A stretch of DNA of 61,616 nucleotides, filler included, from Nemertoderma westbladi (Eukaryota > Animalia > Xenacoelomorpha), in the NCBI GenBank assembly GCA_032718475.1. It is 3 parts of 3 records of this genome, joined end to end, with 100 filler letters (N's around TTAATTAATTAA, not from the genome) between each part and the next. Parts side by side here need not be neighbours in the genome. Positions count along the whole stretch, not along the records: positions 23,273 to 42,500 come from JAUCBJ010005765.1; 2 more parts are not named here. One strand, 5' to 3'. The position numbers were made by a program, and so were the translations under genes. How positions within the stretch are numbered: position 1 is the stretch's first letter; each line of letters starts with the position of its first letter. Positions 1 to 61,616 of the stretch are shown here, one piece after another. The notes under the pieces are model-generated. The model was not told the origin of the DNA and did not search any database. It worked only from the letters and a program-made list of their open reading frames with translations.

Positions 1-746
1 TGTGTCATCTCCTTAGGTTCAGTTTGATCATAGGATATCCAGTAAAATGGTAGGCTTGCGAGCCTTCCGCCGAACTCCTCGATCTCGCCTTTCTCGTATG
101 CTTTGTACGCCCTATAGAGGCTCAAAGCTTCCCGTTTCTCTTGTGTCGACTTATTAGACTCATCCGCTATCATACTATAGACTTCTGGTTCGACTAATTT
201 GGGTTCGTAAATATCAATTTCGCCTGCGTTCGGTCCACTCATCTTAAACGAATGGTACGGATTCATCAAAGGGTATCCGCCTTCTTGGTAACGCAGACTT
301 TGGTGGTATGAACATCGTGCTAATATCGGCTCGAGGTTCTCCGAGTTCAAGTGCATAGAAATCGCATTGTCTTGCTCACGCATACATCCTCCACATTTGT
401 AAAACAGTTTATAAATGGAGAACGTGTCCTTTGTCTCTGGATCTGCTCCTCGAGCGCGTCTATAAAGATGCATTCCATCGAATTCGTCCCTGGCTGCAGG
501 CAAGGGTTCGCTCGCCGTCAAATATTGCAGCGTATGATATAATCGGCGTATCTCCGTGTCTGGATCCTCGCAAATGTCACTGGCATCGCATAATGCATCG
601 TAGGGATACAACGCATTGAACTCCGCGCATAACTCCTGCACTCTTTTGTTATAAGCATCCAATTGGATCTGCCTTGGATTTAGCGAGCTTGGCTGTACTC
701 CTAGCCATACTCTCCACTCCAAACACATTAAAGTTTTTGGCTCCAT
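1..746 (-). CDS. Extra ORF downstream of the BEL integrase, open to the window edge (>=248 aa), function unknown
   Basis: Hand translation from ATG at 746 (MEPKTLMCLEWRVWLG...YKCGGCMRE...ARCSYH...GGRLASLPFYW...) has no stop before base 1, so the ORF track omits it. A candidate splice acceptor lies at 863-864. Confidence 0.6.
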   Translation of the reverse strand, partial: MEPKTLMCLEWRVWLGVQPSSLNPRQIQLDAYNKRVQELCAEFNALYPYDALCDASDICEDPDTEIRRLYHTLQYLTASEPLPAARDEFDGMHLYRRARGADPETKDTFSIYKLFYKCGGCMREQDNAISMHLNSENLEPILARCSYHQSLRYQEGGYPLMNPYHSFKMSGPNAGEIDIYEPKLVEPEVYSMIADESNKSTQEKREALSLYRAYKAYEKGEIEEFGGRLASLPFYWISYDQTEPKEMT

Positions 747-1559
747 AACGATTAAACGGTGCCTGGTGCTCCTGTTCCTGCGTAAATCCCTGACGTAACT
801 CCTTATAAATCTTCTCCGCCATCATATACGCGTATATATGGTTACATATCGTTACGTTTCTACTAGATGAAGCACAAAATAGAGGTTAGATATGAGGAGA
901 CATAGAGTTTGTCGGCTTTTGGCTCAACTTTGCTCTAAAACCCCTACCCATTTGCCTAATGACTTCGGGTTTCGCGTGATTTTGCACTGGCTCCTAATCC
1001 AAAAAATGTGCCGATAAAAAACGAATTCCGGGTAAACTAGCCACGAGTCTAAAATACTCACCTTTTAATTTCCCAAACTATGTCCCAAAGAAAATAGTGC
1101 AGTCGAGAATTAATTTGGTCTAAGATAATAGTAGACACGACTACGTAGAACAAGGCCGATTTTCTTTTCCAAAAAAAATTATCGGTAGGCTTGCAAGCCT
1201 TCCATCCGCTCTTGTCCTCCCCAATTTTAATTTTTATCTAGCTGTATTCTAGAATTCGCATTCACTGGAGAATCATTTTTCTTAAATTTAAATCCAACCA
1301 AATGGATTTGTCTAATAATTTTTGAAAATTGTCTCATTTGTGTGTTCCAAGTGGAATTCCATTCCTACTGTACACACAATCCCGCTCCTATGTGATACAT
1401 AAGGGTAATACCCTCCATGTTCACATATAAAGACAATGGAATTCCACCGCTGTCTCTATCTACAGTGAAGAGGAATACAAATGCACATACAGTAATACAA
1501 AATACTAAATTACTAAAATACGGTAAGGCTATGTGGCGGCCATCAAGGGTCCCACATCT

Positions 1560-3124
1560 TTATTTACTAAGATTGGGTGGAGATTTGTAGTCTCCTGTCT
1601 CGTTTTTAGTCTCCTCAAGAAGCACGAGATGTTGTACAGGCCTATCTACGGTACGTCCGTCAATAGTCCGTACAGTAACTGTCCTTACTACATCAGATGT
1701 AGGGTGCGTGGTCAAAATGACTCCAGTCAGCCAAAACCGTCTTTTCAGATTGGTTTTAGCCAGTAAAACATGGTCACCTTCTCTCAAACTTCGGGTATTA
1801 AGATACCAAGAGGTTCTGGTCGAAATAGAGGGCAAATAGAATTCCCCGAATTTGTTGGCTAGCAACTGAGTGATTTTCCAAGCTTTGTTGCCGTATCCGT
1901 CGCTATCGACAGGTACCGAAGTGGGCAACAATGTCGTCGGCGCCTGCATAAGCAGGTGCGCTGGTGTCAAGGCAAACTGTGAGACGCTGTTGTCTGGGAT
2001 CAAAGCGATCGGTCTAGTATTCAAAACTGCTTCGATTTCTATTAACAACATCGTCAGTTGGTCGTCTGTCAATATCCGTTGCGTAGGTATTACTTTCTCC
2101 ATAGCCGTCTTAATTGAGCCAATCAGCCTTTCCCAAACGCCGCCTCTCCACGGACTGTCGGAAGTGTTAAAGTTCCAAACAATACGGTGAGGACGTAGTT
2201 CCTCGGAAATCTGGTTTTGGTCCAACTTCTTTAAAGCTCTGGTGATTTCGTTCCGTGTACCCACAAAGATAGTCCCTTGGTTGCAATAAATGGATTTAAC
2301 CAATCCACGTCTAGCGATAAATCGCCGTAAGGCTAGGATAAAGGCGTTGGTGGTCAAGTCTGTCGCACGGTCAATATGGACAGCTCTGCTGGCCATGCAA
2401 GTGAAGATCAATCCCCAACGTTTTACCTGTACCCTTCCGCGTTTTGCGATTATGGGTCCAAAACAGTCTATCCCTGTCTCAGTGAAAGGGGGTCTAAAAG
2501 CCTGTAATCTCGCTAGTGGTAGTTCACTCATTTCTTGGTGTCCTATCCTCGCGTGCACCTTCTTACAAATCATACAGTTCCGTGTTACCGAACTTAATGC
2601 CTTCTAGGCCTAATCAGTACAAACCGCGAGCGTAAGTGTGATAGAGAGTGGTGCCTACCTATGTGTTTGAATCGTACATGTGCATCCAGTATCATAGCGT
2701 GCTGTAACTCATGGTGTTGTGGTATGATGATAGGATACCTAAAGTCAAGTGCAAAGTCAATGTTTTGGAGTCTGGACTTGTGACAAAGTAGGCCCCTATA
2801 GATTATCGGACTCCAACTCAAAATCGGTGAAGAATTGATCTGTTTACCCTGATTGATCGCTGTGAACTCTCGTGCGAAATATCGCAATTGATAATGACGA
2901 ATAATATCAACTTCATAAAGACCAACTTCCTCTAAGGTAAGTCTTCTAGGAAGGTCGCATTTGCCTCTGGCAGATTGTCTCAAACGTTTGAGCCATGCTA
3001 ACTTGCGGCACGCGTCAGTCCATGATCTAGTTAGGTTTACTATCCTGTCAACGTAAGTGTTAGTGACATCATCAGGTAAGGAATAGTTGAAATGTGGATA
3101 CTTGTTCGGACTTGGTAGGCCCAC
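1560..3124 (-). pseudogene. pol: BEL integrase (HHCC, DDE core, C-terminal domain), frameshifted
   Basis: AHVRFKHIG...C-x2-C split by a frameshift near 2580; PPFTETGIDCFGP, LIFTCMASRAVH, FIARRG, WERLIGSIK, EIEAVLNTRP, RPVQHLVLLE. The second catalytic D position reads N (CNQG). Confidence 0.92.
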
Positions 3125-3479
3125 GGGCCTTCCGGTGAGTGTCTCCCTTTGTACAATGGGTTTGTCTGAGTCCTCAAGTAATTTCGACGGTCTTTACGAT
3201 TATCTTTACCGTCCGCACTCAGTGAATTAACTGGCAGTAACGGTTTCAACTCCACAGTATTAGTGCATTCCTGTGAGCTCGTAAGCTTCCTAACCTTAGT
3301 CACACATTTACTCGTAGACGGTAAATCAAGTATTTTCCTTGAGCGGAGTGCGATTGCTGTCGCCACACCTTCGTCCAAAGAAGTCAAATTTGGTAAGTTG
3401 ACAATCGCTAATGGGTGTGTACTAGTCCGCTCCAATGGATTCATTGTGTCCTTGCAGTACACGTCGTTTCTTTCCAATG

Positions 3480-3880
3480 GGTCGTCTAATGGAAAGTCTA
3501 GTAGACAGTCTGGTGAGGCGCCTGGCGAACAGTCTGGTGAGACATCTGGTAAGACATAGCGCGGAACTTCCGACAAAATGTCCTGTCATCTGTCCCAAAG
3601 AAAGTCTGGCGTAGCTTCTGTCAGAAAGTCTGGTCTAAAGTCTAGTGGACAGTCTGTCGAGATGTTCGGTGGGAAGTCTGGCGAGACGTCCGGTAGACAA
3701 TCTGTCGAGTGTTCCATAAAACAGTCTGGTGAATAATCCGGAGAACAATCTGGTGTCATTTCTGGCGAATAATCTGGCGAGAATCCTGGTGAACAATCTG
3801 GCGAAACGTTTGGTGAAACGTCTGGTCGAGAGTCTAGTGAGATGTCTGGCGTAATGTCAGGTCTAACGTCCAGGTCATCA
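3480..3880 (-). repeat. Degenerate 12-bp tandem repeat encoding PD-x-S tetrapeptides
   Basis: PDVSPNVSPDCSPGFSPDYS...; TCTGG recurs about every 12 bp on the + strand. Confidence 0.8.
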
Positions 3881-4179
3881 GATTTCATCCATCCTCGTTT
3901 CCTCTTGACCTTAGCATTGGCTTTCGCTTTGGACTTGACAACAGTGTCGATTTTTATCTCGGCACCTTCCGGTATGGTATTAGTTGTCGTGTCGAATAAC
4001 AGTGGCCATTCGTCTGATGGTTGTTGTAGGAAATCGGGTCCTCTAAACCAAAAGGATTTATTGTCCGGTCTACAAAAGTCAATAGGTGACATCCCCCGTG
4101 ATGCTATGTCAGCTGGGTTCAGCTTCCCTGGACAGTGACGCCAATCTTGTTTGAGCAAGAAGTTTGAGCAGTCAGTCAA
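3586..4179 (-). pseudogene. pol: BEL RNase H C-terminal remnant
   Basis: WRHCPGKLNPADIASRG...FWFRGPDFL...WP motif typical of BEL/Pao. Confidence 0.85.
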
Positions 4180-4507
4180 GCGCTGCTTGCACTGCGCTAT
4201 GGTCCTCGTCCATGTCTTCGTCCGCTGCGGTGGCTAGTGTCAATGTGTCTGGTAGGCTTGCAAGCCTTCCGGTGTCACTAGTCGGCGTCAAAAAGTTATG
4301 AGGCGGTTTGACAACCTTCTGATCTGTCGGTAGGCTTGCAAGCCTTCCAAGATCAACAACCAGTGTCGAAGCCTGGTGGGTGGGGTCAATGACCTTCAGA
4401 TTTTTCGGTAGGCTCGCAAGCCTTCCAAACCCCTTGTTCATCGAGTCATCCACAGCAACAACCCTTTGGTCTTCAGTAGTCAATACAACCTGGTTTACTG
4501 CAAGTAG

Positions 4508-5710
4508 TTATAAGTCAGAGGTCCGTGTGATCGTGTCCAGATCAGTTACGTCAGTATCGGTTACGTCAGCGTTAGCGACGCAAGTCTGTCGTAGTGCAGT
4601 CTGTACAATTGTTCCACAGGAGTATGAAGGATAATTATCTATCGTAGTAGTCAATAAACTACACGTACTCAAAACGTCGTCCTCCTGGTCACTTACCTCT
4701 AGTGAATGCACTGGTGCTCTAGTATACCAACCTATGGGAGTTCTACATGCGTAGGGGTTGCCTGCTTTAATGACAGATGGGCGTGTCTCCCATACCTGAT
4801 GTAAGTTAAACTGGTCTGCCCCAATCAACATCGCGATTGAGCGATAGTTAACAGGACATTCCAGTATTCCAAGGTGTCGGAAATACTTACGATCTTCCGG
4901 TGATTGCTCTGGCATAGGGCCGAGCAAGTTACTAAAGTCCTTCGTGGCTGCAAAGGTCAAATTTCTTACCGGAAGTAATGAGCACTCCTCCTTGCTGTGT
5001 TCCGCTTTGGAAAGAAGAGTGTCTAAGGTTAATTTTACTCTCGTCACAGGAATCACTCTCTTACCATGCATGCTGCTTACAGTATACTGAGCAGTCTTAC
5101 CTTTACTCATGTCCGTAACTACGTCGGCTACTTGTTCGTCGACGTAACTATGTGATGAAGCAGAGTCTAAGATAGCGTATATACGCTTGCTCCCTCGGGT
5201 TCCGGTAATCTTTATAGGAATCACGCTAAACCCTTTCAATTGGTTCTGTGTGAGGAGTGTTATCGATGGTTGTTCCTGAGGAGGAAGATGACACTTTTTA
5301 CGTGCATGCGGGACGTAAAAAGTGTCATCTTCCTCCTCATCCTCGTCCGATGATTGATCCATACAATCAGTATAGAACGTACGAATCTCGCGTGGCGCAT
5401 GCTCCTTATAAAGTGCATCGCATCTAGCCACTTTATCTGGATTCTCTCGTCGAAAGCGTTTGGTCGGAGTATGACTATTTGTTTGGAGTAACGTGTTGTG
5501 GTTACGTCCACATAGAGGACATGTATCGTCGCTCGGGCAATCCTTCCAGACGTGTCCAGGCTTGGTACATCTCAAACAAGAATCCAACGATCGAATTTGG
5601 AGTCTTCTTTCTTCAACTCCCAACTCTCTAAAAGCGCGACATCCATGTAGTTTATGTCCGCTGTGGTTTCTGCCGTTCCGCTCGCAATATGAGCATCCCA
5701 CAAAGTCCAC
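4508..5710 (-). pseudogene. BEL Gag zinc knuckles plus aspartic protease
   Basis: CSYC..H..C, CLRCTKPGHVWKDC, CPLCGRNHNTLL; protease AILDSASSHSY; MLIGAD; RTPIGW. Confidence 0.9.
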
Positions 5711-6001
5711 CGGTAACTGTTGTCATGGCTGCTTGGTGCCGATAGGCGTCAGAACTTTAGAAGTTTTCGTTGGGGTGGCATAAGTCACGGCTTTCGCGTT
5801 CGTCGGAAATGGTTTGGTCCGATTCGGCGCAGCAATAGCTATTCCTTCTGCCGCTATATAGTGATCAGTGTAGTTTGATCGAGTCTCAACCACGGCCTCT
5901 CGCGAAATCAGTTGGTAGACGTCGGTAAGGTTTAATAGCCCGCCAGCCTCTTCACGCTGATACTCAATACATCGCCATTCTTGTCGTAATCGATGATGGA
6001 G

Positions 6002-9000
6002 TCGACCGATTATCCTAATTAGAACTGTCGGTGCGTTAGCATACTTGAGTTGTCCAATGAACCGTAAAGTCCCTATAGCGTTCTTAATTTCGTCTAAGAG
6101 TCGTAGAAGATCGATCGGTTTCGAAATGCCTCCTCTACAGAGGTCTTCGATAATAGATTTAGCCATGGCTATGTTGCTGCCGTAAATCGAATACAAACGG
6201 TGTACGCCAACTCAAAGGCATTCGGAACTCCAATAAAGGTTTTCGCTAATCGTTTTGGCTCACCAGACAGTACCTGGAGCAAGTAGTTAAACTTCTCCGT
6301 CGCGGTGAAGGCACATTTAGCGATCTGGGACTCTACGTAGTCTACCAGCATACGCTAGTGCTTTGCATTGCCAGAGAACTTCGGTGGTTATTGTGCCGGT
6401 AATCCATGTCTGGCCGCAAACTTCGCAATCTCGCTAACTAAATCCAACTGTCCACGTCCCTGTTTGGTTAGTCGTCCAGTCATTCCCTTCCGCGCGTCAT
6501 CCGCCGGTAGGAAATATTAACGGGATCTTCTTCTCGATGGTTCGGAGTTTGTCTAGTCTCCTGTTCTCTCCTTGGTGGTCGATGTTGTCTAGGTCGTTCT
6601 ACTTCCACACTGGTCCGTGATCTATCCGACGATGGAGCTTCGAGTCGCTCTTCTATCTGAGCTAGTTGATCCGTGGTCGTATTATTTTGGCGAGTCTGTT
6701 AGTGCTAATCGTCTCAGTCGGTTGTAACACAGGTTTCTGGACAGGTGTTTCTCGTGGAGGATTGTCGATGTACTGCTTCATAGATCTCTCCTCTCGTTTG
6801 TAATCATCCGCCGCTCCAGTACTGAATATTTCTCTCTCCGTTGACTCCGAGTCACTGGATGAGTTGCTGTCGTCCGGATAAGGTGGTTGACGGGTATGCG
6901 TCTGGCGTATTATTCTCGTCAGTCGTGTCTGTTTTCGTTTGACGTCCTCGGTTCTTCGTCGTTCGGTAGGCTCGCAAGCCTTCCACGAAGTCATAGGTCT
7001 CGTTAAACAGTGTGTTAAAGGTCGAATAAACATATCAGGTTTTGTAGTCGGTCTGTAAATGACTGGGTTCGCGCAGCACGTTACAGGTTTAACTGCTAAC
7101 GGCTTACTTACCTGCTTAACTGTCATAAATACAGGTTCCTCTCTTCCTACAAGTAGACTACGACTTACTGTAGGTGGACTATTTATTTTACCTTCTAAAA
7201 TTGGTGACGATGTCGCTCTAGGTTGCGGTATTTCTGTCACAACAAACCTGTCACCTAGCTTTGCGCGTACAGGTAATATTTCCTTCGGTTTCGTAATTAA
7301 AACCAGTTTTATCGGAGTTGTAGGTTTGAGCATAGGAATCACTTGGGGAAAATGTTTACAGTAATCCTCGACGAACTCCTCTCCTCGATTTATTGCTCCC
7401 ACACTTCCAATTCTCGATTTGCCTTTGAATCCCGCGATATCGAGTCTCCATGCGGTCTAGGGCAGACAAATCATGTCTAGCTCGAGACCTTATAGATCTG
7501 TCTCTCGCGTCGAGTTTGAGGTCTTCTTGTGCGTTCGCTGTGGCATGCGCGTTAGATGCTGCTTTCTTCCATGCTAATTCAGCTGCATTTACTGCTGCCT
7601 GTCGTGCTATCTTGTCAGCTGCCGCCTGTCGTGTTAACTCGTCTGCTGCTGCCGCCGCAGCCGCTTCTTGCGATAAGTCCTCCTCCAGTCTCCGCATCTC
7701 CGATGCTTCGAACTCAGCTTGAGCCTGGAGTTTCGCAAATTTCGCTAAGTCTTCTCGTCGCTGTCTTTCTCCTTCTGCTGCAATCTGCGCCAATTGTCAT
7801 TGCGTTTCTTCCTCGGCGACCTGTTGCCGGCGTGCGACTTCCTGTTGTTGCTGAGTAATTGCAGACGCTGTCCTACTAATGTCGCCAATGTCGCTCCGCA
7901 CACTAACGAACAATCTTTCCAGTGGTGGAATTTGGTAGGCTCGCGAGACTTCCGTAGTAAGAACTTCCGTCGTCCCTCGCGGTTCAACTTCCGGTTCTTC
8001 GATCGGTACGCCGTTTCTACAAAGAAAATTGGTGAGCGTTTCTAACCTCCCGTCCAGGCCGTATAGTTCTTCTTCCTCTTCGGGTTGCAACAATGCGTCC
8101 GAAACTGACTCACCTAGCAGTTGGTCGAACTGCTCCTGTTGAGCCATTCGTATTACGGACTTAAACTGGATGAGGCTTTCCCTTGCACTTACCAACTTAT
8201 CTATTATCTTTACTTGAGTAAAGTTGTTACCACGCAACTCTGCAAGTTCGTGTAAACCTTTAAGTTTATCTACGGAAGCATGTATCCTACTTTCTATCCT
8301 TACCTGTAAGGTGTAGAACTCGTATCTCAACATCGGGGCGGTTAACTCGCGTAAAAAGCGAAAACCTTCTCTGAAGTTTCGTGTTATCTGGGCCATGTGT
8401 CCCCCTATACTTCTAATAACATTTTCTTGGCTTCCCGCCAAGCTTACCATGTCTGGTTCCCACGATCTGGTCTGCAGGACGGTAAGGAAATCTTCGATTC
8501 TGCCGTCGCCACGCGTTGCGGCTTCCGGTATTTCGTTCGGGGTACCGGCGACGCACGCGGTGTGTGACATCGGTGGAATCTCGACCGATTATCCTAATTA
8601 GAACTGTCGGTGCGTTAGCATACTTGAGTTGTCCAATGAACCGTAAAGTCCCTATAGCGTTCTTAATTTCGTCTAAGAGTCGTAGAAGATCGATCGGTTT
8701 CGAAATGCCTCCTCTACAGAGGTCTTCGATAATAGATTTAGCCATGGCTATGTTGCCGCCGTAAATCGAATACAAACGGTGTACGCCAACTCAAAGGCAT
8801 TCGGAACTCCAATAAAGGTTTTCGCTAATCGTTTTGGCTCACCAGACAGTACCTGGAGCAAGTAGTTAAACTTCTCCGTCGCGGTGAAGGCACATTTAGC
8901 GATCTGGGACTCTACGTAGTCTACCAGCATACGCTAGTGCTTTGCATTGCCAGAGAACTTCGGTGGTTATTGTGCCGGTAATCCATGTCTGGCCGCAAAC

Positions 9001-11161
9001 TTCGCAATCTCGCTAACTAAATCCAACTGTCCACGTCCCTGTTTGGTTAGTCGTCCAGTCATTCCCTTCCGCGCGTCATCCGCCGGTAGGAAATATTAAC
9101 GGGATCTTCTTCTCGATGGTTCGGAGTTTGTCTAGTCTCCTGTTCTCTCCTTGGTGGTCGATGTTGTCTAGGTCGTTCTACTTCCACACTGGTCCGTGAT
9201 CTATCCGACGATGGAGCTTCGAGTCGCTCTTCTATCTGAGCTAGTTGATCCGTGGTCGTATTATTTTGGCGAGTCTGTTAGTGCTAATCGTCTCAGTCGG
9301 TTGTAACACAGGTTTCTGGACAGGTGTTTCTCGTGGAGGATTGTCGATGTACTGCTTCATAGATCTCTCCTCTCGTTTGTAATCATCCGCCGCTCCAGTA
9401 CTGAATATTTCTCTCTCCGTTGACTCCGAGTCACTGGATGAGTTGCTGTCGTCCGGATAAGGTGGTTGACGGGTATGCGTCTGGCGTATTATTCTCGTCA
9501 GTCGTGTCTGTTTTCGTTTGACGTCCTCGGTTCTTCGTCGTTCGGTAGGCTCGCAAGCCTTCCACGAAGTCATAGGTCTCGTTAAACAGTGTGTTAAAGG
9601 TCGAATAAACATATCAGGTTTTGTAGTCGGTCTGTAAATGACTGGGTTCGCGCAGCACGTTACAGGTTTAACTGCTAACGGCTTACTTACCTGCTTAACT
9701 GTCATAAATACAGGTTCCTCTCTTCCTACAAGTAGACTACGACTTACTGTAGGTGGACTATTTATTTTACCTTCTAAAATTGGTGACGATGTCGCTCTAG
9801 GTTGCGGTATTTCTGTCACAACAAACCTGTCACCTAGCTTTGCGCGTACAGGTAATATTTCCTTCGGTTTCGTAATTAAAACCGGTTTTATCGGAGTTGT
9901 AGGTTTGAGCATAGGAATCACTTGGGGAAAATGTTTACAGTAATCCTCGACGAACTCCTCTCCTCGAGTTATTGCTCCCACATTTCCTTTCTCGATTTGC
10001 CTTTGAATCCCGCGATATCGAGTCTCCATGCGGTCTAGGGCAGACAAATCATGTCTAGCTCGAGACCTTATAGATCTGTCTCTCGCGTCGAGTTCGAGGT
10101 CTTCTTGTGCGTTCGCTGTGGCATGCGCGTTAGATGCTGCTTTCTTCCATGCTAATTCAGCTGCATTTACTGCTGCCTGTCGTGCTATCTTGTCAGCTGC
10201 CGCCTGTCGTGTTAACTCGTCTGCTGCTGCCGCCGCAGCCGCTTCTTGCGCTAAGTCCTCCTCCAGTCTCCGCATCTCCGATGCTTCGAACTCAGCTTGA
10301 GCCTGGAGTTTCGCAAATTTCGCTAAGTCTTCTCGTCGCTGTCTTTCTCCTTCTGCTGCAATCTGCGCCAATTGTCATTGCGTTTCTTCCTCGGCGACCT
10401 GTTGCCGGCGTGCGACTTCCTGTTGTTGCTGAGTAATTGCAGACGCTGTCCTACTAACGTCGCCAATGTCGCTCCGCACACTAACGAACAATCTTTCCAG
10501 TGGTGGAATTTGGTAGGCTCGCGAGACTTCCGTAGTAAGAACTTCCGTCGTCCCTCGCGGTTCAACTTCCGGTTCTTCGATCGGTACGCCGTTTCTACAA
10601 AGAAAATTGGTGAGCGTTTCTAACCTCCCGTCCAGGCCGTATAGTTCTTCTTCCTCTTCGGGTTGCAACAATGCATCCGAAACTGACTCACCTAGCAGTT
10701 GGTCGAACTGCTCCTGTTGAGCCATTCGTATTACGGACTTAAACTGGATGAGGCTTTCCCTTGCACTTACCAACTTATCTATTATCTTTACTTGAGTAAA
10801 GTTGTTACCACGCAACTCTGCAAGTTCGTGTAAACCTTTAAGTTTATCTACGGAAGCATGTATCCTACTTTCTATCCTTACCTGTAAGGTGTAGAACTCG
10901 TATCTCAACATCGGGGCGGTTAACTCGCGTAAAAAGCGAAAACCTTCTCTGAAGTTTCGTGTTATCTGGGCCATGTGTCCCCCTATACTTCTAATAACAT
11001 TTTCTTGGCTTCCCGCCAAGCTTACCATGTCTGGTTCCCACGATCTGGTCTGCAGGACGGTAAGGAAATCTTCGATTCTGCCGTCGCCACGCGTTGCGGC
11101 TTCCGGTATTTCGTTCGGGGTACCGGCGACGCACGCGGTGTGTGACATCGGTGGAATCTCG
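6002..11161. repeat. Tandem duplication of a ~2579-bp gag segment (6002-8580 and 8581-11158)
   Basis: Near-identical ORF pairs offset by 2578-2579 bp; 3-bp microhomology TCG at the junction. Confidence 0.97.
8581..11148 (-). pseudogene. gag: BEL gag 5' region (coiled coil, DUF1759-like), interrupted
   Basis: ORFs of 257 aa and 376 aa separated by a single TGA; downstream EKFNYLLQVLSGEPKRL motif typical of BEL Gag. Confidence 0.75.
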
Positions 11162-11287
11162 GTTTCTCCTTCTCGGTTTGTCTACTGTCGATCTCCCCGG
11201 GTCGCACGAGTCATAGTCGGTAGGTGGGTATCGAGTCGAATGTGGTGTATCACTCATGTCTTATTAAATACGTCAAGTACGGGTAAT

Positions 11288-11463
11288 AAAATGTCAAAGT
11301 ATCAAAATGTGAAAATGTCGAAATGTCAAAATGTCAAACTTACCTTGGTATATATATATCATATATATACCCTAACCAGTACAAATAAATGTGAGAATGT
11401 CAAAATGTCGAACTTACCTTGGTATATATATATCAAATATATACCCTAACCGGTACAAATAAA
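11288..11463. repeat. AAATGTC repeats plus two ~74-bp units in the BEL 5' leader, each with a minus-strand splice donor
   Basis: ACTTACCTTG (reverse complement CAAG|GTAAGT) at 11338 and 11412, each followed by a GGTATATAT...ATATATACC hairpin. Confidence 0.75.
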
Positions 11464-12091
11464 ATCAAAATATATAATATAATATGTAATAATCTAGCCT
11501 ACCGGCTAAATTTGTACGAATAAGTGAGATAACGGTATACGCTACCAAAATGTAGATCAACAAGTACAAATAATAGGCAAAACAGCAACGTCTAACGGGA
11601 AATAAGTACCAACAACACTACTAATTAGACAGTGGAACCAACAAATTTTGAGTACTACTGTGCTCTTAAGTTTGAACGACACGAGTCGTAAAACTTACGC
11701 CCCTTTGATCTTCCAGTTGTGCAAATTCCCAAATACAAACCGGACGCGGGTCATTCCGTTTTCGGCGTCGCGGACGAATTTTGTGTCTCCCAAACTTTGC
11801 GAAAATCGGTCTAATCCCTCGAAGCGGTCCAGAAATGAGTCCTTGAGTCCTGAAAAGTCGAAGGTGAGAGTTTTACTTCTACTCTACGAAAAATCTTCCT
11901 AGGTACCGATACAACTTAGTCTTTAAACCCTATGTACCTTTTCAAGTACCGAAAAGTAACACCACACACACACGGCGTAAAACAAATTGCTATAAACTAA
12001 CTATTAGCTAGTCAAATATTAAATACGAAAACTACTAGCTACCCTAAAGGCCTACTGAAGCAACGTACAAAATGTTGCCTTACAGAAAGGA

Positions 12092-12355
12092 CAAATACTA
12101 TTCTACTAAATATTTAATAAGAATATTCCGACTGAAATGCACTTTTCAGCGCGTACAAATACTATTCAGACTCTATTTAGAATATTTAATCAAATATTCT
12201 GACTGAAAAGTGCATGCACTTTTCAGCGTGTACAAATACTATTCAGACTCTATTTAGAATATTTAATAAAATATTCTGACTAAAAAGTGCATGCACTTTT
12301 CAGCACGTACAAATACTATTCAGACTCTATTTAGAATATTTAATAAAATATTCCC
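12092..12355. repeat. 77-bp tandem repeat (~3.5 copies) with internal palindromes
   Basis: Units start at 12156, 12233 and 12310; contains the palindrome CTGAAAAGTGCATGCACTTTTCAG. Confidence 0.85.
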
Positions 12356-14034
12356 TACTTTGAGATCCTTCTTGGTAAGAGGTATCCTACGACCTACAAA
12401 TCTACTAATATGAAGCAATAGAATATTCCCTACTGAAAAGTCCAGTAGTATACCGCTTACCGGATCCTAGTAATGATGTATCTTACCGTAAGATCTAGTA
12501 GTGTGTACGGGCTCGTACAGTATCTGACAACAAATCCCAGTCCAGGGTGTCTAAATAAACATACAAATACGCGAACAACTACTGGCGAGGAGCAGAGCCT
12601 GGTGTTTATTCTAAGTACGTGAGCGAGTCAAATGCCCGACGAACTAGACAAAAGGATGCCTGTCCTCTAACCGGTGACGCAGATGTACAGTTTACGGTTA
12701 CAGACCAAACTCACGGGAAAACAATCCCCGCGCAGCGAATCCTAACTATCGCTAACGGACCTAAATACCGTAACTTGACGTGGTGTGATTTATATGGTTT
12801 ATATACGAGCTAGTGGATTAACAGACTAGCGTAACAATACTGACCTGTACTAAATCAGTCTAAAGGGGGTCGTACCTAATGTAACAATACTGTCGGCTAC
12901 AGAAACAACAGTCTAATAAGTAAATACTCTTTTTTTGCTATAACTAAATATCAGATCGTAAATTTACAAACTACGAATAGTAAATTACAAAATAGATTCT
13001 GCCTGAAAGTAACCTAAAGTAAGCTACAACTAGTAGAGCTCTAAGGGTACATATGTTTTAGGGCGTGAGTGTGTGGGTGTGTTACAAATAAAACAATTTT
13101 GTGTACTCCATTGTGTAAGGTTTTTATGATTTTCTGACCGAAACAATACCGTGCGCTAGCTACGAAAATAAGCTAGTTGCGCTCTGTAGAACTTTATACT
13201 TACAAATGACATCAAAGCTCTCTCCTTCCTATCCACAACTCAACAGCGCAATTACGGTGTTAGTAACTACACCCGTGATCGGCACAAATTCCAGATTCTG
13301 GTTGTAAGATAAGAAATAGGGGTTAATTGCTACCGTACGTTAGCTGATCTGGTATACAATTTGATTCTAGAATTTTGTTGCTGCGGTGGTTAGCAGCAAT
13401 ACCTATCAGTACGTGGCATGGTGCGGTAGGATATTAATAAACCTCCCTAGGCCAAGCGAGTGCCGGTAGCAGAAATACTCCTTGCCTGATCAAATAACTT
13501 GGGTTCAGGCAGGGGGGGGGGGTACTAAATGTATAAACTACAAAATGAAACCAGTACTGAACTGTCAGTATCGCAAGTCACTAAATTATGGAACGTATGC
13601 TGTCTGTACCTAATTTGTACTTGCGTACTGACGAACAGCAATGGTTCACACCTGTAGGGAATACAGGTTAATCCGGGGACTTGTAGTACAGGTTCCTGTT
13701 TGTAGCCTAGCTATTTGATCCTAAATTTTGTGGCGTCCCAGGACGGCGTCACGCTTACCCTGATCTATAGGTCTTACGGCGGGCAATGGTGTCAAACAAA
13801 GTCTTACCTTCCTCTGAATCGGGCGCTGTATGGCAAAGGTGGGGCATTTCGAAGGGGCGAAGGGGGTGCGCGGGCTAATCTAATGTGGGCGCTAGCATGT
13901 TGCGGACATCTTCCCTGCGTTGCTGATGGCCTAACGGTCTAGGCTGCCATCTTCCAAATGCTTGGCTGTCCCAGTGGTTGGCAAAGATAAATATACATGT
14001 TCAAAGTTTACAACTATATTTAAGTAATTTACAA

Positions 14035-14295
14035 AAGATTTATTTACCAAATTTACATAATTCTCAGAAGGGTGATAACTAAAATATTATCCTAATGATA
14101 CTAATGAGAGTGTTAACTAGGTAGTAGATAGAGATAACCGAAGGCAAACCAGCCCTTATATAGCAAATCTGGGACATAGAATCCGCTAGAACCTTCCAGA
14201 GCATTCCATGGCCTCACATTGGAGCAATAAGATGTTCTATGCCCTATGATTGGCCCAACTCATCGTTCCACATGTTGTACGCACCTCATTGGCTT
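14035..14295 (-). promoter_or_regulatory. Candidate LTR promoter of BEL-1
   Basis: Minus strand: three CCAAT boxes (~14293, 14253, 14222), TATATAA (~14157-14163), then AATAAA (~14040), in U3-R order. No second LTR or PBS was found to confirm it. Confidence 0.45.
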
Positions 14296-14341
14296 ATCTA
14301 ATTAAATCAAAGCGAAAATAAATAGCCCAAAATACAAATTT

Positions 14342-14405
14342 CCCGACCGGGATTCGAACTCATAACCTACTTGTAATGTAACCAACGCCTTAACCATCTG
14401 ACCAC
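14342..14405 (-). ncRNA. tRNA-derived sequence (SINE head or tRNA pseudogene)
   Basis: Minus strand GTGGTCAGATGGTTAAGGCG (A box) ... GAGTTCGAATCCCGG (B box); no convincing anticodon or acceptor stem. Confidence 0.55.
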
Positions 14406-15539
14406 TGCGCTAATATAGTTACCTATGGGTTTATATGTACCAATATGAATAGGCATATTACATTACTGTAATTTAATCAAAATGCGTCGGATTTTAGAAA
14501 GTTTTTACGTTAAGCTACAAATGCTACCTTATAGTGAAATAATCCATCAGGCACCGTAAGTATCTACTTCAATGATTTAGTCTCATTAAATGCAATGGTG
14601 GTATTTGCATTCGCTGAGATAATATGGATGGATAGTGCGATTTAGTATTTCTGAAGGCAAAAGGTTTTCTTCTTACTGGTAGATATTTCTTATTAGCAAT
14701 GTATCTTGGTCAGCCTCCAGCAAGTTATGATCTTAGCTAGGCATTATCTCACCTTCGCATATAACATAAACAATATTCTAATATACAATACTGTTTATGT
14801 CACATGCTGTGAGAAGGCCTTACGTTCAATATGTGCATGCCTTCAGGTAGGATTCTTTATTCAACATGCGTGGACAATAAAAATTAATTCTATAATATTA
14901 ATATATTCATAGAAAAATCATGAACCTTTTTTACTTACTCTCCACAGGTTATTTTGATGCTGTTCACGTTATTCTCCATTTGCCTTAATTTCAATGCGAA
15001 CGAGTATGTGTCGCCATTTGTGTGGAAAGTTCGTCCCTTTAATTATAAATGTAAGATAGAAAATAAATTAATATTATTTGCATCTTAATTTGCATCTGGT
15101 ATGGTGGATATCAGAGCACAGATTTTCAAGATGAATTAAATGTCAGACATTACTTATAGGCTGTGTAGGCTTTGTTAAACAGGATTCCATAATCATTTAT
15201 CCCAGATCAATCATATCAAAGATCCATTATTATTATTATAATTATTTATCCCAGATCAATCATATCAAAGATCCATTATTATTATAGATCAAAATATAGA
15301 ACTATAGATATTATATAGATAACAAAATAATAAAAGATAAGCTGTGTTTTTCGAGATAATTGTTCCATATACCGGGTGTTCCATAATGATTCCCCACCCC
15401 CCCCCCCCTGGCCAGCCAAAACTGCCAGACATGCACCTTAGTGTAATATATCATTCGAAAGATAAATTAATTCTGAGCTTGCGTGCAAAAATTTAGGGTT
15501 CAATACAAAAGTATAAAAATTTTATGGGCTATTCTTTAA

Positions 15540-17097
15540 CCCTATTAAACCCGGGGGGGGGGGGGGGTCAATATGACCCCCTCGTGGTTTTTTTTATTAT
15601 AATTCTGAAACAAACGCAGTTGGGAATCTGAAATTATATGACTTTTCCTAAAAATCTATTGTCTTCCTAGTAGTGAAAACCGTTTTCAAAAATATAGGGT
15701 ACTTTTCGAGTTATAGCACCATTTTTTAACCCTACTTTTGGCACTTTTTTTGAGACGTTTTTTGAAAATTACATTTCATTAAATATGAATTGTAACATAT
15801 CTATTTTTGATTTACACCGGTTTTTTGGTGTTAGAAATTTGATGGAATTCATATAAATTGATTTAGAAATTTCAAACTTGTTTTTTTCGGTGGGTGCCAA
15901 ATTTTGGTGCCAGCACCAAATTTTGAATTATGTCAATTTTGTAAATTGATTGTTTGATACTTGTTTTTTACGCAATTTGGGTTTTTTGGGGTTCTGGATT
16001 CGATGAAATATATACGAGTTGCACCAAGCGTATCAAACTTGTATTTTTCGGTGCTGTGTGCAAATTTTGGTGCTAGCACGAAATTTTGAAAATTCATTCG
16101 ATAGATAAAATTGCTTGTGACAATTTATTTCTTGCGTTTTAGAGCTTTATGGCTGTTCTGAATTCAATGGAATAAATAATTATCGAACTAGACATCTCAA
16201 ACTTGTATTTTTCGGATGTGGGTGCAAAATATGGTGCTAGCACCAAATTTTGAAAACCATCAAATATATCAATTGATTGTGTCACCTTGTTTCTTGCGTT
16301 ATACGGGTTTGTGATGGTTCTGAATTCAATGGAATCAGTAAAAATTTCATAAGAGTTCTCAGACTGGTATTTTTCGCCAGTGGGTGAAAATTGTTGTGCC
16401 AGCACCAAATTTTGGAAAATATATATTTATCAATAGATAGTATCACCTTGTTTCTTGCGTTATACGGGTTTATGAGGGTCATGAATCCGATGGAATCCAT
16501 AAAAACAGCACTGGACATCCCAAACTTGTACTTTTTGGTGATGGGTACGAAATTTGGTGCTAGCACCAAAATTTGCCAAATTACGCCGAAAAATACAAGT
16601 ATCAATGATCTGGCATATTAGAAATGTATTCCATTAGAATCAGCGCCCTCGAAAACCTGAAAATGTGAATTTATAGCATCGTATAAGTGAATTAAAAATT
16701 TTGTGTTCAACCTGAAAAGTGCTGGTTACTTGTTTTTTTCATTTTTTTCCTACGCAGAGAGGACTAAACGGCCATTTATAGTAATCATATCATTTTTAAA
16801 CATTTTCCAATGTATTTTGCACCCCAGAAACCCTGTATTGAAAAATAATTAGCCGAAAATGTAACTTTCAAATTTTGTGAAAATTGTGCACTACTTGTAA
16901 TTTTGGTGCTGCAATATAACCACCCCAGTACATTTTTTCGAAAATTTTTTTTTTCGGTCGGATCCAGACAAGTGATACCTACGTACAAACAAAAAATCAG
17001 ACGTTTTCGTAAATATTTGTAGATTTTAGAGGGGGGGGGGTCAATATGACCCCCTCCCGGTATTTGTACAGCATTTTATAGCCCGGTACTAATAGGG
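15540..17097. mobile_element. Non-autonomous piggyBac-like element
   Basis: TTAA|CCCTATTAAACCCGGG ... CCCGGTACTAATAGGG|TTAA; subterminal GGGGGTCAATATGACCCCC dyads at both ends; internal ~160-180-bp repeats (15870-16580). Confidence 0.88.
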
Positions 17098-17154
17098 TTA
17101 AACCTATCTTACTTTTCAATATTTGTGATTTAATCACAATTAAAAATATATTAT

Positions 17155-19643
17155 ACCCTCCAGGAGAAATACCGGCTCGGTCGTCACCCGGGTCAACAAG
17201 GACCGCGTCCCCCAGTGGTACACCAGGCTGGGGTCGATAAATTGGCTACTGGAACAGAAGACAGAGAAGAAAGAAGAACCAACCTGTTGAAATGTAAAAA
17301 GACACTAAAGATTGCTACAATGAACGCACGCCCGCTGAAAGCACATACCAAACAGGGTGACATGGTCGCTCTGGCAATGGAATATAACATCAACATCATC
17401 TGCATCCAAGAACATCGGATTTGTCATGAAGACACTGCCATGAAGTACAATGACATTGGAAATGGATGGACGTTAGTAACAAGCTCAGCAGTACGAAACT
17501 CGGCCAATGCATCAATTGGTGGAGTAGGAATTCTGCTAAGCCCATTTGCACTTAAGACCCTAAACAACATCGAATCTATAAATTCCAGGGTTTTGATCGC
17601 AACATTTGATGGGAATCCCAAAGCAACAGTTATATGTTGCTACAGTCCAACCAATGCATCAGACCCAGAACAAGCAGTTGAGCAAGTTTTATGAAGAACT
17701 GACTGGACTTATAAAGGACATTCCGAAACACAATGTTAAAGTCATTGCTGGTGACCTGAATGCCCAAATTGGCCCAGAAGACATCAAGGGATACACCTAT
17801 AACACCAGTTCTAACAGAAATGGGTACTTACTTTTAGACCTAATGGAAGAATGTGAATTGATACCAACAAACAACACATTCGAAAAGAGTAAGGGGAAGC
17901 TATGGACCTTTCAATACCCTAATGGAACCAAAGCACAACTGGATTACATCCTCATAAACAAAAAGTGGAGAAACAGCATGATCAACTGCGAGGCATACAG
18001 CTCGTTCAACCTAATTGGTTCGGAAAACAGAATTGTGACTGCAGAGATCAGACTCAGTTTGAGAGCCAGCAAACCCAGGACAAGCAAGCAAATCAAATAT
18101 GACTGGGAAAAACTCAGAACTGACAATGCTGTAAAGGATATGCTTATACAGTAGAAGTTCAAAACCGCTTTGAAGCACTTCAGTCAATGGATGAAGACCA
18201 ATCCACCAATTCAATATACCAGAATATAATAACAGCCCACAAGGAATCAGCTAAGAGGCATATCCCCCAGAAACCCAAACGAAAACAATATGTGCCATGG
18301 CAAAACTCTGAGGTTACTTGTAATCAGAGAAGATCTTAAGATAGCCTACAAAGTTAAAACCGAACAACCAACAACCGAAAACATCAACAAGGTTGAGAAA
18401 GCTAAGGACGATCTTAAATTGGCCTACAACATCAGCCAGGAAAAGTACATACAGGATAAAACTGAAGCAATTACAACTGCTCACATAAAGCAACAATCAA
18501 GACTTACCTGGCAAACTGTAAATGAGGTATCTGGTCGGAAAAGTTGTGCAAAGGGGCGCCTCAAAGCCGATAGTCCTGAAGAACTTGTTGGGAAGTGGAA
18601 AAATCACTTCAGCAACTTGGTTGGGCAGCCACCAAACATCGAGGGCAGCCCTACAAGGAAAATATATGACAAGACACTACCTATAGAAACAGGGGACTTC
18701 ACACCTGCCGAACTCCAAAGAAGCATTAAAAGCATGTCCAATAATAAAGCGAGTGGATTAGATGAAATCCCAGCGGAGGTATGGAAAACCGGAGTGCTAA
18801 ACAGACCATTATTGAATGTTTGCAACCGGATGTTAAAAGGGGAAAAGCCAGCACCAATTAGGACTAAAGGTCAACTAAAGCCTCTCCCCAAGAAAGGAGA
18901 CCTCGGCATACCAACAAACTATCATGGGATCTGTCTGCTTGTGGTAGCTGCTAAAATATACAATAAAATGATTCTATATAGGATTAGGCCTCACATAGAG
19001 AAACTACTGCGTAAGAGCCAAAACGGATTTCGACCAAGTAGATCAACAATAGCTCAGATACTTGCACTACGGAGACTGATTGAAGGAATTAAGTCAAAGA
19101 ATCTCCCCGCTGTCATGACTTTTGTGGACTTCAAGACAACCATTGATAATAATCAACTATGACGTCCAGTACCTTGGATCATGGATAGAGAGTAGCAAAA
19201 AGGACATAGAAGTTAGGAAAGCAAAGGCTTGGGTAGCTCTATCAAAAATGGATACCATCTGGAAATCAGAGCTCACCAGGCACCTGAACACTAAGTTCTT
19301 TCGAGCCACAGTGGAAAGTGTATTTTTATATGGGGGTGAGACCTGGGCACTGACTAAATCACTTGAACAACGAATTGATGGTTGCTACACAAGACTACTA
19401 AGGGCAGCCCTAAACATCCATAAACACTGCTGGCGAAGTAAAGACGAGGTCATACCAGATCTACTTTTCTGGCAACCAACTCATGGAAATCGTAGTCGTG
19501 GACGACCGGCCATAACATATATAGATCAACTTGAAAGGGATACTGAACTTAGGAGAATCGAAATTGCGACAACTATGGAGAATCGGGAAGCCTGGAAGGA
19601 TCTGGTTTCTACTGTCCGAGTTCGCTCGACCTAGTAGTAGTAG
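17155..19643 (+). mobile_element. RTE-clade LINE, family A, 5'-truncated, RT core deleted
   Basis: APE motifs (CIQEHR, GGVGILL, GDLNA, QLDYIL); RT N-terminus ends at FVDFK and jumps to the YLGS region; (TAG)n tail; TSD TAAAAATATAT(T/A)AT at 17141-17154 and 19644-19657. Confidence 0.92.
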
Positions 19644-20253
19644 TAAAAATATATAATTTATCCAGCGTTAGTCATGAGCTTTACAGCCATGTTTCTTTCC
19701 CCTTTGCAGCACGGGGAGTTCCTCGATAGTGGCAAAGGATGTAGGCCCATAAAAGGGCCGTTTTGGTTAGAGTTCAGTTTGATTATGCCACAGAATCACG
19801 ACCCTCTCTAAAAGTAACATCTCTGATCCTGTCAACCAAGCGTTTTTCTTCAAAGTCATCGAAGATTGCAATGGAACTTGTCATTTTGATTACTTCTGTT
19901 AGGCCTAATTCAGAAAATTACCAAAGAAACACTAATTCCGGTAACTGAATACTGTAATATATTGCAATACAGCAAAAGTCAGGCAGTAATAACTGTTTAA
20001 ACAGGGCTGCAACCTGCAAAACTGATGACAAACGCTGGATAAATGATATTTTTTTTTTTAAATTGTGATTAAATCACAAATATTGAAAAGTAAGATGGTT
20101 TATTGAATTGCCTATAAAATTTTTTTACTTTTGTATTGGACCTTAAAGTTTTGTATGCAGGCTCAGAATTCAATTTTCTTTCGAATGATATATTACACTA
20201 AAGTATATGTCTGGCAGTTTTGGCTGGCCAGGGGGGGGGGATCATTATGGAAC

Positions 20254-22395
20254 TACTACTACTAGTATTGGCATGCTGCATTGCAGCTGCATTTTTAAGA
20301 ATGCTGTGCCGGCTTGTCGACAAAATTGCGCCGCCACAACTCTCTATCACCCATGACATGTCAAGGTGAATGATTTTCCGAATACATGATCCCAGGTAAA
20401 AGAAGTCGTCCACATGCTCAAGCATACCATCTTTTGAGCTTATGCTCATCCGATCAGAGACTTGCTGAGAACTTTCAAAGTTAACTGTCAAAATTTTGGT
20501 CTTTCTGGAGTTAATAAAAAGACCGACACTAGAAACAGCATGTTCTAATGAGCTGAGGAGCCGTTGGGCTCCCTCTAGTGATTCTGAGAGTACTCCTAAG
20601 TCATCAGCAAAGTCTAGATCAGCTAGGTACTTGGCAGGATTTCCTCGACTTCTGGAGCCAGTAGGTGGAGTTATCATCACCCCATCATCATTATGATGAT
20701 CTAAGGACATGCGTAGAACATAGTCAACCACAATTATGAACAAGAATGGTGCAAGTGTGTCTCCCTGGAGGACGCCCCATAACACTTCAAATGGTTCCGT
20801 GTCACCGTCAACAGTAGACACAAATGTTGTCGAACCATTGTATACTGATCTAGCTGCAATAATTTCATCAGGAATCCCATATAATGAAAGTATGCTGAAC
20901 ATACGTGAGCGGGAGACTGAATCAAAGGCCTTGAAGAAATCAACAAAGATAACAGCCAGATGCCTGTCTTTCTTTTTTGATAACTCTTCAATTATCCTTC
21001 TAAGTGCCAAAATGGGTTCCGTGGTCCCACGACCTTTACGGAACCCATTCTGATTTCCATGGAGCAGTCTCTCAATGGGATCCCTGATGCGATTTAATAG
21101 AATTCTATTGTATAGCTTTGCAGCAATCAAGATCAATGAGATACCCCGAAAAGAACCATAGAGTGTTAGGTTGCCCTTCTTGGGAACTGGCACCAACTTA
21201 TTTGTTTTCATTTCTTGTGGGACTCTTGTTGTTCAGTACATGTCTACTATGATGGGATAGATGAACTTTAAACACTCAGGTATTTTAAAGACCTCAGGGG
21301 GAACACCATCTACTCCACTTGCACGATTGGTCTTAATGCTCTTTGCAGCAGCCTTCACTTCTGCAAAGGAGATATCGCCAATGGGAATATCTGGGAGTAC
21401 AGACTCAGATACTTTTACTTCTATAAAGTTATCAGGCAATACCCTGTCATTATTTAGGAGCTTTTCAAAGTGGGCCTTCCAACCATTGACGCGATCGGCT
21501 GGTGATTCAGCCTTAACCTTGGTGGTTGGTTGGCTGTTCCGCCCAGTAAGCAAGTTGATCGATTTCCATGCCTGGGATGATTGCCTGCTGTCGTCGGCAT
21601 CATTGATGGCATCAACCTGTTGGTTTATTAGCTCCTGTAGATTAACAGAGTACTGCCTGTTCTGGGACCTAGATGCAGCCTTAACTGCATTCTTGGCCGC
21701 TGTAGTCTGTTTGAGTCGGGACTCTTTCTGCGCCTTATATAGGTCATTTAGCACTTCTGGATTTTGTTGTCAGTCCAGGGGGCCCTTTTTCCTGTTTCGA
21801 GGGTATACAGGAACTGTTTCTGCAGCTGCTAACTTAACTGCTTCTGTGAAGGCAGTATAGCCCTCACAGTGATCTGCCGCCTCAGAGGCAAGAACCTCAT
21901 ACCTGTTGCTCAGCTGTAGTGTGAAGCTGGATCTCACATTTGGCTGTTGCAACAGAGAGGACCAGTCATGCCGCGGCAAGGCAGATTTCGTTGTTCTGCT
22001 AGCACGCAGACTAAGTCTTACCTTGGCTACAATAAGGCGGTGATCACTGGAGAAGGGTCGAAGTGTAAATGCATTACAGTCTTGTATAGAGCTCCTGTAC
22101 TTCCTACGAAACAGAATATGGTCTATCTGGGAGTTGTGACCACTGCTCCACTATGAGTCCATAGCTTTCCAGTTCGCTTCTTGAACTGGGTTCCAGCCGA
22201 AAACAACCCATTTCCAGAGATAAAATCCTGAAGTTGGACGGAATTTCGGTTGACACTATTGCTATAGACCCAGGGCGATGTAGGTTATTGATGCAGACTT
22301 GCATTAAAGTCTCCCAGGAATGTTAAGAATGCATGCTGATCCACTGATGTAGAAATTTTCCACCTCCTCTACCGGGGCAACACTAGTTGGAGATA
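20254..22395 (-). mobile_element. RTE-clade LINE, family B, degenerate
   Basis: RT motifs QNGFRKGR, FVDFFKAFDSV, GVLQGDTLAPFLF, DFADD, YLGS; (TAG)n tail at ~20254-20265. Confidence 0.9.
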
Positions 22396-22399
22396 GCCA

Positions 22400-23172
22400 G
22401 TTGGTCCACTACTTGGTTCAGCCACTAGAGGCCAGTGAAATGACTGGACACAATCGGCCTCACAGGTGTCAGTTATCTCCTGACCGGCTGCCTGTCTCAC
22501 CCCCTACTGGAGAGAGAGCGGCAAACAATTCTTTGAGTCCCTTTCCTGATGACCTTTCTGGCCCTAACCAGGGAGGCCAGATTGTGAGGGGGAGAGGGAT
22601 TCTGGAGTTGGAGGCTACTCTCATGTTTCACCCCGACAAACAAAGCCATTGGTGAATCTGAGGCAAGTCACTAGACTAGCCTCAGTAAACACCCTAACAC
22701 TTGGGTCCCCAATGTGACAAGGTGAGCTGACTGCCTTGGCAGATAAGCTTTCTCTTAGTGCAGTGGGTGTTCAAGAGCACCGAATGCAGACTGGACAGAC
22801 TGATGAGGTTCTGATTAAGGACATGGTGGGCGGTTGGCGACTCGCCCTTGCTTCAGCAGATGATAGTGGCAATGGTGGAATTGGTCTATTGATGAATCCA
22901 ACTGCACATGCAGCATTGGACAAAATAGACCAAATCTCTAACCGCATCATCCGTTGCCACTTCTCATGTTCTGGAAGACTGGCTAAGAAGTTTCCTAAGG
23001 TGGTTCTGATTGTGTGCTACTCTCCAACTAGTGTTGCCCCTGTAGAGGAGGTGGAAAATTTCTACCAGAATCTGGAGTGGATCAGCATGCATTCTTAACA
23101 TTCCTGGGAGACTTTAATGCAAGTCTGCATCAATCACCTACATCGCCCTGAGTCTATAGCAATAGTGTTAAC
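22400..23172 (+). mobile_element. 5' (APE) part of a second RTE family B copy, cut by the gap
   Basis: VGVQEHR, GGIGLLM, VCYSPTS; 23020-23172 is a diverged inverted match to 22250-22395. Confidence 0.8.
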
Positions 23173-23272
23173 NNNNNNNNNNNNNNNNNNNNNNNNNNNN
23201 NNNNNNNNNNNNNNNNTTAATTAATTAANNNNNNNNNNNNNNNNNNNNNNNNNNNNNNNNNNNNNNNNNNNN
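23173..23272. other. Artificial contig spacer
   Basis: 44 N + TTAATTAATTAA (stops in all six frames) + 44 N. Confidence 0.97.
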
Positions 23273-23644
23273 GGGACGCGCGATGAATAAATTGTACTAC
23301 AGTAGGTACAGTAGATAAAATATACAATACAATAGGAACCGTAGTACAGTACAATACAATATACAATACATTTGTATTATTTTTGCCATACAATAGGTAA
23401 AGGTAGAATTAAATAAAAAGACACAATCGAAACCCAAAACATAAATTACCCTCACACAAAAATAAAGTGGCCCCAGTTTGACTAATCCCTTTGAATCCAT
23501 AGCTTCGTTATTACATCAATTCATCCAAGAAATTAGAATAATCATCTACTCTTGCAATAGTTTGTATTCTTTTGCGTTATACTTTATGAAGCAGTCCACG
23601 CGCATATTAACTCAAAGACAAACCCCTACCCAAACACCATGTGA

Positions 23645-23947
23645 TCAATAATCCCACACCTCTTCTCCCCACGCCATTGAACATTCTCCCTTCTTCTCTT
23701 CTTTCTCTTCTTTTTTCTCTTCTTTTTTCTGTTCTTTTAATATATGAAAAATTGAGTTCCTGGACCTATATTCGCAAAACCGCAAATGGTGATCCTTTTC
23801 AGCTTCTCTAAAGCTGTGTGCGGGTTGAAAAGGACACTGAACCATTTTTTGATTCGAAAAGTTCTTACGACATTTTCTTAAATGCGTAACATATTTTTCT
23901 GAATGAATTCTGTGTGTGGCATCATAAGGACATATGAAATATTCCAT
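23645..23947 (-). CDS. GTSF1: GTSF1/Asterix-like tandem CHHC zinc-finger protein, 100 aa (left-arm copy)
   Basis: CPYDATH-x9-HLRKC-RKN...CPFQPAH-x9-HLRFC: two C-x5-H-x9-H-x3-C fingers, K/E-rich linker, C-terminal AWGEEVWDY. Confidence 0.88.
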   Translation of the reverse strand: MEYFICPYDATHRIHSEKYVTHLRKCRKNFSNQKMVQCPFQPAHSFREAEKDHHLRFCEYRSRNSIFHILKEQKKEEKKEEKEEKKGECSMAWGEEVWDY

Positions 23948-24661
23948 AGTAACAAAAGACAAAAAACAAAATTTATTGAGATATACTTTTTAAAAAACTT
24001 TTAAAAACCTCACTTAATATTTTTAGAGATAATGATCTAACTTTACATGGTTTTATTTATATAGAAAGGTCCACCTTAACATTTCAAACAGAACCATAGT
24101 TTTTGGTATGGCATGCGTGAAGGATTAAGCATCCCATGGAACCCCTTGTTGAGTTATACTCTACAATGAAATATAAAGACGCAATCGAGGCCCAAAACAT
24201 AAATTACCCTCACACAAAAATAAAGTGGCCCCAGTTTGGCCCCGAGTCATCCCTCAATAATCTGCGGCTCGTTAGGCTCTTATTAACTGTAGCATGACTA
24301 ACCCAAACATCAATGCGTGAATGGGGCCTGCGTGAATGGGACCTGCCATAGAGTTTAAATTATTCAAACCTATAGCTTCGTTATTACATCAATTCATCCA
24401 AGAAATTAGAATAAACATCTGCTCTTGCAATAGTTTGCATTCTTTCATATTGTACTTTATGAAGCGGTTTACGCATGCATTAGCTCAACAACAAAGCCCT
24501 ACCCAAAACACCACATGTCAAGTCCATGTGAGGGTTGAACCCATGACATGCGGGAGATGTGAATTCAAAGCAACCACTACACCAAGGTGGAACAGCAACG
24601 TTTGAATTTGTTCGTTAACGTTCGAATTTGTAAGACTCTGATTTAAGACCTGAGGCACTCC

Positions 24662-25286
24662 CCACAACCACAGCCACAGCCACAGCCACAAGCCACAGCC
24701 ACAACCACAGCCACAGCCACAGCCACAACCACAGCCACAGCCACAACCACAGCCACAGCCACAACCACAGCCACAGCCACAACCACAGCCACAGCCACAA
24801 CCACAGCCACAACCACAGCCACAGCCACAGCCACAGCCACAGCCACAGCCACAACCACAGCCACAGCCACAGCCACAGCCACAACCACAGCCACAGCCAC
24901 AGCCACAGCCACAACCACAGCCACAGCCACAGACCACAGCCACAGCCACAACCACAGCCACAGCCACAACCACAACCACAGCCCACCACAGCCACAACCA
25001 CAGCCACAACCACAGCCACAGCCACACCACAGCCACAGCCACAACCACAGCCACAACCACAGCCACAACCACAGCCACAGCCACAGCCACAACCACAGCC
25101 ACAGCCACAACCACAGCCACAGCCACAGCCACAGCCACAGCCACAACCACAGCCACAGCCACAGCCACAACCACAGCCACAGCCACAACCACAGCCACAG
25201 CCACAGCCACAGCCACAACCACAGCCACAGCCACAACCACAGCCACAGCCACAGCCACAGCCACAACCACAGCCACAACCACAGCC
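24662..25286. repeat. (CCACAG/CCACAA)n hexamer array, left arm
   Basis: About 625 bp, two interspersed hexamer variants. Confidence 0.97.
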
Positions 25287-25389
25287 TCACCTTCACCCAC
25301 TTTATTGTTAAATACGCCTGAGAAAAATTCAAGAAACATCTGGTTTACAATAGATTATTCTTTTTTCACAACTCCATTCTAGCCTCCCT

Positions 25390-25398
25390 CTATAAAAG
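25390..25398 (+). promoter_or_regulatory. TATA box upstream of the central ORF (mirror copy at ~26593-26601, minus strand)
   Basis: CTATAAAAG about 150 bp upstream of ATG 25538. Confidence 0.55.
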
Positions 25399-25537
25399 CC
25401 CCCATTCACCGCATTCTCATTCATTCTCTAATTTTTATTTTTAAAAGTTTTATTTATTTTCATAAAAGTTTTATTTATTTAAAATTTTGTAAAATCATTC
25501 AGCGAAAATTCATAATATCAATTGACATTGCTATATA

Positions 25538-26293
25538 ATGCCTAGCTATGAAAGATGTTTGGTTTGTAATAAAGAAATGAGACGAGACAGTATATCCCGT
25601 CATATGAGTATACATAGAAAGGAAGGTGTAATGGAACCATTACCAAAGAAATTAAAAAATAATGATGATATTTTTAGTGAAGAAGAAAACAAAAAGAGAG
25701 TTGAGAGTGATTTTCTAGAGATTAAACAAATGATGAAACATAAATTCGAGAAAATCATGAATATTTTGAAGAATATACAGAAACAGCCACATAGTGAAAA
25801 GGACGATGAGAGTGAGGAAGAGAATAAATCAGAGGAAAGTGAGAATGATGAAACGGAGAGTGAGATAGAGAAAGAAGAAAATGAGAGTGGTGGTGAAGAA
25901 AATGAGAGCGAGAAAGAAGTCGAGGAACATGAAAGTGGTGAGGATAATGACTCAGATAATGAGGAGATATTAAGACATGTATTAGGAAATAAAAATAAAT
26001 TGCAGAAGATAATTAGACAATTGAATGAAATGCAGAAACATTCGCATAAGGAGAGTGATAATGATGGAAATGAGAGTGATGGGGATGAATCGGAGGAGAG
26101 TAGCGATGACAGTGAGGAAGAATCAGAGGAGAGTAGCGATGACAGTGAGGAAGCATCAGAGGAGAATGACAATGAAAATGGACAGAAAATCAGAGTAGGG
26201 AATGGAAAAGTTATATCTCCAGCAACTGTTGTATATCCTAGGATTATGAACAGTAACAGTCGTACAGTTAATGTGAGACAGTGCAGAAGATAA
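25538..26293 (+). CDS. 251-aa protein: N-terminal C2H2 finger, NLS-like motif, long acidic Ser/Glu/Asp tracts
   Basis: CLVCNKEMRRDSISRHMSIH; PLPKKLK; ATG start, upstream TATA, AT-rich 3' region with ATTAAA. Confidence 0.7.
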   Translation: MPSYERCLVCNKEMRRDSISRHMSIHRKEGVMEPLPKKLKNNDDIFSEEENKKRVESDFLEIKQMMKHKFEKIMNILKNIQKQPHSEKDDESEEENKSEESENDETESEIEKEENESGGEENESEKEVEEHESGEDNDSDNEEILRHVLGNKNKLQKIIRQLNEMQKHSHKESDNDGNESDGDESEESSDDSEEESEESSDDSEEASEENDNENGQKIRVGNGKVISPATVVYPRIMNSNSRTVNVRQCRR

Positions 26294-26704
26294 TTAGACA
26301 ATTGAATGAAATGTTACAATGTGTTATAACTTATGTGTTACAATGTGTTATATCTTAAATGTTACTCTGCTATATGTATATGTATATGTGTTATGTTATA
26401 AATATATATTTCAATGTTGCTATATTAAAAATATGAAAATAGTCGACTATATTTCATTTTTCTTTTTCAACTTTGGATAAATAATATAGGGGTTAAACAA
26501 AGAACATCAAAACAGTTAAACAGTTACATTTAACATTTAGACAGTAAACAGTAACAGTAAACATTTACATGACCAGTTGCGGTGAATGGGGGCTTTTATA
26601 GAGGGAGGCTAGAATGGAGTTGTGAAAAAAGAATAATCTATTGTAAACCAGATGTTTCTTGAATTTTTCTCAGGCGTATTTAACAATAAAGTGGGTGAAG
26701 GTGA

Positions 26705-27222
26705 GGCTGTGGTTGTGGCTGTGGTTGTGGCTGTGGTTGTGGCTGTGGCTGTGGTTGTGGTTGTGGCTGTGGCTGTGGCTGTGGTTGTGGCTGTGGTTGT
26801 GGCTGTGGCTGTGGCTGTGGCTGTGGTTGTGGCTGTGGTTGTGGCTGTGGTTGTGGCTGTGGCTGTGGTTGTGGCTGTGGCTGTGGCTGTGGTTGTGGCT
26901 GTGGTTGTGGCTGTGGTTGTGGCTGTGGTTGTGGCTGTGGCTGTGGCTGTGGCTGTGGTTGTGGCTGTGGCTGTGGTTGTGGCTGTGGCTGTGGCTGTGG
27001 TTGTGGCTGTGGCTGTGGCTGTGGCTGTGGTTGTGGCTGTGGTTGTGGCTGTGGCTGTGGCTGTGGCTGTGGTTGTGGCTGTGGTTGTGGCTGTGGCTGT
27101 GGTTGTGGCTGTGGTTGTGGCTGTGGCTGTGGCTGTGGCTGTGGCTGTGGTTGTGGCTGTGGCTGTGGCTGTGGCTGTGGTTGTGGCTGTGGCTGTGGTT
27201 GTGGATGTGGCTGTGGTTGTGG
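26705..27222. repeat. (GGCTGT/GGTTGT)n hexamer array, right arm
   Basis: About 518 bp; reverse complement of the left array but with different length and variant order. Confidence 0.97.
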
Positions 27223-27934
27223 GGAGTGCCTCAGGTCTTAAATCAGAGTCTTACAAATTCGAACGTTAACGAACAAATTCAAACGTTGCTGTTCCACCTT
27301 GGTGTAGTGGTTGCTTTGAATTCACATCTCCCGCATGTCATGGGTTCAACCCTCACATGGACTTGACATGTGGTGTTTTGGGTAGGGCTTTGTTGTTGAG
27401 CTAATGCATGCGTAAACCGCTTCATAAAGTACAATATGAAAGAATGCAAACTATTGCAAGAGCAGATGTTTATTCTAATTTCTTGGATGAATTGATGTAA
27501 TAACGAAGCTATAGGTTTGAATAATTTAAACTCTATGGCAGGTCCCATTCACGCAGGCCCCATTCACGCATTGATGTTTGGGTTAGTCATGCTACAGTTA
27601 ATAAGAGCCTAACGACCGCAGATTATTGAGGGATGACTCGGGGCCAAACTGGGGCCACTTTATTTTTGTGTGAGGGTAATTTATGTTTTGGGCCTCGATT
27701 GCGTCTTTATATTTCATTGTAGAGTATAACTCAACAAGGGGTTCCATGGGATGCTTAATCCTTCACGCATGCCATACCAAAAACTATGGTTCTGTTTGAA
27801 ATGTTAAGGTGGACCTTTCTATATAAATAAAACCATGTAAAGTTAGATCATTATCTCTAAAAATATTAAGTGAGGTTTTTAAAAGTTTTTTAAAAAGTAT
27901 ATCTCAATAAATTTTGTTTTTGTCTTTTGTTACT

Positions 27935-28237
27935 ATGGAATATTTCATATGTCCTTATGATGCCACACACAGAATTCATTCAGAAAAATATGTTATGCAT
28001 TTAAGAAAATGTCGTAAGAACTTTTCGAATCAAAAAATGGTTCAGTGTCCTTTTCAACCCGCACACAGCTTTAGAGAAGCTGAAAAGGATCACCATTTGC
28101 GGTTTTGCGAATATAGGTCCAGGAACTCAATTTTTCATATATTAAAAGAACAGAAAAAAGAAGAGAAAAAAGAAGAGAAAGAAGAGAAGAAGGGAGAATG
28201 TTCAATGGCGTGGGGAGAAGAGGTGTGGGATTATTGA
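27935..28237 (+). CDS. GTSF1: GTSF1/Asterix-like tandem CHHC zinc-finger protein, 100 aa (right-arm copy)
   Basis: Same as the left copy except one T/M difference; TATATAAA at ~27820; intronless. Confidence 0.88.
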   Translation: MEYFICPYDATHRIHSEKYVMHLRKCRKNFSNQKMVQCPFQPAHSFREAEKDHHLRFCEYRSRNSIFHILKEQKKEEKKEEKEEKKGECSMAWGEEVWDY

Positions 28238-28808
28238 TCACATGGTGTTTGGGTAGGGGTTTGTCTTTGAGTTAATATGCGCGTGGACTGCTTCATAAAG
28301 TATAACGCAAAAGAATACAAACTATTGCAAGAGTAGATGATTATTCTAATTTCTTGGATGAATTGATGTAATAACGAAGCTATGGATTCAAAGGGATTAG
28401 TCAAACTGGGGCCACTTTATTTTTGTGTGAGGGTAATTTATGTTTTGGGTTTCGATTGTGTCTTTTTATTTAATTCTACCTTTACCTATTGTATGGCAAA
28501 AATAATACAAATGTATTGTATATTGTATTGTATATTTCGTTTGTTATAGTACAATTTATTCATCTCGCGTCCCTATCTGATTGATTTGTATCAAATTAAA
28601 TTGCCTTTGGCAACATTATTTGATACAAATCGATTGATTAAACAATTAATTAATTGTTTAATCGACCAATTAATTAATTGGTTAATTAATTAATGACCTA
28701 CTTAACACCCAAGGTGTGAAGTAGGTCCAATTGTCGCCAAGGATGGCAAACCATTACTACTATAAACATTGTACAGGGGAATCCTTCCGCAGTTGAATGT
28801 GGACGCCG

Positions 28809-29051
28809 TGTTAAAATATCCATAATGGCAGAATGGTCGCAGTTGCATTTCTCATATTATTGCTATATAATATATATAATAAGTACAAAAAGTTTACTTG
28901 AGACCGGTACACAGATGGTCCATAAAACAGCAGTATACTACTGCATACATCAATACATCACCCAACACCGAAATACTAAGTATCAATAAAAAGTAAGGGA
29001 ACTTAGATCATACTATCAGTTTGAACTCGTAATAGTACAATATTTACGACA
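28809..29051 (-). repeat. 3' LTR of BEL-2
   Basis: Matches 33644-33886; one mismatch seen (TATCAATAAAA vs TATCAAGAAAA). Confidence 0.95.
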
Positions 29052-29119
29052 CTCCCACGAAAGGAAATACTACCGGACCGGTGATGACTTTGTCTTGATT
29101 TAAATTTAATTTATTTCTA

Positions 29120-31580
29120 CTAACACAATCCTTCCGCTATTAATTTCTTAGCTCTCTCCGCAGCTTTTCTTTTAGGTCGTTGACATTCACGGTCATTAGT
29201 GGTATGTTTTGAAATGCGGGAATCAGAAGAGTTAGTATTCTTATTCATCACAGAGTTTGATTCAATACATCTCTCGTTTAATTCCAATGGAAACAACATG
29301 TTAATTGGTCGAGTTACTCGACTTACTTTTACCTTCCTTTTATTCTCGATAATGAATCTCACAACAGCGCTTCTAACTTCTTCATCATTACTGGTGTTCA
29401 AAGAATCAATAACTCCCAGTTTCCAACGTCCTCTTGGCCCATCATCCTTTATCAAAACAATATCTCCAATTTGTGGTTTATCTACCAACTGTCCCTTTAT
29501 ACCCTTATGGTCAGTTTGTGTTCGCTCTTGGAGACTATGTAAATATTCGTCATAGAAAGCTTTCCAGGCAGAATCAATATGTTCCTTTCCATGAGTCCAT
29601 GCACTAATCAAACTTTCCTTAAGTGTCGGAATGGCTGGTTGATAATTTGAATCTCTTAATACATCTTCATAGGATCCACATTCTAAAAATGCACCTAAGA
29701 AATCATTTGGACATAAAGTATACCCTGAGTCTATATCATTTCCTACATATAGCAGAGGTCGACTATTTATTATAGGTTCAATTTCTAATAACAGGCATTC
29801 AAGTTGCCTTATAGTCAAGCACGTCTTTCGTAGTAATTTCTTTAAGATCTTTTTTATCAAGCCAATAAGCCTTTCGTAAAAGCCACCCATCCAAGGGGAC
29901 ATTTCAGGGATAAATCGCCACTTTATGCCGTCACTTAACACAGCTTCCAATACAGATCGTGCCAGTTTAAATTGAGAAGCATTATCAGATATGAACATTG
30001 ATATCTTCCCTGATCTCGCTTTAAATCGCCTAAAACAAAATAAAAACTCTTCAGTTCCTTGGTCTCGAACTAATTCCAATCTAACACCTCGAGTAGCCAT
30101 GCATGTAAACAGACAAATCCAAATCTTTTGGACTTCGTTTGCATCGTTTCTTCCGAATAGTGGTCCCATATAATCCAATCCAGAATATTCAAAGGGAAGT
30201 GATCTCATAATACGCTCCTTTGGCAATGGAGCTATCGGAGGAAGTTTATATGATTGCCCATCTACCTTTTTACACATTATACATTTCAATAATATTGATC
30301 GAACAACAGATCTTCCATGTATTATCCAAAAATGTCTTCTAACTAAGGCCAAAGTATGTGATACACCAACATGGAAGTTTAATTTATGTACTCTTTCTAC
30401 CAATAATTTTGTAAACCATGATCTTTTCGGGAGTAATATCGGGAAACCATTTAATGGTTCAGCATAAGTGAATCGTCCCCTGCATCGAATAATATCATCA
30501 TCATCAATAAAACAACCTAATGCTCGCTTCAACTCGTTCGTCTCATTATGGTTAATTGCATGTATCATGTCGCCGAAATGTTGAATTTGTATAAGATGTA
30601 TTAGTTTTGTTTCTGCTAATTTAATTTCTTCAGAAACAATACAGTTCATAACAAGATCATTATTTATCTGCAAACGTTTAGATTTTGGAGTAATGAACCG
30701 TAAAATGTAAACCATTACCCGAATCGCATTTGACAGATTTGAGTATTTGTTTCCAAATTCTTCTAAGAATTTCCATTCAGAGTTCTCTCTATATTCTTGT
30801 TTTTTCTGAGGATGGGCAAGTAATGACATACTGTAAAACTCCTTTGCCGGTTTTGACGCCTCATCACATAGTTTAATATACTCGGGTGTTATTGGAGGAA
30901 GTTTTGTTGACTCCCACTCATTCGGGTCACATGAAAGCCACTCTGGCCCCTTCCACCAAATCTTATTGTCAATCAATTCGTCAATGGAACAACCTCGACT
31001 TGCAATATCTGAAGGGTTGTCCTTTGAAATAACATATCTGAATTCGTAACCAGTATTTCGAATATCATGTAGTCGTCTATCTACAAATGCCCCTATTTGC
31101 TTCTTAGATTTCAGCCAATAAAGTACACATAGTGAGTCAGAAAATATAATAGTATCAACAATCTGGATATTTCGAAGTTGATTTTTGCAGAAAGTTACAG
31201 CATTTGATGTTATCCACATGCCAAGAAGTTCAAGTCTTGGAATTGATGGTTGCTGTTTTGTTGATTGGTGTTTCTTTGGTTCTATCAGTCGACTTTTAGC
31301 AAACACCAACAGTGGTTCATAACATAATTTGTTACATTCATTTGCATATTCTTTCACCAGAAATACACATGTTGCATAAGCCTGGGCAGAAGCATCTCCA
31401 AATCCATATAATCGGTAGTTATTGGCAACAGCAGCATAGAAACTTCTATTTAGTTTTACCGCATTGATATTAACTATACTATCTAGTAATTTATTCCACT
31501 CTACTGACTGTGCAATCGAAAATCGTGCGTCCCAATCAAGTTTTTCTTTCCATAACCTTTGTAGAAACAGTTTTGTTTTT
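29120..31580 (-). pseudogene. pol: BEL RNase H plus integrase (745-aa ORF with a frameshifted upstream part)
   Basis: GFGDASAQAY, SIPRLELLG, FSDSLCVLYW, NPSDIASRG, GLDYMGP, FTCMATRGV, SDNASQF, GGFYERL. Confidence 0.93.
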
Positions 31581-31662
31581 GCTGTTAATCAACTGTTATT
31601 TCCGTAAGGTTAGCAGTAAAATTTTTTCACATTTTTATGCATTGTTACAACCGTTATTATAT

Positions 31663-31947
31663 TTACCTTGTTTGTATTTGTATTAATCTATTAATCTTAT
31701 CGGAAAATTCGATTTCACATCCAAATTTACGTAAACTTTTCTCATCAAAAACTTCATTTACTATTAAACATTGTGGTAGACTTAATGTAGAACATTCGGA
31801 ACAACTCCATTCAAACTCATCTGGTAGGTTATTGTACAAAGAATCGGGTAAAGAATTCGGATAATCGTCATTAACACATTTAACACACCAGAATTGTTTG
31901 CATAAATCGCAAATTATTGCCTTACTTTCGTTTGATATTTTTTTCAC
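31663..31947 (-). pseudogene. PHD-finger-like fragment, possibly the BEL Gag N-terminus
   Basis: IICDLCKQFWCVKCV...EWSCSEC. Confidence 0.6.
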
Positions 31948-32350
31948 ACACTATAAATCTATCCACGAACGATCCACAAACTGTTTCTGTCCGGAATGCG
32001 GAAAATCATTCAACCAACAATGTTCGGTAACTCGACACGTTAAAACAGTCCACGAGAATATCCGCATATATAGCTGCCCGATATGTGAGCGCCTGTTTAA
32101 GGAGCGGAGTCATATGAAGCAGCACGTTAAGTCTTTGCATCAGGGGGTGCGTTATTCTTGCCCTTTGTGCAATAAAGGCTTGACGACACGGAGTCACGTG
32201 ACGCAACACATACGGGAGGTCCACCAGGGTATTAGGCACGAGTGTAGTTGGTGCAATAGGACGTTTAATTCCTCAGCGAAACTCAAACAACACAATCGGG
32301 AAGTCCATGAGTATGATACTAAAGAAGATGTTAAGTTGTCTATGGTTTAG
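31946..32350 (+). CDS. C2H2 zinc-finger array fragment (4 complete fingers), 5'-truncated
   Basis: CPECGKSF..HVKTVH, CPIC..HVKSLH, CPLC..HIREVH, CSWC..HNREVH, then a stop. Confidence 0.85.
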   Translation, partial: THYKSIHERSTNCFCPECGKSFNQQCSVTRHVKTVHENIRIYSCPICERLFKERSHMKQHVKSLHQGVRYSCPLCNKGLTTRSHVTQHIREVHQGIRHECSWCNRTFNSSAKLKQHNREVHEYDTKEDVKLSMV

Positions 32351-32912
32351 ATTTTATGTTAGAAACAGATAAAACTAAATATAACGAAATAGGTACCAAA
32401 AAAATTATTAATATATATAATAGGTATGTATTCTGTACCGTTATGCCTACTGTTTAGTTTATTTAATAATTATTTGACCTCAAATTGTATTAACAGGGTA
32501 GTCAGTCTCAGTAGTACTATGTTTATTGCTGGAATAATAGTCACATAATACAGAAATTAAGGGTTTTACTAAAGTCCATATTCGTATACTGTAAAGGTAC
32601 GATAGCTATCGTATTTGTCTATCGTATTTGCGTCCCTGACCTTGGGTATGATTGGTTCATTCATTTAACCTAATGATTGGAATGCGGGCTTCACGGGTAC
32701 TCACTATTCTGGGGTACATCTTATTGGATTTACCGCTGCAGTGGCAGTGGTCAGTCGGTCTCGAGTAAATTTTCTTGAATGTTGAATATATCACATATAA
32801 ACATAGGCGAGAACATTTATGAGGTATTTGACTATTTTACAAAATATATACTTACTGGTTAGGTTACATTCATTTTTGCATATTCAATTTATTTATAATT
32901 TAAAACGATATG

Positions 32913-32968
32913 TACTACTACTACTACTACTAGGTCGAGCGAACTCGGACAGAGGAAATGAGATCCTT
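32913..32968 (-). mobile_element. Very short 3'-end insertion of RTE family A
   Basis: Matches 19595-19643 including the (TAG)n tail; TSD TAAAACGATAT at 32901-32911 and 32972-32982. Confidence 0.85.
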
Positions 32969-33224
32969 ATCTAAAACGATATATACTAATATTTAAAACA
33001 AGCATTAGCTGAGTAAAAGCAAGTAAAAATCGATATGACCTACCCTACTGTAAATCATAGTTGTAGCTTTGATGGAAATTACAAAATATGGTTACAAATA
33101 TAGTAATATAAGGATTATAACATATAATAATAAATATTATATATATATATATTATATTATAATATAACGATTGTAATAAATATAATAATATATAATGTAT
33201 TATTTTAATATATAAGATTTTGCA

Positions 33225-33485
33225 AGAGATCTACCCGACAACTATGAATTATGCTTAGGTCAATTAAAAGCTGTACATAAACGACTATTGAATGATAGAA
33301 AATTATTAGCTGATTATGATAATATTATAAAAGATCAAATATCGAAAGGGATTGTTGAAGAAGTTGAAATGAAAAAGGAAAATTCTACAAATTTGAAACA
33401 TTATATCCCACATCATGCTGTGGTTAAACCAGATAAGGAAACCACAAAGGTACGAATTGTTTACAATGCAAGTGCTAAAACAAAT
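33225..33485 (+). pseudogene. pol: BEL RT N-terminal fragment, inverted relative to its element
   Basis: LPDNYELCLGQL...YDNIIKDQISKGIVE...YIPHHAVVKPDKETTKVRIVYNASAK. Confidence 0.88.
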
Positions 33486-33643
33486 ACGTATGTAGTAGAT
33501 ACGCTGACCACAGCCCTAGCCACCGAACGATCTATCAGGCAGAAGCAAGAAGATACGCTGACCACTGCCCTAGCCACCGAACGATCTATCAGGCAGAAGC
33601 AAGAAGATACGCTGACCACTGCCCTAACCACGCTCTGCTACCA

Positions 33644-33886
33644 TGTTAAAATATCCATAATGGCAGAATGGTCGCAGTTGCATTTCTCATATTATTGCTA
33701 TATAATATATATAATAAGTACAAAAAGTTTACTTGAGACCGGTACACAGATGGTCCATAAAACAGCAGTATACTACTGCATACATCAATACATCACCCAA
33801 CACCGAAATACTAAGTATCAAGAAAAAGTAAGGGAACTTAGATCATACTATCAGTTTGAACTCGTAATAGTACAATATTTACGACA
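33644..33886 (-). repeat. 5' LTR of BEL-2
   Basis: Adjacent to the PBS and to 54-bp leader repeats (33497-33627). Confidence 0.95.
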
Positions 33887-34225
33887 CGCCGGCGTCGATG
33901 TGAGCAACAAAAGTGCAGACTGAAAACTGCACTAGTTTGCTCCAGTTACTCTAAATACTCTTACAAGAACCACTCCAAGAAAACAAGAGTTAAATCAATC
34001 ACCTGCGAGTCTTGTGGTCCGCAGCAGTAATTACAGTATGAATATGTAATAATATATATGTATATTATATTATTATTATATAATAATGAAAATATATTAT
34101 AATAATATAATATAATAATAATAAATAATATATTATATATTATTTATAATTTATTTTTTATTATATATTATTATATATATACTATATATTATATATACTA
34201 TATATACACTATATATATAATTATA

Positions 34226-35165
34226 TACCCACCCGGGTGGTCTGTCGCCAGTACACGGTGCCAGGCGGCAACGTTGGGCGCAAAGTGGTGGACATGCTCG
34301 CAAGCGAGGTGGAGAAGTTGACTGAGGGGGTCTACCCCTCGGAGAGACCCCTTTGTTTCCTTACCACGATGTTCCAGCGGGACCCTGATGTGGTGAAGGG
34401 GGCGGACATCCGGCGGACCATTCTGCGTCGACTCGGGATGTGGGAACGGGAGGAGTTCCGTCAGCTCATAGCTGAGGCGGAGCGCTGCAGCGCGAGATTC
34501 GCCCACTCCCTTCGCTCAGCCCCACCTAACATGGCCAGGACCTACAACCGGAAGATCCTGGCCGGGCAGAACCAGTCCACGGTCCGCCTCGTAACGGACC
34601 GGGACAGCGGTGGAGTGCTGGACCCCAAATCCCAGGCTGAGGGTCAGCCGGTCGGCGTAACCGTTCGCGACATCCTCGCCGCGAAACACCCGGCTAAGTT
34701 GGACGTCTCGCCAGATGCATTCAACCCGTGCGACGAGTTGCCCCCCTTCGAAGCGGTGGACATTACGGGGCAACTCGTCTTGAAGGAATCGCGGTACCTT
34801 GGTGGTAGCGCCAGGCCCATTGGTGGTGACGCCGAACTGTGGAGTGCCCTCCTCACCCACTACGAGGCGCACAGCTCCCGCCTCCGCGAGGCAGTCGCCG
34901 GGTTGGCTCGATGCCTCGCCAACTCGGAGGTCCCGTGGGGGGAAATCCGGGCGCTCCGAGCGTGCCGCCTCGTTGCTATCGACAAGGAGCCTAGCGTCCG
35001 GCCGATCAGGATCGGTGAAGTTCTGTACCGGCTCACCACAAACTGCCTCACCTCGGCCACTAAAATGGACTTTATAACTGAGTGTGGGGCGGACCAGCTC
35101 TGTGCGGGAGTGAAGGCTGGGATTGAAGGCGCGGTCCACGCGATGTCAGCGATGTTCGAGCAACC
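34226..35165 (+). mobile_element. CRE-like (RLE-type) non-LTR retrotransposon fragment, N-terminal half of RT
   Basis: RLVAIDKEPSVRPIRIGEVLYRL, QLCAGVKAGIEGAVHAM; homologous to the 42713-46921 ORF. Confidence 0.85.
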
Positions 35166-35167
35166 CT

Positions 35168-35900
35168 CCTTGACTCTCAGACGACTGAATGCTGCATTAT
35201 ATATAGGCCATCCATGACCTTTCACAGTATCAAACAACTCATCTATGGGTAATCGAGAATCCCGTTGTACACCAGAATATATCAAAAATCCAATGAATCC
35301 AGTTAACTCTTCCAGTGTAAATGGAGTAAAGGCAGGTGAGTTCCACAAACCCTCTTCATTTGAGTACTTCAGAACCACCGACATCAATGCAACATTGAAC
35401 AACAACTGGAATGCATGTATTGGTTCTACAATATTCAAATCTCGAACATGTCGGGGCAATCCTGAAAAAAATAAAATAAAACAAATTTAGACAATAGGCT
35501 ACTGCTACTGGTAGCCAACAAGTAGGGCATACCTAAATAACTTAAAATTAAAATTATTTGGATTGGATAGATCTTATAGATCTACAGATCTAGATAGCCT
35601 CAACTGATATTATCTGTCAGGCTAGACATCTATAGCCACATCGATCGGGTACAGGCTATATCAGTATATGGTATGCCCACCACAGCTCATACAAACAAAC
35701 TACTACAGCCTACTACTACCTACTACAGTACTACAACAAACAGGCAAACAAACCTGAAGATGAACAGCAAATATTTATCTCACGAGTCTTTCCTGTGGTT
35801 GGAGCCTTACTGGCCCACAAATCAGTCACCACAACTTTCTTATTTACAAGTTTGTGAAAGACGCCAGAAGGTACATGTAGAGGCGGTATTGGTACCGGTA
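35168..35900 (-). pseudogene. piggyBac transposase N-terminal fragment with one intron (35462-35753); upstream limit uncertain
   Basis: Spliced reading W..K.P..GKTREINICCSSSG/LPRH...PIHAFQLLF...TLEELTGFIGFLIYSGV...PIYNAAFSRLR resembles PGBD/DDE_Tnp_1_7; donor G|GTTTGT, acceptor TTTTTTCAG|. Confidence 0.75.
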
Positions 35901-36944
35901 CATCATGTGGTTGAGCTGATTCACCATCGGTACTGGTACCAGCATGACCAGTTGCAGTTGTAAGTGTTATACCGGTAGGCAAATCATTGTTCTGTGTGTT
36001 CAACAAAGGACACCAAGAATCAATGGACTTTTTTGCTAAGAGCGTGGGTGTTGGAGATCTGTTGTGGATAGAGGAACAGTGCAGTGATATACTGATAGTA
36101 GTGATCGAATCGCAACCAATAAAGATCTATGTAACAATAGACATACTACAACAACCGACAGACTACAACCATCAGCCAACAACCGACAGATGACAACCGA
36201 TTGCTGAATATTGACAGCCAACAACCGACAGCAGACAACTGATAGTTGTCACTTTTCGGTCGATATATTGTATATTATATTATATGTGAAGAATTTGTAT
36301 TTGTTTTATAAATATGGTGTATTTATTATATAGAATAAATTAGCCTAGCGCTGATGCAAAACCATGCAACTTTTGAATGCCCGCTTCAGCTATTTGTCAA
36401 CGAAATTCAGGTTGTGCTTCATATTTGGAATCCTTGCATGAAAGCAAAAATAAAAATTCTAGCTCACCCAGTAAGAGGTTGGGAAAATAATCCATGTTTC
36501 AAATTTCATGAAATATCATAAAGAATTGTAGAAAAATTAGGGGGGCTGTTGGGGGGGGGGGGGGGGGGGGGGCTGTCACTGAATTACGACACTATATTCC
36601 GGGACCTATATGGTATGGTGTACTGTGTGACATTTTTTTTAGATTGCTACCCTTCTTATGCAATACAATTGAATGCAATACATGAGTAGTACCATAAGGG
36701 CCCCCAATTGGAAAGTTAAATTTAAATAATTTCCCATATTTTCAGCCATATTAGATTATTCGTGTTGATGAATATAGTAAAATTAATTCAATTTAGATGC
36801 ATTTAATTAATAATTATCCTTCTCTGATGATGGAAATATGCATTATTTTCCTGATAATTTATCTTCGTTTTCGAAGAAAATTATCAGCCATATAAAGAAT
36901 TGATTATATTTTACATAGTAATGGACCAAGCGGCTGGTAAGGAA

Positions 36945-37822
36945 TATGGGGCGCCGTTTGGGCCAAAAATAAAAAAAACATATTATATTAAAAAGTTATA
37001 ATGGTATGTTTTTTATCTTGCCGTTTGGGCCAAAAGTTGTAATGGTATGTTTTTTTATCTTGCCGTTTGGGCCAAAAATAGCTGAGAGGGAAATTTGAAT
37101 TATCACTTTCTATATAGGCCTACTGTATTTAGCAATTGCAATTATCATCATACCTGTGAGCCTGTCTGCCTATACATGATTGTGGATTGTATTTACACAC
37201 GGTGTACCGTATCGCTGTAGGAGTGGACTTTAGGCTTACCTCCCGCTGTATGGCTGTATGGGCCTTGGCCTCCTACCAGTACTCATATACTGTCACTGGG
37301 TAATGCTGTAATGCGTTAGGCTGTTAGGTACAAATCAGTATACTTTAGGCCCTGTAGCATTACACCTTGTGCTTGTGATAGGCCTACATCTTGTGGTCCA
37401 CAATACTGCAATACTGAGGCATTAATGTCAGAATGTCATTTGTACCTAACAGCCTAACGCTACATTACAGCATTACCCAGTGACAGTATATGAGTACCGG
37501 TAGGCCAAGGCCCATACAGCGGGAGGTAAGCCTAAAGTCCACTCCTACAGCGATACGGTACCGTGCTGCCGTGTGTAAATACAATCCACAATCATGTATA
37601 GGCAGACAGGCTCACAGGTATGATGATAATTGCAATTGCTATAAATACAATATATAGAAAGTGATAATTCAAATTTCCCTCTCAGCTATTTTTGGCCCAA
37701 ACGGCAAGATAAAAAAACATACCATTACAACTTTTGGCCCAAACGGCAAGATAAAAAAAACATACCATTATAACTTTTTAATATAATATGTTTTTTTTTT
37801 TTGGCCCAAACGGCGCCCCATA
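36945..37822. mobile_element. Foldback/MITE with ~390-bp inverted arms
   Basis: TATGGGGCGCCGTTTGGGCC ... GGCCCAAACGGCGCCCCATA; arms 36945-37336 and 37438-37822; three GCCGTTTGGGCCAAAA subterminal repeats per arm. Confidence 0.9.
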
Positions 37823-38205
37823 AAGGAAATGACCATATGCTGCTAAAAGGCTCATCAGGTTTACAAATTTGAAATTCGGGTTTCAAATTTCAGTTCCCAG
37901 TTACGAATTTAAATTCCCAGATACGAATTGTTTGCAGTAATAAGTGTTTCTGGTAAGTGAATCTGATCCCTCAGTTACGTTCTAGTTACTATTTTACATC
38001 ATGTTCTAGAACATAGTTTATTTATTAAATATAAAAAATAGCCTCGCGCCATGAAAAAACATTCAACTTCAGATAGCTTCCAACAACATCCAACAGAAAA
38101 TTCAAACACTTTCAGACGGATTTTAGACAGATTCAGATGTGCTCCAACAGACAAACTTGTGTCGGAGAAAATTGCACTCTATTCAATTATCAACATGCAG
38201 ATAGG

Positions 38206-39292
38206 TACTACTAGTACTACTACTAAGGCGAGCGAACTCGGACAGTGGATGAGATCCTTCCAAGCTTCCCGATTCTCCATAGTTGTCGCAATTTCGTTTC
38301 TCCCAAGTTCAGTATCCCTTTCAAGTTGATCTATATATGTTATGGCCGGTCGTCCACAACTACGTCTTCCATGAGTTGGTTGCCAGAAAAGTAGATCTGG
38401 TATGACCTTGTCTTTACTTCGCCAGCAGTGCCCACTGAATCTTAATCTGCGTTCACGGAGGGTGGTTGATACAGGTGGTATTGTACCATAAAGCTCGGAG
38501 TTTGTCATGTGTTGTCTCCAGCTGATGTTTAGGGCTGCCCTTAGTAGTCTTGTGTAGCAACCATCAATTCGTTGTTCAAGTGATTTAGTCAGTGTCCAGG
38601 TCTCACCCCCGTATAAAAATACACTTTCCACTGTGGCTGGAAAGAACTTAGTCTTCAGGTGCTTGGAGAGATCGATTTCCAGATGGTATCCATTTTTGAT
38701 AGAGCTACCCAAGCCTTTGCTTTCCAGTCTTCAGGTGCTTGGAGAGATCGATTTCCAGATGGTATCCATTTTTGATAGAGCTACCCAAGCCTTTGCTTTC
38801 CTAACTTCTATGTCCTTTTTGCTACTCTCTATCCATGATCCTAGGTACTGGAAGTCGTCAACCTTGATTTTCAGTTGATTATTATCAATGGAATGGTTGT
38901 CAAGTTTCCATCAACATTAAAGGTCATGAATTCGGTCTTTGTAGCATTTATATGCAATCCAACCTCCTTAGCAGCCCTCTCCACTTTATTCAGTAGATGC
39001 TGTGCATCTGCTAGCGTATTAGAGAGCCGGGCGATGTCATCCGCAAAGTCGGTGTCTGTGACTGTAGTTGCCGGATATCTACCACTTCTGCGTTCTTGAA
39101 GTGTGAATCCCAGATCTTCACCCTTTGTGGCCGTCCTCATTGCGTAATCCAATACAATTACAAATAGTAATGGTGCTAATGTGTCACCTTACAGTACGCC
39201 AGCCAGGATTGAGAAAATCTCAGTTTCACCATCTGGTGAGAGTACCTGTGCTTCTTCTGTGTCACAATATAACAATCCAATGCCAGCAATGA
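38206..39292 (-). mobile_element. RTE family A, 3' part
   Basis: DFADD, YGGETWTL, RRLRFSGHCWR, (TAG)n tail; internal ~77-bp duplication at 38651-38800. Confidence 0.9.
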
Positions 39293-39780
39293 TTCTAGAT
39301 AAAAGATAGGTAGGTACTGGTAAATGGTACTACTGCCCCTAAAAGTAGGTTGATTAAATTCATTAACAGCCTACTAATATCAATATTAAATCAATAACTT
39401 TATTAAATATGCTTCAAAAAGAAAATTGTCATACAGGCAAAAAAAGCAAAACAATTAAAAAAAATCCAAAATAATATACATATTATTTAACAGTTGTTAT
39501 TAATTATATGTTCAGATATTATAAGATATTATAAATATATTTCGGGCACAAATAATGTCCATTATCAATATAATAAGTACTGGAATAGGTACAACTATCA
39601 GGGTATGGATGTAGGTCTAGTCTACGGTATGATACCGGTACAGTAAATATGACCACTAAGCACTAACTATAGAACTACTGAATGTAAAAAATTGCACACC
39701 GGCAGACAGGTACAAACACAGCGCAAAATTGATGTTTCGGAATTCTGTAAGACTACAGTAACAACAGACAGATCAATTAT

Positions 39781-39963
39781 TCTGCACAACTACAGTACAA
39801 AAATACGATTTGGTAACTGCACAACTACAGAACAAAAATACGATTTGGTAAATGTGCACAATTACAGTACAAAAATACGATTTAGTAAATCTGCACAACT
39901 ACAGTATAGAAATACTATTTAGTAAATCTGCACAACTACAGTACAAAAATACGATCTAGTAAG
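39781..39963. repeat. ~37-bp tandem repeat, 5 copies
   Basis: TGCACAACTACAGTACAAAAATACGATTTAGTAAA units. Confidence 0.85.
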
Positions 39964-42500
39964 TTTGCCTTATCGGGCAGGCCCGATAAGCATAGCCTAT
40001 TCATTATTTAGTTGATCAAGAGTGGGTTGGTTCAGCCCCGTCAACTAAATAAGTCATTGGGGGCTATAGCGCCTAGGGCACCATTGAAGGCAAAGGCTTG
40101 ATACTCATCTGCATTAGAGATGATACAAGCCCCGCCCTGTCTATACTGGATGCTCCTCTACCAGTGTTAGGTAACCTAACCCAGGAGGCACACTTGGTTC
40201 AAGGTGTAACAAATGGACCCCTACAGTCGGCAGCAGGGCTGTAGGCCATGAATAGGCGGAAGGTAATCAACCAACGGCTAGACATGCTGACAAGGTCGGC
40301 GGAAGGTAATCAACCAACGGCGACCTACTGCGAAGACGCTTGTAGGAGTTGCGACCACAAGCGGTTTACTCCCGCAACTGAAAGATATGAGTATGAGAAC
40401 CCTCCAGGAGAAATACCGGCTCGGTCGTCGCCCGGGTCAACAAGGACCGCGTCCCTCAGTGGTACACCAGGCTGGGGTCGATAAATTGGCTACTGGAACA
40501 GAAGACAGAGAAGAAAGAAGAACCAACCTGTTGAAATGTAAAAAGACACTAAAGATTGCTACAATGAACGCACGCACGCTGAAAGCACAGAGCAAACAGG
40601 GTGACATGGTCGCTCTGGCAATGGAATATAATATCGACATCATCTGCATCCAAGAACATCGGATTTGTCATGAAGACACTGCCATGAAGTACAATGACAT
40701 TGGAAATGGATGGACGTTAGTAACAAGCTCAGCAGTAAGAAACTCGGCCAATGCATCAATTGGTGGAGTAGGAATTCTGCTAAGCCCATTTGCACTTAAG
40801 ACCCTAAACAACATCGAATCTATAAATTCCAGGGTTATGATCGCAACATTTGATGGGAATCCCAAGTCAACAGTTATATGTTGCTACAGTCCAACCAATG
40901 CATCAGAGCCAGAACAAGCAGTCAAGTTTTATGAAGAACTGACTGGACTTATTAAGGACATCCCGAAACACAACGTTAAAGTCATTGCTGGTGACCTGAA
41001 TGCGCAAATTGGCCCAGAAGACATCAAGGGTTACACCTATAACACCAGTTCTAACAGAAATGGGTACTTACTTTTAGACCTAATGGAAGAATGTGAATTG
41101 ATACCAACAAACAACACATTCGAAAAGAGTAAGGGGAAGACCCCTTTCAATACCCTAATGGAACCACAGCACAACTGGATTACATCCTTATAAACAAAAA
41201 GTGGAGAAATAGCATGATCAACTGCGAGGCATACAGCTCGTTCAACCTAATTGGTTCGGACCACAGAATTGTGACTGCAGAGATCAGACTCAGTTTGAGA
41301 GCCAGCAAACCCAGGACAAGCAAGCAAATCAACTATGACTGGGAGGAACTCAGAACTGACAATGCTGTAAAGGATGCTTATACAGTAGAAGTTCAAAACC
41401 GCTTTGAAGCACTTCAGTCAATTGATGAAGACCAATCCACCGATTCAATATACCAGAATATAATAACAGCCCACAAGGAATCAGCTAAGAGGCATATCCC
41501 CCAGAAACCTAAATGAAAACAGTATGTGCCATGGCAAAATTCTGAGGTTACTTGTAAGAGAGAAGATCTTAAGATAGCCTACAAAGTTAAAACCGAACAA
41601 CCAACAACCGAAAACATTAACAAGTTTGAGAAAGCTAAGGACGATTTTAAATTGGCCTACAACATCAGCCAGGAAAAGTACATACAGGATAAAACTGAAG
41701 CAATTACAACTGCTCACATACAGCAACAATCAAGACTTACCTGGCAAACTGTAAATGAGGTATCTGGTCGGAAAAATTGTGCAAAGGGGCGCCTCAAAGC
41801 CTATAGTCCCGAAGAACGCGTTGGGAAGTGGAAAAATCACTTCAGCAACTTGCTTGGGCAGCCACCAAACATCGAGGTCAGCCCTACAAGGAAAATATAT
41901 GACAAGACACTACCTATAGAAACAGGGGACTTCACACCTGCCGAACTCCAAAGAAGCATTAAAAGCATGTCCAATAATAAAGCGAGTGGATTAAATGAAA
42001 TCCCAGCGGAGGTATGGAAAACCGGAGTGCTAAATAGACCATTATTGAATGTTTGCAACCGGATGTTAAAAGGGGAAAAGCCACCACCAATTTGGACTAA
42101 AGGTCAACTAAAGCCTCTCCCCAAGAAAGGAGACCTCGGCATACCAACAAACTATCGTGGGATCTGTCTGCTTGTGGTAGCTGCCAAAATATACAATAAA
42201 ATGATTCTATATAGGATTAGGCCTCACATAGAGAAACTACTGCGTAAGAGCCAAAACGGATTTCGACCAAGTAGATCAACAATAGCTCAGATACTTGCAC
42301 TATGGAGACTGATTGAAGGAATTAAGTCAAAGAATCTCCCCGCAGTCATGACTTTTGTGGACTTCAAGAAGGCATTCGACTCCATCCATAGAGGTAAAAT
42401 GCTTGAAATCCTAAGAGCTTATGGAATACCAGAAGTAATTGTTGCTGGCATTGGATTGTTATATTGTGACACAGAAGCGCAGGTACTCTCACCAGATGGT
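39964..42500 (+). mobile_element. RTE family A with 5' UTR, APE and RT N-terminus, cut by the gap
   Basis: Highly similar to 17155-19135 but extends further 5'; includes FVDFKKAFDSI; has a frameshift and a stop. Confidence 0.92.
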
Positions 42501-42600
42501 NNNNNNNNNNNNNNNNNNNNNNNNNNNNNNNNNNNNNNNNNNNNTTAATTAATTAANNNNNNNNNNNNNNNNNNNNNNNNNNNNNNNNNNNNNNNNNNNN
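42501..42600. other. Artificial contig spacer
   Basis: Same 44 N + TTAATTAATTAA + 44 N structure. Confidence 0.97.
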
Positions 42601-42712
42601 TTTTTTTTTTTTTATCTTAATTATTCATTTTCTTTATTTCAATTACAAATAAAATAAACATTAACAAACAAGCAGCATAATGAATTAATTAATGTCAACA
42701 AATTGTAGGTAA

Positions 42713-45700
42713 TTAATAATTATTGTTGAAACTATTTAATGCAATCCCAGCCTCGGCTACAGCCGCGCTCACGCCGGTCTCCCGCATCGTCTGTCTCGTT
42801 GCCAGCCTAGCCTTCGGCTTCCGTGCGCCCCGGAGGCACATGATGGAGGAACGGAGGAGGGCGAAACTCAACCGAGTCCTGATGAGGGAGAGAGTCTGCG
42901 AGTAGGGAGCATCCCGTTTCGCCGACAGTAAGAGCGCAATGCGTGTGAGGAGCGCGTGGGCTGAGCGGCTGGCCCCACCAGTTGTAGCAATTACAAAAGG
43001 CGAGAAGCCGGCGTGCTCGATGTCATTGATTCTCTCCTCGTACTTCCTCCGTTTCTCTCGCTCATGTTTGCTGTAAGCAGCATCCACGGAGCGAGGATTG
43101 GAGGAGCACAGAGGGTTGAATACCTTGACGTCGATATACACCCGCTCGAAGCGCCCACCCCACAGCCCACTCGCCGCAACGTCCAGACGGGCCTCCGGGT
43201 CTACCGTAGCAGATCTCAGGCGGAAAGACTCGCCCTCGATCGGCTGGAGATGGGGTTCCACCTCAACGTCGTGTGCGACCTCGCTGAGGAGCTCGGCGAG
43301 GAAATCGCGGACCTCGTTGTGCCGCAGGATCGGGTAGGCTCCCATAGGGCAGTGAAGGGAGTGGGAGATGGTGAATACAGCACCGCAGGAGCAGTTGGCG
43401 GGCAGCCTCGGGGGCTCCCACCCAAATCGCAGACACAACGCATCCCGGAAAGCGGATTTGTGTAGGGAAAAGTTGTATCTGGAAATGGGTAGGGCCGAGA
43501 GCCATGCTGACGCTCCACGCTCCTTCGCCAGTGTCCGATGGTAGAGGGCGTCTCCGGACAGTTGAGCATCAACCGCCGCACATCGAGTCTTCACAGCCTC
43601 ATCCTGCTCCTTGCGGATCTCACGCAGGATGGTCTGCTGTGTTGTACGAGCGGCTGGGTCCGAACACCGTAGGGGCTCGCAGAGTCGCAACGACTTCTCA
43701 TAGCTTTCCACCTCATCCTGAGGTTGATTTATAGCTAGCCCCCCCTCCCTCACAGGGAGTGCCAGCAGCTGTCGTTCCGAAAGGCCGGGTGGGTATCTGC
43801 CAGTGAGTGTCGGGATGACTGTGCTGGAGAGTGTTTCCTCAACTCGATCCAAGTGACCGACTAACCCGGGTGTGGTGCGAGCCAAGAAGTTTACCTTCGG
43901 CTGTAAGCCACGGACCAGGCATCCGTACGCGGGGTGGGGAGCAGTCACTGCGAAATCGTTGAGGTGTTTTAGTTGGCGACAGATGACATCAACTCGCTTC
44001 TCCAGATACCCAGCACAGTAGGATGTGGACCCTATTACGGACCCCAGGACTCGATGACCATCGACCACTTCAACAGGGAGGCCAGAGAAAATCGCGTTGG
44101 CCTCTTCGCGCTTTGAGTTCTTCACAATAAGAAATGCCTTTGTGGGGTAATATCCATAGCCAGGCCCGATGGTAGCCGCTTCCTCCCAATAGTCACGTAG
44201 CATTCCGAGGTTACCAGCAGCGCTGCCATCATCCGCATACCACTTGTGGATACCCGGAAAGGTCATCGGATCCGATGAAACCGCCTCTCGGTCTGGGTAA
44301 ACCCCTGGTTGGGTGGAGGAGACCGCCGGTTGTAGGGGGGAAACCGCCGGTTGTGGTTGTAGGGGGGAACCTGCCTGTTGGAGGGGGCAACCCGCCTGTT
44401 GGAGGGGGGAACCCGCCTGTTGGAATTTGGATCCCGCCGTTGGGAGGGGGGAACCCAATGGTTGTTGGGGGGGACCCGCCGGTTGGAGGGGGGAACCCGA
44501 AGGTTGGAGGGGGGAACCCAAGGTTGGAGGGGGGAACCCCCTGGTTGGAGGGGGGAACCCGCCAGTTGGAGGGGGAAACCACCGGTTGGAGGGGGGAACC
44601 CTCCGGTTGGAGGGGGGAACCCACCGGTTGGAAGGGGGAACCCGCCTGTTGGAGGGGGGAACCCGAAGGTTGGACGGGGGAACCCAAAGGTTGGAAGGGG
44701 GAACCCGGAAATTGGAAGGGGGAACCCGATAGTTGGAGGGGGGAACCCAAATGTTGGAGGGGGGAACCCGATAGTTGAAGGAGGGGACCTGATGGTTGGA
44801 GGGGGGGACCCGAGGATTGGAGGGGGGAACCCGATGGTTGGAGGGGTGAACCCACCAGTTGGGGGTGGGGACCCGAAGGTTGGAGGGTGGAACCCGCCGG
44901 TTGGAGCGGGGGACCCGTAGGTTTGATGAGGGAACCCAAAGGTTTGAGGGGGGAGCCCGAAGTTTGGAGGGGGGAACCCAAAGGTTGGAGGGGGGAACCC
45001 GATGGTTGAAGGGGGGAAACCGCCCATTCGAGGGGGGAGCCCGAAGGTTTGAGGGGGGAATCCGAAGGTTGGAGGGGGGAACCCGAAGGTTTGAGGGGGG
45101 AGCCCAAATGTTGGAGTGGGGAAACCGAGGGTTGGAGGGGGGAACCCACTGGTTGGAGGGGGGGGCCCACCGGTTGGTGGGGGGAGCCCACCGGTTGGCA
45201 GGGGGAGCCCACCGGTTGGAGGGGGGAATCCGGAGGTTGGAGGGGGGAAACCGCCGGTTGGATGGGGAAACCCGCCGGTTTGAGGGGGGACCCGAAGGTT
45301 GGTGGGGGGAACCCAAAGGTTGGACGGGGGAAGCCACATACGTGTGGCAATTCATAAGAATAGGTTCTAGTTTCTTAACCATTGGCAATGTGCCGACTGC
45401 AAACATCTGCATCGCCAGAGAATCCCCTTGGGTTGACCCCTCTTGCGACCAGATAACGTCATTTCCTACGAAAAGCGGCGACGGTTCCCGATAGGAATTG
45501 GTTAGGATGGTGAAGAGAACTGGACAAAGTACCTGGCAGTTCAGAAGGGTTAAACGGCGATTCAAGGCGTTGAACGCATTCTTTGCGTCAATCAAAAGGA
45601 GGCCGTCGCATTCAGGCTGTTCAAAGTCTTCCCGTAGGGCATGCACAGCGTGTTCTATACCACCGACTTGCCCCGCACACAGTTGGGTGTTACCCGCCAG

Positions 45701-46921
45701 CTCACCAAGGTCAAACTTCGCTATCCTCCCGACCACCTTCCCAATAATCCTCCGTAATACCTCGCCCACACCAATTGGTCGAACCCCTGGTTGTTTATCG
45801 AGTGGCACTAACCGACTCGCGTTGTAGGGAAGTAAACTCGCGGAGTCGATGTGTTCCGTCGCCAAACGCCTCGCTACCCCTGCCACGGCCTTCCTAAGGT
45901 CGCAGGATACATTACCGAAGGCTGTCATGGCGCGTCGCCAGGCGTCTGCATCGAGGCCGGAGGGACCTGGGGAACCGTGGGAGTGGAGTACACAGGAGAG
46001 CACGGCGTCACTATTGATGCTATCAAAGACCGCGGGATGAAAATCTACAGAATCTGGCCAGGAGGTTTCGATTAAAGAGGGATCTATTGGACCCGGTCCA
46101 GGGTGTTTTTCTATTAGAATATCCTTTACCGTTTTTCCACCGATTTCCTCATCGATCCCAAGGACTCTGGAACCGGTGCCATCTTCAACGATATCTACCG
46201 CGGCGCCAACTCGGCCTTTGTTCATGGCGTGAATAAACCGCTTCCGGGAATGGTCCGGGTGTATTTTATTCCCGAGGCCCTTCCTGCGAGCAACAGACAC
46301 CGAAGGAACCGACTCACCTACTCCAGACACTAGGGGAACCGACTCACCAATCCCAGATACCGAAGGGACCGACTCACTGACGCCAGAAACTGGAAGTACC
46401 GAACCAACTTCCGACACTCCCTCACCCAAGGAAGATGACTGATAAGCTATTGCTTCACTACCACGACGGGCCCTGTCTAGTATTGCTAATGCCCGAGCCT
46501 GTGCCTCGCCTGGGGACAGATCTCTCCCTACCTTCGTGGGAGATGTTATCCAGGAAGAGTTAGAATGGGAAACCGCCCTCATTGTAGTTGAAGGAGAAGA
46601 GCTCGTGACAACGCTAACAAACCCATCTAACGTCCTGTCCGAATCTAGAAGAGTCTCGTCTAGGATATATCCATCTCCCGAATGCACGTTAACCATTGGC
46701 TGCGTCGAACTCCTTGATGGAGAGCATCGATCGGCGCTTTTGTCGTTGAAGGAAATGTTTGGCTGCGAATTAACGGACCCCAACGCGTTTTCGCACAGAC
46801 TGTTTATCGAAGGGGCACATGACGTGCAAGGGCGACCCTGTTTGACGCACACGCAACGAATGCATCGCCCTTTCTTAGCGTGGCAGCCGCAACAAGCGGG
46901 CGCCCTAGGACACAGAGACAT
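42713..46921 (-). CDS. CRE-like non-LTR retrotransposon polyprotein, 1402 aa (Cys-rich N-terminus, RT, CCHC, restriction-like endonuclease)
   Basis: LVPLDKQPGVRPIGVGE, IDAKNAFN, GSTQGD, YADD, CSCG..H..C, RHNEVRD, RLDV...IDVKV...KRRKY; poly(A) at 42601-42613. Confidence 0.92.
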   Translation of the reverse strand: MSLCPRAPACCGCHAKKGRCIRCVCVKQGRPCTSCAPSINSLCENALGSVNSQPNISFNDKSADRCSPSRSSTQPMVNVHSGDGYILDETLLDSDRTLDGFVSVVTSSSPSTTMRAVSHSNSSWITSPTKVGRDLSPGEAQARALAILDRARRGSEAIAYQSSSLGEGVSEVGSVLPVSGVSESVPSVSGIGESVPLVSGVGESVPSVSVARRKGLGNKIHPDHSRKRFIHAMNKGRVGAAVDIVEDGTGSRVLGIDEEIGGKTVKDILIEKHPGPGPIDPSLIETSWPDSVDFHPAVFDSINSDAVLSCVLHSHGSPGPSGLDADAWRRAMTAFGNVSCDLRKAVAGVARRLATEHIDSASLLPYNASRLVPLDKQPGVRPIGVGEVLRRIIGKVVGRIAKFDLGELAGNTQLCAGQVGGIEHAVHALREDFEQPECDGLLLIDAKNAFNALNRRLTLLNCQVLCPVLFTILTNSYREPSPLFVGNDVIWSQEGSTQGDSLAMQMFAVGTLPMVKKLEPILMNCHTYVASPVQPLGSPHQPSGPPSNRRVSPSNRRFPPSNLRIPPSNRWAPPANRWAPPTNRWAPPSNQWVPPSNPRFPHSNIWAPPSNLRVPPSNLRIPPSNLRAPPSNGRFPPFNHRVPPSNLWVPPSKLRAPPSNLWVPSSNLRVPRSNRRVPPSNLRVPTPNWWVHPSNHRVPPSNPRVPPSNHQVPSFNYRVPPSNIWVPPSNYRVPPSNFRVPPSNLWVPPSNLRVPPSNRRVPPSNRWVPPSNRRVPPSNRWFPPPTGGFPPPTRGFPPPTLGSPLQPSGSPLQPAGPPQQPLGSPLPTAGSKFQQAGSPLQQAGCPLQQAGSPLQPQPAVSPLQPAVSSTQPGVYPDREAVSSDPMTFPGIHKWYADDGSAAGNLGMLRDYWEEAATIGPGYGYYPTKAFLIVKNSKREEANAIFSGLPVEVVDGHRVLGSVIGSTSYCAGYLEKRVDVICRQLKHLNDFAVTAPHPAYGCLVRGLQPKVNFLARTTPGLVGHLDRVEETLSSTVIPTLTGRYPPGLSERQLLALPVREGGLAINQPQDEVESYEKSLRLCEPLRCSDPAARTTQQTILREIRKEQDEAVKTRCAAVDAQLSGDALYHRTLAKERGASAWLSALPISRYNFSLHKSAFRDALCLRFGWEPPRLPANCSCGAVFTISHSLHCPMGAYPILRHNEVRDFLAELLSEVAHDVEVEPHLQPIEGESFRLRSATVDPEARLDVAASGLWGGRFERVYIDVKVFNPLCSSNPRSVDAAYSKHEREKRRKYEERINDIEHAGFSPFVIATTGGASRSAHALLTRIALLLSAKRDAPYSQTLSLIRTRLSFALLRSSIMCLRGARKPKARLATRQTMRETGVSAAVAEAGIALNSFNNNY
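44305..45332. repeat. 21-bp G-rich minisatellite inside the RT domain
   Basis: Consensus GGTTGGAGGGGGGAACCCGAA, roughly 48 diverged units. Confidence 0.93.
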
Positions 46922-47989
46922 CTCAACAGCCTAGTCGTATACCAGTGCTGCGACTTCAAAGAATAATATCTCCTATGTAAGCAGTAGGCCTATATGTGCC
47001 AGCAGTAAGCGGTAGGTCAGTAACCAGTAGGTCAGCCGAATCTAGCGTCTGTCCATCACTCAGTCAATTATTACTAACAATACAGACCGATAATACAGTT
47101 TATTACATACAAGTTTATTTTACATTGGATCGAAGATTTCCATAATATGGTAACAACTTCATGGTTATGCTTATGTTAATAAGGCAGGCGAACTAGTTTA
47201 AACAGTTCAAAACTACAAGTGCATACTATGCACTTGTAGTTTTGAACTGTTTGCAGGAAGTTCTTTCTTGAGTCATTGATCTTTCATTAATGTGTTATAT
47301 TGTTATAATTTTAATTGTGGTGCATCGCGAAGGCTCAAAATTTCAACCCCCTTGGGGTAAGCCTAGATTTCTAGGCTGGTTGTCAGTCTGTCAGTGTGGT
47401 ACTGCTACTGCTGTACTGTAATATCTGGGAAGTTTTGAAATTATGCGGACTTAAGACTGACTGCATATTGTCAGGTTGTACTGTACCAGCTGACCTTTAT
47501 TCCATGTTCCGGTATCCACTACTAACTGCACTAGGCACCCCAACAGCCCAATACTGCAATACCCAGCAACGTTTTGGAATTGTACCGGTACTCAAACAAC
47601 TCGCCATCAAGACCACTGCCTCTGTCTGTCGCAGTGTCGTTGGCGACTTCGACTTTTGGTATTGCTGCTGCGCTAGCGCTACGGGCAACCTGGACTAACC
47701 GAACTGAAGAATGCATTGAATTTTTTGAGTAGTTTGACTGTGGACTTCTATGAGATCGATGCCAAGCTGCCAATGCGAAAGTTTTTTTTAAAGTAAAAGT
47801 TTGGTTAAATTTTCTCAATTATTTATTTAAATTAAGTACCGATTTTGGGATAGAATTGCTCAATTTTAATCAGTATCTAATAACTGACCCTCGTCCTGCG
47901 CGATGGCCCCATGAACGTGTGTGGGTATTGTGTAGGTGTAGGAGTAGGTGTAGGAGAAACTCAACCCAGCAATTAGTGTAAAAGAGGGA

Positions 47990-48990
47990 AATCTCCCGTT
48001 GCTATGGTCGTGAGTAACTATTTACATTAAAAAAATAGCTATGATAGACCCCAGATATATATTTTTCAAATCAAGAAAATTATTACCTTCTAAATATGAA
48101 AATTAAGAAAGCGAAAGTGCATAAATAATGAAACATACCCGTTGCTATGGTAACTATATTGACTGTATTGTATTATTACCTTCTAAATATGAAAAAATAA
48201 GAAAGCGGAAGTGCATAAATAATGAAACATACCCGTTGCTATGGTAACTATATTGACTTATATTGTGGTCATAGACATCTACTGTGTAATGAGGAACTAA
48301 GATATGTGCATTGCATATGATCAAAGTTGAAGTAAACTGAACATGTTTTTTTCAATATTTTGTCCACATTCCAAATGTTATCGCTTACCATGGCATCAGA
48401 GGCAAACTTGAATGGTCGGAAAATAATTATCTGGACTTGGCAACATGTAAGACACTTGATCCAAAATTGAATTTTTTTTAGATAGTTCGGAACTATATTT
48501 AATTTGGCAGAATATATTTAGTGACTTGTGACCATGGTTACAGGTCTACCACAGGTCCGTTTAAATTGGTCCACTACTAGAAATCAAGAGGGCCTCAGGG
48601 ATAATATATTTATAATGTTAGATGAGTTTTCCAAATAGGGAACAATTATTAATCAATGGTTTTATATTTTTCGGATATTTACTGAAATTCGGCGAGTGAA
48701 AACTCGCTTTTGAAACAGTTGCCATGGGAACCGGGTTTTACAAATGACGTCAATGGAATCTCTGATGGTGATATGTGGGGGGTAGGTTAAGGTTAGAAGA
48801 CTGTAGGTTTATTGGACAGTGGACTTTTGTAAATGACCTCCTGTTGTCATGGTAATATGGGACCGATATATAAAGTTGCAAAGTTGGTTCGCCTTAAAAA
48901 ATTAAAGGTATGGTAATTATCTACTCCTGTGCCAATTATGGAAAGTTTGTCCAGAACGTCCACATTAACTTGCTAAGAGACATGACTAAT
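47990..48990. mobile_element. DNA transposon remnant, possibly Academ-like
   Basis: Repeated GTTGC(T/C)ATGG(T)AAC-like motifs and a ...CATGACTA end; family assigned from recalled resemblance only. Confidence 0.3.
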
Positions 48991-49089
48991 AGTCTACTCT
49001 AGTATACCACCAATCTAAAGAGGTGTAGATCTAAAGGAAGTACAATTAAATAAAATGTTCAGCTCGAGTATTGCTGCTAAGTGATAATA

Positions 49090-49530
49090 ATTAAATGAAT
49101 TTGAGATGAGCTGCAACTGTAAATAATAATGTAATATTATGGTTTAGTTCAGAAATTTAACAAATGAGAAAGCACGTCACCGAGGATTGAACCAGCACTA
49201 TAGGTACGTTTAGGCCTATCAGCCTATCTTATTTATTTGTACTTTCCTCCTGTTTCACTGTAACATAGTTGAGGCCGGTAGGTCCCCTGTTAGAGATGCA
49301 ACTTAAGATTGCCTGTTCAATAGAAGTGGATTAGATGGGAGAGTAAGTTTCAGGGGCAAGTGGCTGAACTGGTTAGCCCTATGGATGAGGCCTGCTAGGC
49401 CGAAAGGTATATAAAGGTATAGGCCGAAAGGTATAGCGCTGGTTCAACCCCCAGTGACGTGCTTCCTCATTTTTCAATTTCTGAACAAAACCATAATAAT
49501 TGCATTAACATCTCAACTTCACTTCATTAA
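49090..49530. mobile_element. Penelope-like repeat pair (inverted) with degenerate hammerhead motifs
   Basis: 49133-49202 is the inverted copy of 49432-49501; GATGA-GGCCT-GCT-AGGCC-GAAA at 49384-49405. Confidence 0.5.
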
Positions 49531-49599
49531 ATTGTTTAATTGTATAGCTTAGTAGCAATCGAAATTAACGAGATTCCACAAAAAGGTCCATTTATTGTT

Positions 49600-50030
49600 A
49601 AGTGGTAGTTCTTTGGGACAGGGAAAAACTTATTTGTTTTCATTTTTTGAGGGACTCTTTTTGCCCAATAAATATGTCCGCAATAATGCAATGGGCTGAA
49701 TGAGCTCCAAACATTTTTATTTTGAAGATCTCAGAGGCACATCATCTACTCCACTGGCACGATTGGTTTTGATGCTCTTTGCTGCCGTTTTGATTCCAGA
49801 AAAGGAGATGCCACCAATGAGGATATGTAAGCACAGACTCAGGCACACGATGTACCGCAAAGTTATCAGGCAATATGGCAGAAGTTTCTCAAAGTGGGCC
49901 TTCAACCAATCAGGCGTTCAGTTGGAGATTCAACCTCAACCTTGGTGGTTGGGTGGCTTTTCCATTGGCTGGATTGCCTGCTGTCATCTGCATTGTTGAT
50001 GGGACCAACCTGCTTATTGATATATCCTAG
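49600..50030 (-). pseudogene. Degenerate fragment related to RTE family B
   Basis: KAHFEKLL, AAKSIKTNRASGVD, INNADDSRQSSQ match the 21233-21754 ORF. Confidence 0.8.
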
Positions 50031-50967
50031 GCTGTCCTCATGATGTTCATGATGATGTTCCGGAAATACATACATGACAGATCGGAAATGCCAAACTACA
50101 ATACAAGATACAGATGTTATTCGTCTCACTGGTCAAGAACACAACACGCAGTGATCGCAGTCAAGAATAAACAAATCCTACACAAACTAATCAATAAATA
50201 TGTTGGAGTACGGTTTATAAGCTTTATCAAACAGCACAACTGCCAGTGGGGGTGGATAAAATTTTTAAGTATGGCTGACTCTCATTATACTCAACCAGTT
50301 GTAGTGCACATGCCAGTAAACATTCCTTAGCCACTTTCTTGTTTGCCACAAAAAAATAGTTAAATACTAAGATAGATTAATCAATATAGGGATAGGAGTA
50401 GGATAAAGGGGTGGCTTTTATATCTTAAAACAATAGTCGATATTTAATAAATGATTGAAGTTGTTCTTGTTATTTCAATTTGGTACCAGGCGCATACTAA
50501 TTTCATAAGCGGCTCGGCTTTCCAAGATTAAGAAGGGGGCCTGAAGTTCAAGAAATAAAGTACTTGGCCTCAGTTAGGGATCCTGAAAGCCTCGCCTAGG
50601 CCTAGATCCCAGAAGATGATAATGAGAACATCCCGAAGCTCGAGGAACATCTGCGATTCCTTGACAAAAAAAATGACTTCAAAAACAACATACTCGAATT
50701 ATACAGCTCGTAAGGAGCTACGAGGAACAGTAACACTACAAAATAGAAAGTACGGTGGAAACCGCATCCATGGTCACCTCGAGACAGTCCTCCATGAGAA
50801 GAAGTCGTCACTCCTCTAGACAATCTGAGTCTAGTTTCCATAGCACAACTTCCATAGCACAAATGGGATGCAGAACATTGTGCCAGGGAGATAAAAGCGG
50901 AGAAAACTATAAAAGTAAAGTAAAAATGATCCACAAGATCTATGATTCAAAAGGGAAGTATGGATGA

Positions 50968-51385
50968 TGCCAAATTGGCCAATTACAAAACTGCCATCCT
51001 TGAGAGAGACCTTCAGATCGAAGAGGACAAAGAGAGAGGGATTGAAAGTGAATACAAATCCATCCCCATTCCAGAGTTGAAAAAAATACTTCCTTTCAAT
51101 GAACTAGAAACTGGGAAACCTACCCTTAAAACCTCCAACCTCTCACCCAGAGCTCCAGTGTTCTACCCTCATATGGAAGAGAACCAGGGAAGTCATAATG
51201 TTCAGTACGAGCTTTCTGTACGAGGATCAGGTAAACAATATCCTCAACCTCCGATAGATCGCCAGAAAGTTTCCAGAATGGCTACAAACTAAATGGGCAT
51301 ATAAATGCATCGATTTATGTTGATGTCATCCGGATAGTGATATGACATATCTTGTATGTCATATCATGTTATATGACATGTCCAG
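50968..51385 (+). repeat. Duplicated pieces of BEL-3 gag
   Basis: 50970-51199 matches 53248-53474; 51222-51384 matches 54154-54316. Confidence 0.85.
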
Positions 51386-51429
51386 ATTTCTAGAAGATGT
51401 ATCGGAAACAAAGAATGACTCAACTAAAG

Positions 51430-51660
51430 ACTGCCTGTTCAGTAGAAGTGGAATAAAAGGATAAAAGGATCAGAAAGGTGAGTGTCAGGGGAGAGTGGTT
51501 GAACCTATTAGAGCTGCTGAAGAGGCCTGATAGGCCAAAATGCATGTATAGTGCTGGGTCAACTCCCGGTGCTGTGCTTTCTCATTTTTTCCATTTCTGA
51601 ACCAATTTTTACATTATCATTCATTAAAGTTGCATTAACAGCTCAACTATAATTCATTTA
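51430..51660 (+). mobile_element. Second Penelope-like repeat copy with a hammerhead-like core
   Basis: Similar to 49305-49525; CTGAAGA-GGCCT-GAT-AGGCC-AAAA at 51517-51540. Confidence 0.5.
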
Positions 51661-52753
51661 TTTACTGTATGACTAAATGTTTGTAATCGATTTTTCGCAC
51701 CTCCGTAGGCAACACTGTCCCGGCTGCTGGCTAGGGTACACAGAATAAGCCATGACAGCCTATGTGGGAGTCAGGAGTCAGCAGTATTATGACTGCCCAG
51801 GAAGAACAATATGCACTACAGCAGTTGAGCACCTGACTGACTGCCCCCACCTCTTTACATAAATCAGACCCAATCAGACCTACCCTTTTAGTGCTTTACG
51901 TCTATTTATATTATACAATCGATACGTTGAATATTCTCACAAAGCCGAACATTTCTAAAAGCACAGTCTGTAAGTATATGCTAGTATTATACTTTATATC
52001 GTACGTACCGTGTTTAGTTTGTACTTGTTTATTGGACCTGTATATCGGTTTGTAATATACTATATTTCCTTTATTATTTATAGTTTTCCGTTTACAACCA
52101 TATATTGATATAACCCATGTTTTCGTCTGACATTCGATAATATACTTTGATCAATCAGTCAATACCGGTAGTCGATGTCTGCTTTTCTAATCCTGGGCTA
52201 ATTCAACTGGGTTGTTAGCGAACCTGACGCACGTACCGTCACAGTGAAAGACTATGCCACTGCAACACTGGGCAGCTGGGCCCTGCTGGGCGAAAACGGA
52301 ATAACTATACACCAATACGATCCCTACCCGGGCTACACTCGTTATGCATACGATTGCTTTTTTATCTTGCATTATTATTGTATAGTTCTACTGGTCTATG
52401 CATTCAGTACCGGCACTACCTTTATATATTAAGCTAAATATATTAGGCCGTACTAGAGTCATTAAACTAAATATTGTGCTAGGCCTAATAATACATTACA
52501 GTATTCGGTAATGATATCACTATTTTTATTTATTCTCAAACCCCACACTACTGCCCTTCAAGTACCGGTAAAGCATCTATATTAAATAATACTGAAATAC
52601 GAATATAGAACATACAGGTATATTCATTGATATATAGTATATAAATCCCCTTTAAACCAAAAAAAAAAAAACACAAAACGTAAAATCTTTTCCTTTCATT
52701 TTCCTATTTCCTAATTTCCTAATTTATCATACAAATCCCAATCTAAATCGAAA

Positions 52754-55101
52754 ATGGCTGCATTCCGGCACTCAAATAGATCCATACAAAGGCGCACCCC
52801 CTTCCTTATTACAGACTATGAGGCAGTCTGTTCATTTATAGAAGAACTCCTCAACCAACCAGTAATCGAACTTGACAGTCTCGAACAGGCCACAGTACAC
52901 GCCAAAGATATAAAATCAGCTAAAGCAAATATGGAGGAGACCTTCTGCACCTTGATATCCTGACTCGAGAAGGAGGGAAGAACTGAAGAAAGAGACAATT
53001 ATCTGCTTGACTACCAAAGATGCAGCAGACTATGCAGAGAAATGTTAAAACACCCGGAAAGCCACTGCAAAGCATTAGGGGCCAATAACTCAATCTCATT
53101 GATATCATTTAAGTCCTCGTCTTCTCGAGCCCAAAGCCTACTGCAACAGAAGAAAGCATCCTTGAAGAGCAAAGAAATTACAGCAGCACTAGATGAGAAA
53201 CATACAAAACTAGAGATGCAACAAAGCCAGCTAGAAGCTGATGCAGACATTGGCCAATTACAAAACTGCCATCCTTGAGCAAGACCTTCAGATCGAAGAG
53301 GACAAAGAGAGAGGGATTGAAAGTGAATACAAATCCATCCCCATTCCAGAGTTGAAAAAAATACTTCCTTTCAATGAACTAGAAACTGGGAAACCTACCC
53401 TTAAAACCTCCAACCTCTCACCCAGAGCTCCAGTGTTCTACCCTCATATGGAAGAGAACCAGGAAAGTCATAATAATCATAAGTACGAGCCTTAAAAGCA
53501 CTTGGAAAACCTTACAACACCTTCTGGAGATCGACTGGAGGATGATCAGCTGATGAATGGCACCTACCACTATGAGCCCGAAAGGGACTCGGACCGTGGT
53601 GATGACCCGATACCCATCATGGAACCAGTCACGTCAACACCCCAACAATCATGGCAAAATAATACATGCTGATCCGAAACTCGAGTGGAGCCCTCATATG
53701 CGAGCGGCATCCCAGGACATTTCATCACTCCATGTAAACCTACATCAAATGACGTGAGTATAATCACAGCGCTAGAAAATCAACTCTCTAAGCCTAAAAT
53801 GGAGATCTGTGGTTTCAACAGAGAAAATACAGACTTTTATTAGTTATAAAAAGTATATCTTAGCACAGATAGGATCGACCAAAAGAACAGATGCCCAAAA
53901 ACTCTTTTACTTATCGCAATACCTTGGTGATAAACCCAGGAGGTTGATCCACTGCTTTGAAGGCGGCGCGGATGTTGCGTATAGAGATGCGTGGGAAGCT
54001 TTAAATTAATGATATGGGAACACAGGAACCATCATTGATAAAACTCTGGAGAAACTTTTCCAAGATGCAAGTTCACTAGGTGATCCTCAAAATATACAGG
54101 AGTTCTCGGATTCTTTGAAAGAGGCATATTATAGTTTGAAACCTCTAAAGAAGGAGGATCAGGTAAACAATATCCTCAACCTCCGATAGATCGCCAGAAA
54201 GTTTCCAGAATGGCTACAAAGTAAATGGGCATATAAATGCATCGATTTATGTTGACGTCATACGGATAGTGATATGACATATCTTGTATGTCATGTCATG
54301 TTATATGACATGTCCACGTGTATGCCATGTGTATACTTCCCGGACAGAGACATGACCGATCTGGAACTACATATGTTTTCCGATGCATCCTTGGAAGCAA
54401 ATGGAGCACCACTTTATTTGGTACAGCGAAAGGGGGCCCATAAGCCCAGGCTTGCGTTTAGTAAAGCGAGGTCCACGCCAACAGATTCAGCATCAGTGCC
54501 GAAACGAAACTAATGGCTGCGAGATTAGGAGTAAGGTCGACAGCATACTTGGTGGACACTATACCAAATATAGTAGAGACGCACTACTGGACAGATTCCA
54601 TTGTAGTGTTGGGATGGCTGCTTAATGAGAAGACGTGTAATCCCATATTTGTGGCGAATAGGGTGGACGAGATAAGAGCAATGACCGATTTGGAGAAGTG
54701 GCGCTACCGCCCAACTGACGACAATCCAGCGGATCTGCTATCGAGGGGCGTTGCACGACACGCTTTCTCGAGAAAGCAGGAGTTGTGGCATCATGGCCCA
54801 CACTTCCTTAACGATAGGTCGAGCTGGCCACCAATGAGGAAGGTAGACCCAAGTACAGAGGAGGTGATGGTGGAAGAGGAGGGAGAGGAATCAGAGGGGG
54901 ATGAAATATTCAGCCAATTAGTGAGAGGTCAAGGAAGCACCACTGCAATTAAAGCCAAGAGGGTCGTGCGATAACCCAATGGATAGGTTGCTCAGTTACA
55001 GCTCCAGCTGGTATATGACTAAGAAGCTAGTAGCATATCTGAGGGCCTATGGGAATTCCTCAGGGGAGTTGAGAAGGATACCAAAACAAGACCCACTATC
55101 A
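52754..55101 (+). mobile_element. BEL/Pao remnant (BEL-3): gag plus RNase H; protease and RT absent
   Basis: QKLFYLSQYLGDKPRRLI..AYRDAWEAL; LHMFSDAS, AFSKARSTP, YWTDSIVVLGWL, FVANRV, NPADLLSRG. Confidence 0.85.
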
Positions 55102-58100
55102 CTTCGAATAAATATAAGAAGTCCTAACGGTCTTCTAATACATATAAGAAGTCCTAACGGTCTTCTAATAAATATAAGAAGTCCTAACGGTCTTCTAATG
55201 AATATAAGAAGTCCTAACGGTCTTCTAATAAATATAAGAAGTCCTAACATTCTTCTAATAAATATAAGAAGTCCTAACGGTCTTCTAATACATATAAGAA
55301 GTCCTAACGGTCTTCTAATAAATATAAGAAGTCCTAACGGTCTTCTAATAAATATAAGAAGTCCTAGCGGTCTTCTAATAAATATAAGAAGTCCTAACAT
55401 TCTTCGAATAAATATAAGAAGTCCTAACGGTCTTCTAATACATATAAGAAGTCCTAACCGTCTTCTAATTAATATAAGAAGTCCTAACCGTCTTCTAATA
55501 AATATAAGAAGTCCTAACGGTCTTCTAATAAATATAAGAAGTCCTAACATTCTTCGAATAAATATAAGAAGTCCTAACGGTCTTCTAATACATATAAGAA
55601 GTCCTAACCGTCTTCTAATTAATATAAGAAGTCCTAACCGTCTTCTAATAAATATAAGAAGTCCTGACGGTCTTCTAATAAATATAAGAAGTCAAAACGG
55701 TCTTCTAATACATATAAGAAGTCCTAACGGTCTTCTAATAAATATAAGAAGTCCTAACGGTCTTCTAATGAATATAAGAAGTCCTAACGGTCTTCTAATA
55801 AATATAAGAAGTCCTAACATTCTTCGAATAAATATAAGAAGTCCTAACGGTCTTCTAATAAATATAAGAAGTCCTAACGGTCTTCTAATACATATAAGAA
55901 GTCCTAACGGTCTTCTAATAAATATAAGAAGTCCTAACGGTCTTCTAATAAATATAAGAAGTCCTAACGGTCTTCTAATACATATAAGAAGTCCTAACGG
56001 TCTTCTAATAAATATAAGAAGTCCTAAAGGTCTTCTAATAAATATAAGAAGTCCTAACGGTCTTCTAATAAATATAAGAAGTCCTAACGGTCTTCTAATA
56101 AATATAAGAAGTCCTAACGGTCTTATAATAAATGTAAGAAGTCCTAACGGTCTTCGAATAAATATAAGAAGTCCTAAAGGTCTTCTAATAAATATAAGAA
56201 GTCCTAACGGTCTTCTAATAAATATAAGAAGTCCTAACGGTCTTCGAATAAATATAAGAAGTCCTAACGGTATTCTAATAAATATAAGAAGTCCTAAAGG
56301 TCTTCTAAAAAATATAAGAAGTCCTAACGGTCTTCGAATAAATATAAGAAGTCCTGACGGTCTTCTAATAAATATAAGAAGTCCTAACCGTCTTCTAATA
56401 AATATAAGAAGTCCTAACGGTCTTCTAATAAATATAAGAAGTCCTAACGGTCTTCTAATAAATATAAGAAGTCCTAACGGTCTTCTAATAAATATAAGAA
56501 GTCCTAACCGTCTTCTAATAAATATAAGAAGTCCTAACGGTCTTCTAATAAATATAAGAAGTCCTAACGGTCTTCTAATAAATATAAGAAGTCCTAACGG
56601 TCTTCTAATAAATATAAGAAGTCCTAACGGTCTTTTAATAAATATAAGAAGTCCTAACGGTCTTCTAATAAATATAAGAAGTCCTAACCGTCTTCTAATA
56701 AATATAAGAAGTCCTAACGGTCTTCTAATAAATATAAGAAGTCCTAACGGTCTTCTAATAAATATAAGAAATCCTAAAGGTCTTCTAAAAAATATAAGAA
56801 GTCCTAACGGTCTTCTAATAAATATAAGAAGTCCTAACGGTCTTCTAATAAATATAAGAAGTCCTAACGGTCTTCTAATAAATATAAGAAGTCCTAACGG
56901 TCTTCTAATAAATATAAGAAGTCCTAACGGTCTTCTAATGAATATAAGAAGTCCTAAAGGTCTTCTAATAAATATAACAAGTCCTAACAGTCTTCTAATA
57001 CATATAAGAAGTCCTAACGGTATTCTAATGAATATAAGAAGTCCTAACGGTCTTCTAATAAATATAAGAAGTCCTAACGGTCTTCTAATAAATATAAGAA
57101 GTCCTGACGGTCTTCTAATAAATATAAGAAGTCCTAACGGTCTTCTAATAAATATAAGAAGTCCTAACGGTCTTCGAATAAATATAAGAAGTCCTGACGG
57201 TCTTCTAATAAATATAAGAAGTCCTAACGGTCTTCTAATAAATATAAGAAGTCCTAACGGTCTTCTAATGAATATAAGAAGTCCTAACGGTCTTCTAATA
57301 AATATAAGAAGTCCTAACGGTCTTTTAATAAATATAAGAAGTCCTAACGGTCTTCTAATAAATATAAGAAGTCCTAACGGTCTTCGAATAAATATAAGAA
57401 GTCCTAACGGTCTTCTAATGAATATAAGAAGTCCTAACGGTCTTCTAATAAATATAAGAAGTCCTAACGGTCTTTTAATAAATATAAGAAGTCCTAACGG
57501 TCTTCTAATAAATATAAGAAGTCCTAACGGTCTTCTAATAAATATAAGAAGTCCTAACGGTCTTCGAATAAATATAAGAAGTCCTAACGGTCTTCGAATA
57601 AATATAAGAAGTCCTGACGGTCTTCTAATAAATATAAGAAGTCCTAACGGTCTTCTAATAAATATAAGAAGTCCGAACGGTCTTCAAATAAATATAAGAA
57701 GTCCTAACGGTCTTCTAATGAATATAAGAAGTCCTAACGGTCTTCTAATAAATATAAGAAGTCCTAACGGTCTTTTAATAAATATAAGAAGTCCTAACGG
57801 TCTTCTAATAAATATAAGAAGTCCTAACGGTCTTCTAATAAATATAAGAAGTCCTAACGGTCTTCTAATAAATATAAGAAGTCCTAAAGGTCTTCTAATA
57901 AATATAAGAAGTCCTAATGGTCTTCTAATAAATATAAGAAGTCCTAACGGTCTTCTAATAAATATAAGAAGTCCTAACGGTCTTCTAATAAATATAAGAA
58001 GTCCTAACGGTCTTCTAATAAATATAAGAAGTCCTAAAGGTCTTCTAATAAATATAAGAAGTCCTGACGGTCTTCTAATAAATATAAGAAGTCCTAACGG

Positions 58101-58895
58101 TCTTCTAATAAATATAAGAAGTCCGAACGGTCTTCGAATAAATATAAGAAGTCCTAACGGTCTTCTAATGAATATAAGAAGTCCTAACGGTCTTCTAATA
58201 AATATAAGAAGTCCTAACGGTCTTTTAATAAATATAAGAAGTCCTAACGGTCTTCTAATAAATATAAGAAGTCCTAACGGTCTTCTAATAAATATAAGAA
58301 GTCCTAACGGTCTTCTAATAAATATAAGAAGTCCTAAAGGTCTTCTAATAAATATAAGAAGTCCTAATGGTCTTCTAATAAATATAAGAAGTCCTAACGG
58401 TCTTCTAATAAATATAAGAAGTCCTAATGGTCTTCTAATAAATATAAGAAGTCCAAACGGTCTTCTAATAAATATAAGAAGTCCTAACGGTCTTCTAATA
58501 CATATAAGAAGTCCTAACGGTCTTCTAATAAATATAAGAAGTCCTAACAGTCTTCTAATAAATATAAGAAGTCCTAACGGTCTTCTAATGAATATAAGAA
58601 GTCCTAACGGTCTTCTAATAAATATAAGAAGTCCTAACGGTCTTCTAATAAATATAAGAAGTCCTAACGGTCTTCTAATAAATATAAGAAGTCCTAATGG
58701 TCTTCTAATAAATATAAGAAGTCCTAACGGTCTTCTAATAAATATAAGAAGTCCTAATGGTCTTCTAATAAATATAAGAAGTCCAAACCGTCTTCTAATA
58801 AATATAAGAAGTCCTAACGGTCTTCTAATAAATATAAGAAGTCCTAAAGGTCTTCTAATAAATATAAGAAGTCCAAACGGTCTTCTAATAAATAT
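55102..58895. repeat. 30-bp tandem array, ~126 copies
   Basis: AATATAAGAAGTCCTAACGGTCTTCTAATA; only substitutions, no indels visible. Confidence 0.98.
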
Positions 58896-61616
58896 TTGTA
58901 TGGCGGAAGAAGTTCAATGAATGAATTTCCCATAAAATTTTGTAGGAAACATATCATATTTGGCGCATGAATTATTATAATGTTTGGTAAGTATTGTTTG
59001 GGGTGGGAATAATTATTTTTTGGTTATAAATAGCTATTTTACTAGAGATGGGCCTAGCAGCCCGTGAAGCAAGTCATAGGAGACAGTACGAGTCAAGTAA
59101 AAGCTTTTTGTTCTGTTTGATAATAAATTAGTATTTCTAATTCCATTTTCTAGACAACTTCAAACTATAATTATTGTGACGGGATCGAGTCTGAGATCCC
59201 AACCGGGTAAGATTGTACGCATCACTTGGCTGCTGGGCTGCTGAGCTAATATCTTTGGCCGAAGGCCTTTGGGGAAAATAACAGAGTTTGTTTCTCAGTA
59301 TTAATAATCTCAGATATAATAGCACAGTCAGATGTATACAGGTATAGTAACAATAATCAGTATAGCATGAATGACGACAGCAGCACATATGAAATGACGG
59401 TCAAAACTATGCCGGTCCGCAACTGTGTGATAATGAACTGACCGGTAAATCAGTAATCAGAGTAACTATATGGTTGATACATATTGGTTTTACCTCTACG
59501 CTACTGTGACCTTTGGTACCCAATGGATGCCCTCCTGTCCTTCCCCACGTGCTTCCCTGCCCGCTATTGGCTTATATACTAATTGTCACATCGCCACTCC
59601 ATGTAGGTGTTACTCCCTGGTGCTAGCCTCGCTAGCTGGGTTGTCCCTCTGAGGTGGTTTGACCTCTCACCTCTCTCTCTGGCTTAGGGCGTGTGTCCCC
59701 CCCCCCCCCCCCCCCCCGAGTTGGTTATGAGGCGAGATTATTATTGTTAATCTCGCATCGCCAACTATATTGGTAAAATGCCACTGGTCCCATTTTCTGT
59801 GGGTGGTGTAGGGAATTGAATCCGTTTTACAATTATTATGTTGTAATCCTCTAATGAATTATAAAATCTGTTGTGATTATAGTAGAGAGCAGTTAACGAA
59901 ATGATTATTTTGTTCTATCGCATAGAGTAGTCAGAGAGGAGTCGAGGTGTCAATTGATTAATATAATAATAACAGCAATTATCATGAATTCAATACAATC
60001 GCGCACAAGAAGTGATAAGACAAATTCGTTCATATTTTTGTAATAAATAAAACAAGTTCAGATGTTTCAATGTAAGCCGCGATTAACAATTTACACTGTT
60101 CAATGTAAACCACGATATTAATTAAATACAACAATTATATTATTATTATAATATAACAGATTTTTATATTTCAAACTATAATGTTAGCCTTATGGAGAAT
60201 CATTATTAAGCTGAGTAAACATTCAGCCTTACAGCCTACAGTCTCCACAGTATTAATGTTGGCACAAAGAATTTAAAATAAAACAATAATTAGATGAGAG
60301 CTAGAGAGCTTAGTACAATACACTGTGTAGCAAACACACTGTAACTAATAGTCATTCAGCTTGCACGCCAATTAATTAACATAGGAAGGATGTATTGGGA
60401 AGTGTTATTCATCTGTGACTGTAATAGCCAGCTAAACCAGTTAATGTTTGCTTACTTACTGGGTTGTAGAGTAGAGTGATAATAAAACTTGGCAGAGAAA
60501 GTTCTTCTTTGTTAGTTGGCCTTCCTATTGAATGCATTACCAGGCCATCTCTATACATTTTTCATGAGTGCCAGCTGGTGTTTTTATCATTGCGCCTATG
60601 GCAATTGTGGTGTTTTGGGGCTATTTTTCGAAATGAAACAAGTTGAGATGTTTCAATTTAAACCGCGATTTCACAAGTACCCTTAGAAATCCATTTTCAT
60701 GGTCCATGGAAAATTTTATCAAAATCGTTATAGAGCCGTTTTTGCTCTAGGTAGTAGCCAGTAGTCAGTAGTCAGTAGCCAGTAACCAGTAGCTTTTTTT
60801 TCTTACAGTAATCAAGTCTAACGACTTGCTAATGACTAACGAATTGCTAATGAAACACTTTTATTTGCCGTCAAATAATCTAATTTCGAGTGGTACGGTG
60901 CTAAGGGGTGTTTACTATATTGAACTAAATCAACTAAAGGTTTAAAGGTTTAATATGAAACAATTAATGACCCGGATATAAACAGTAATTGATGGTTTTA
61001 TAGAAACTGTAGATAGACATTATATAAAAAAAATCTAATACATGATGACATTAGTGGGTAGGAAATGTATTGGCTATGAAGAAAGATGGCGTTATAAGAA
61101 CAAATATAATAGCCAATAAGATATCTCGTATCCTGGGTGGAACCTTTTAGTTTCATTTCCCGAAAAATTCCAGATAAGGAGATGGGCAAATAAGAGAGAC
61201 CGGACTTTGATCGATTTCCTCATTAGACGTTCATTCCAGGCTTGGCAAGATTATCCGAACCATGTTTAGTTAACTCATTCGATCGCTCCACAGACAGCTC
61301 AGATTGCTATTAAGTGCGAGCTTTACACAGAATTACGTTTAGATTGTAATTTACCTACGACGGCATAGGATCTAAATAATGTTAAACCTCGATTTAAAAC
61401 TCCATTTAATTTGGAGAGGAGAGCTAGGTCATTAGCTAAAATCTCGGTATATTATACAACTAGTGAAAAAAGCGCTCTAAGGCGAGTTTTGTGTTTCCTT
61501 TCTTTTTAATTTTCTCGAGCCCCACTAATGATTTAAAAAAAAATAATACTTCGAAAAGTTTGCCCTTGAAACGTGCTCCTTTACATCAATCATTTATCAA
61601 ATCTCGATTATTGTTT

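Follow-up and report, generated by a model that had tools for sequence, protein, structure and literature searches.

The window, that is, the whole stretch of 61,616 nucleotides of Nemertoderma westbladi DNA analysed here, contains a decayed BEL/Pao-type copy without reverse transcriptase (RT), which belongs to a high-copy family. The following parts of the element are recognised:

3..821, minus strand: ORF3, open over 273 codons and continuing beyond the window; a family member by contig depth
1563..3193, minus strand: integrase region, split over two broken frames, with DUF5641 at its end
3589..4233, minus strand: frame that seems to hold the end of the RNase H region, followed by a linker with a 12-nt repeat; no Pfam match above the cut-off
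4156..4167, minus strand: junction lacking RT and the greater part of RNase H; other family contigs diverge from the window sequence here
4511..5722, minus strand: zinc knuckles and an aspartic-protease-like region (ILDSASS), read by eye
6002..11159, minus strand: gag region in two tandem copies (2 x 2.58 kb), broken by stops and frameshifts

A BEL/Pao element would have a Gag with DUF1759 and three zinc knuckles ahead of the protease, RT and RNase H between protease and integrase, and two LTRs with a primer binding site. The integrase is followed by DUF5641 (E=2e-12), and the closest likeness is to BEL/Pao polyproteins; the integrase region has 386 homologues, the best being 42% identical, and all 120 listed carry PF18701, with PF05380 in one. 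The frame at 3589..4233 contains a KLNPADIASRG motif, which we take to mark the RNase H region. Within 4511..5722, Cys/His clusters were seen by eye and zf-CCHC_2 (E=0.057) falls below the cut-off, as does DUF1759 (E=0.15) in the gag region, whose two copies (6002-8580 and 8581-11159) show 12 differences; no homologue of the gag-protease region was found at E<=1e-5. Neither an RT frame nor an RT Pfam match occurs in the window's copy. The missing RT and RNase H read as a deletion, and one specific to this copy, because other copies leave the window sequence at 4156/4167. No primer binding site is clear by eye in 11100-14500, the 3' end of the element lies outside the window, and the LTR was not located.

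In the case of ORF3, an orphan accessory frame, no credible homologue was found, the first search being limited to proteins 150-478 long. The sole match in a search of 1.84 billion was a tandem repeat in translation, its summed matches weak, and was rejected; Atlas matches at 0.89-0.91 are leads only.

Motif sites and polarity

A 20-nt imperfect palindrome lies at the following sites:

49..68, minus strand: hairpin motif in ORF3, frame GRLASLP, loop CGCA
1184..1203, minus strand: hairpin motif in the non-coding DNA that separates integrase from ORF3, with loop UGCA
3114..3133, minus strand: variant motif, upstream of the core of the integrase, with loop CGUG and closing pair C-G; frame GRPVGLP
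4251..4426, minus strand: three motifs (4251, 4329 and 4407) repeating every 78 nt (26 codons), in the linker that follows the protease
6965..6984, minus strand: hairpin motif in gag, read in frame WKACEPT, with loop UGCG
7934..7953, minus strand: variant motif in gag, frame EVSRAY, one broken stem pair, loop CGCG
9544..9563, minus strand: copy of the 6965 motif
10512..10531, minus strand: copy of the 7934 motif
10532..14100, minus strand: motif-free stretch, taking in the beginning of gag and the presumed 5' leader

The original prediction had placed ten copies of one orientation along the element, and all ten coordinates carry the palindrome in one orientation. Exact matches to GGTAGGCT-N4-AGCCTTCC lie at 49, 1184, 4251, 4329, 4407, 6965 and 9544, and near matches at 7934 and 10512 (one mismatch) and at 3114 (two). 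The observed strand-matches number 19 against 0.31 expected, and 0/100 shuffles reach 19. The motif is confined to the BEL/Pao-type element within the window: a PWM scan and a covariance-model scan with filters off, over the 61.6 kb, gave no extra copies, weak copies or half-sites. The last copy ends at 10531 with nothing further along the window, and neither scan places a motif in 10532-14100, the nearest being about 650 nt into gag.

Since 9544 and 10512 duplicate 6965 and 7934 through the gag-region tandem duplication, there are eight independent sites rather than ten, as anticipated; 14 of the 20 motif positions are invariant across them. The gaps between sites are 968, 2558, 78, 78, 1137, 1930 and 1135 nt. 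The exact 78-bp spacing of three copies was borne out, and the trio (4251, 4329, 4407) looks like an old tandem duplication: outside the motif, units 2 and 3 are identical at 27/58 positions (p=0.0006), and the other pairs at 21/58 and 17/58. Therefore, six independent sites form the cautious count, and the probability of a common orientation is 0.008 with eight sites and 0.03 with six. One of the eight sites is non-coding and seven are coding, and the claim that the motif is bound neither to one frame nor to coding DNA holds with three frames (GRLASLP/GRPVGLP; WKACEPT; EVSRAY at 7934) instead of two.

Elsewhere, a second BEL fragment (integrase 28% identical) has no repeated 14-mer family, and small repeat families are present in two of four other control stretches. 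Viral contigs gave 0 exact motif matches and no related locus. Five single exact matches in metagenome contigs were dismissed as chance, having neither a second exact copy nor tblastn likeness to the element; these contigs are G+C-rich with long bacterial-looking frames, and 0.007 matches are expected per Gb, the size of the collection not being given.

Conservation of the motif

The sequence comparisons give good support to selection acting on the nucleotides, because the motif is independent of frame, is kept while its spacers drift, and has invariant silent positions. Of the forecast 'selected RNA or DNA signal', this part stands, but packaging, export and localisation are not separable. 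In the 78-nt array, the motif is identical at 19-20/20 positions against 17-27/58 (29-47%) in the spacers, and the chance of 16/16 identical arms at spacer identity is <=5e-6. Furthermore, both mismatch A's are four-fold silent in 5/7 coding sites and invariant in 8/8 sites.

Other family contigs over 4130-4470 show 26 variable places, of which 24 fall in spacers, 2 in loops and none in the 48 arm positions (p=0.007, uncorrected; p=0.03 without CpG sites; p=0.18 for silent sites alone), and the shift tests gave 18/291 and 51/291. This family-conservation test weakens because many of the differences are the window copy's own decay: 16/30 T>C or A>G differences lie in CpG context, two motif loops are hit, and 18/24 classified differences are non-synonymous. 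An organism-B contig covers two hairpins, and all 11 differences fall outside the arms. In low-depth contigs the spacing is kept and the spacers have diverged (hand count 22/36 and 27/40), and the match then resumes on the hairpin. Summed contig depth is high across all 30 bins in X1 and X2; this depth, together with the conserved arms in other family contigs, is why the motif is regarded as a family trait. A relative carries a 93-nt repeat around the gag motif site.

Template-switch correction of a quasi-palindrome would tend to erase a mismatch. This bears on a highly improbable reading, in which a neutral, self-propagating micro-repeat stalls reverse transcriptase and template switches copy and homogenise the hairpin with no gain to the element. 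Motif-centred tandem repeats in the window and in relatives would be expected of such a repeat, the arms hold no CpG and are hence spared by decay, and conservation at the family level is statistically weak. However, the 20 nt are sharply kept beside spacers that fall to 29-47% identity, the A.A mismatch is fixed in 8/8 sites where template switching would tend to remove it, and the junctions of the RT deletion and of the gag duplication both lie away from the motif.

Predicted fold and acting form

On the element strand, the motif is predicted to fold as a hairpin with a core stem of seven pairs and an A.A mismatch, the latter fixed in 8/8 sites as had been claimed. The compensatory U-A to C-G change and the different loop (CGUG) at 3114 were likewise confirmed, and the 7934/10512 variant, with its broken stem pair, folds poorly (-1.9 vs -9.1 kcal/mol). 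Covariation of base pairs is not significant: the compensatory pair is a single pair in a single copy, and 386/500 shuffles reach the same. The isolated hairpin folds equally well on both strands; in a 300-nt context, the hairpin probability is >=0.85 at 5/8 sites on the element strand vs 2/8 on the opposite strand. The bases flanking the stem are U..G at four sites or C..A at four, never mixed (p=0.029; p=0.10 with six sites), and a single CpG-type transition separates each form from a C-G pair. Longer stems are possible at some sites; for these, the flank-shuffle test is not significant and the flank-duplex permutation gives p=0.004-0.07 on the element strand and 0.01-0.22 on the other.

Self-complementary loops (G.U allowed) occur at 7/8 sites on the element strand vs 5/8 on the other, the chance being 36/256 loops, and a computed extended duplex beats two hairpins by 7.7-19.7 kcal/mol. 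In the long context, 4251 and 4407 lose the local hairpin and presumably pair with each other in the model. Such features, and the similar action of MuLV SL-A/SL-B and Ty3 PAL6 in the available text of PMC5874298 and PMC11381356, would suit an RNA-RNA zipper, in which near-palindromic hairpins swap into an extended duplex with a partner or the same RNA and so provide many dimer or compaction contacts with no dedicated reader protein. Nevertheless, this is decidedly unlikely: the energy gain is common to any palindromic-loop hairpin, the loops share one ancestral motif and amount to about one event, the fixed A.A mismatch weakens the duplex and is left unexplained, identical sites do not set the register, and known dimer signals lie near the 5' end, where the element has no motif.

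RNA is only favoured over DNA as the acting form on this sequence-based evidence. The element strand is indicated because the asymmetry and polarity are fixed, the 3114 pair is compensatory, the hairpin probability is strand-biased and the flanking bases are unmixed. The conserved asymmetry is also compatible with a DNA site, because baculovirus hrs, dispersed imperfect palindromes in direct repeats, act on DNA according to the portion of PMC2830988 available. By analogy, a dimeric protein (a host factor or ORF3) might bind double-stranded sites spread over the integrated element and act there in anti-silencing or as an enhancer or insulator, which we consider rather unlikely. The palindrome with its fixed 4-nt spacer would fit such a protein and the orphan accessory ORF3 could supply it, and VANC motifs likewise have one orientation and spread in tandem repeats, as far as PMC5735166 describes them. 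DNA methylation is lost around the motifs in VANC/VANDAL anti-silencing. The element is not CpG-depleted (o/e 1.07 vs 0.66 in the rest of the window); however, a young family alone can give high CpG, the o/e has no trend with distance to the motif, and the window copy has undergone CpG decay, including in two loops. Moreover, 7/8 sites are coding and about 1-2.5 kb apart, whereas VANC motifs depend on dense arrays in non-coding DNA. Should the motif prove to act on DNA, it would offer a candidate counterpart of VANC anti-silencing in an animal.

The reading placed first, held tentatively and a little short of an even call, is that the motif is a protein-bound RNA hairpin present at many sites, which marks full-length RNA for packaging or export. 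Copies would have multiplied through in-frame tandem duplications where linkers tolerate them (78 nt here; 93 nt in the relative), after which the spacers would decay and the hairpin be retained. The Gag nucleocapsid or the orphan ORF3 protein is the putative reader of the mismatch-bearing stem, and the number of hairpins may favour unspliced genomic RNA. Retroelement packaging signals usually lie in the 5' leader. Counting against the packaging reading, the presumed leader of this element holds no motif while ORF3 holds one. Precedents are the dispersed signals in RNA viruses and, for Ty3, a POL contribution to packaging, as reported in the available parts of PMC6281560 and PMC11381356, respectively.

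A bolder and unlikely form of the protein-read hairpin is that one sequence-exact hairpin running through coding regions barcodes the genomic RNA and replaces a 5' packaging or export element; it would be read by ORF3 (or Gag), its palindromic loops would zip two genomes, and an MS2-like pair would have been born in an animal retrotransposon. Instead of the element's own protein, the host could read the motif as an Egalitarian/dynein-type transport signal steering the RNA to germ cells. The I-factor ILS is among the Egl-bound RNAs and transport needs two stem-loops per transcript, in the accessible text of PMC13186709, and some sites may have longer stems. Yet the flank-shuffle test gives no significance to these extended stems, and Egl signals have bent stems of greater length, with U-A pairs at two fixed positions and little common sequence, whereas the motif is short, G+C-rich and sequence-identical, which makes such a signal scarcely credible.

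For the protein-bound RNA hairpin, the short, exact and repeated motif means that small RNAs and one or two proteins would suffice to address the question of RNA selection directly. Should ORF3 be the partner, it would be a new RNA- or DNA-binding protein whose target is known and which might serve as a tagging tool.

Comparison with known systems

The motif presumably resembles the histone 3' stem-loop; this and other Rfam families were set aside, as none of the nine weak Rfam matches in 1-14000 overlaps the motif or attains the gathering score. Bacterial REP palindromes carry a GT(A/G)G head before the palindrome, are extragenic and come with a RAYT gene; the motif has GTAG on the plus strand but within the stem, its sites are mostly coding, and it lies in a eukaryotic retroelement; this candidate was likewise ranked low. 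The literature search found no precedent for such a motif in a BEL/Pao element and nothing on cis-acting RNA elements of BEL/Pao elements. In LTR retrotransposons, the selection of self-RNA (packaging, export) has been mapped mainly in yeast Ty1 and Ty3, and the packaging sequences are not precisely defined, according to the part of PMC11381356 available.

Baculovirus homologous regions are alike in having imperfect palindromes in direct repeats at several genome places, but they are 30-bp, intergenic, clustered in groups of 2-7 per site and borne by a DNA virus (available text of PMC2830988). The VANC motifs of Arabidopsis VANDAL transposons are similarly family-specific, of one orientation, spread in tandem and accompanied by an accessory ORF; as described in the corresponding part of PMC5735166, they measure 8-9 bp, are not palindromic and lie densely in non-coding parts of a DNA transposon, whereas ORF3 of the element has no detected likeness to any family, and one of the eight sites, rather than a dense array, is non-coding. 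The CERV protein of C. elegans Cer1, an LTR element in which an extra protein is needed for genomic RNA export, offers a model for ORF3, although the available text of PMC10309623 yielded no RNA element and no sequence relationship of CERV to ORF3 came to light.

MuLV SL-A/SL-B, Ty1 PAL and Ty3 PAL6 share with the motif a self-complementary hairpin and a possible extended duplex, computed here. In those systems, one to few distinct sequences lie near the 5' end, whereas the element has one sequence across gag, pol and ORF3 that is absent from the presumed leader (PMC5874298, PMC4974528 and PMC11381356, in the portions available). The dispersed packaging signals of RNA viruses (MS2, HBV) are alike in forming many stem-loops with a common recognition feature through coding RNA, and the element likewise has multiple predicted stem-loops with a common feature along its genomic RNA. 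In the available part of PMC6281560, the viral signals share a loose loop or bulge motif; in contrast, the element's motif is invariant at 14/20 positions and is a putative protein site in an LTR retrotransposon.

Architecture of the element and occurrence of the motif

The motif, a 20-nt imperfect palindrome with an A.A mismatch, lies in a decayed BEL/Pao-type retrotransposon copy in the early part of the window; the label BEL-1 in the original prediction has no basis in the analysis. The copy contains the following features.

gag, minus strand: duplicated and broken
Zinc knuckles and protease, minus strand: by-eye reading, Pfam score below cut-off
Linker with three 78-nt motifs, minus strand
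Junction near 4156-4167, minus strand: family contigs depart from the window sequence here
Integrase with DUF5641, minus strand: DUF5641 E=2e-12; best homologues 42% identical, with BEL/Pao-type domains
Gap between integrase and ORF3, minus strand
ORF3, 3-821, minus strand: open over 273 codons and continuing beyond the window edge; chance about 7e-8 for one frame

The stretch after the junction looks, from its motif, like an RNase H tail. Frame reading and Pfam reveal no RT frame in the element copy; because the family contigs also leave the window sequence at the junction, the copy is read as one without RT. An LTR and a primer site were not located in the element. Between the putative RNase H tail and the integrase, a degenerate 12-nt repeat (3472-3875) encodes a D-x-S-P-like linker, within which relatives have insertions at 3818. 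ORF3 is situated downstream of the integrase, a place where env-like genes can occur; it is an orphan accessory frame in a family of apparently high copy number, and a search of 1.84 billion representatives yielded no credible homologue.

With up to three mismatches, the pattern GGTAGGCT-N4-AGCCTTCC gives 19 strand-matches in the window (0.31 expected), all within 49-10531; ten are on the plus strand, and nine are reverse readings of those same sites. The entire gag region has recently been duplicated in tandem (6002-11159; the 2.58-kb copies show 12 differences), which accounts for the sites at 9544 and 10512; the motif does not coincide with either junction of this duplication. All eight remaining sites (49, 1184, 3114, 4251, 4329, 4407, 6965 and 7934) share one orientation (p=0.008; 0.03 if six sites, the 78-nt trio counted once), confirming the predicted one-way recurrence at ten places. 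PWM, variable-loop and covariance-model searches (the model built from the eight sites and run with filters off) find no further copy in the window, the best covariance-model match beyond the sites and their reverse readings having E=0.54.

Other repeats also populate the window. The presumed leader contains tandem repeats of 77-nt (12137-12353) and 74-nt (11313-11463) units, and where two of the 77-nt units meet, at 12205, they form a perfect 20-nt palindrome. At 14080-14430 (minus), CCAAT boxes and a TATA-like box come after a tRNA-like head, possibly a SINE beside an LTR; ARAGORN calls no tRNA there. A second BEL/Pao fragment at 29123-31588 (minus), comprising Peptidase_A17, integrase and DUF5641, is 28% identical to the first integrase and does not carry the motif. 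An acidic ORF (25526-26293) is flanked by two long 6-nt-unit arrays that lie on opposite strands (CCACAG, 24662-25286; GGCTGT, 26705-27222), an arrangement suggestive of an inverted-repeat element. RT-like motifs occur in long frames at 42713-46930 (minus), where a 21-nt unit is tandemly repeated 47 times, and at 34150-35217 (plus); these frames resemble CRE-type non-LTR elements and have no Pfam match. Finally, a 30-nt satellite (55102-58895; 126 copies, 95% identity) has a small imperfect inverted repeat at each junction.

Probable selection on the motif and evidence from the family

As predicted, the motif recurs in different frames (GRLASLP or GRPVGLP at five sites, WKACEPT at 6965, EVSRAY at 7934) and in non-coding DNA (1184), and three copies are spaced 78 nt apart. 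Within these 78-nt units the 20-mers are pairwise identical at 20/20, 19/20 and 19/20 positions, and the other 58 positions at 21, 17 and 27. Because only one of the pairs, at 27/58, clearly exceeds chance (p=0.0006; the others p=0.056 and 0.33), the array is an old one in which drift has altered the spacers but not the arms, the stem halves of the motif. The sequences around the six dispersed sites show no relationship to one another (8-19 of 50 positions identical). Both mismatch A's are invariant in 8/8 sites and four-fold silent in 5/7 coding sites, an invariance that protein constraint cannot explain. The motif is real and non-random and very probably under selection, as the original prediction held; a neutral repeat is very unlikely.

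All 30 bins are covered by contigs of sequencing runs X1 and X2, with summed depths between 3,400 and 75,000; this points to a high-copy family, although depth itself is not copy number. Contigs of X1, X2, X3 and X5 (X2 and X3 being one sample, which may include the window's own source) were compared with 4130-4470, counting places variable at >=8%. The 26 variable places comprise 24 in spacers, two in loops and none at the 48 arm and mismatch positions (p=0.007, 291 positions). T>C or A>G differences, including both loop differences, lie in CpG context in 16/30 cases against a 23% background, and of the differences classified from the 30-bin comparison (40 of 1354 rows listed) 18/24 are non-synonymous. 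Arm invariance gives p=0.03 without CpG sites, 0.18 for silent sites alone, and 18/291 and 51/291 in shift tests respecting clustering. Family conservation is weaker than apparent, since many differences are decay in the window's own copy; arm depth may also be raised by contigs from other motif sites. The hairpins stand as a family trait. In an organism-B contig over 4308-4462, 11/11 differences fall outside the arms, and several low-depth contigs, detectable only via their hairpin match, keep the array spacing across diverged spacers (hand count 22/36, 27/40) and then run on into the hairpin. Furthermore, contigs of X1 and X2 return from 6998 to 6958, and in one the step runs from 7008 to 6954 across 38 intervening letters. 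This fits relatives in which the gag hairpin sits in an in-frame repeat of 93 nt and suggests, from few contigs, that local duplication raises motif number.

RNA or DNA

The predicted element-strand fold has two G-C pairs, the A.A mismatch, five pairs and a 4-nt loop. Its predicted energy is equal on both strands (-9.1 kcal/mol; about -5.5 for each strand as DNA). In 300-nt context, a hairpin probability of at least 0.85 is predicted at 5/8 sites for the element strand and 2/8 for the other. Among stem changes, 3114 shows a single compensatory pair, as noted in the original prediction, and 7934 a single broken one; covariation among the sites does not exceed shuffles (386/500 reach it). The bases flanking the stem are U..G at four sites and C..A at four (p=0.029; 0.10 for six sites). 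These are isosteric wobbles, each one CpG-type transition away from C-G, and stems extended beyond the core hairpin are unproven. Every loop is Y-G-Y-R, and loop self-pairing is possible at 7/8 sites on the element strand and 5/8 on the other; an RNA zipper is distinctly improbable. Most contigs carry at 4251 and 4329 the 4407-type loop, which is UNCG-like on the element strand; this would widen the strand contrast in self-pairing. On balance RNA is favoured, by judgement about twice as probable as DNA, and a DNA site is unlikely. For the predicted signal, this leaves RNA preferred and the function one that we infer.

Proposed role and known systems

Tentatively, and at somewhat less than even chances, the preferred reading is that the hairpin serves as a multivalent RNA landing pad. 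In-frame duplication would copy it into tolerant linkers, where selection would retain it; Gag or ORF3, as putative binder at many sites, would then favour full-length RNA for packaging or export. Unlike 5' signals, the motif is missing from 10532-14100 (p=0.05-0.11; the limits of the leader are uncertain), and its presence inside ORF3 agrees more with a counting model than with a mark confined to an intron.

No repeated hairpin in a BEL/Pao element was found in the literature covered, with subscription journals and repeat databases mostly outside it. The closest kinds are dispersed viral packaging signals (PMC6281560), to which protein binding here is a putative likeness, together with retroelement dimer palindromes (PMC5874298, PMC4974528, PMC11381356), VANC motifs (PMC5735166) and baculovirus hrs (PMC2830988), from each of these last three of which the motif differs in a defining feature. 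Further comparisons are the Cer1 CERV (PMC10309623), REP palindromes (PMC2817692) and Egl transport signals (PMC13186709); that the motif is itself a host transport signal is highly improbable.

What the first reader, a model, noticed from the sequence alone, without database searches (positions are those of the whole stretch)
23273..28761. Mobile element carrying two intact GTSF1/Asterix-like genes: candidate transposon-encoded anti-piRNA system
Seen: each inverted arm has an intact, intronless 100-aa ORF (23645-23947 minus, 27935-28237 plus) with its own TATA box. The protein has two C-x5-H-x9-H-x3-C fingers starting CPYD and CPF, the KCRKN motif and a Trp/acidic tail (AWGEEVWDY). Established: this is the architecture of GTSF1/Asterix/Cue110, a PIWI cofactor needed for piRNA-guided slicing and transposon silencing, which binds PIWI through C-terminal aromatic residues. 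From memory of mouse GTSF1, the RNA-binding R26 position is His here while K36 is kept; this needs an alignment. Inference: a selfish element captured a host silencing cofactor and may use it as a decoy or dominant-negative, or as a fold-back source of small RNA against host GTSF. I know of no such described cargo but cannot search the literature.
Basis: partly seen in the sequence, partly recalled or inferred. Interest (0 to 1): 0.93.

Follow-up and report, generated by a model that had tools for sequence, protein, structure and literature searches.

The report
Transposon carrying a piRNA cofactor gene
A 5.5-kb repeat with mirror-image arms, likely a stripped-down Maverick jumping element, carries in each arm an intact compact gene for a GTSF1-type protein, the kind animals use to help silence jumping genes, and it would most likely use this protein to blunt that silencing, although expression and function are untested.

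Summary
Observation confirmed. Two intact, intronless 100-codon ORFs lie in 2.1-kb inverted arms, each with a TATA box. The protein is GTSF1-type by Pfam, solved-structure and fold searches. It is a complete minimal GTSF1: two CHHC fingers, 3 of 4 RNA-ridge basic residues (the commonest state among homologues) and the acidic-Trp motif, with no tail. The His at the R26 column is real but is no dominant-negative signature. The repeat is not an assembly artefact: the arms differ, 1.16 kb of unique DNA separates them, and public contigs of two studies hold at least five diverged ORF versions and far more element ends. The right end is a hairpin array ending in ACTACT, the commonest Maverick end motif. 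But the core Maverick genes are absent and the left end lies in a gap, so it is only likely a non-autonomous Maverick derivative. Selection on the ORF is suggested, not shown. Best guess (0.3): an element-encoded competitor of host GTSF1 on PIWI. Rivals: neutral passenger (0.25), working activator (0.2). No such cargo turned up in six literature searches.

The parts
23273..25413 (.). left inverted arm; its outer end is cut by a scaffold gap (23173-23272)
26578..28573 (.). right inverted arm, as far as it is shared with the left arm
28574..28761 (+). right terminal segment: array of stacked hairpins and palindromes, ending in ACTACT (28756-28761), the likely Maverick-type end
   Evidence: DNA fold -47.7 kcal/mol, z -10.4, 0 of 200 shuffles as good; perfect 28-nt and 18-nt palindromes; end motif in PMC8097293. 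Not checked against reads.
27935..28237 (+). GTSF1-like ORF, 100 aa: CHHC finger 1 (C6 H12 H22 C26), finger 2 (C38 H44 H54 C58), charged linker, W93 and the EEVWDY end
23645..23947 (-). second copy of the GTSF1-like ORF (Thr21)
27722..27934 (+). upstream region of the GTSF1-like cassette with TATAAATA at 27822-27829 (mirror 24054-24061 on -)
   Evidence: motif only
27371..27721 (+). inner copy of the subterminal segment; direct repeat on one side of the cassette (mirror 24162-24513)
   Evidence: summed contig depth 12-26 times that of the ORF
28243..28478 (+). outer copy of the same segment, starting just behind the stop codon, 85% alike and shorter by a central deletion (mirror 23404-23639)
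   Evidence: 216 matches, 39 mismatches, 5 gap runs
27291..27360 (+). tRNA-like (A/B-box-like) piece of a very high-copy, likely SINE-type repeat (mirror 24524-24593)
   Evidence: peak summed depth 376,060 in X1 with many loose ends on both sides; no tRNA call, no stable fold
24662..25286 (.). 6-bp tandem array (CACAGC/CACAAC) in the left arm
26705..27222 (.). the same array in the right arm, shorter
25391..25398 (+). inward-facing TATAAAAG, 147 nt upstream of the central ORF (mirror 26593-26600 on -, followed by no ORF)
   Evidence: motif only
25538..26293 (+). central ORF, 251 aa: N-terminal C2H2-like finger, long helix, acidic tract; likely cut short by a rearrangement (26282-26313 is an exact copy of 26001-26032)
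   Evidence: no relative found; weak Atlas leads only, at most 0.87
25414..26577 (.). unique centre between the arms (1164 nt)

Best explanation
This is a real 5.5-kb inverted-repeat element, likely a non-autonomous Maverick/Polinton derivative, whose two arms each hold an intact minimal GTSF1 gene that is likely made as protein and would dock on PIWI-piRNA-target complexes in competition with the host's own GTSF1, likely weakening silencing of the element family. Shown: the anatomy, the GTSF1-type fold and motifs, several diverged ORF versions in two studies, and the lack of any mobility gene. Inferred: (1) the element moves with enzymes supplied in trans by a full-length relative (0.85 that it is mobile; about 0.6 that it is Maverick-derived); (2) an intronless GTSF1 copy entered the subterminal region between two direct repeats long ago and has been kept open by selection (about 0.65); (3) it binds PIWI through the acidic-Trp end and RNA through finger 1 (about 0.8 if made); (4) it hinders rather than helps, since it lacks the long tail that most homologues carry and has His at the R26 column and unusual residues in finger 2 (about 0.6 if it binds).
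For: GTSF1-type by Pfam, PDB sequence and fold (model pLDDT 86). All 8 zinc ligands and the usual CPYD and HLxKCRKN residues are kept although no hit among the best 150 of 441 is close (best E 4e-12; 28-57% over matched stretches). The acidic-Trp motif starts 36 residues behind finger 2, against a median of 38 in the 100 of 140 homologues that have it; such aromatic residues mediate PIWI binding, Kd 8 nM versus 500 nM in the mouse mutant (PMC9385479). The ORF stops 1 residue behind the motif; 93 of 100 homologues run on for more than 10 residues and 52 of 100 carry GRG/RGR there. Contigs of X1 and X2 (two studies) hold ORF pieces with 1/121, 6/107, 12/93, 15/137, 12/86 and 1/123, 8/162, 11/136, 23/160, 19/95 differences; none of the 13 ORF substitution rows shown makes a stop or changes a zinc ligand, and 0 of the 12 indels shown lie in the ORF. 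A 91%-alike contig bridges the subterminal repeat into the cassette's upstream region (X1 record 2), so diverged family members carry the cassette edge too. In a neutral simulation a 100-codon ORF stays open with 8 ligands in 2-9% of runs at 7% divergence and 0.15-0.7% at 14%. The right end reads ACTACT, the commonest Maverick end (PMC8097293). Precedent for the motive: Drosophila telomeric elements captured piRNA-pathway genes in 8 of 9 capture events (PMC13534243).
Against: Nothing marks the protein as crippled: 3 of 4 basic ridge residues is the commonest state (88 of 140), and a natural short form, silkmoth Gtsf1L, ends just behind W99-D100-D101 and works in piRNA biogenesis (PMC10711660); 7 of 100 homologues end as early. 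The excess of silent changes is not significant (5 of 13, P 0.06-0.21), and the lack of indels is marginal (P 0.04-0.06); only 40 of 96 substitution rows and 12 of 15 indel rows were shown. The diverged ORF pieces are 86-162 nt long and some may be host paralogues rather than element cargo; the simulation holds only if they diverged inside the element. Element ends are 12-26 times deeper than the ORF, so most family members seem to do without it. The host's own GTSF1 was not identified. Maverick identity rests on one 6-mer (chance about 0.1 in 200 nt, from 0.5 per kb in this window); the core genes are absent, the arms exceed the 46-1447 nt of vertebrate Mavericks, and the shared arm end reads TAGGG, which I recall as a hAT-type end.
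Confidence: 0.3

Rival explanations
1. Neutral passenger: a processed GTSF1 copy landed in the subterminal region of a mobile element and is carried along, open by luck or because it is young, with no role for the element.
For: Most ends of the family appear to lack the cassette (depth ratio 12-26). Silent-change excess not significant. The deepest ORF version is nearly identical to the window's (1 difference in about 120 nt), so that lineage is young.
Against: Versions 5-20% apart show no stop or indel among the rows listed. The ORF has its own TATA box and ends exactly behind the Trp motif and in front of element sequence. Capture of whole host genes by Pack-MULEs and Helitrons is called exceptionally rare (PMC6431247).
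Confidence: 0.25
2. Working activator: the element encodes a functional Gtsf1L-like cofactor that would raise PIWI slicing, to restrain itself or competing elements and viruses, or because the host has co-opted the copies.
For: All parts known to be needed are present: fingers, basic ridge in its commonest state, acidic-Trp motif at the usual distance. Short natural forms exist and paralogues are PIWI-specific (PMC10711660, PMC9385479).
Against: A pro-silencing gene is hard to keep in a selfish element. Single R26 mutation lowers RNA binding in mouse GTSF1 (10.1101/2020.08.11.246769). Finger 2 has residues rare in the family (Gln41 in 0 of 140, Pro42 in 3 of 140), though these two positions vary among copies.
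Confidence: 0.2
3. RNA-level counter-defence as in TART-nxf2: piRNAs or siRNAs from the captured sequence would knock down the host GTSF1 transcript; the protein does not matter.
For: Precedent in Drosophila telomeric elements (PMC7785250 abstract; PMC13534243). A transcript from flanking DNA through the whole element would fold back.
Against: Known captures are 140-235-nt fragments, and targeting was nearly absent at 79-82% identity; here a whole ORF is kept with a TATA box. Both ORF promoters point outwards and the inner ones cannot cover both copies. Identity to the host gene is unknown.
Confidence: 0.1
4. The finger pair serves another RNA task of the element or its parent virus (tRNA or duplex binding), unrelated to PIWI.
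For: Mouse GTSF1 binds tRNA through finger 1; nematode GTSF-1 switched from PIWI to an RNA-dependent RNA polymerase (PMC13650160); a tRNA-like piece lies in each arm.
Against: Nematode GTSF-1 lost the aromatic residues and the basic ridge; this protein keeps both. The tRNA-like piece looks like a decayed high-copy repeat.
Confidence: 0.08
5. Host paralogue family caught in a local inverted duplication, or an assembly artefact; no mobile element.
For: No target-site duplication or second insertion site was seen; hosts often have several GTSF paralogues (PMC9385479); the terminal segment holds the same 12-mer that marks this assembly's gaps (3 matches in the window, 0.02 expected), so that segment needs a check.
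Against: The arms differ from each other, a unique 1164-nt centre separates them, 1139 and 670 contigs of two studies lie on 911 nt of one arm, and the subterminal segment is far deeper than the ORF. The 12-mer sits inside perfect palindromes, which an artefact would not make.
Confidence: 0.07

Closest known systems
GTSF1/Asterix and the short Gtsf1L forms (mouse 6x46; GTSF1 chain of the SIWI complex 9nhb/9nhc; silkmoth Gtsf1L, PMC10711660)
   Same: Tandem CHHC fingers with an 11-residue linker, basic ridge on finger 1, acidic-Trp motif at the usual distance; about 100 aa like Gtsf1L.
   Different: Intronless, doubled in inverted arms of a repeat family; no tail behind the Trp motif; His at the R26 column; at most 49% identical to any hit over the finger core.
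Maverick/Polinton elements (PMC8097293; adintoviruses, PMC8502044) and their cargo genes
   Same: ACTACT right end, long terminal inverted repeats, intronless ORFs; Mavericks are known to carry cargo (PMC11512509).
   Different: 5.5 kb instead of 13-25 kb; none of the core genes; arms over 2.1 kb; 6-bp duplication not testable; no piRNA-pathway cargo in the passages read.
Drosophila telomeric elements that captured nxf2, piwi or aub fragments (PMC7785250, PMC13534243)
   Same: A mobile element holds sequence of a piRNA-pathway gene.
   Different: Those are 140-235-nt fragments in retroelements that act through antisense piRNAs; this is a whole ORF with a TATA box in a DNA element, and the gene is GTSF1 (0 mentions in PMC13534243).
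Anti-silencing proteins of plant DNA transposons (meeting report PMC11512509; the name VANC is recalled)
   Same: A transposon-encoded protein that counters host silencing is the function proposed here.
   Different: Those are sequence-specific DNA-binding proteins that remove methylation; this would be a borrowed host cofactor acting on PIWI in an animal.

Membership tests
GTSF1/Asterix family | two tandem N-terminal CHHC fingers (C-x5-H-x9-H-x3-C) | tested here: met
   Pfam zf-U11-48K twice; linker of 11 as in 124 of 140 homologues
GTSF1/Asterix family | closer to GTSF1 than to U11-48K or TRM13, with no methyltransferase domain | tested here: met
   PDB sequence E 1.7e-11 and 1.8e-8 for GTSF1 against 0.062 for U11-48K; fold search ranks both GTSF1 structures first; named hits are GTSF1 homologues
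GTSF1/Asterix family | basic RNA-binding ridge on finger 1 (mouse R26, R29, K36, K39) | tested here: inconclusive
   H, K, K, K here; 3 of 4 basic in 88 of 140 homologues, 4 of 4 in 32; RNA binding itself untested
GTSF1/Asterix family | acidic-aromatic PIWI-binding motif behind the fingers | tested here: met
   EEVWD 36 residues behind finger 2, family median 38; sequence only
GTSF1/Asterix family | binds PIWI and speeds up piRNA-guided slicing | not testable with these tools
   no PIWI sequence of this host was on hand
Maverick/Polinton | 5'-(AGT)2 ... (ACT)2-3' end motifs | tested here: inconclusive
   ACTACT at 28756-28761; left end lies in a gap; chance about 0.1
Maverick/Polinton | terminal inverted repeats | tested here: met
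   at least 2.0-2.1 kb, longer than the 46-1447 nt of vertebrate elements
Maverick/Polinton | 6-bp target-site duplication | tested here: inconclusive
   left flank hidden by the gap; the LINE piece left of the gap does not continue into the right flank
Maverick/Polinton | protein-primed PolB, integrase, ATPase, protease and capsid genes | tested here: not met
   ORFs of 90 aa or more inside the element are the two GTSF1-like ones, the central one and two repeat frames; no such Pfam hit in the four scanned. Not filed as a member; likely a non-autonomous derivative
hAT- or Mutator-type foldback element (non-autonomous) | short transposase-type end (TAGGG, recalled as hAT-like) with an 8-9-bp duplication | tested here: inconclusive
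   TAGGGACGCG ends at 28575 on the minus strand and the left contig starts 2 nt inside it; duplication hidden by the gap; no transposase in the element
TART-type capture of a piRNA-pathway gene fragment | short non-coding fragment of the host gene | tested here: not met
   whole 303-nt ORF, against 140-235-nt fragments
TART-type capture of a piRNA-pathway gene fragment | antisense piRNAs that target the host transcript | not testable with these tools
   no small-RNA data; host gene not identified

The most novel reading that the evidence does not exclude
A Maverick-type family in an animal encodes its own protein suppressor of the piRNA pathway: a captured, trimmed GTSF1, doubled in the terminal repeats, that occupies the cofactor site on target-engaged PIWI and blocks slicing or silencing-complex assembly. 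That would be a first transposon-encoded anti-PIWI protein built from the host's own cofactor.
Probability: 0.3. Interest if true: 0.92.

Novelty: new variant of a known kind. Interest (0 to 1): 0.72.

Why it matters
Whether animal transposons fight the piRNA pathway with proteins of their own is a long-standing question (my own knowledge); the captures I found in print act through RNA fragments. This element offers a small, purifiable candidate: a whole GTSF1-type gene inside the terminal repeats of a multi-copy DNA element. A slicer assay with and without host GTSF1 would decide between suppressor, activator and passenger. Even the activator outcome would be odd: a selfish element carrying a working part of the machinery that silences it.

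Tried and rejected
No whole genome is held, so copies, insertion sites and the host GTSF1 could not be looked up. No RNA holder listed; the one run guessed to be RNA (X5) lies only on the tRNA-like piece: no evidence on expression either way. X4 covers 14 of 30 bins and none of the ORF: no conclusion. No relative of the GTSF1-like protein in viral contigs (0 of 87 pattern matches) or metagenome contigs (0 of 593), none by word search (0 of 76); alignment-based scans could not be run for lack of a conserved stretch. The terminal 20-21-mer has no exact match in viral or metagenome contigs. No viral structure matches either protein at E 0.001; the weak Vesanto-virus rows (E 0.06-1.1) are zinc-finger likeness and were not taken as evidence. 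The central ORF has no relative (0 of 11; 0 of 10). A tree of 141 finger cores (140 of the 150 hits had a clean finger pair; 10 left out) was a quick tree with 63 columns and leaves the query unplaced: the donor lineage is unknown, although the best named core identities are molluscs (47-49%). Rfam: two matches far below their cut-offs, rejected as hairpin likeness. The tRNA-like piece as a Pol III decoy RNA: no tRNA call, folds worse than shuffles, rejected. The long Val/Ala frames over the tandem arrays have no Pfam hit (one scanned) and are taken as by-products of a 6-bp repeat. The bacterial promoter scan is not relevant. A complex with PIWI was not predicted: no PIWI of this host was available. 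Earlier notes of this scan hold no look-alike. De et al. 2025 and Kapitonov and Jurka 2006 are not held, so the GTSF1 contact residues in the PIWI complex structures could not be compared. No supplements were opened; supplements of Maverick surveys may list accessory genes that I did not see.
Full report
1. The observation. The window is repeat-rich DNA, likely of an animal (LINE and BEL/Pao pieces). Two intronless 100-codon ORFs lie at 23645-23947 (-) and 27935-28237 (+), one nucleotide apart. Both score zf-U11-48K twice (E 3.3e-10). The best solved relatives are mouse GTSF1 (E 1.7e-11) and the GTSF1 chain of a SIWI complex (E 1.8e-8); U11-48K scores 0.062. An AlphaFold2 model on a 104-sequence alignment has pLDDT 86 and finds the same two structures first. 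All 29 leading Atlas hits are zf-U11-48K clusters from eukaryotes. TATAAATA lies 113 nt upstream of each ATG.

2. Anatomy. Inverted arms span 23273-25413 and 26578-28573 around a unique 1164-nt centre. From outside in, each arm holds short subterminal repeats, an outer copy of a subterminal segment, the GTSF1-like ORF pointing outwards, its upstream region, an inner copy of the same segment (85% alike), a tRNA-like piece, a 6-bp tandem array and an inward-facing TATA box. The cassette is thus framed by a direct repeat, and its stop codon abuts the outer copy. The centre holds one 251-aa ORF with a C2H2-like finger and an acidic tract; an exact 32-nt copy at its 3' end suggests a rearrangement. 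It has no detectable relative. Right of the shared arm, 188 nt fold into stacked hairpins (z -10.4, 0 of 200 shuffles) and end in ACTACT. The left arm begins at a scaffold gap, so its end and any target-site duplication are unseen.

3. Artefact or family? A fold-back artefact would give identical arms without a unique centre (inference); these arms differ near their ends and in array length. Five public runs from four studies hold part of the right arm, two of them half of its words or more; X1 may be the window's own source. Laid on 27240-28150, X1 gave 1139 and X2 670 contigs. Over the first 72 codons each run holds at least five versions, from 1 difference in 121 nt to 19 in 95 nt. The version nearest the window is 8.3 (X1) and 5.9 (X2) times deeper than the shallowest listed version, more than the four copies this one locus could give in a diploid if the shallowest is one haplotype. 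The tool warns that depth is no copy number, so this is a hint. The subterminal segment is 12-26 times deeper than the ORF, so the cassette seems to ride in a minority of a larger family of ends. One 91%-alike contig bridges that segment into the cassette's upstream region, and two diverged ORF contigs share 17 nt of leader. The most diverged pieces could be host paralogues; that is not resolved.

4. What kind of element? (AGT)2//(ACT)2 is the commonest Maverick end, with 6-bp duplications and repeats of 46-1447 nt in vertebrates (PMC8097293, passages). The right end fits, but one such 6-mer turns up in 200 nt about one time in ten, and no polymerase, integrase, ATPase, protease or capsid ORF is present. 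I do not file it as a Maverick; I put a non-autonomous Maverick derivative at about 0.6. The shared arm ends at TAGGG, which I recall as hAT-like, so a foldback-type transposon gets about 0.25. The terminal array also holds the 12-mer used in this assembly's gaps, though inside perfect palindromes.

5. Is the protein a decoy? Mouse GTSF1 needs four basic residues on finger 1 and central Trp residues for PIWI binding (PMC9385479, passages; 10.1101/2020.08.11.246769, passages; PMC9539491, passages). Here the four columns read H, K, K, K. Among 140 of 150 hits with a clean finger pair, 34 have Arg and 5 His at the first column, and 88 have three basic residues of four; these hits were chosen for likeness to the query, which may bias the counts. 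So the His is no clear lesion. The acidic-Trp motif sits at the usual distance, and the protein ends one residue later; 7 of 100 homologues with the motif end as early, while 52 carry GRG/RGR further on. Silkmoth Gtsf1L also ends just behind its W99 and is functional (PMC10711660, passages). The sequence is therefore a complete minimal GTSF1. It could compete with the host protein or stand in for it; sequence cannot tell.

6. Selection. Of 96 substitution rows 40 were shown, 13 in the ORF: 5 silent, 8 not, no stop, no ligand changed; 0.18-0.25 silent is expected by chance (P 0.06-0.21). None of 12 indels shown (of 15) is in the ORF (P 0.04 by length, 0.06 within the cassette). A neutral ORF would rarely stay whole at 7-14% divergence (0.15-9%), but only short pieces were seen. 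Selection is suggested, not shown.

7. Mechanism. Most likely (0.3) the element family makes this protein and it docks on target-engaged PIWI, where GTSF1 and Maelstrom act as a gate (PMC13618286, PMC13269885, PMC13650160, passages), displacing the host cofactor and weakening silencing. Rivals are a neutral passenger (0.25), a working activator (0.2), antisense small RNA against host GTSF1 (0.1), another RNA task (0.08) and a host duplication or artefact (0.07). The RNA route is weak because both ORF promoters face outwards and known captures are short fragments that lose effect near 80% identity (PMC13534243, passages).

8. What is known. Capture of piRNA-pathway gene fragments is known (PMC7785250, abstract; PMC13534243). 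Maverick cargo and plant transposon anti-silencing proteins are known (PMC11512509, passages). Polintons rearranged a small-RNA gene in C. elegans (10.1101/2024.01.15.575659, abstract). Adintovirus accessory genes in the passages read include no such cofactor (PMC8502044; piRNA and zinc finger 0 mentions). A GTSF1 gene in a mobile element was not found: GTSF1 with Polinton gave 1 paper; GTSF with Maverick gave 4, three read in passages with unrelated mentions and PMC9406493 seen only in the listing; broader searches showed none among the rows listed (40 of 266; 11 of 14; 25 of 320; 4 of 4). Subscription journals and Repbase reports are not covered. No viral structure matches (0 at E 0.001). 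Two earlier notes of this scan describe tandem or short host GTSF1-like genes in other genomes; they are unchecked and only remind one that host paralogues are common.

9. Verdict. The feature is real and unusual: a whole GTSF1-type gene doubled in the terminal repeats of a multi-copy DNA element. The anti-piRNA role is a reasonable best guess without direct support. New variant of a known kind; interest 0.72, and 0.92 if the suppressor reading (0.3) holds.

Noticed in passing
window 28806-33890: BEL/Pao-type LTR element 45 nt right of the ACTACT end: LTR pair 28806-29055 / 33641-33890, 98.8% alike; integrase-region ORF 29120-31219 (-) with DUF5641 and Integrase_H2C2. Its integrase does not belong to the element studied.
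   Followed up: partly
window 27291-27360 and 24524-24593: tRNA-like piece of a very high-copy repeat inside both arms, at the same junction that the GTSF1-like stop codon occupies in the outer repeat copy.
   Followed up: partly
window 28682-28693, 23217-23228, 42545-42556: The 12-mer that this assembly puts in the middle of its 100-nt gaps also occurs once in real-looking sequence, in the terminal palindrome array.
   Followed up: partly
window 27996: The right-arm letter that gives Met21 is in no listed contig of X1 or X2; it may be an assembly error or a rare variant.
   Followed up: partly
window 23273-23349 versus 28533-28573: The outer ~80 nt of the two arms differ in their short-repeat pattern while the next 1.3 kb are 99.8% alike; unexplained.
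   Followed up: no
window 22249-22397 and 23016-23172: Two head-to-head copies (92%) of an RTE-like LINE endonuclease piece left of the gap.
   Followed up: partly
window 54952-58920: 30-bp tandem array of about 128 copies that reads as a 1313-aa open frame, likely a by-product of the repeat.
   Followed up: no
window 42713-46921 (-): 1402-aa ORF that looks like a CRE/NeSL-type non-LTR element (label recalled; no Pfam hit at 0.001) with a long Pro-rich repeat inside the frame.
   Followed up: partly
window 6002-11161 and 36945-37822: A 2.58-kb tandem duplication, 99.6% alike, in LTR-element sequence, and an 880-nt near-palindrome, 87% alike.
   Followed up: no
proteins P0027, P0028 (members P0161, P0162 on 49-kb contigs): Unnamed 105-126-aa GTSF1-like proteins that also end right behind an EEKW(E/D)F motif; their genomic setting is worth a look.
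   Followed up: no
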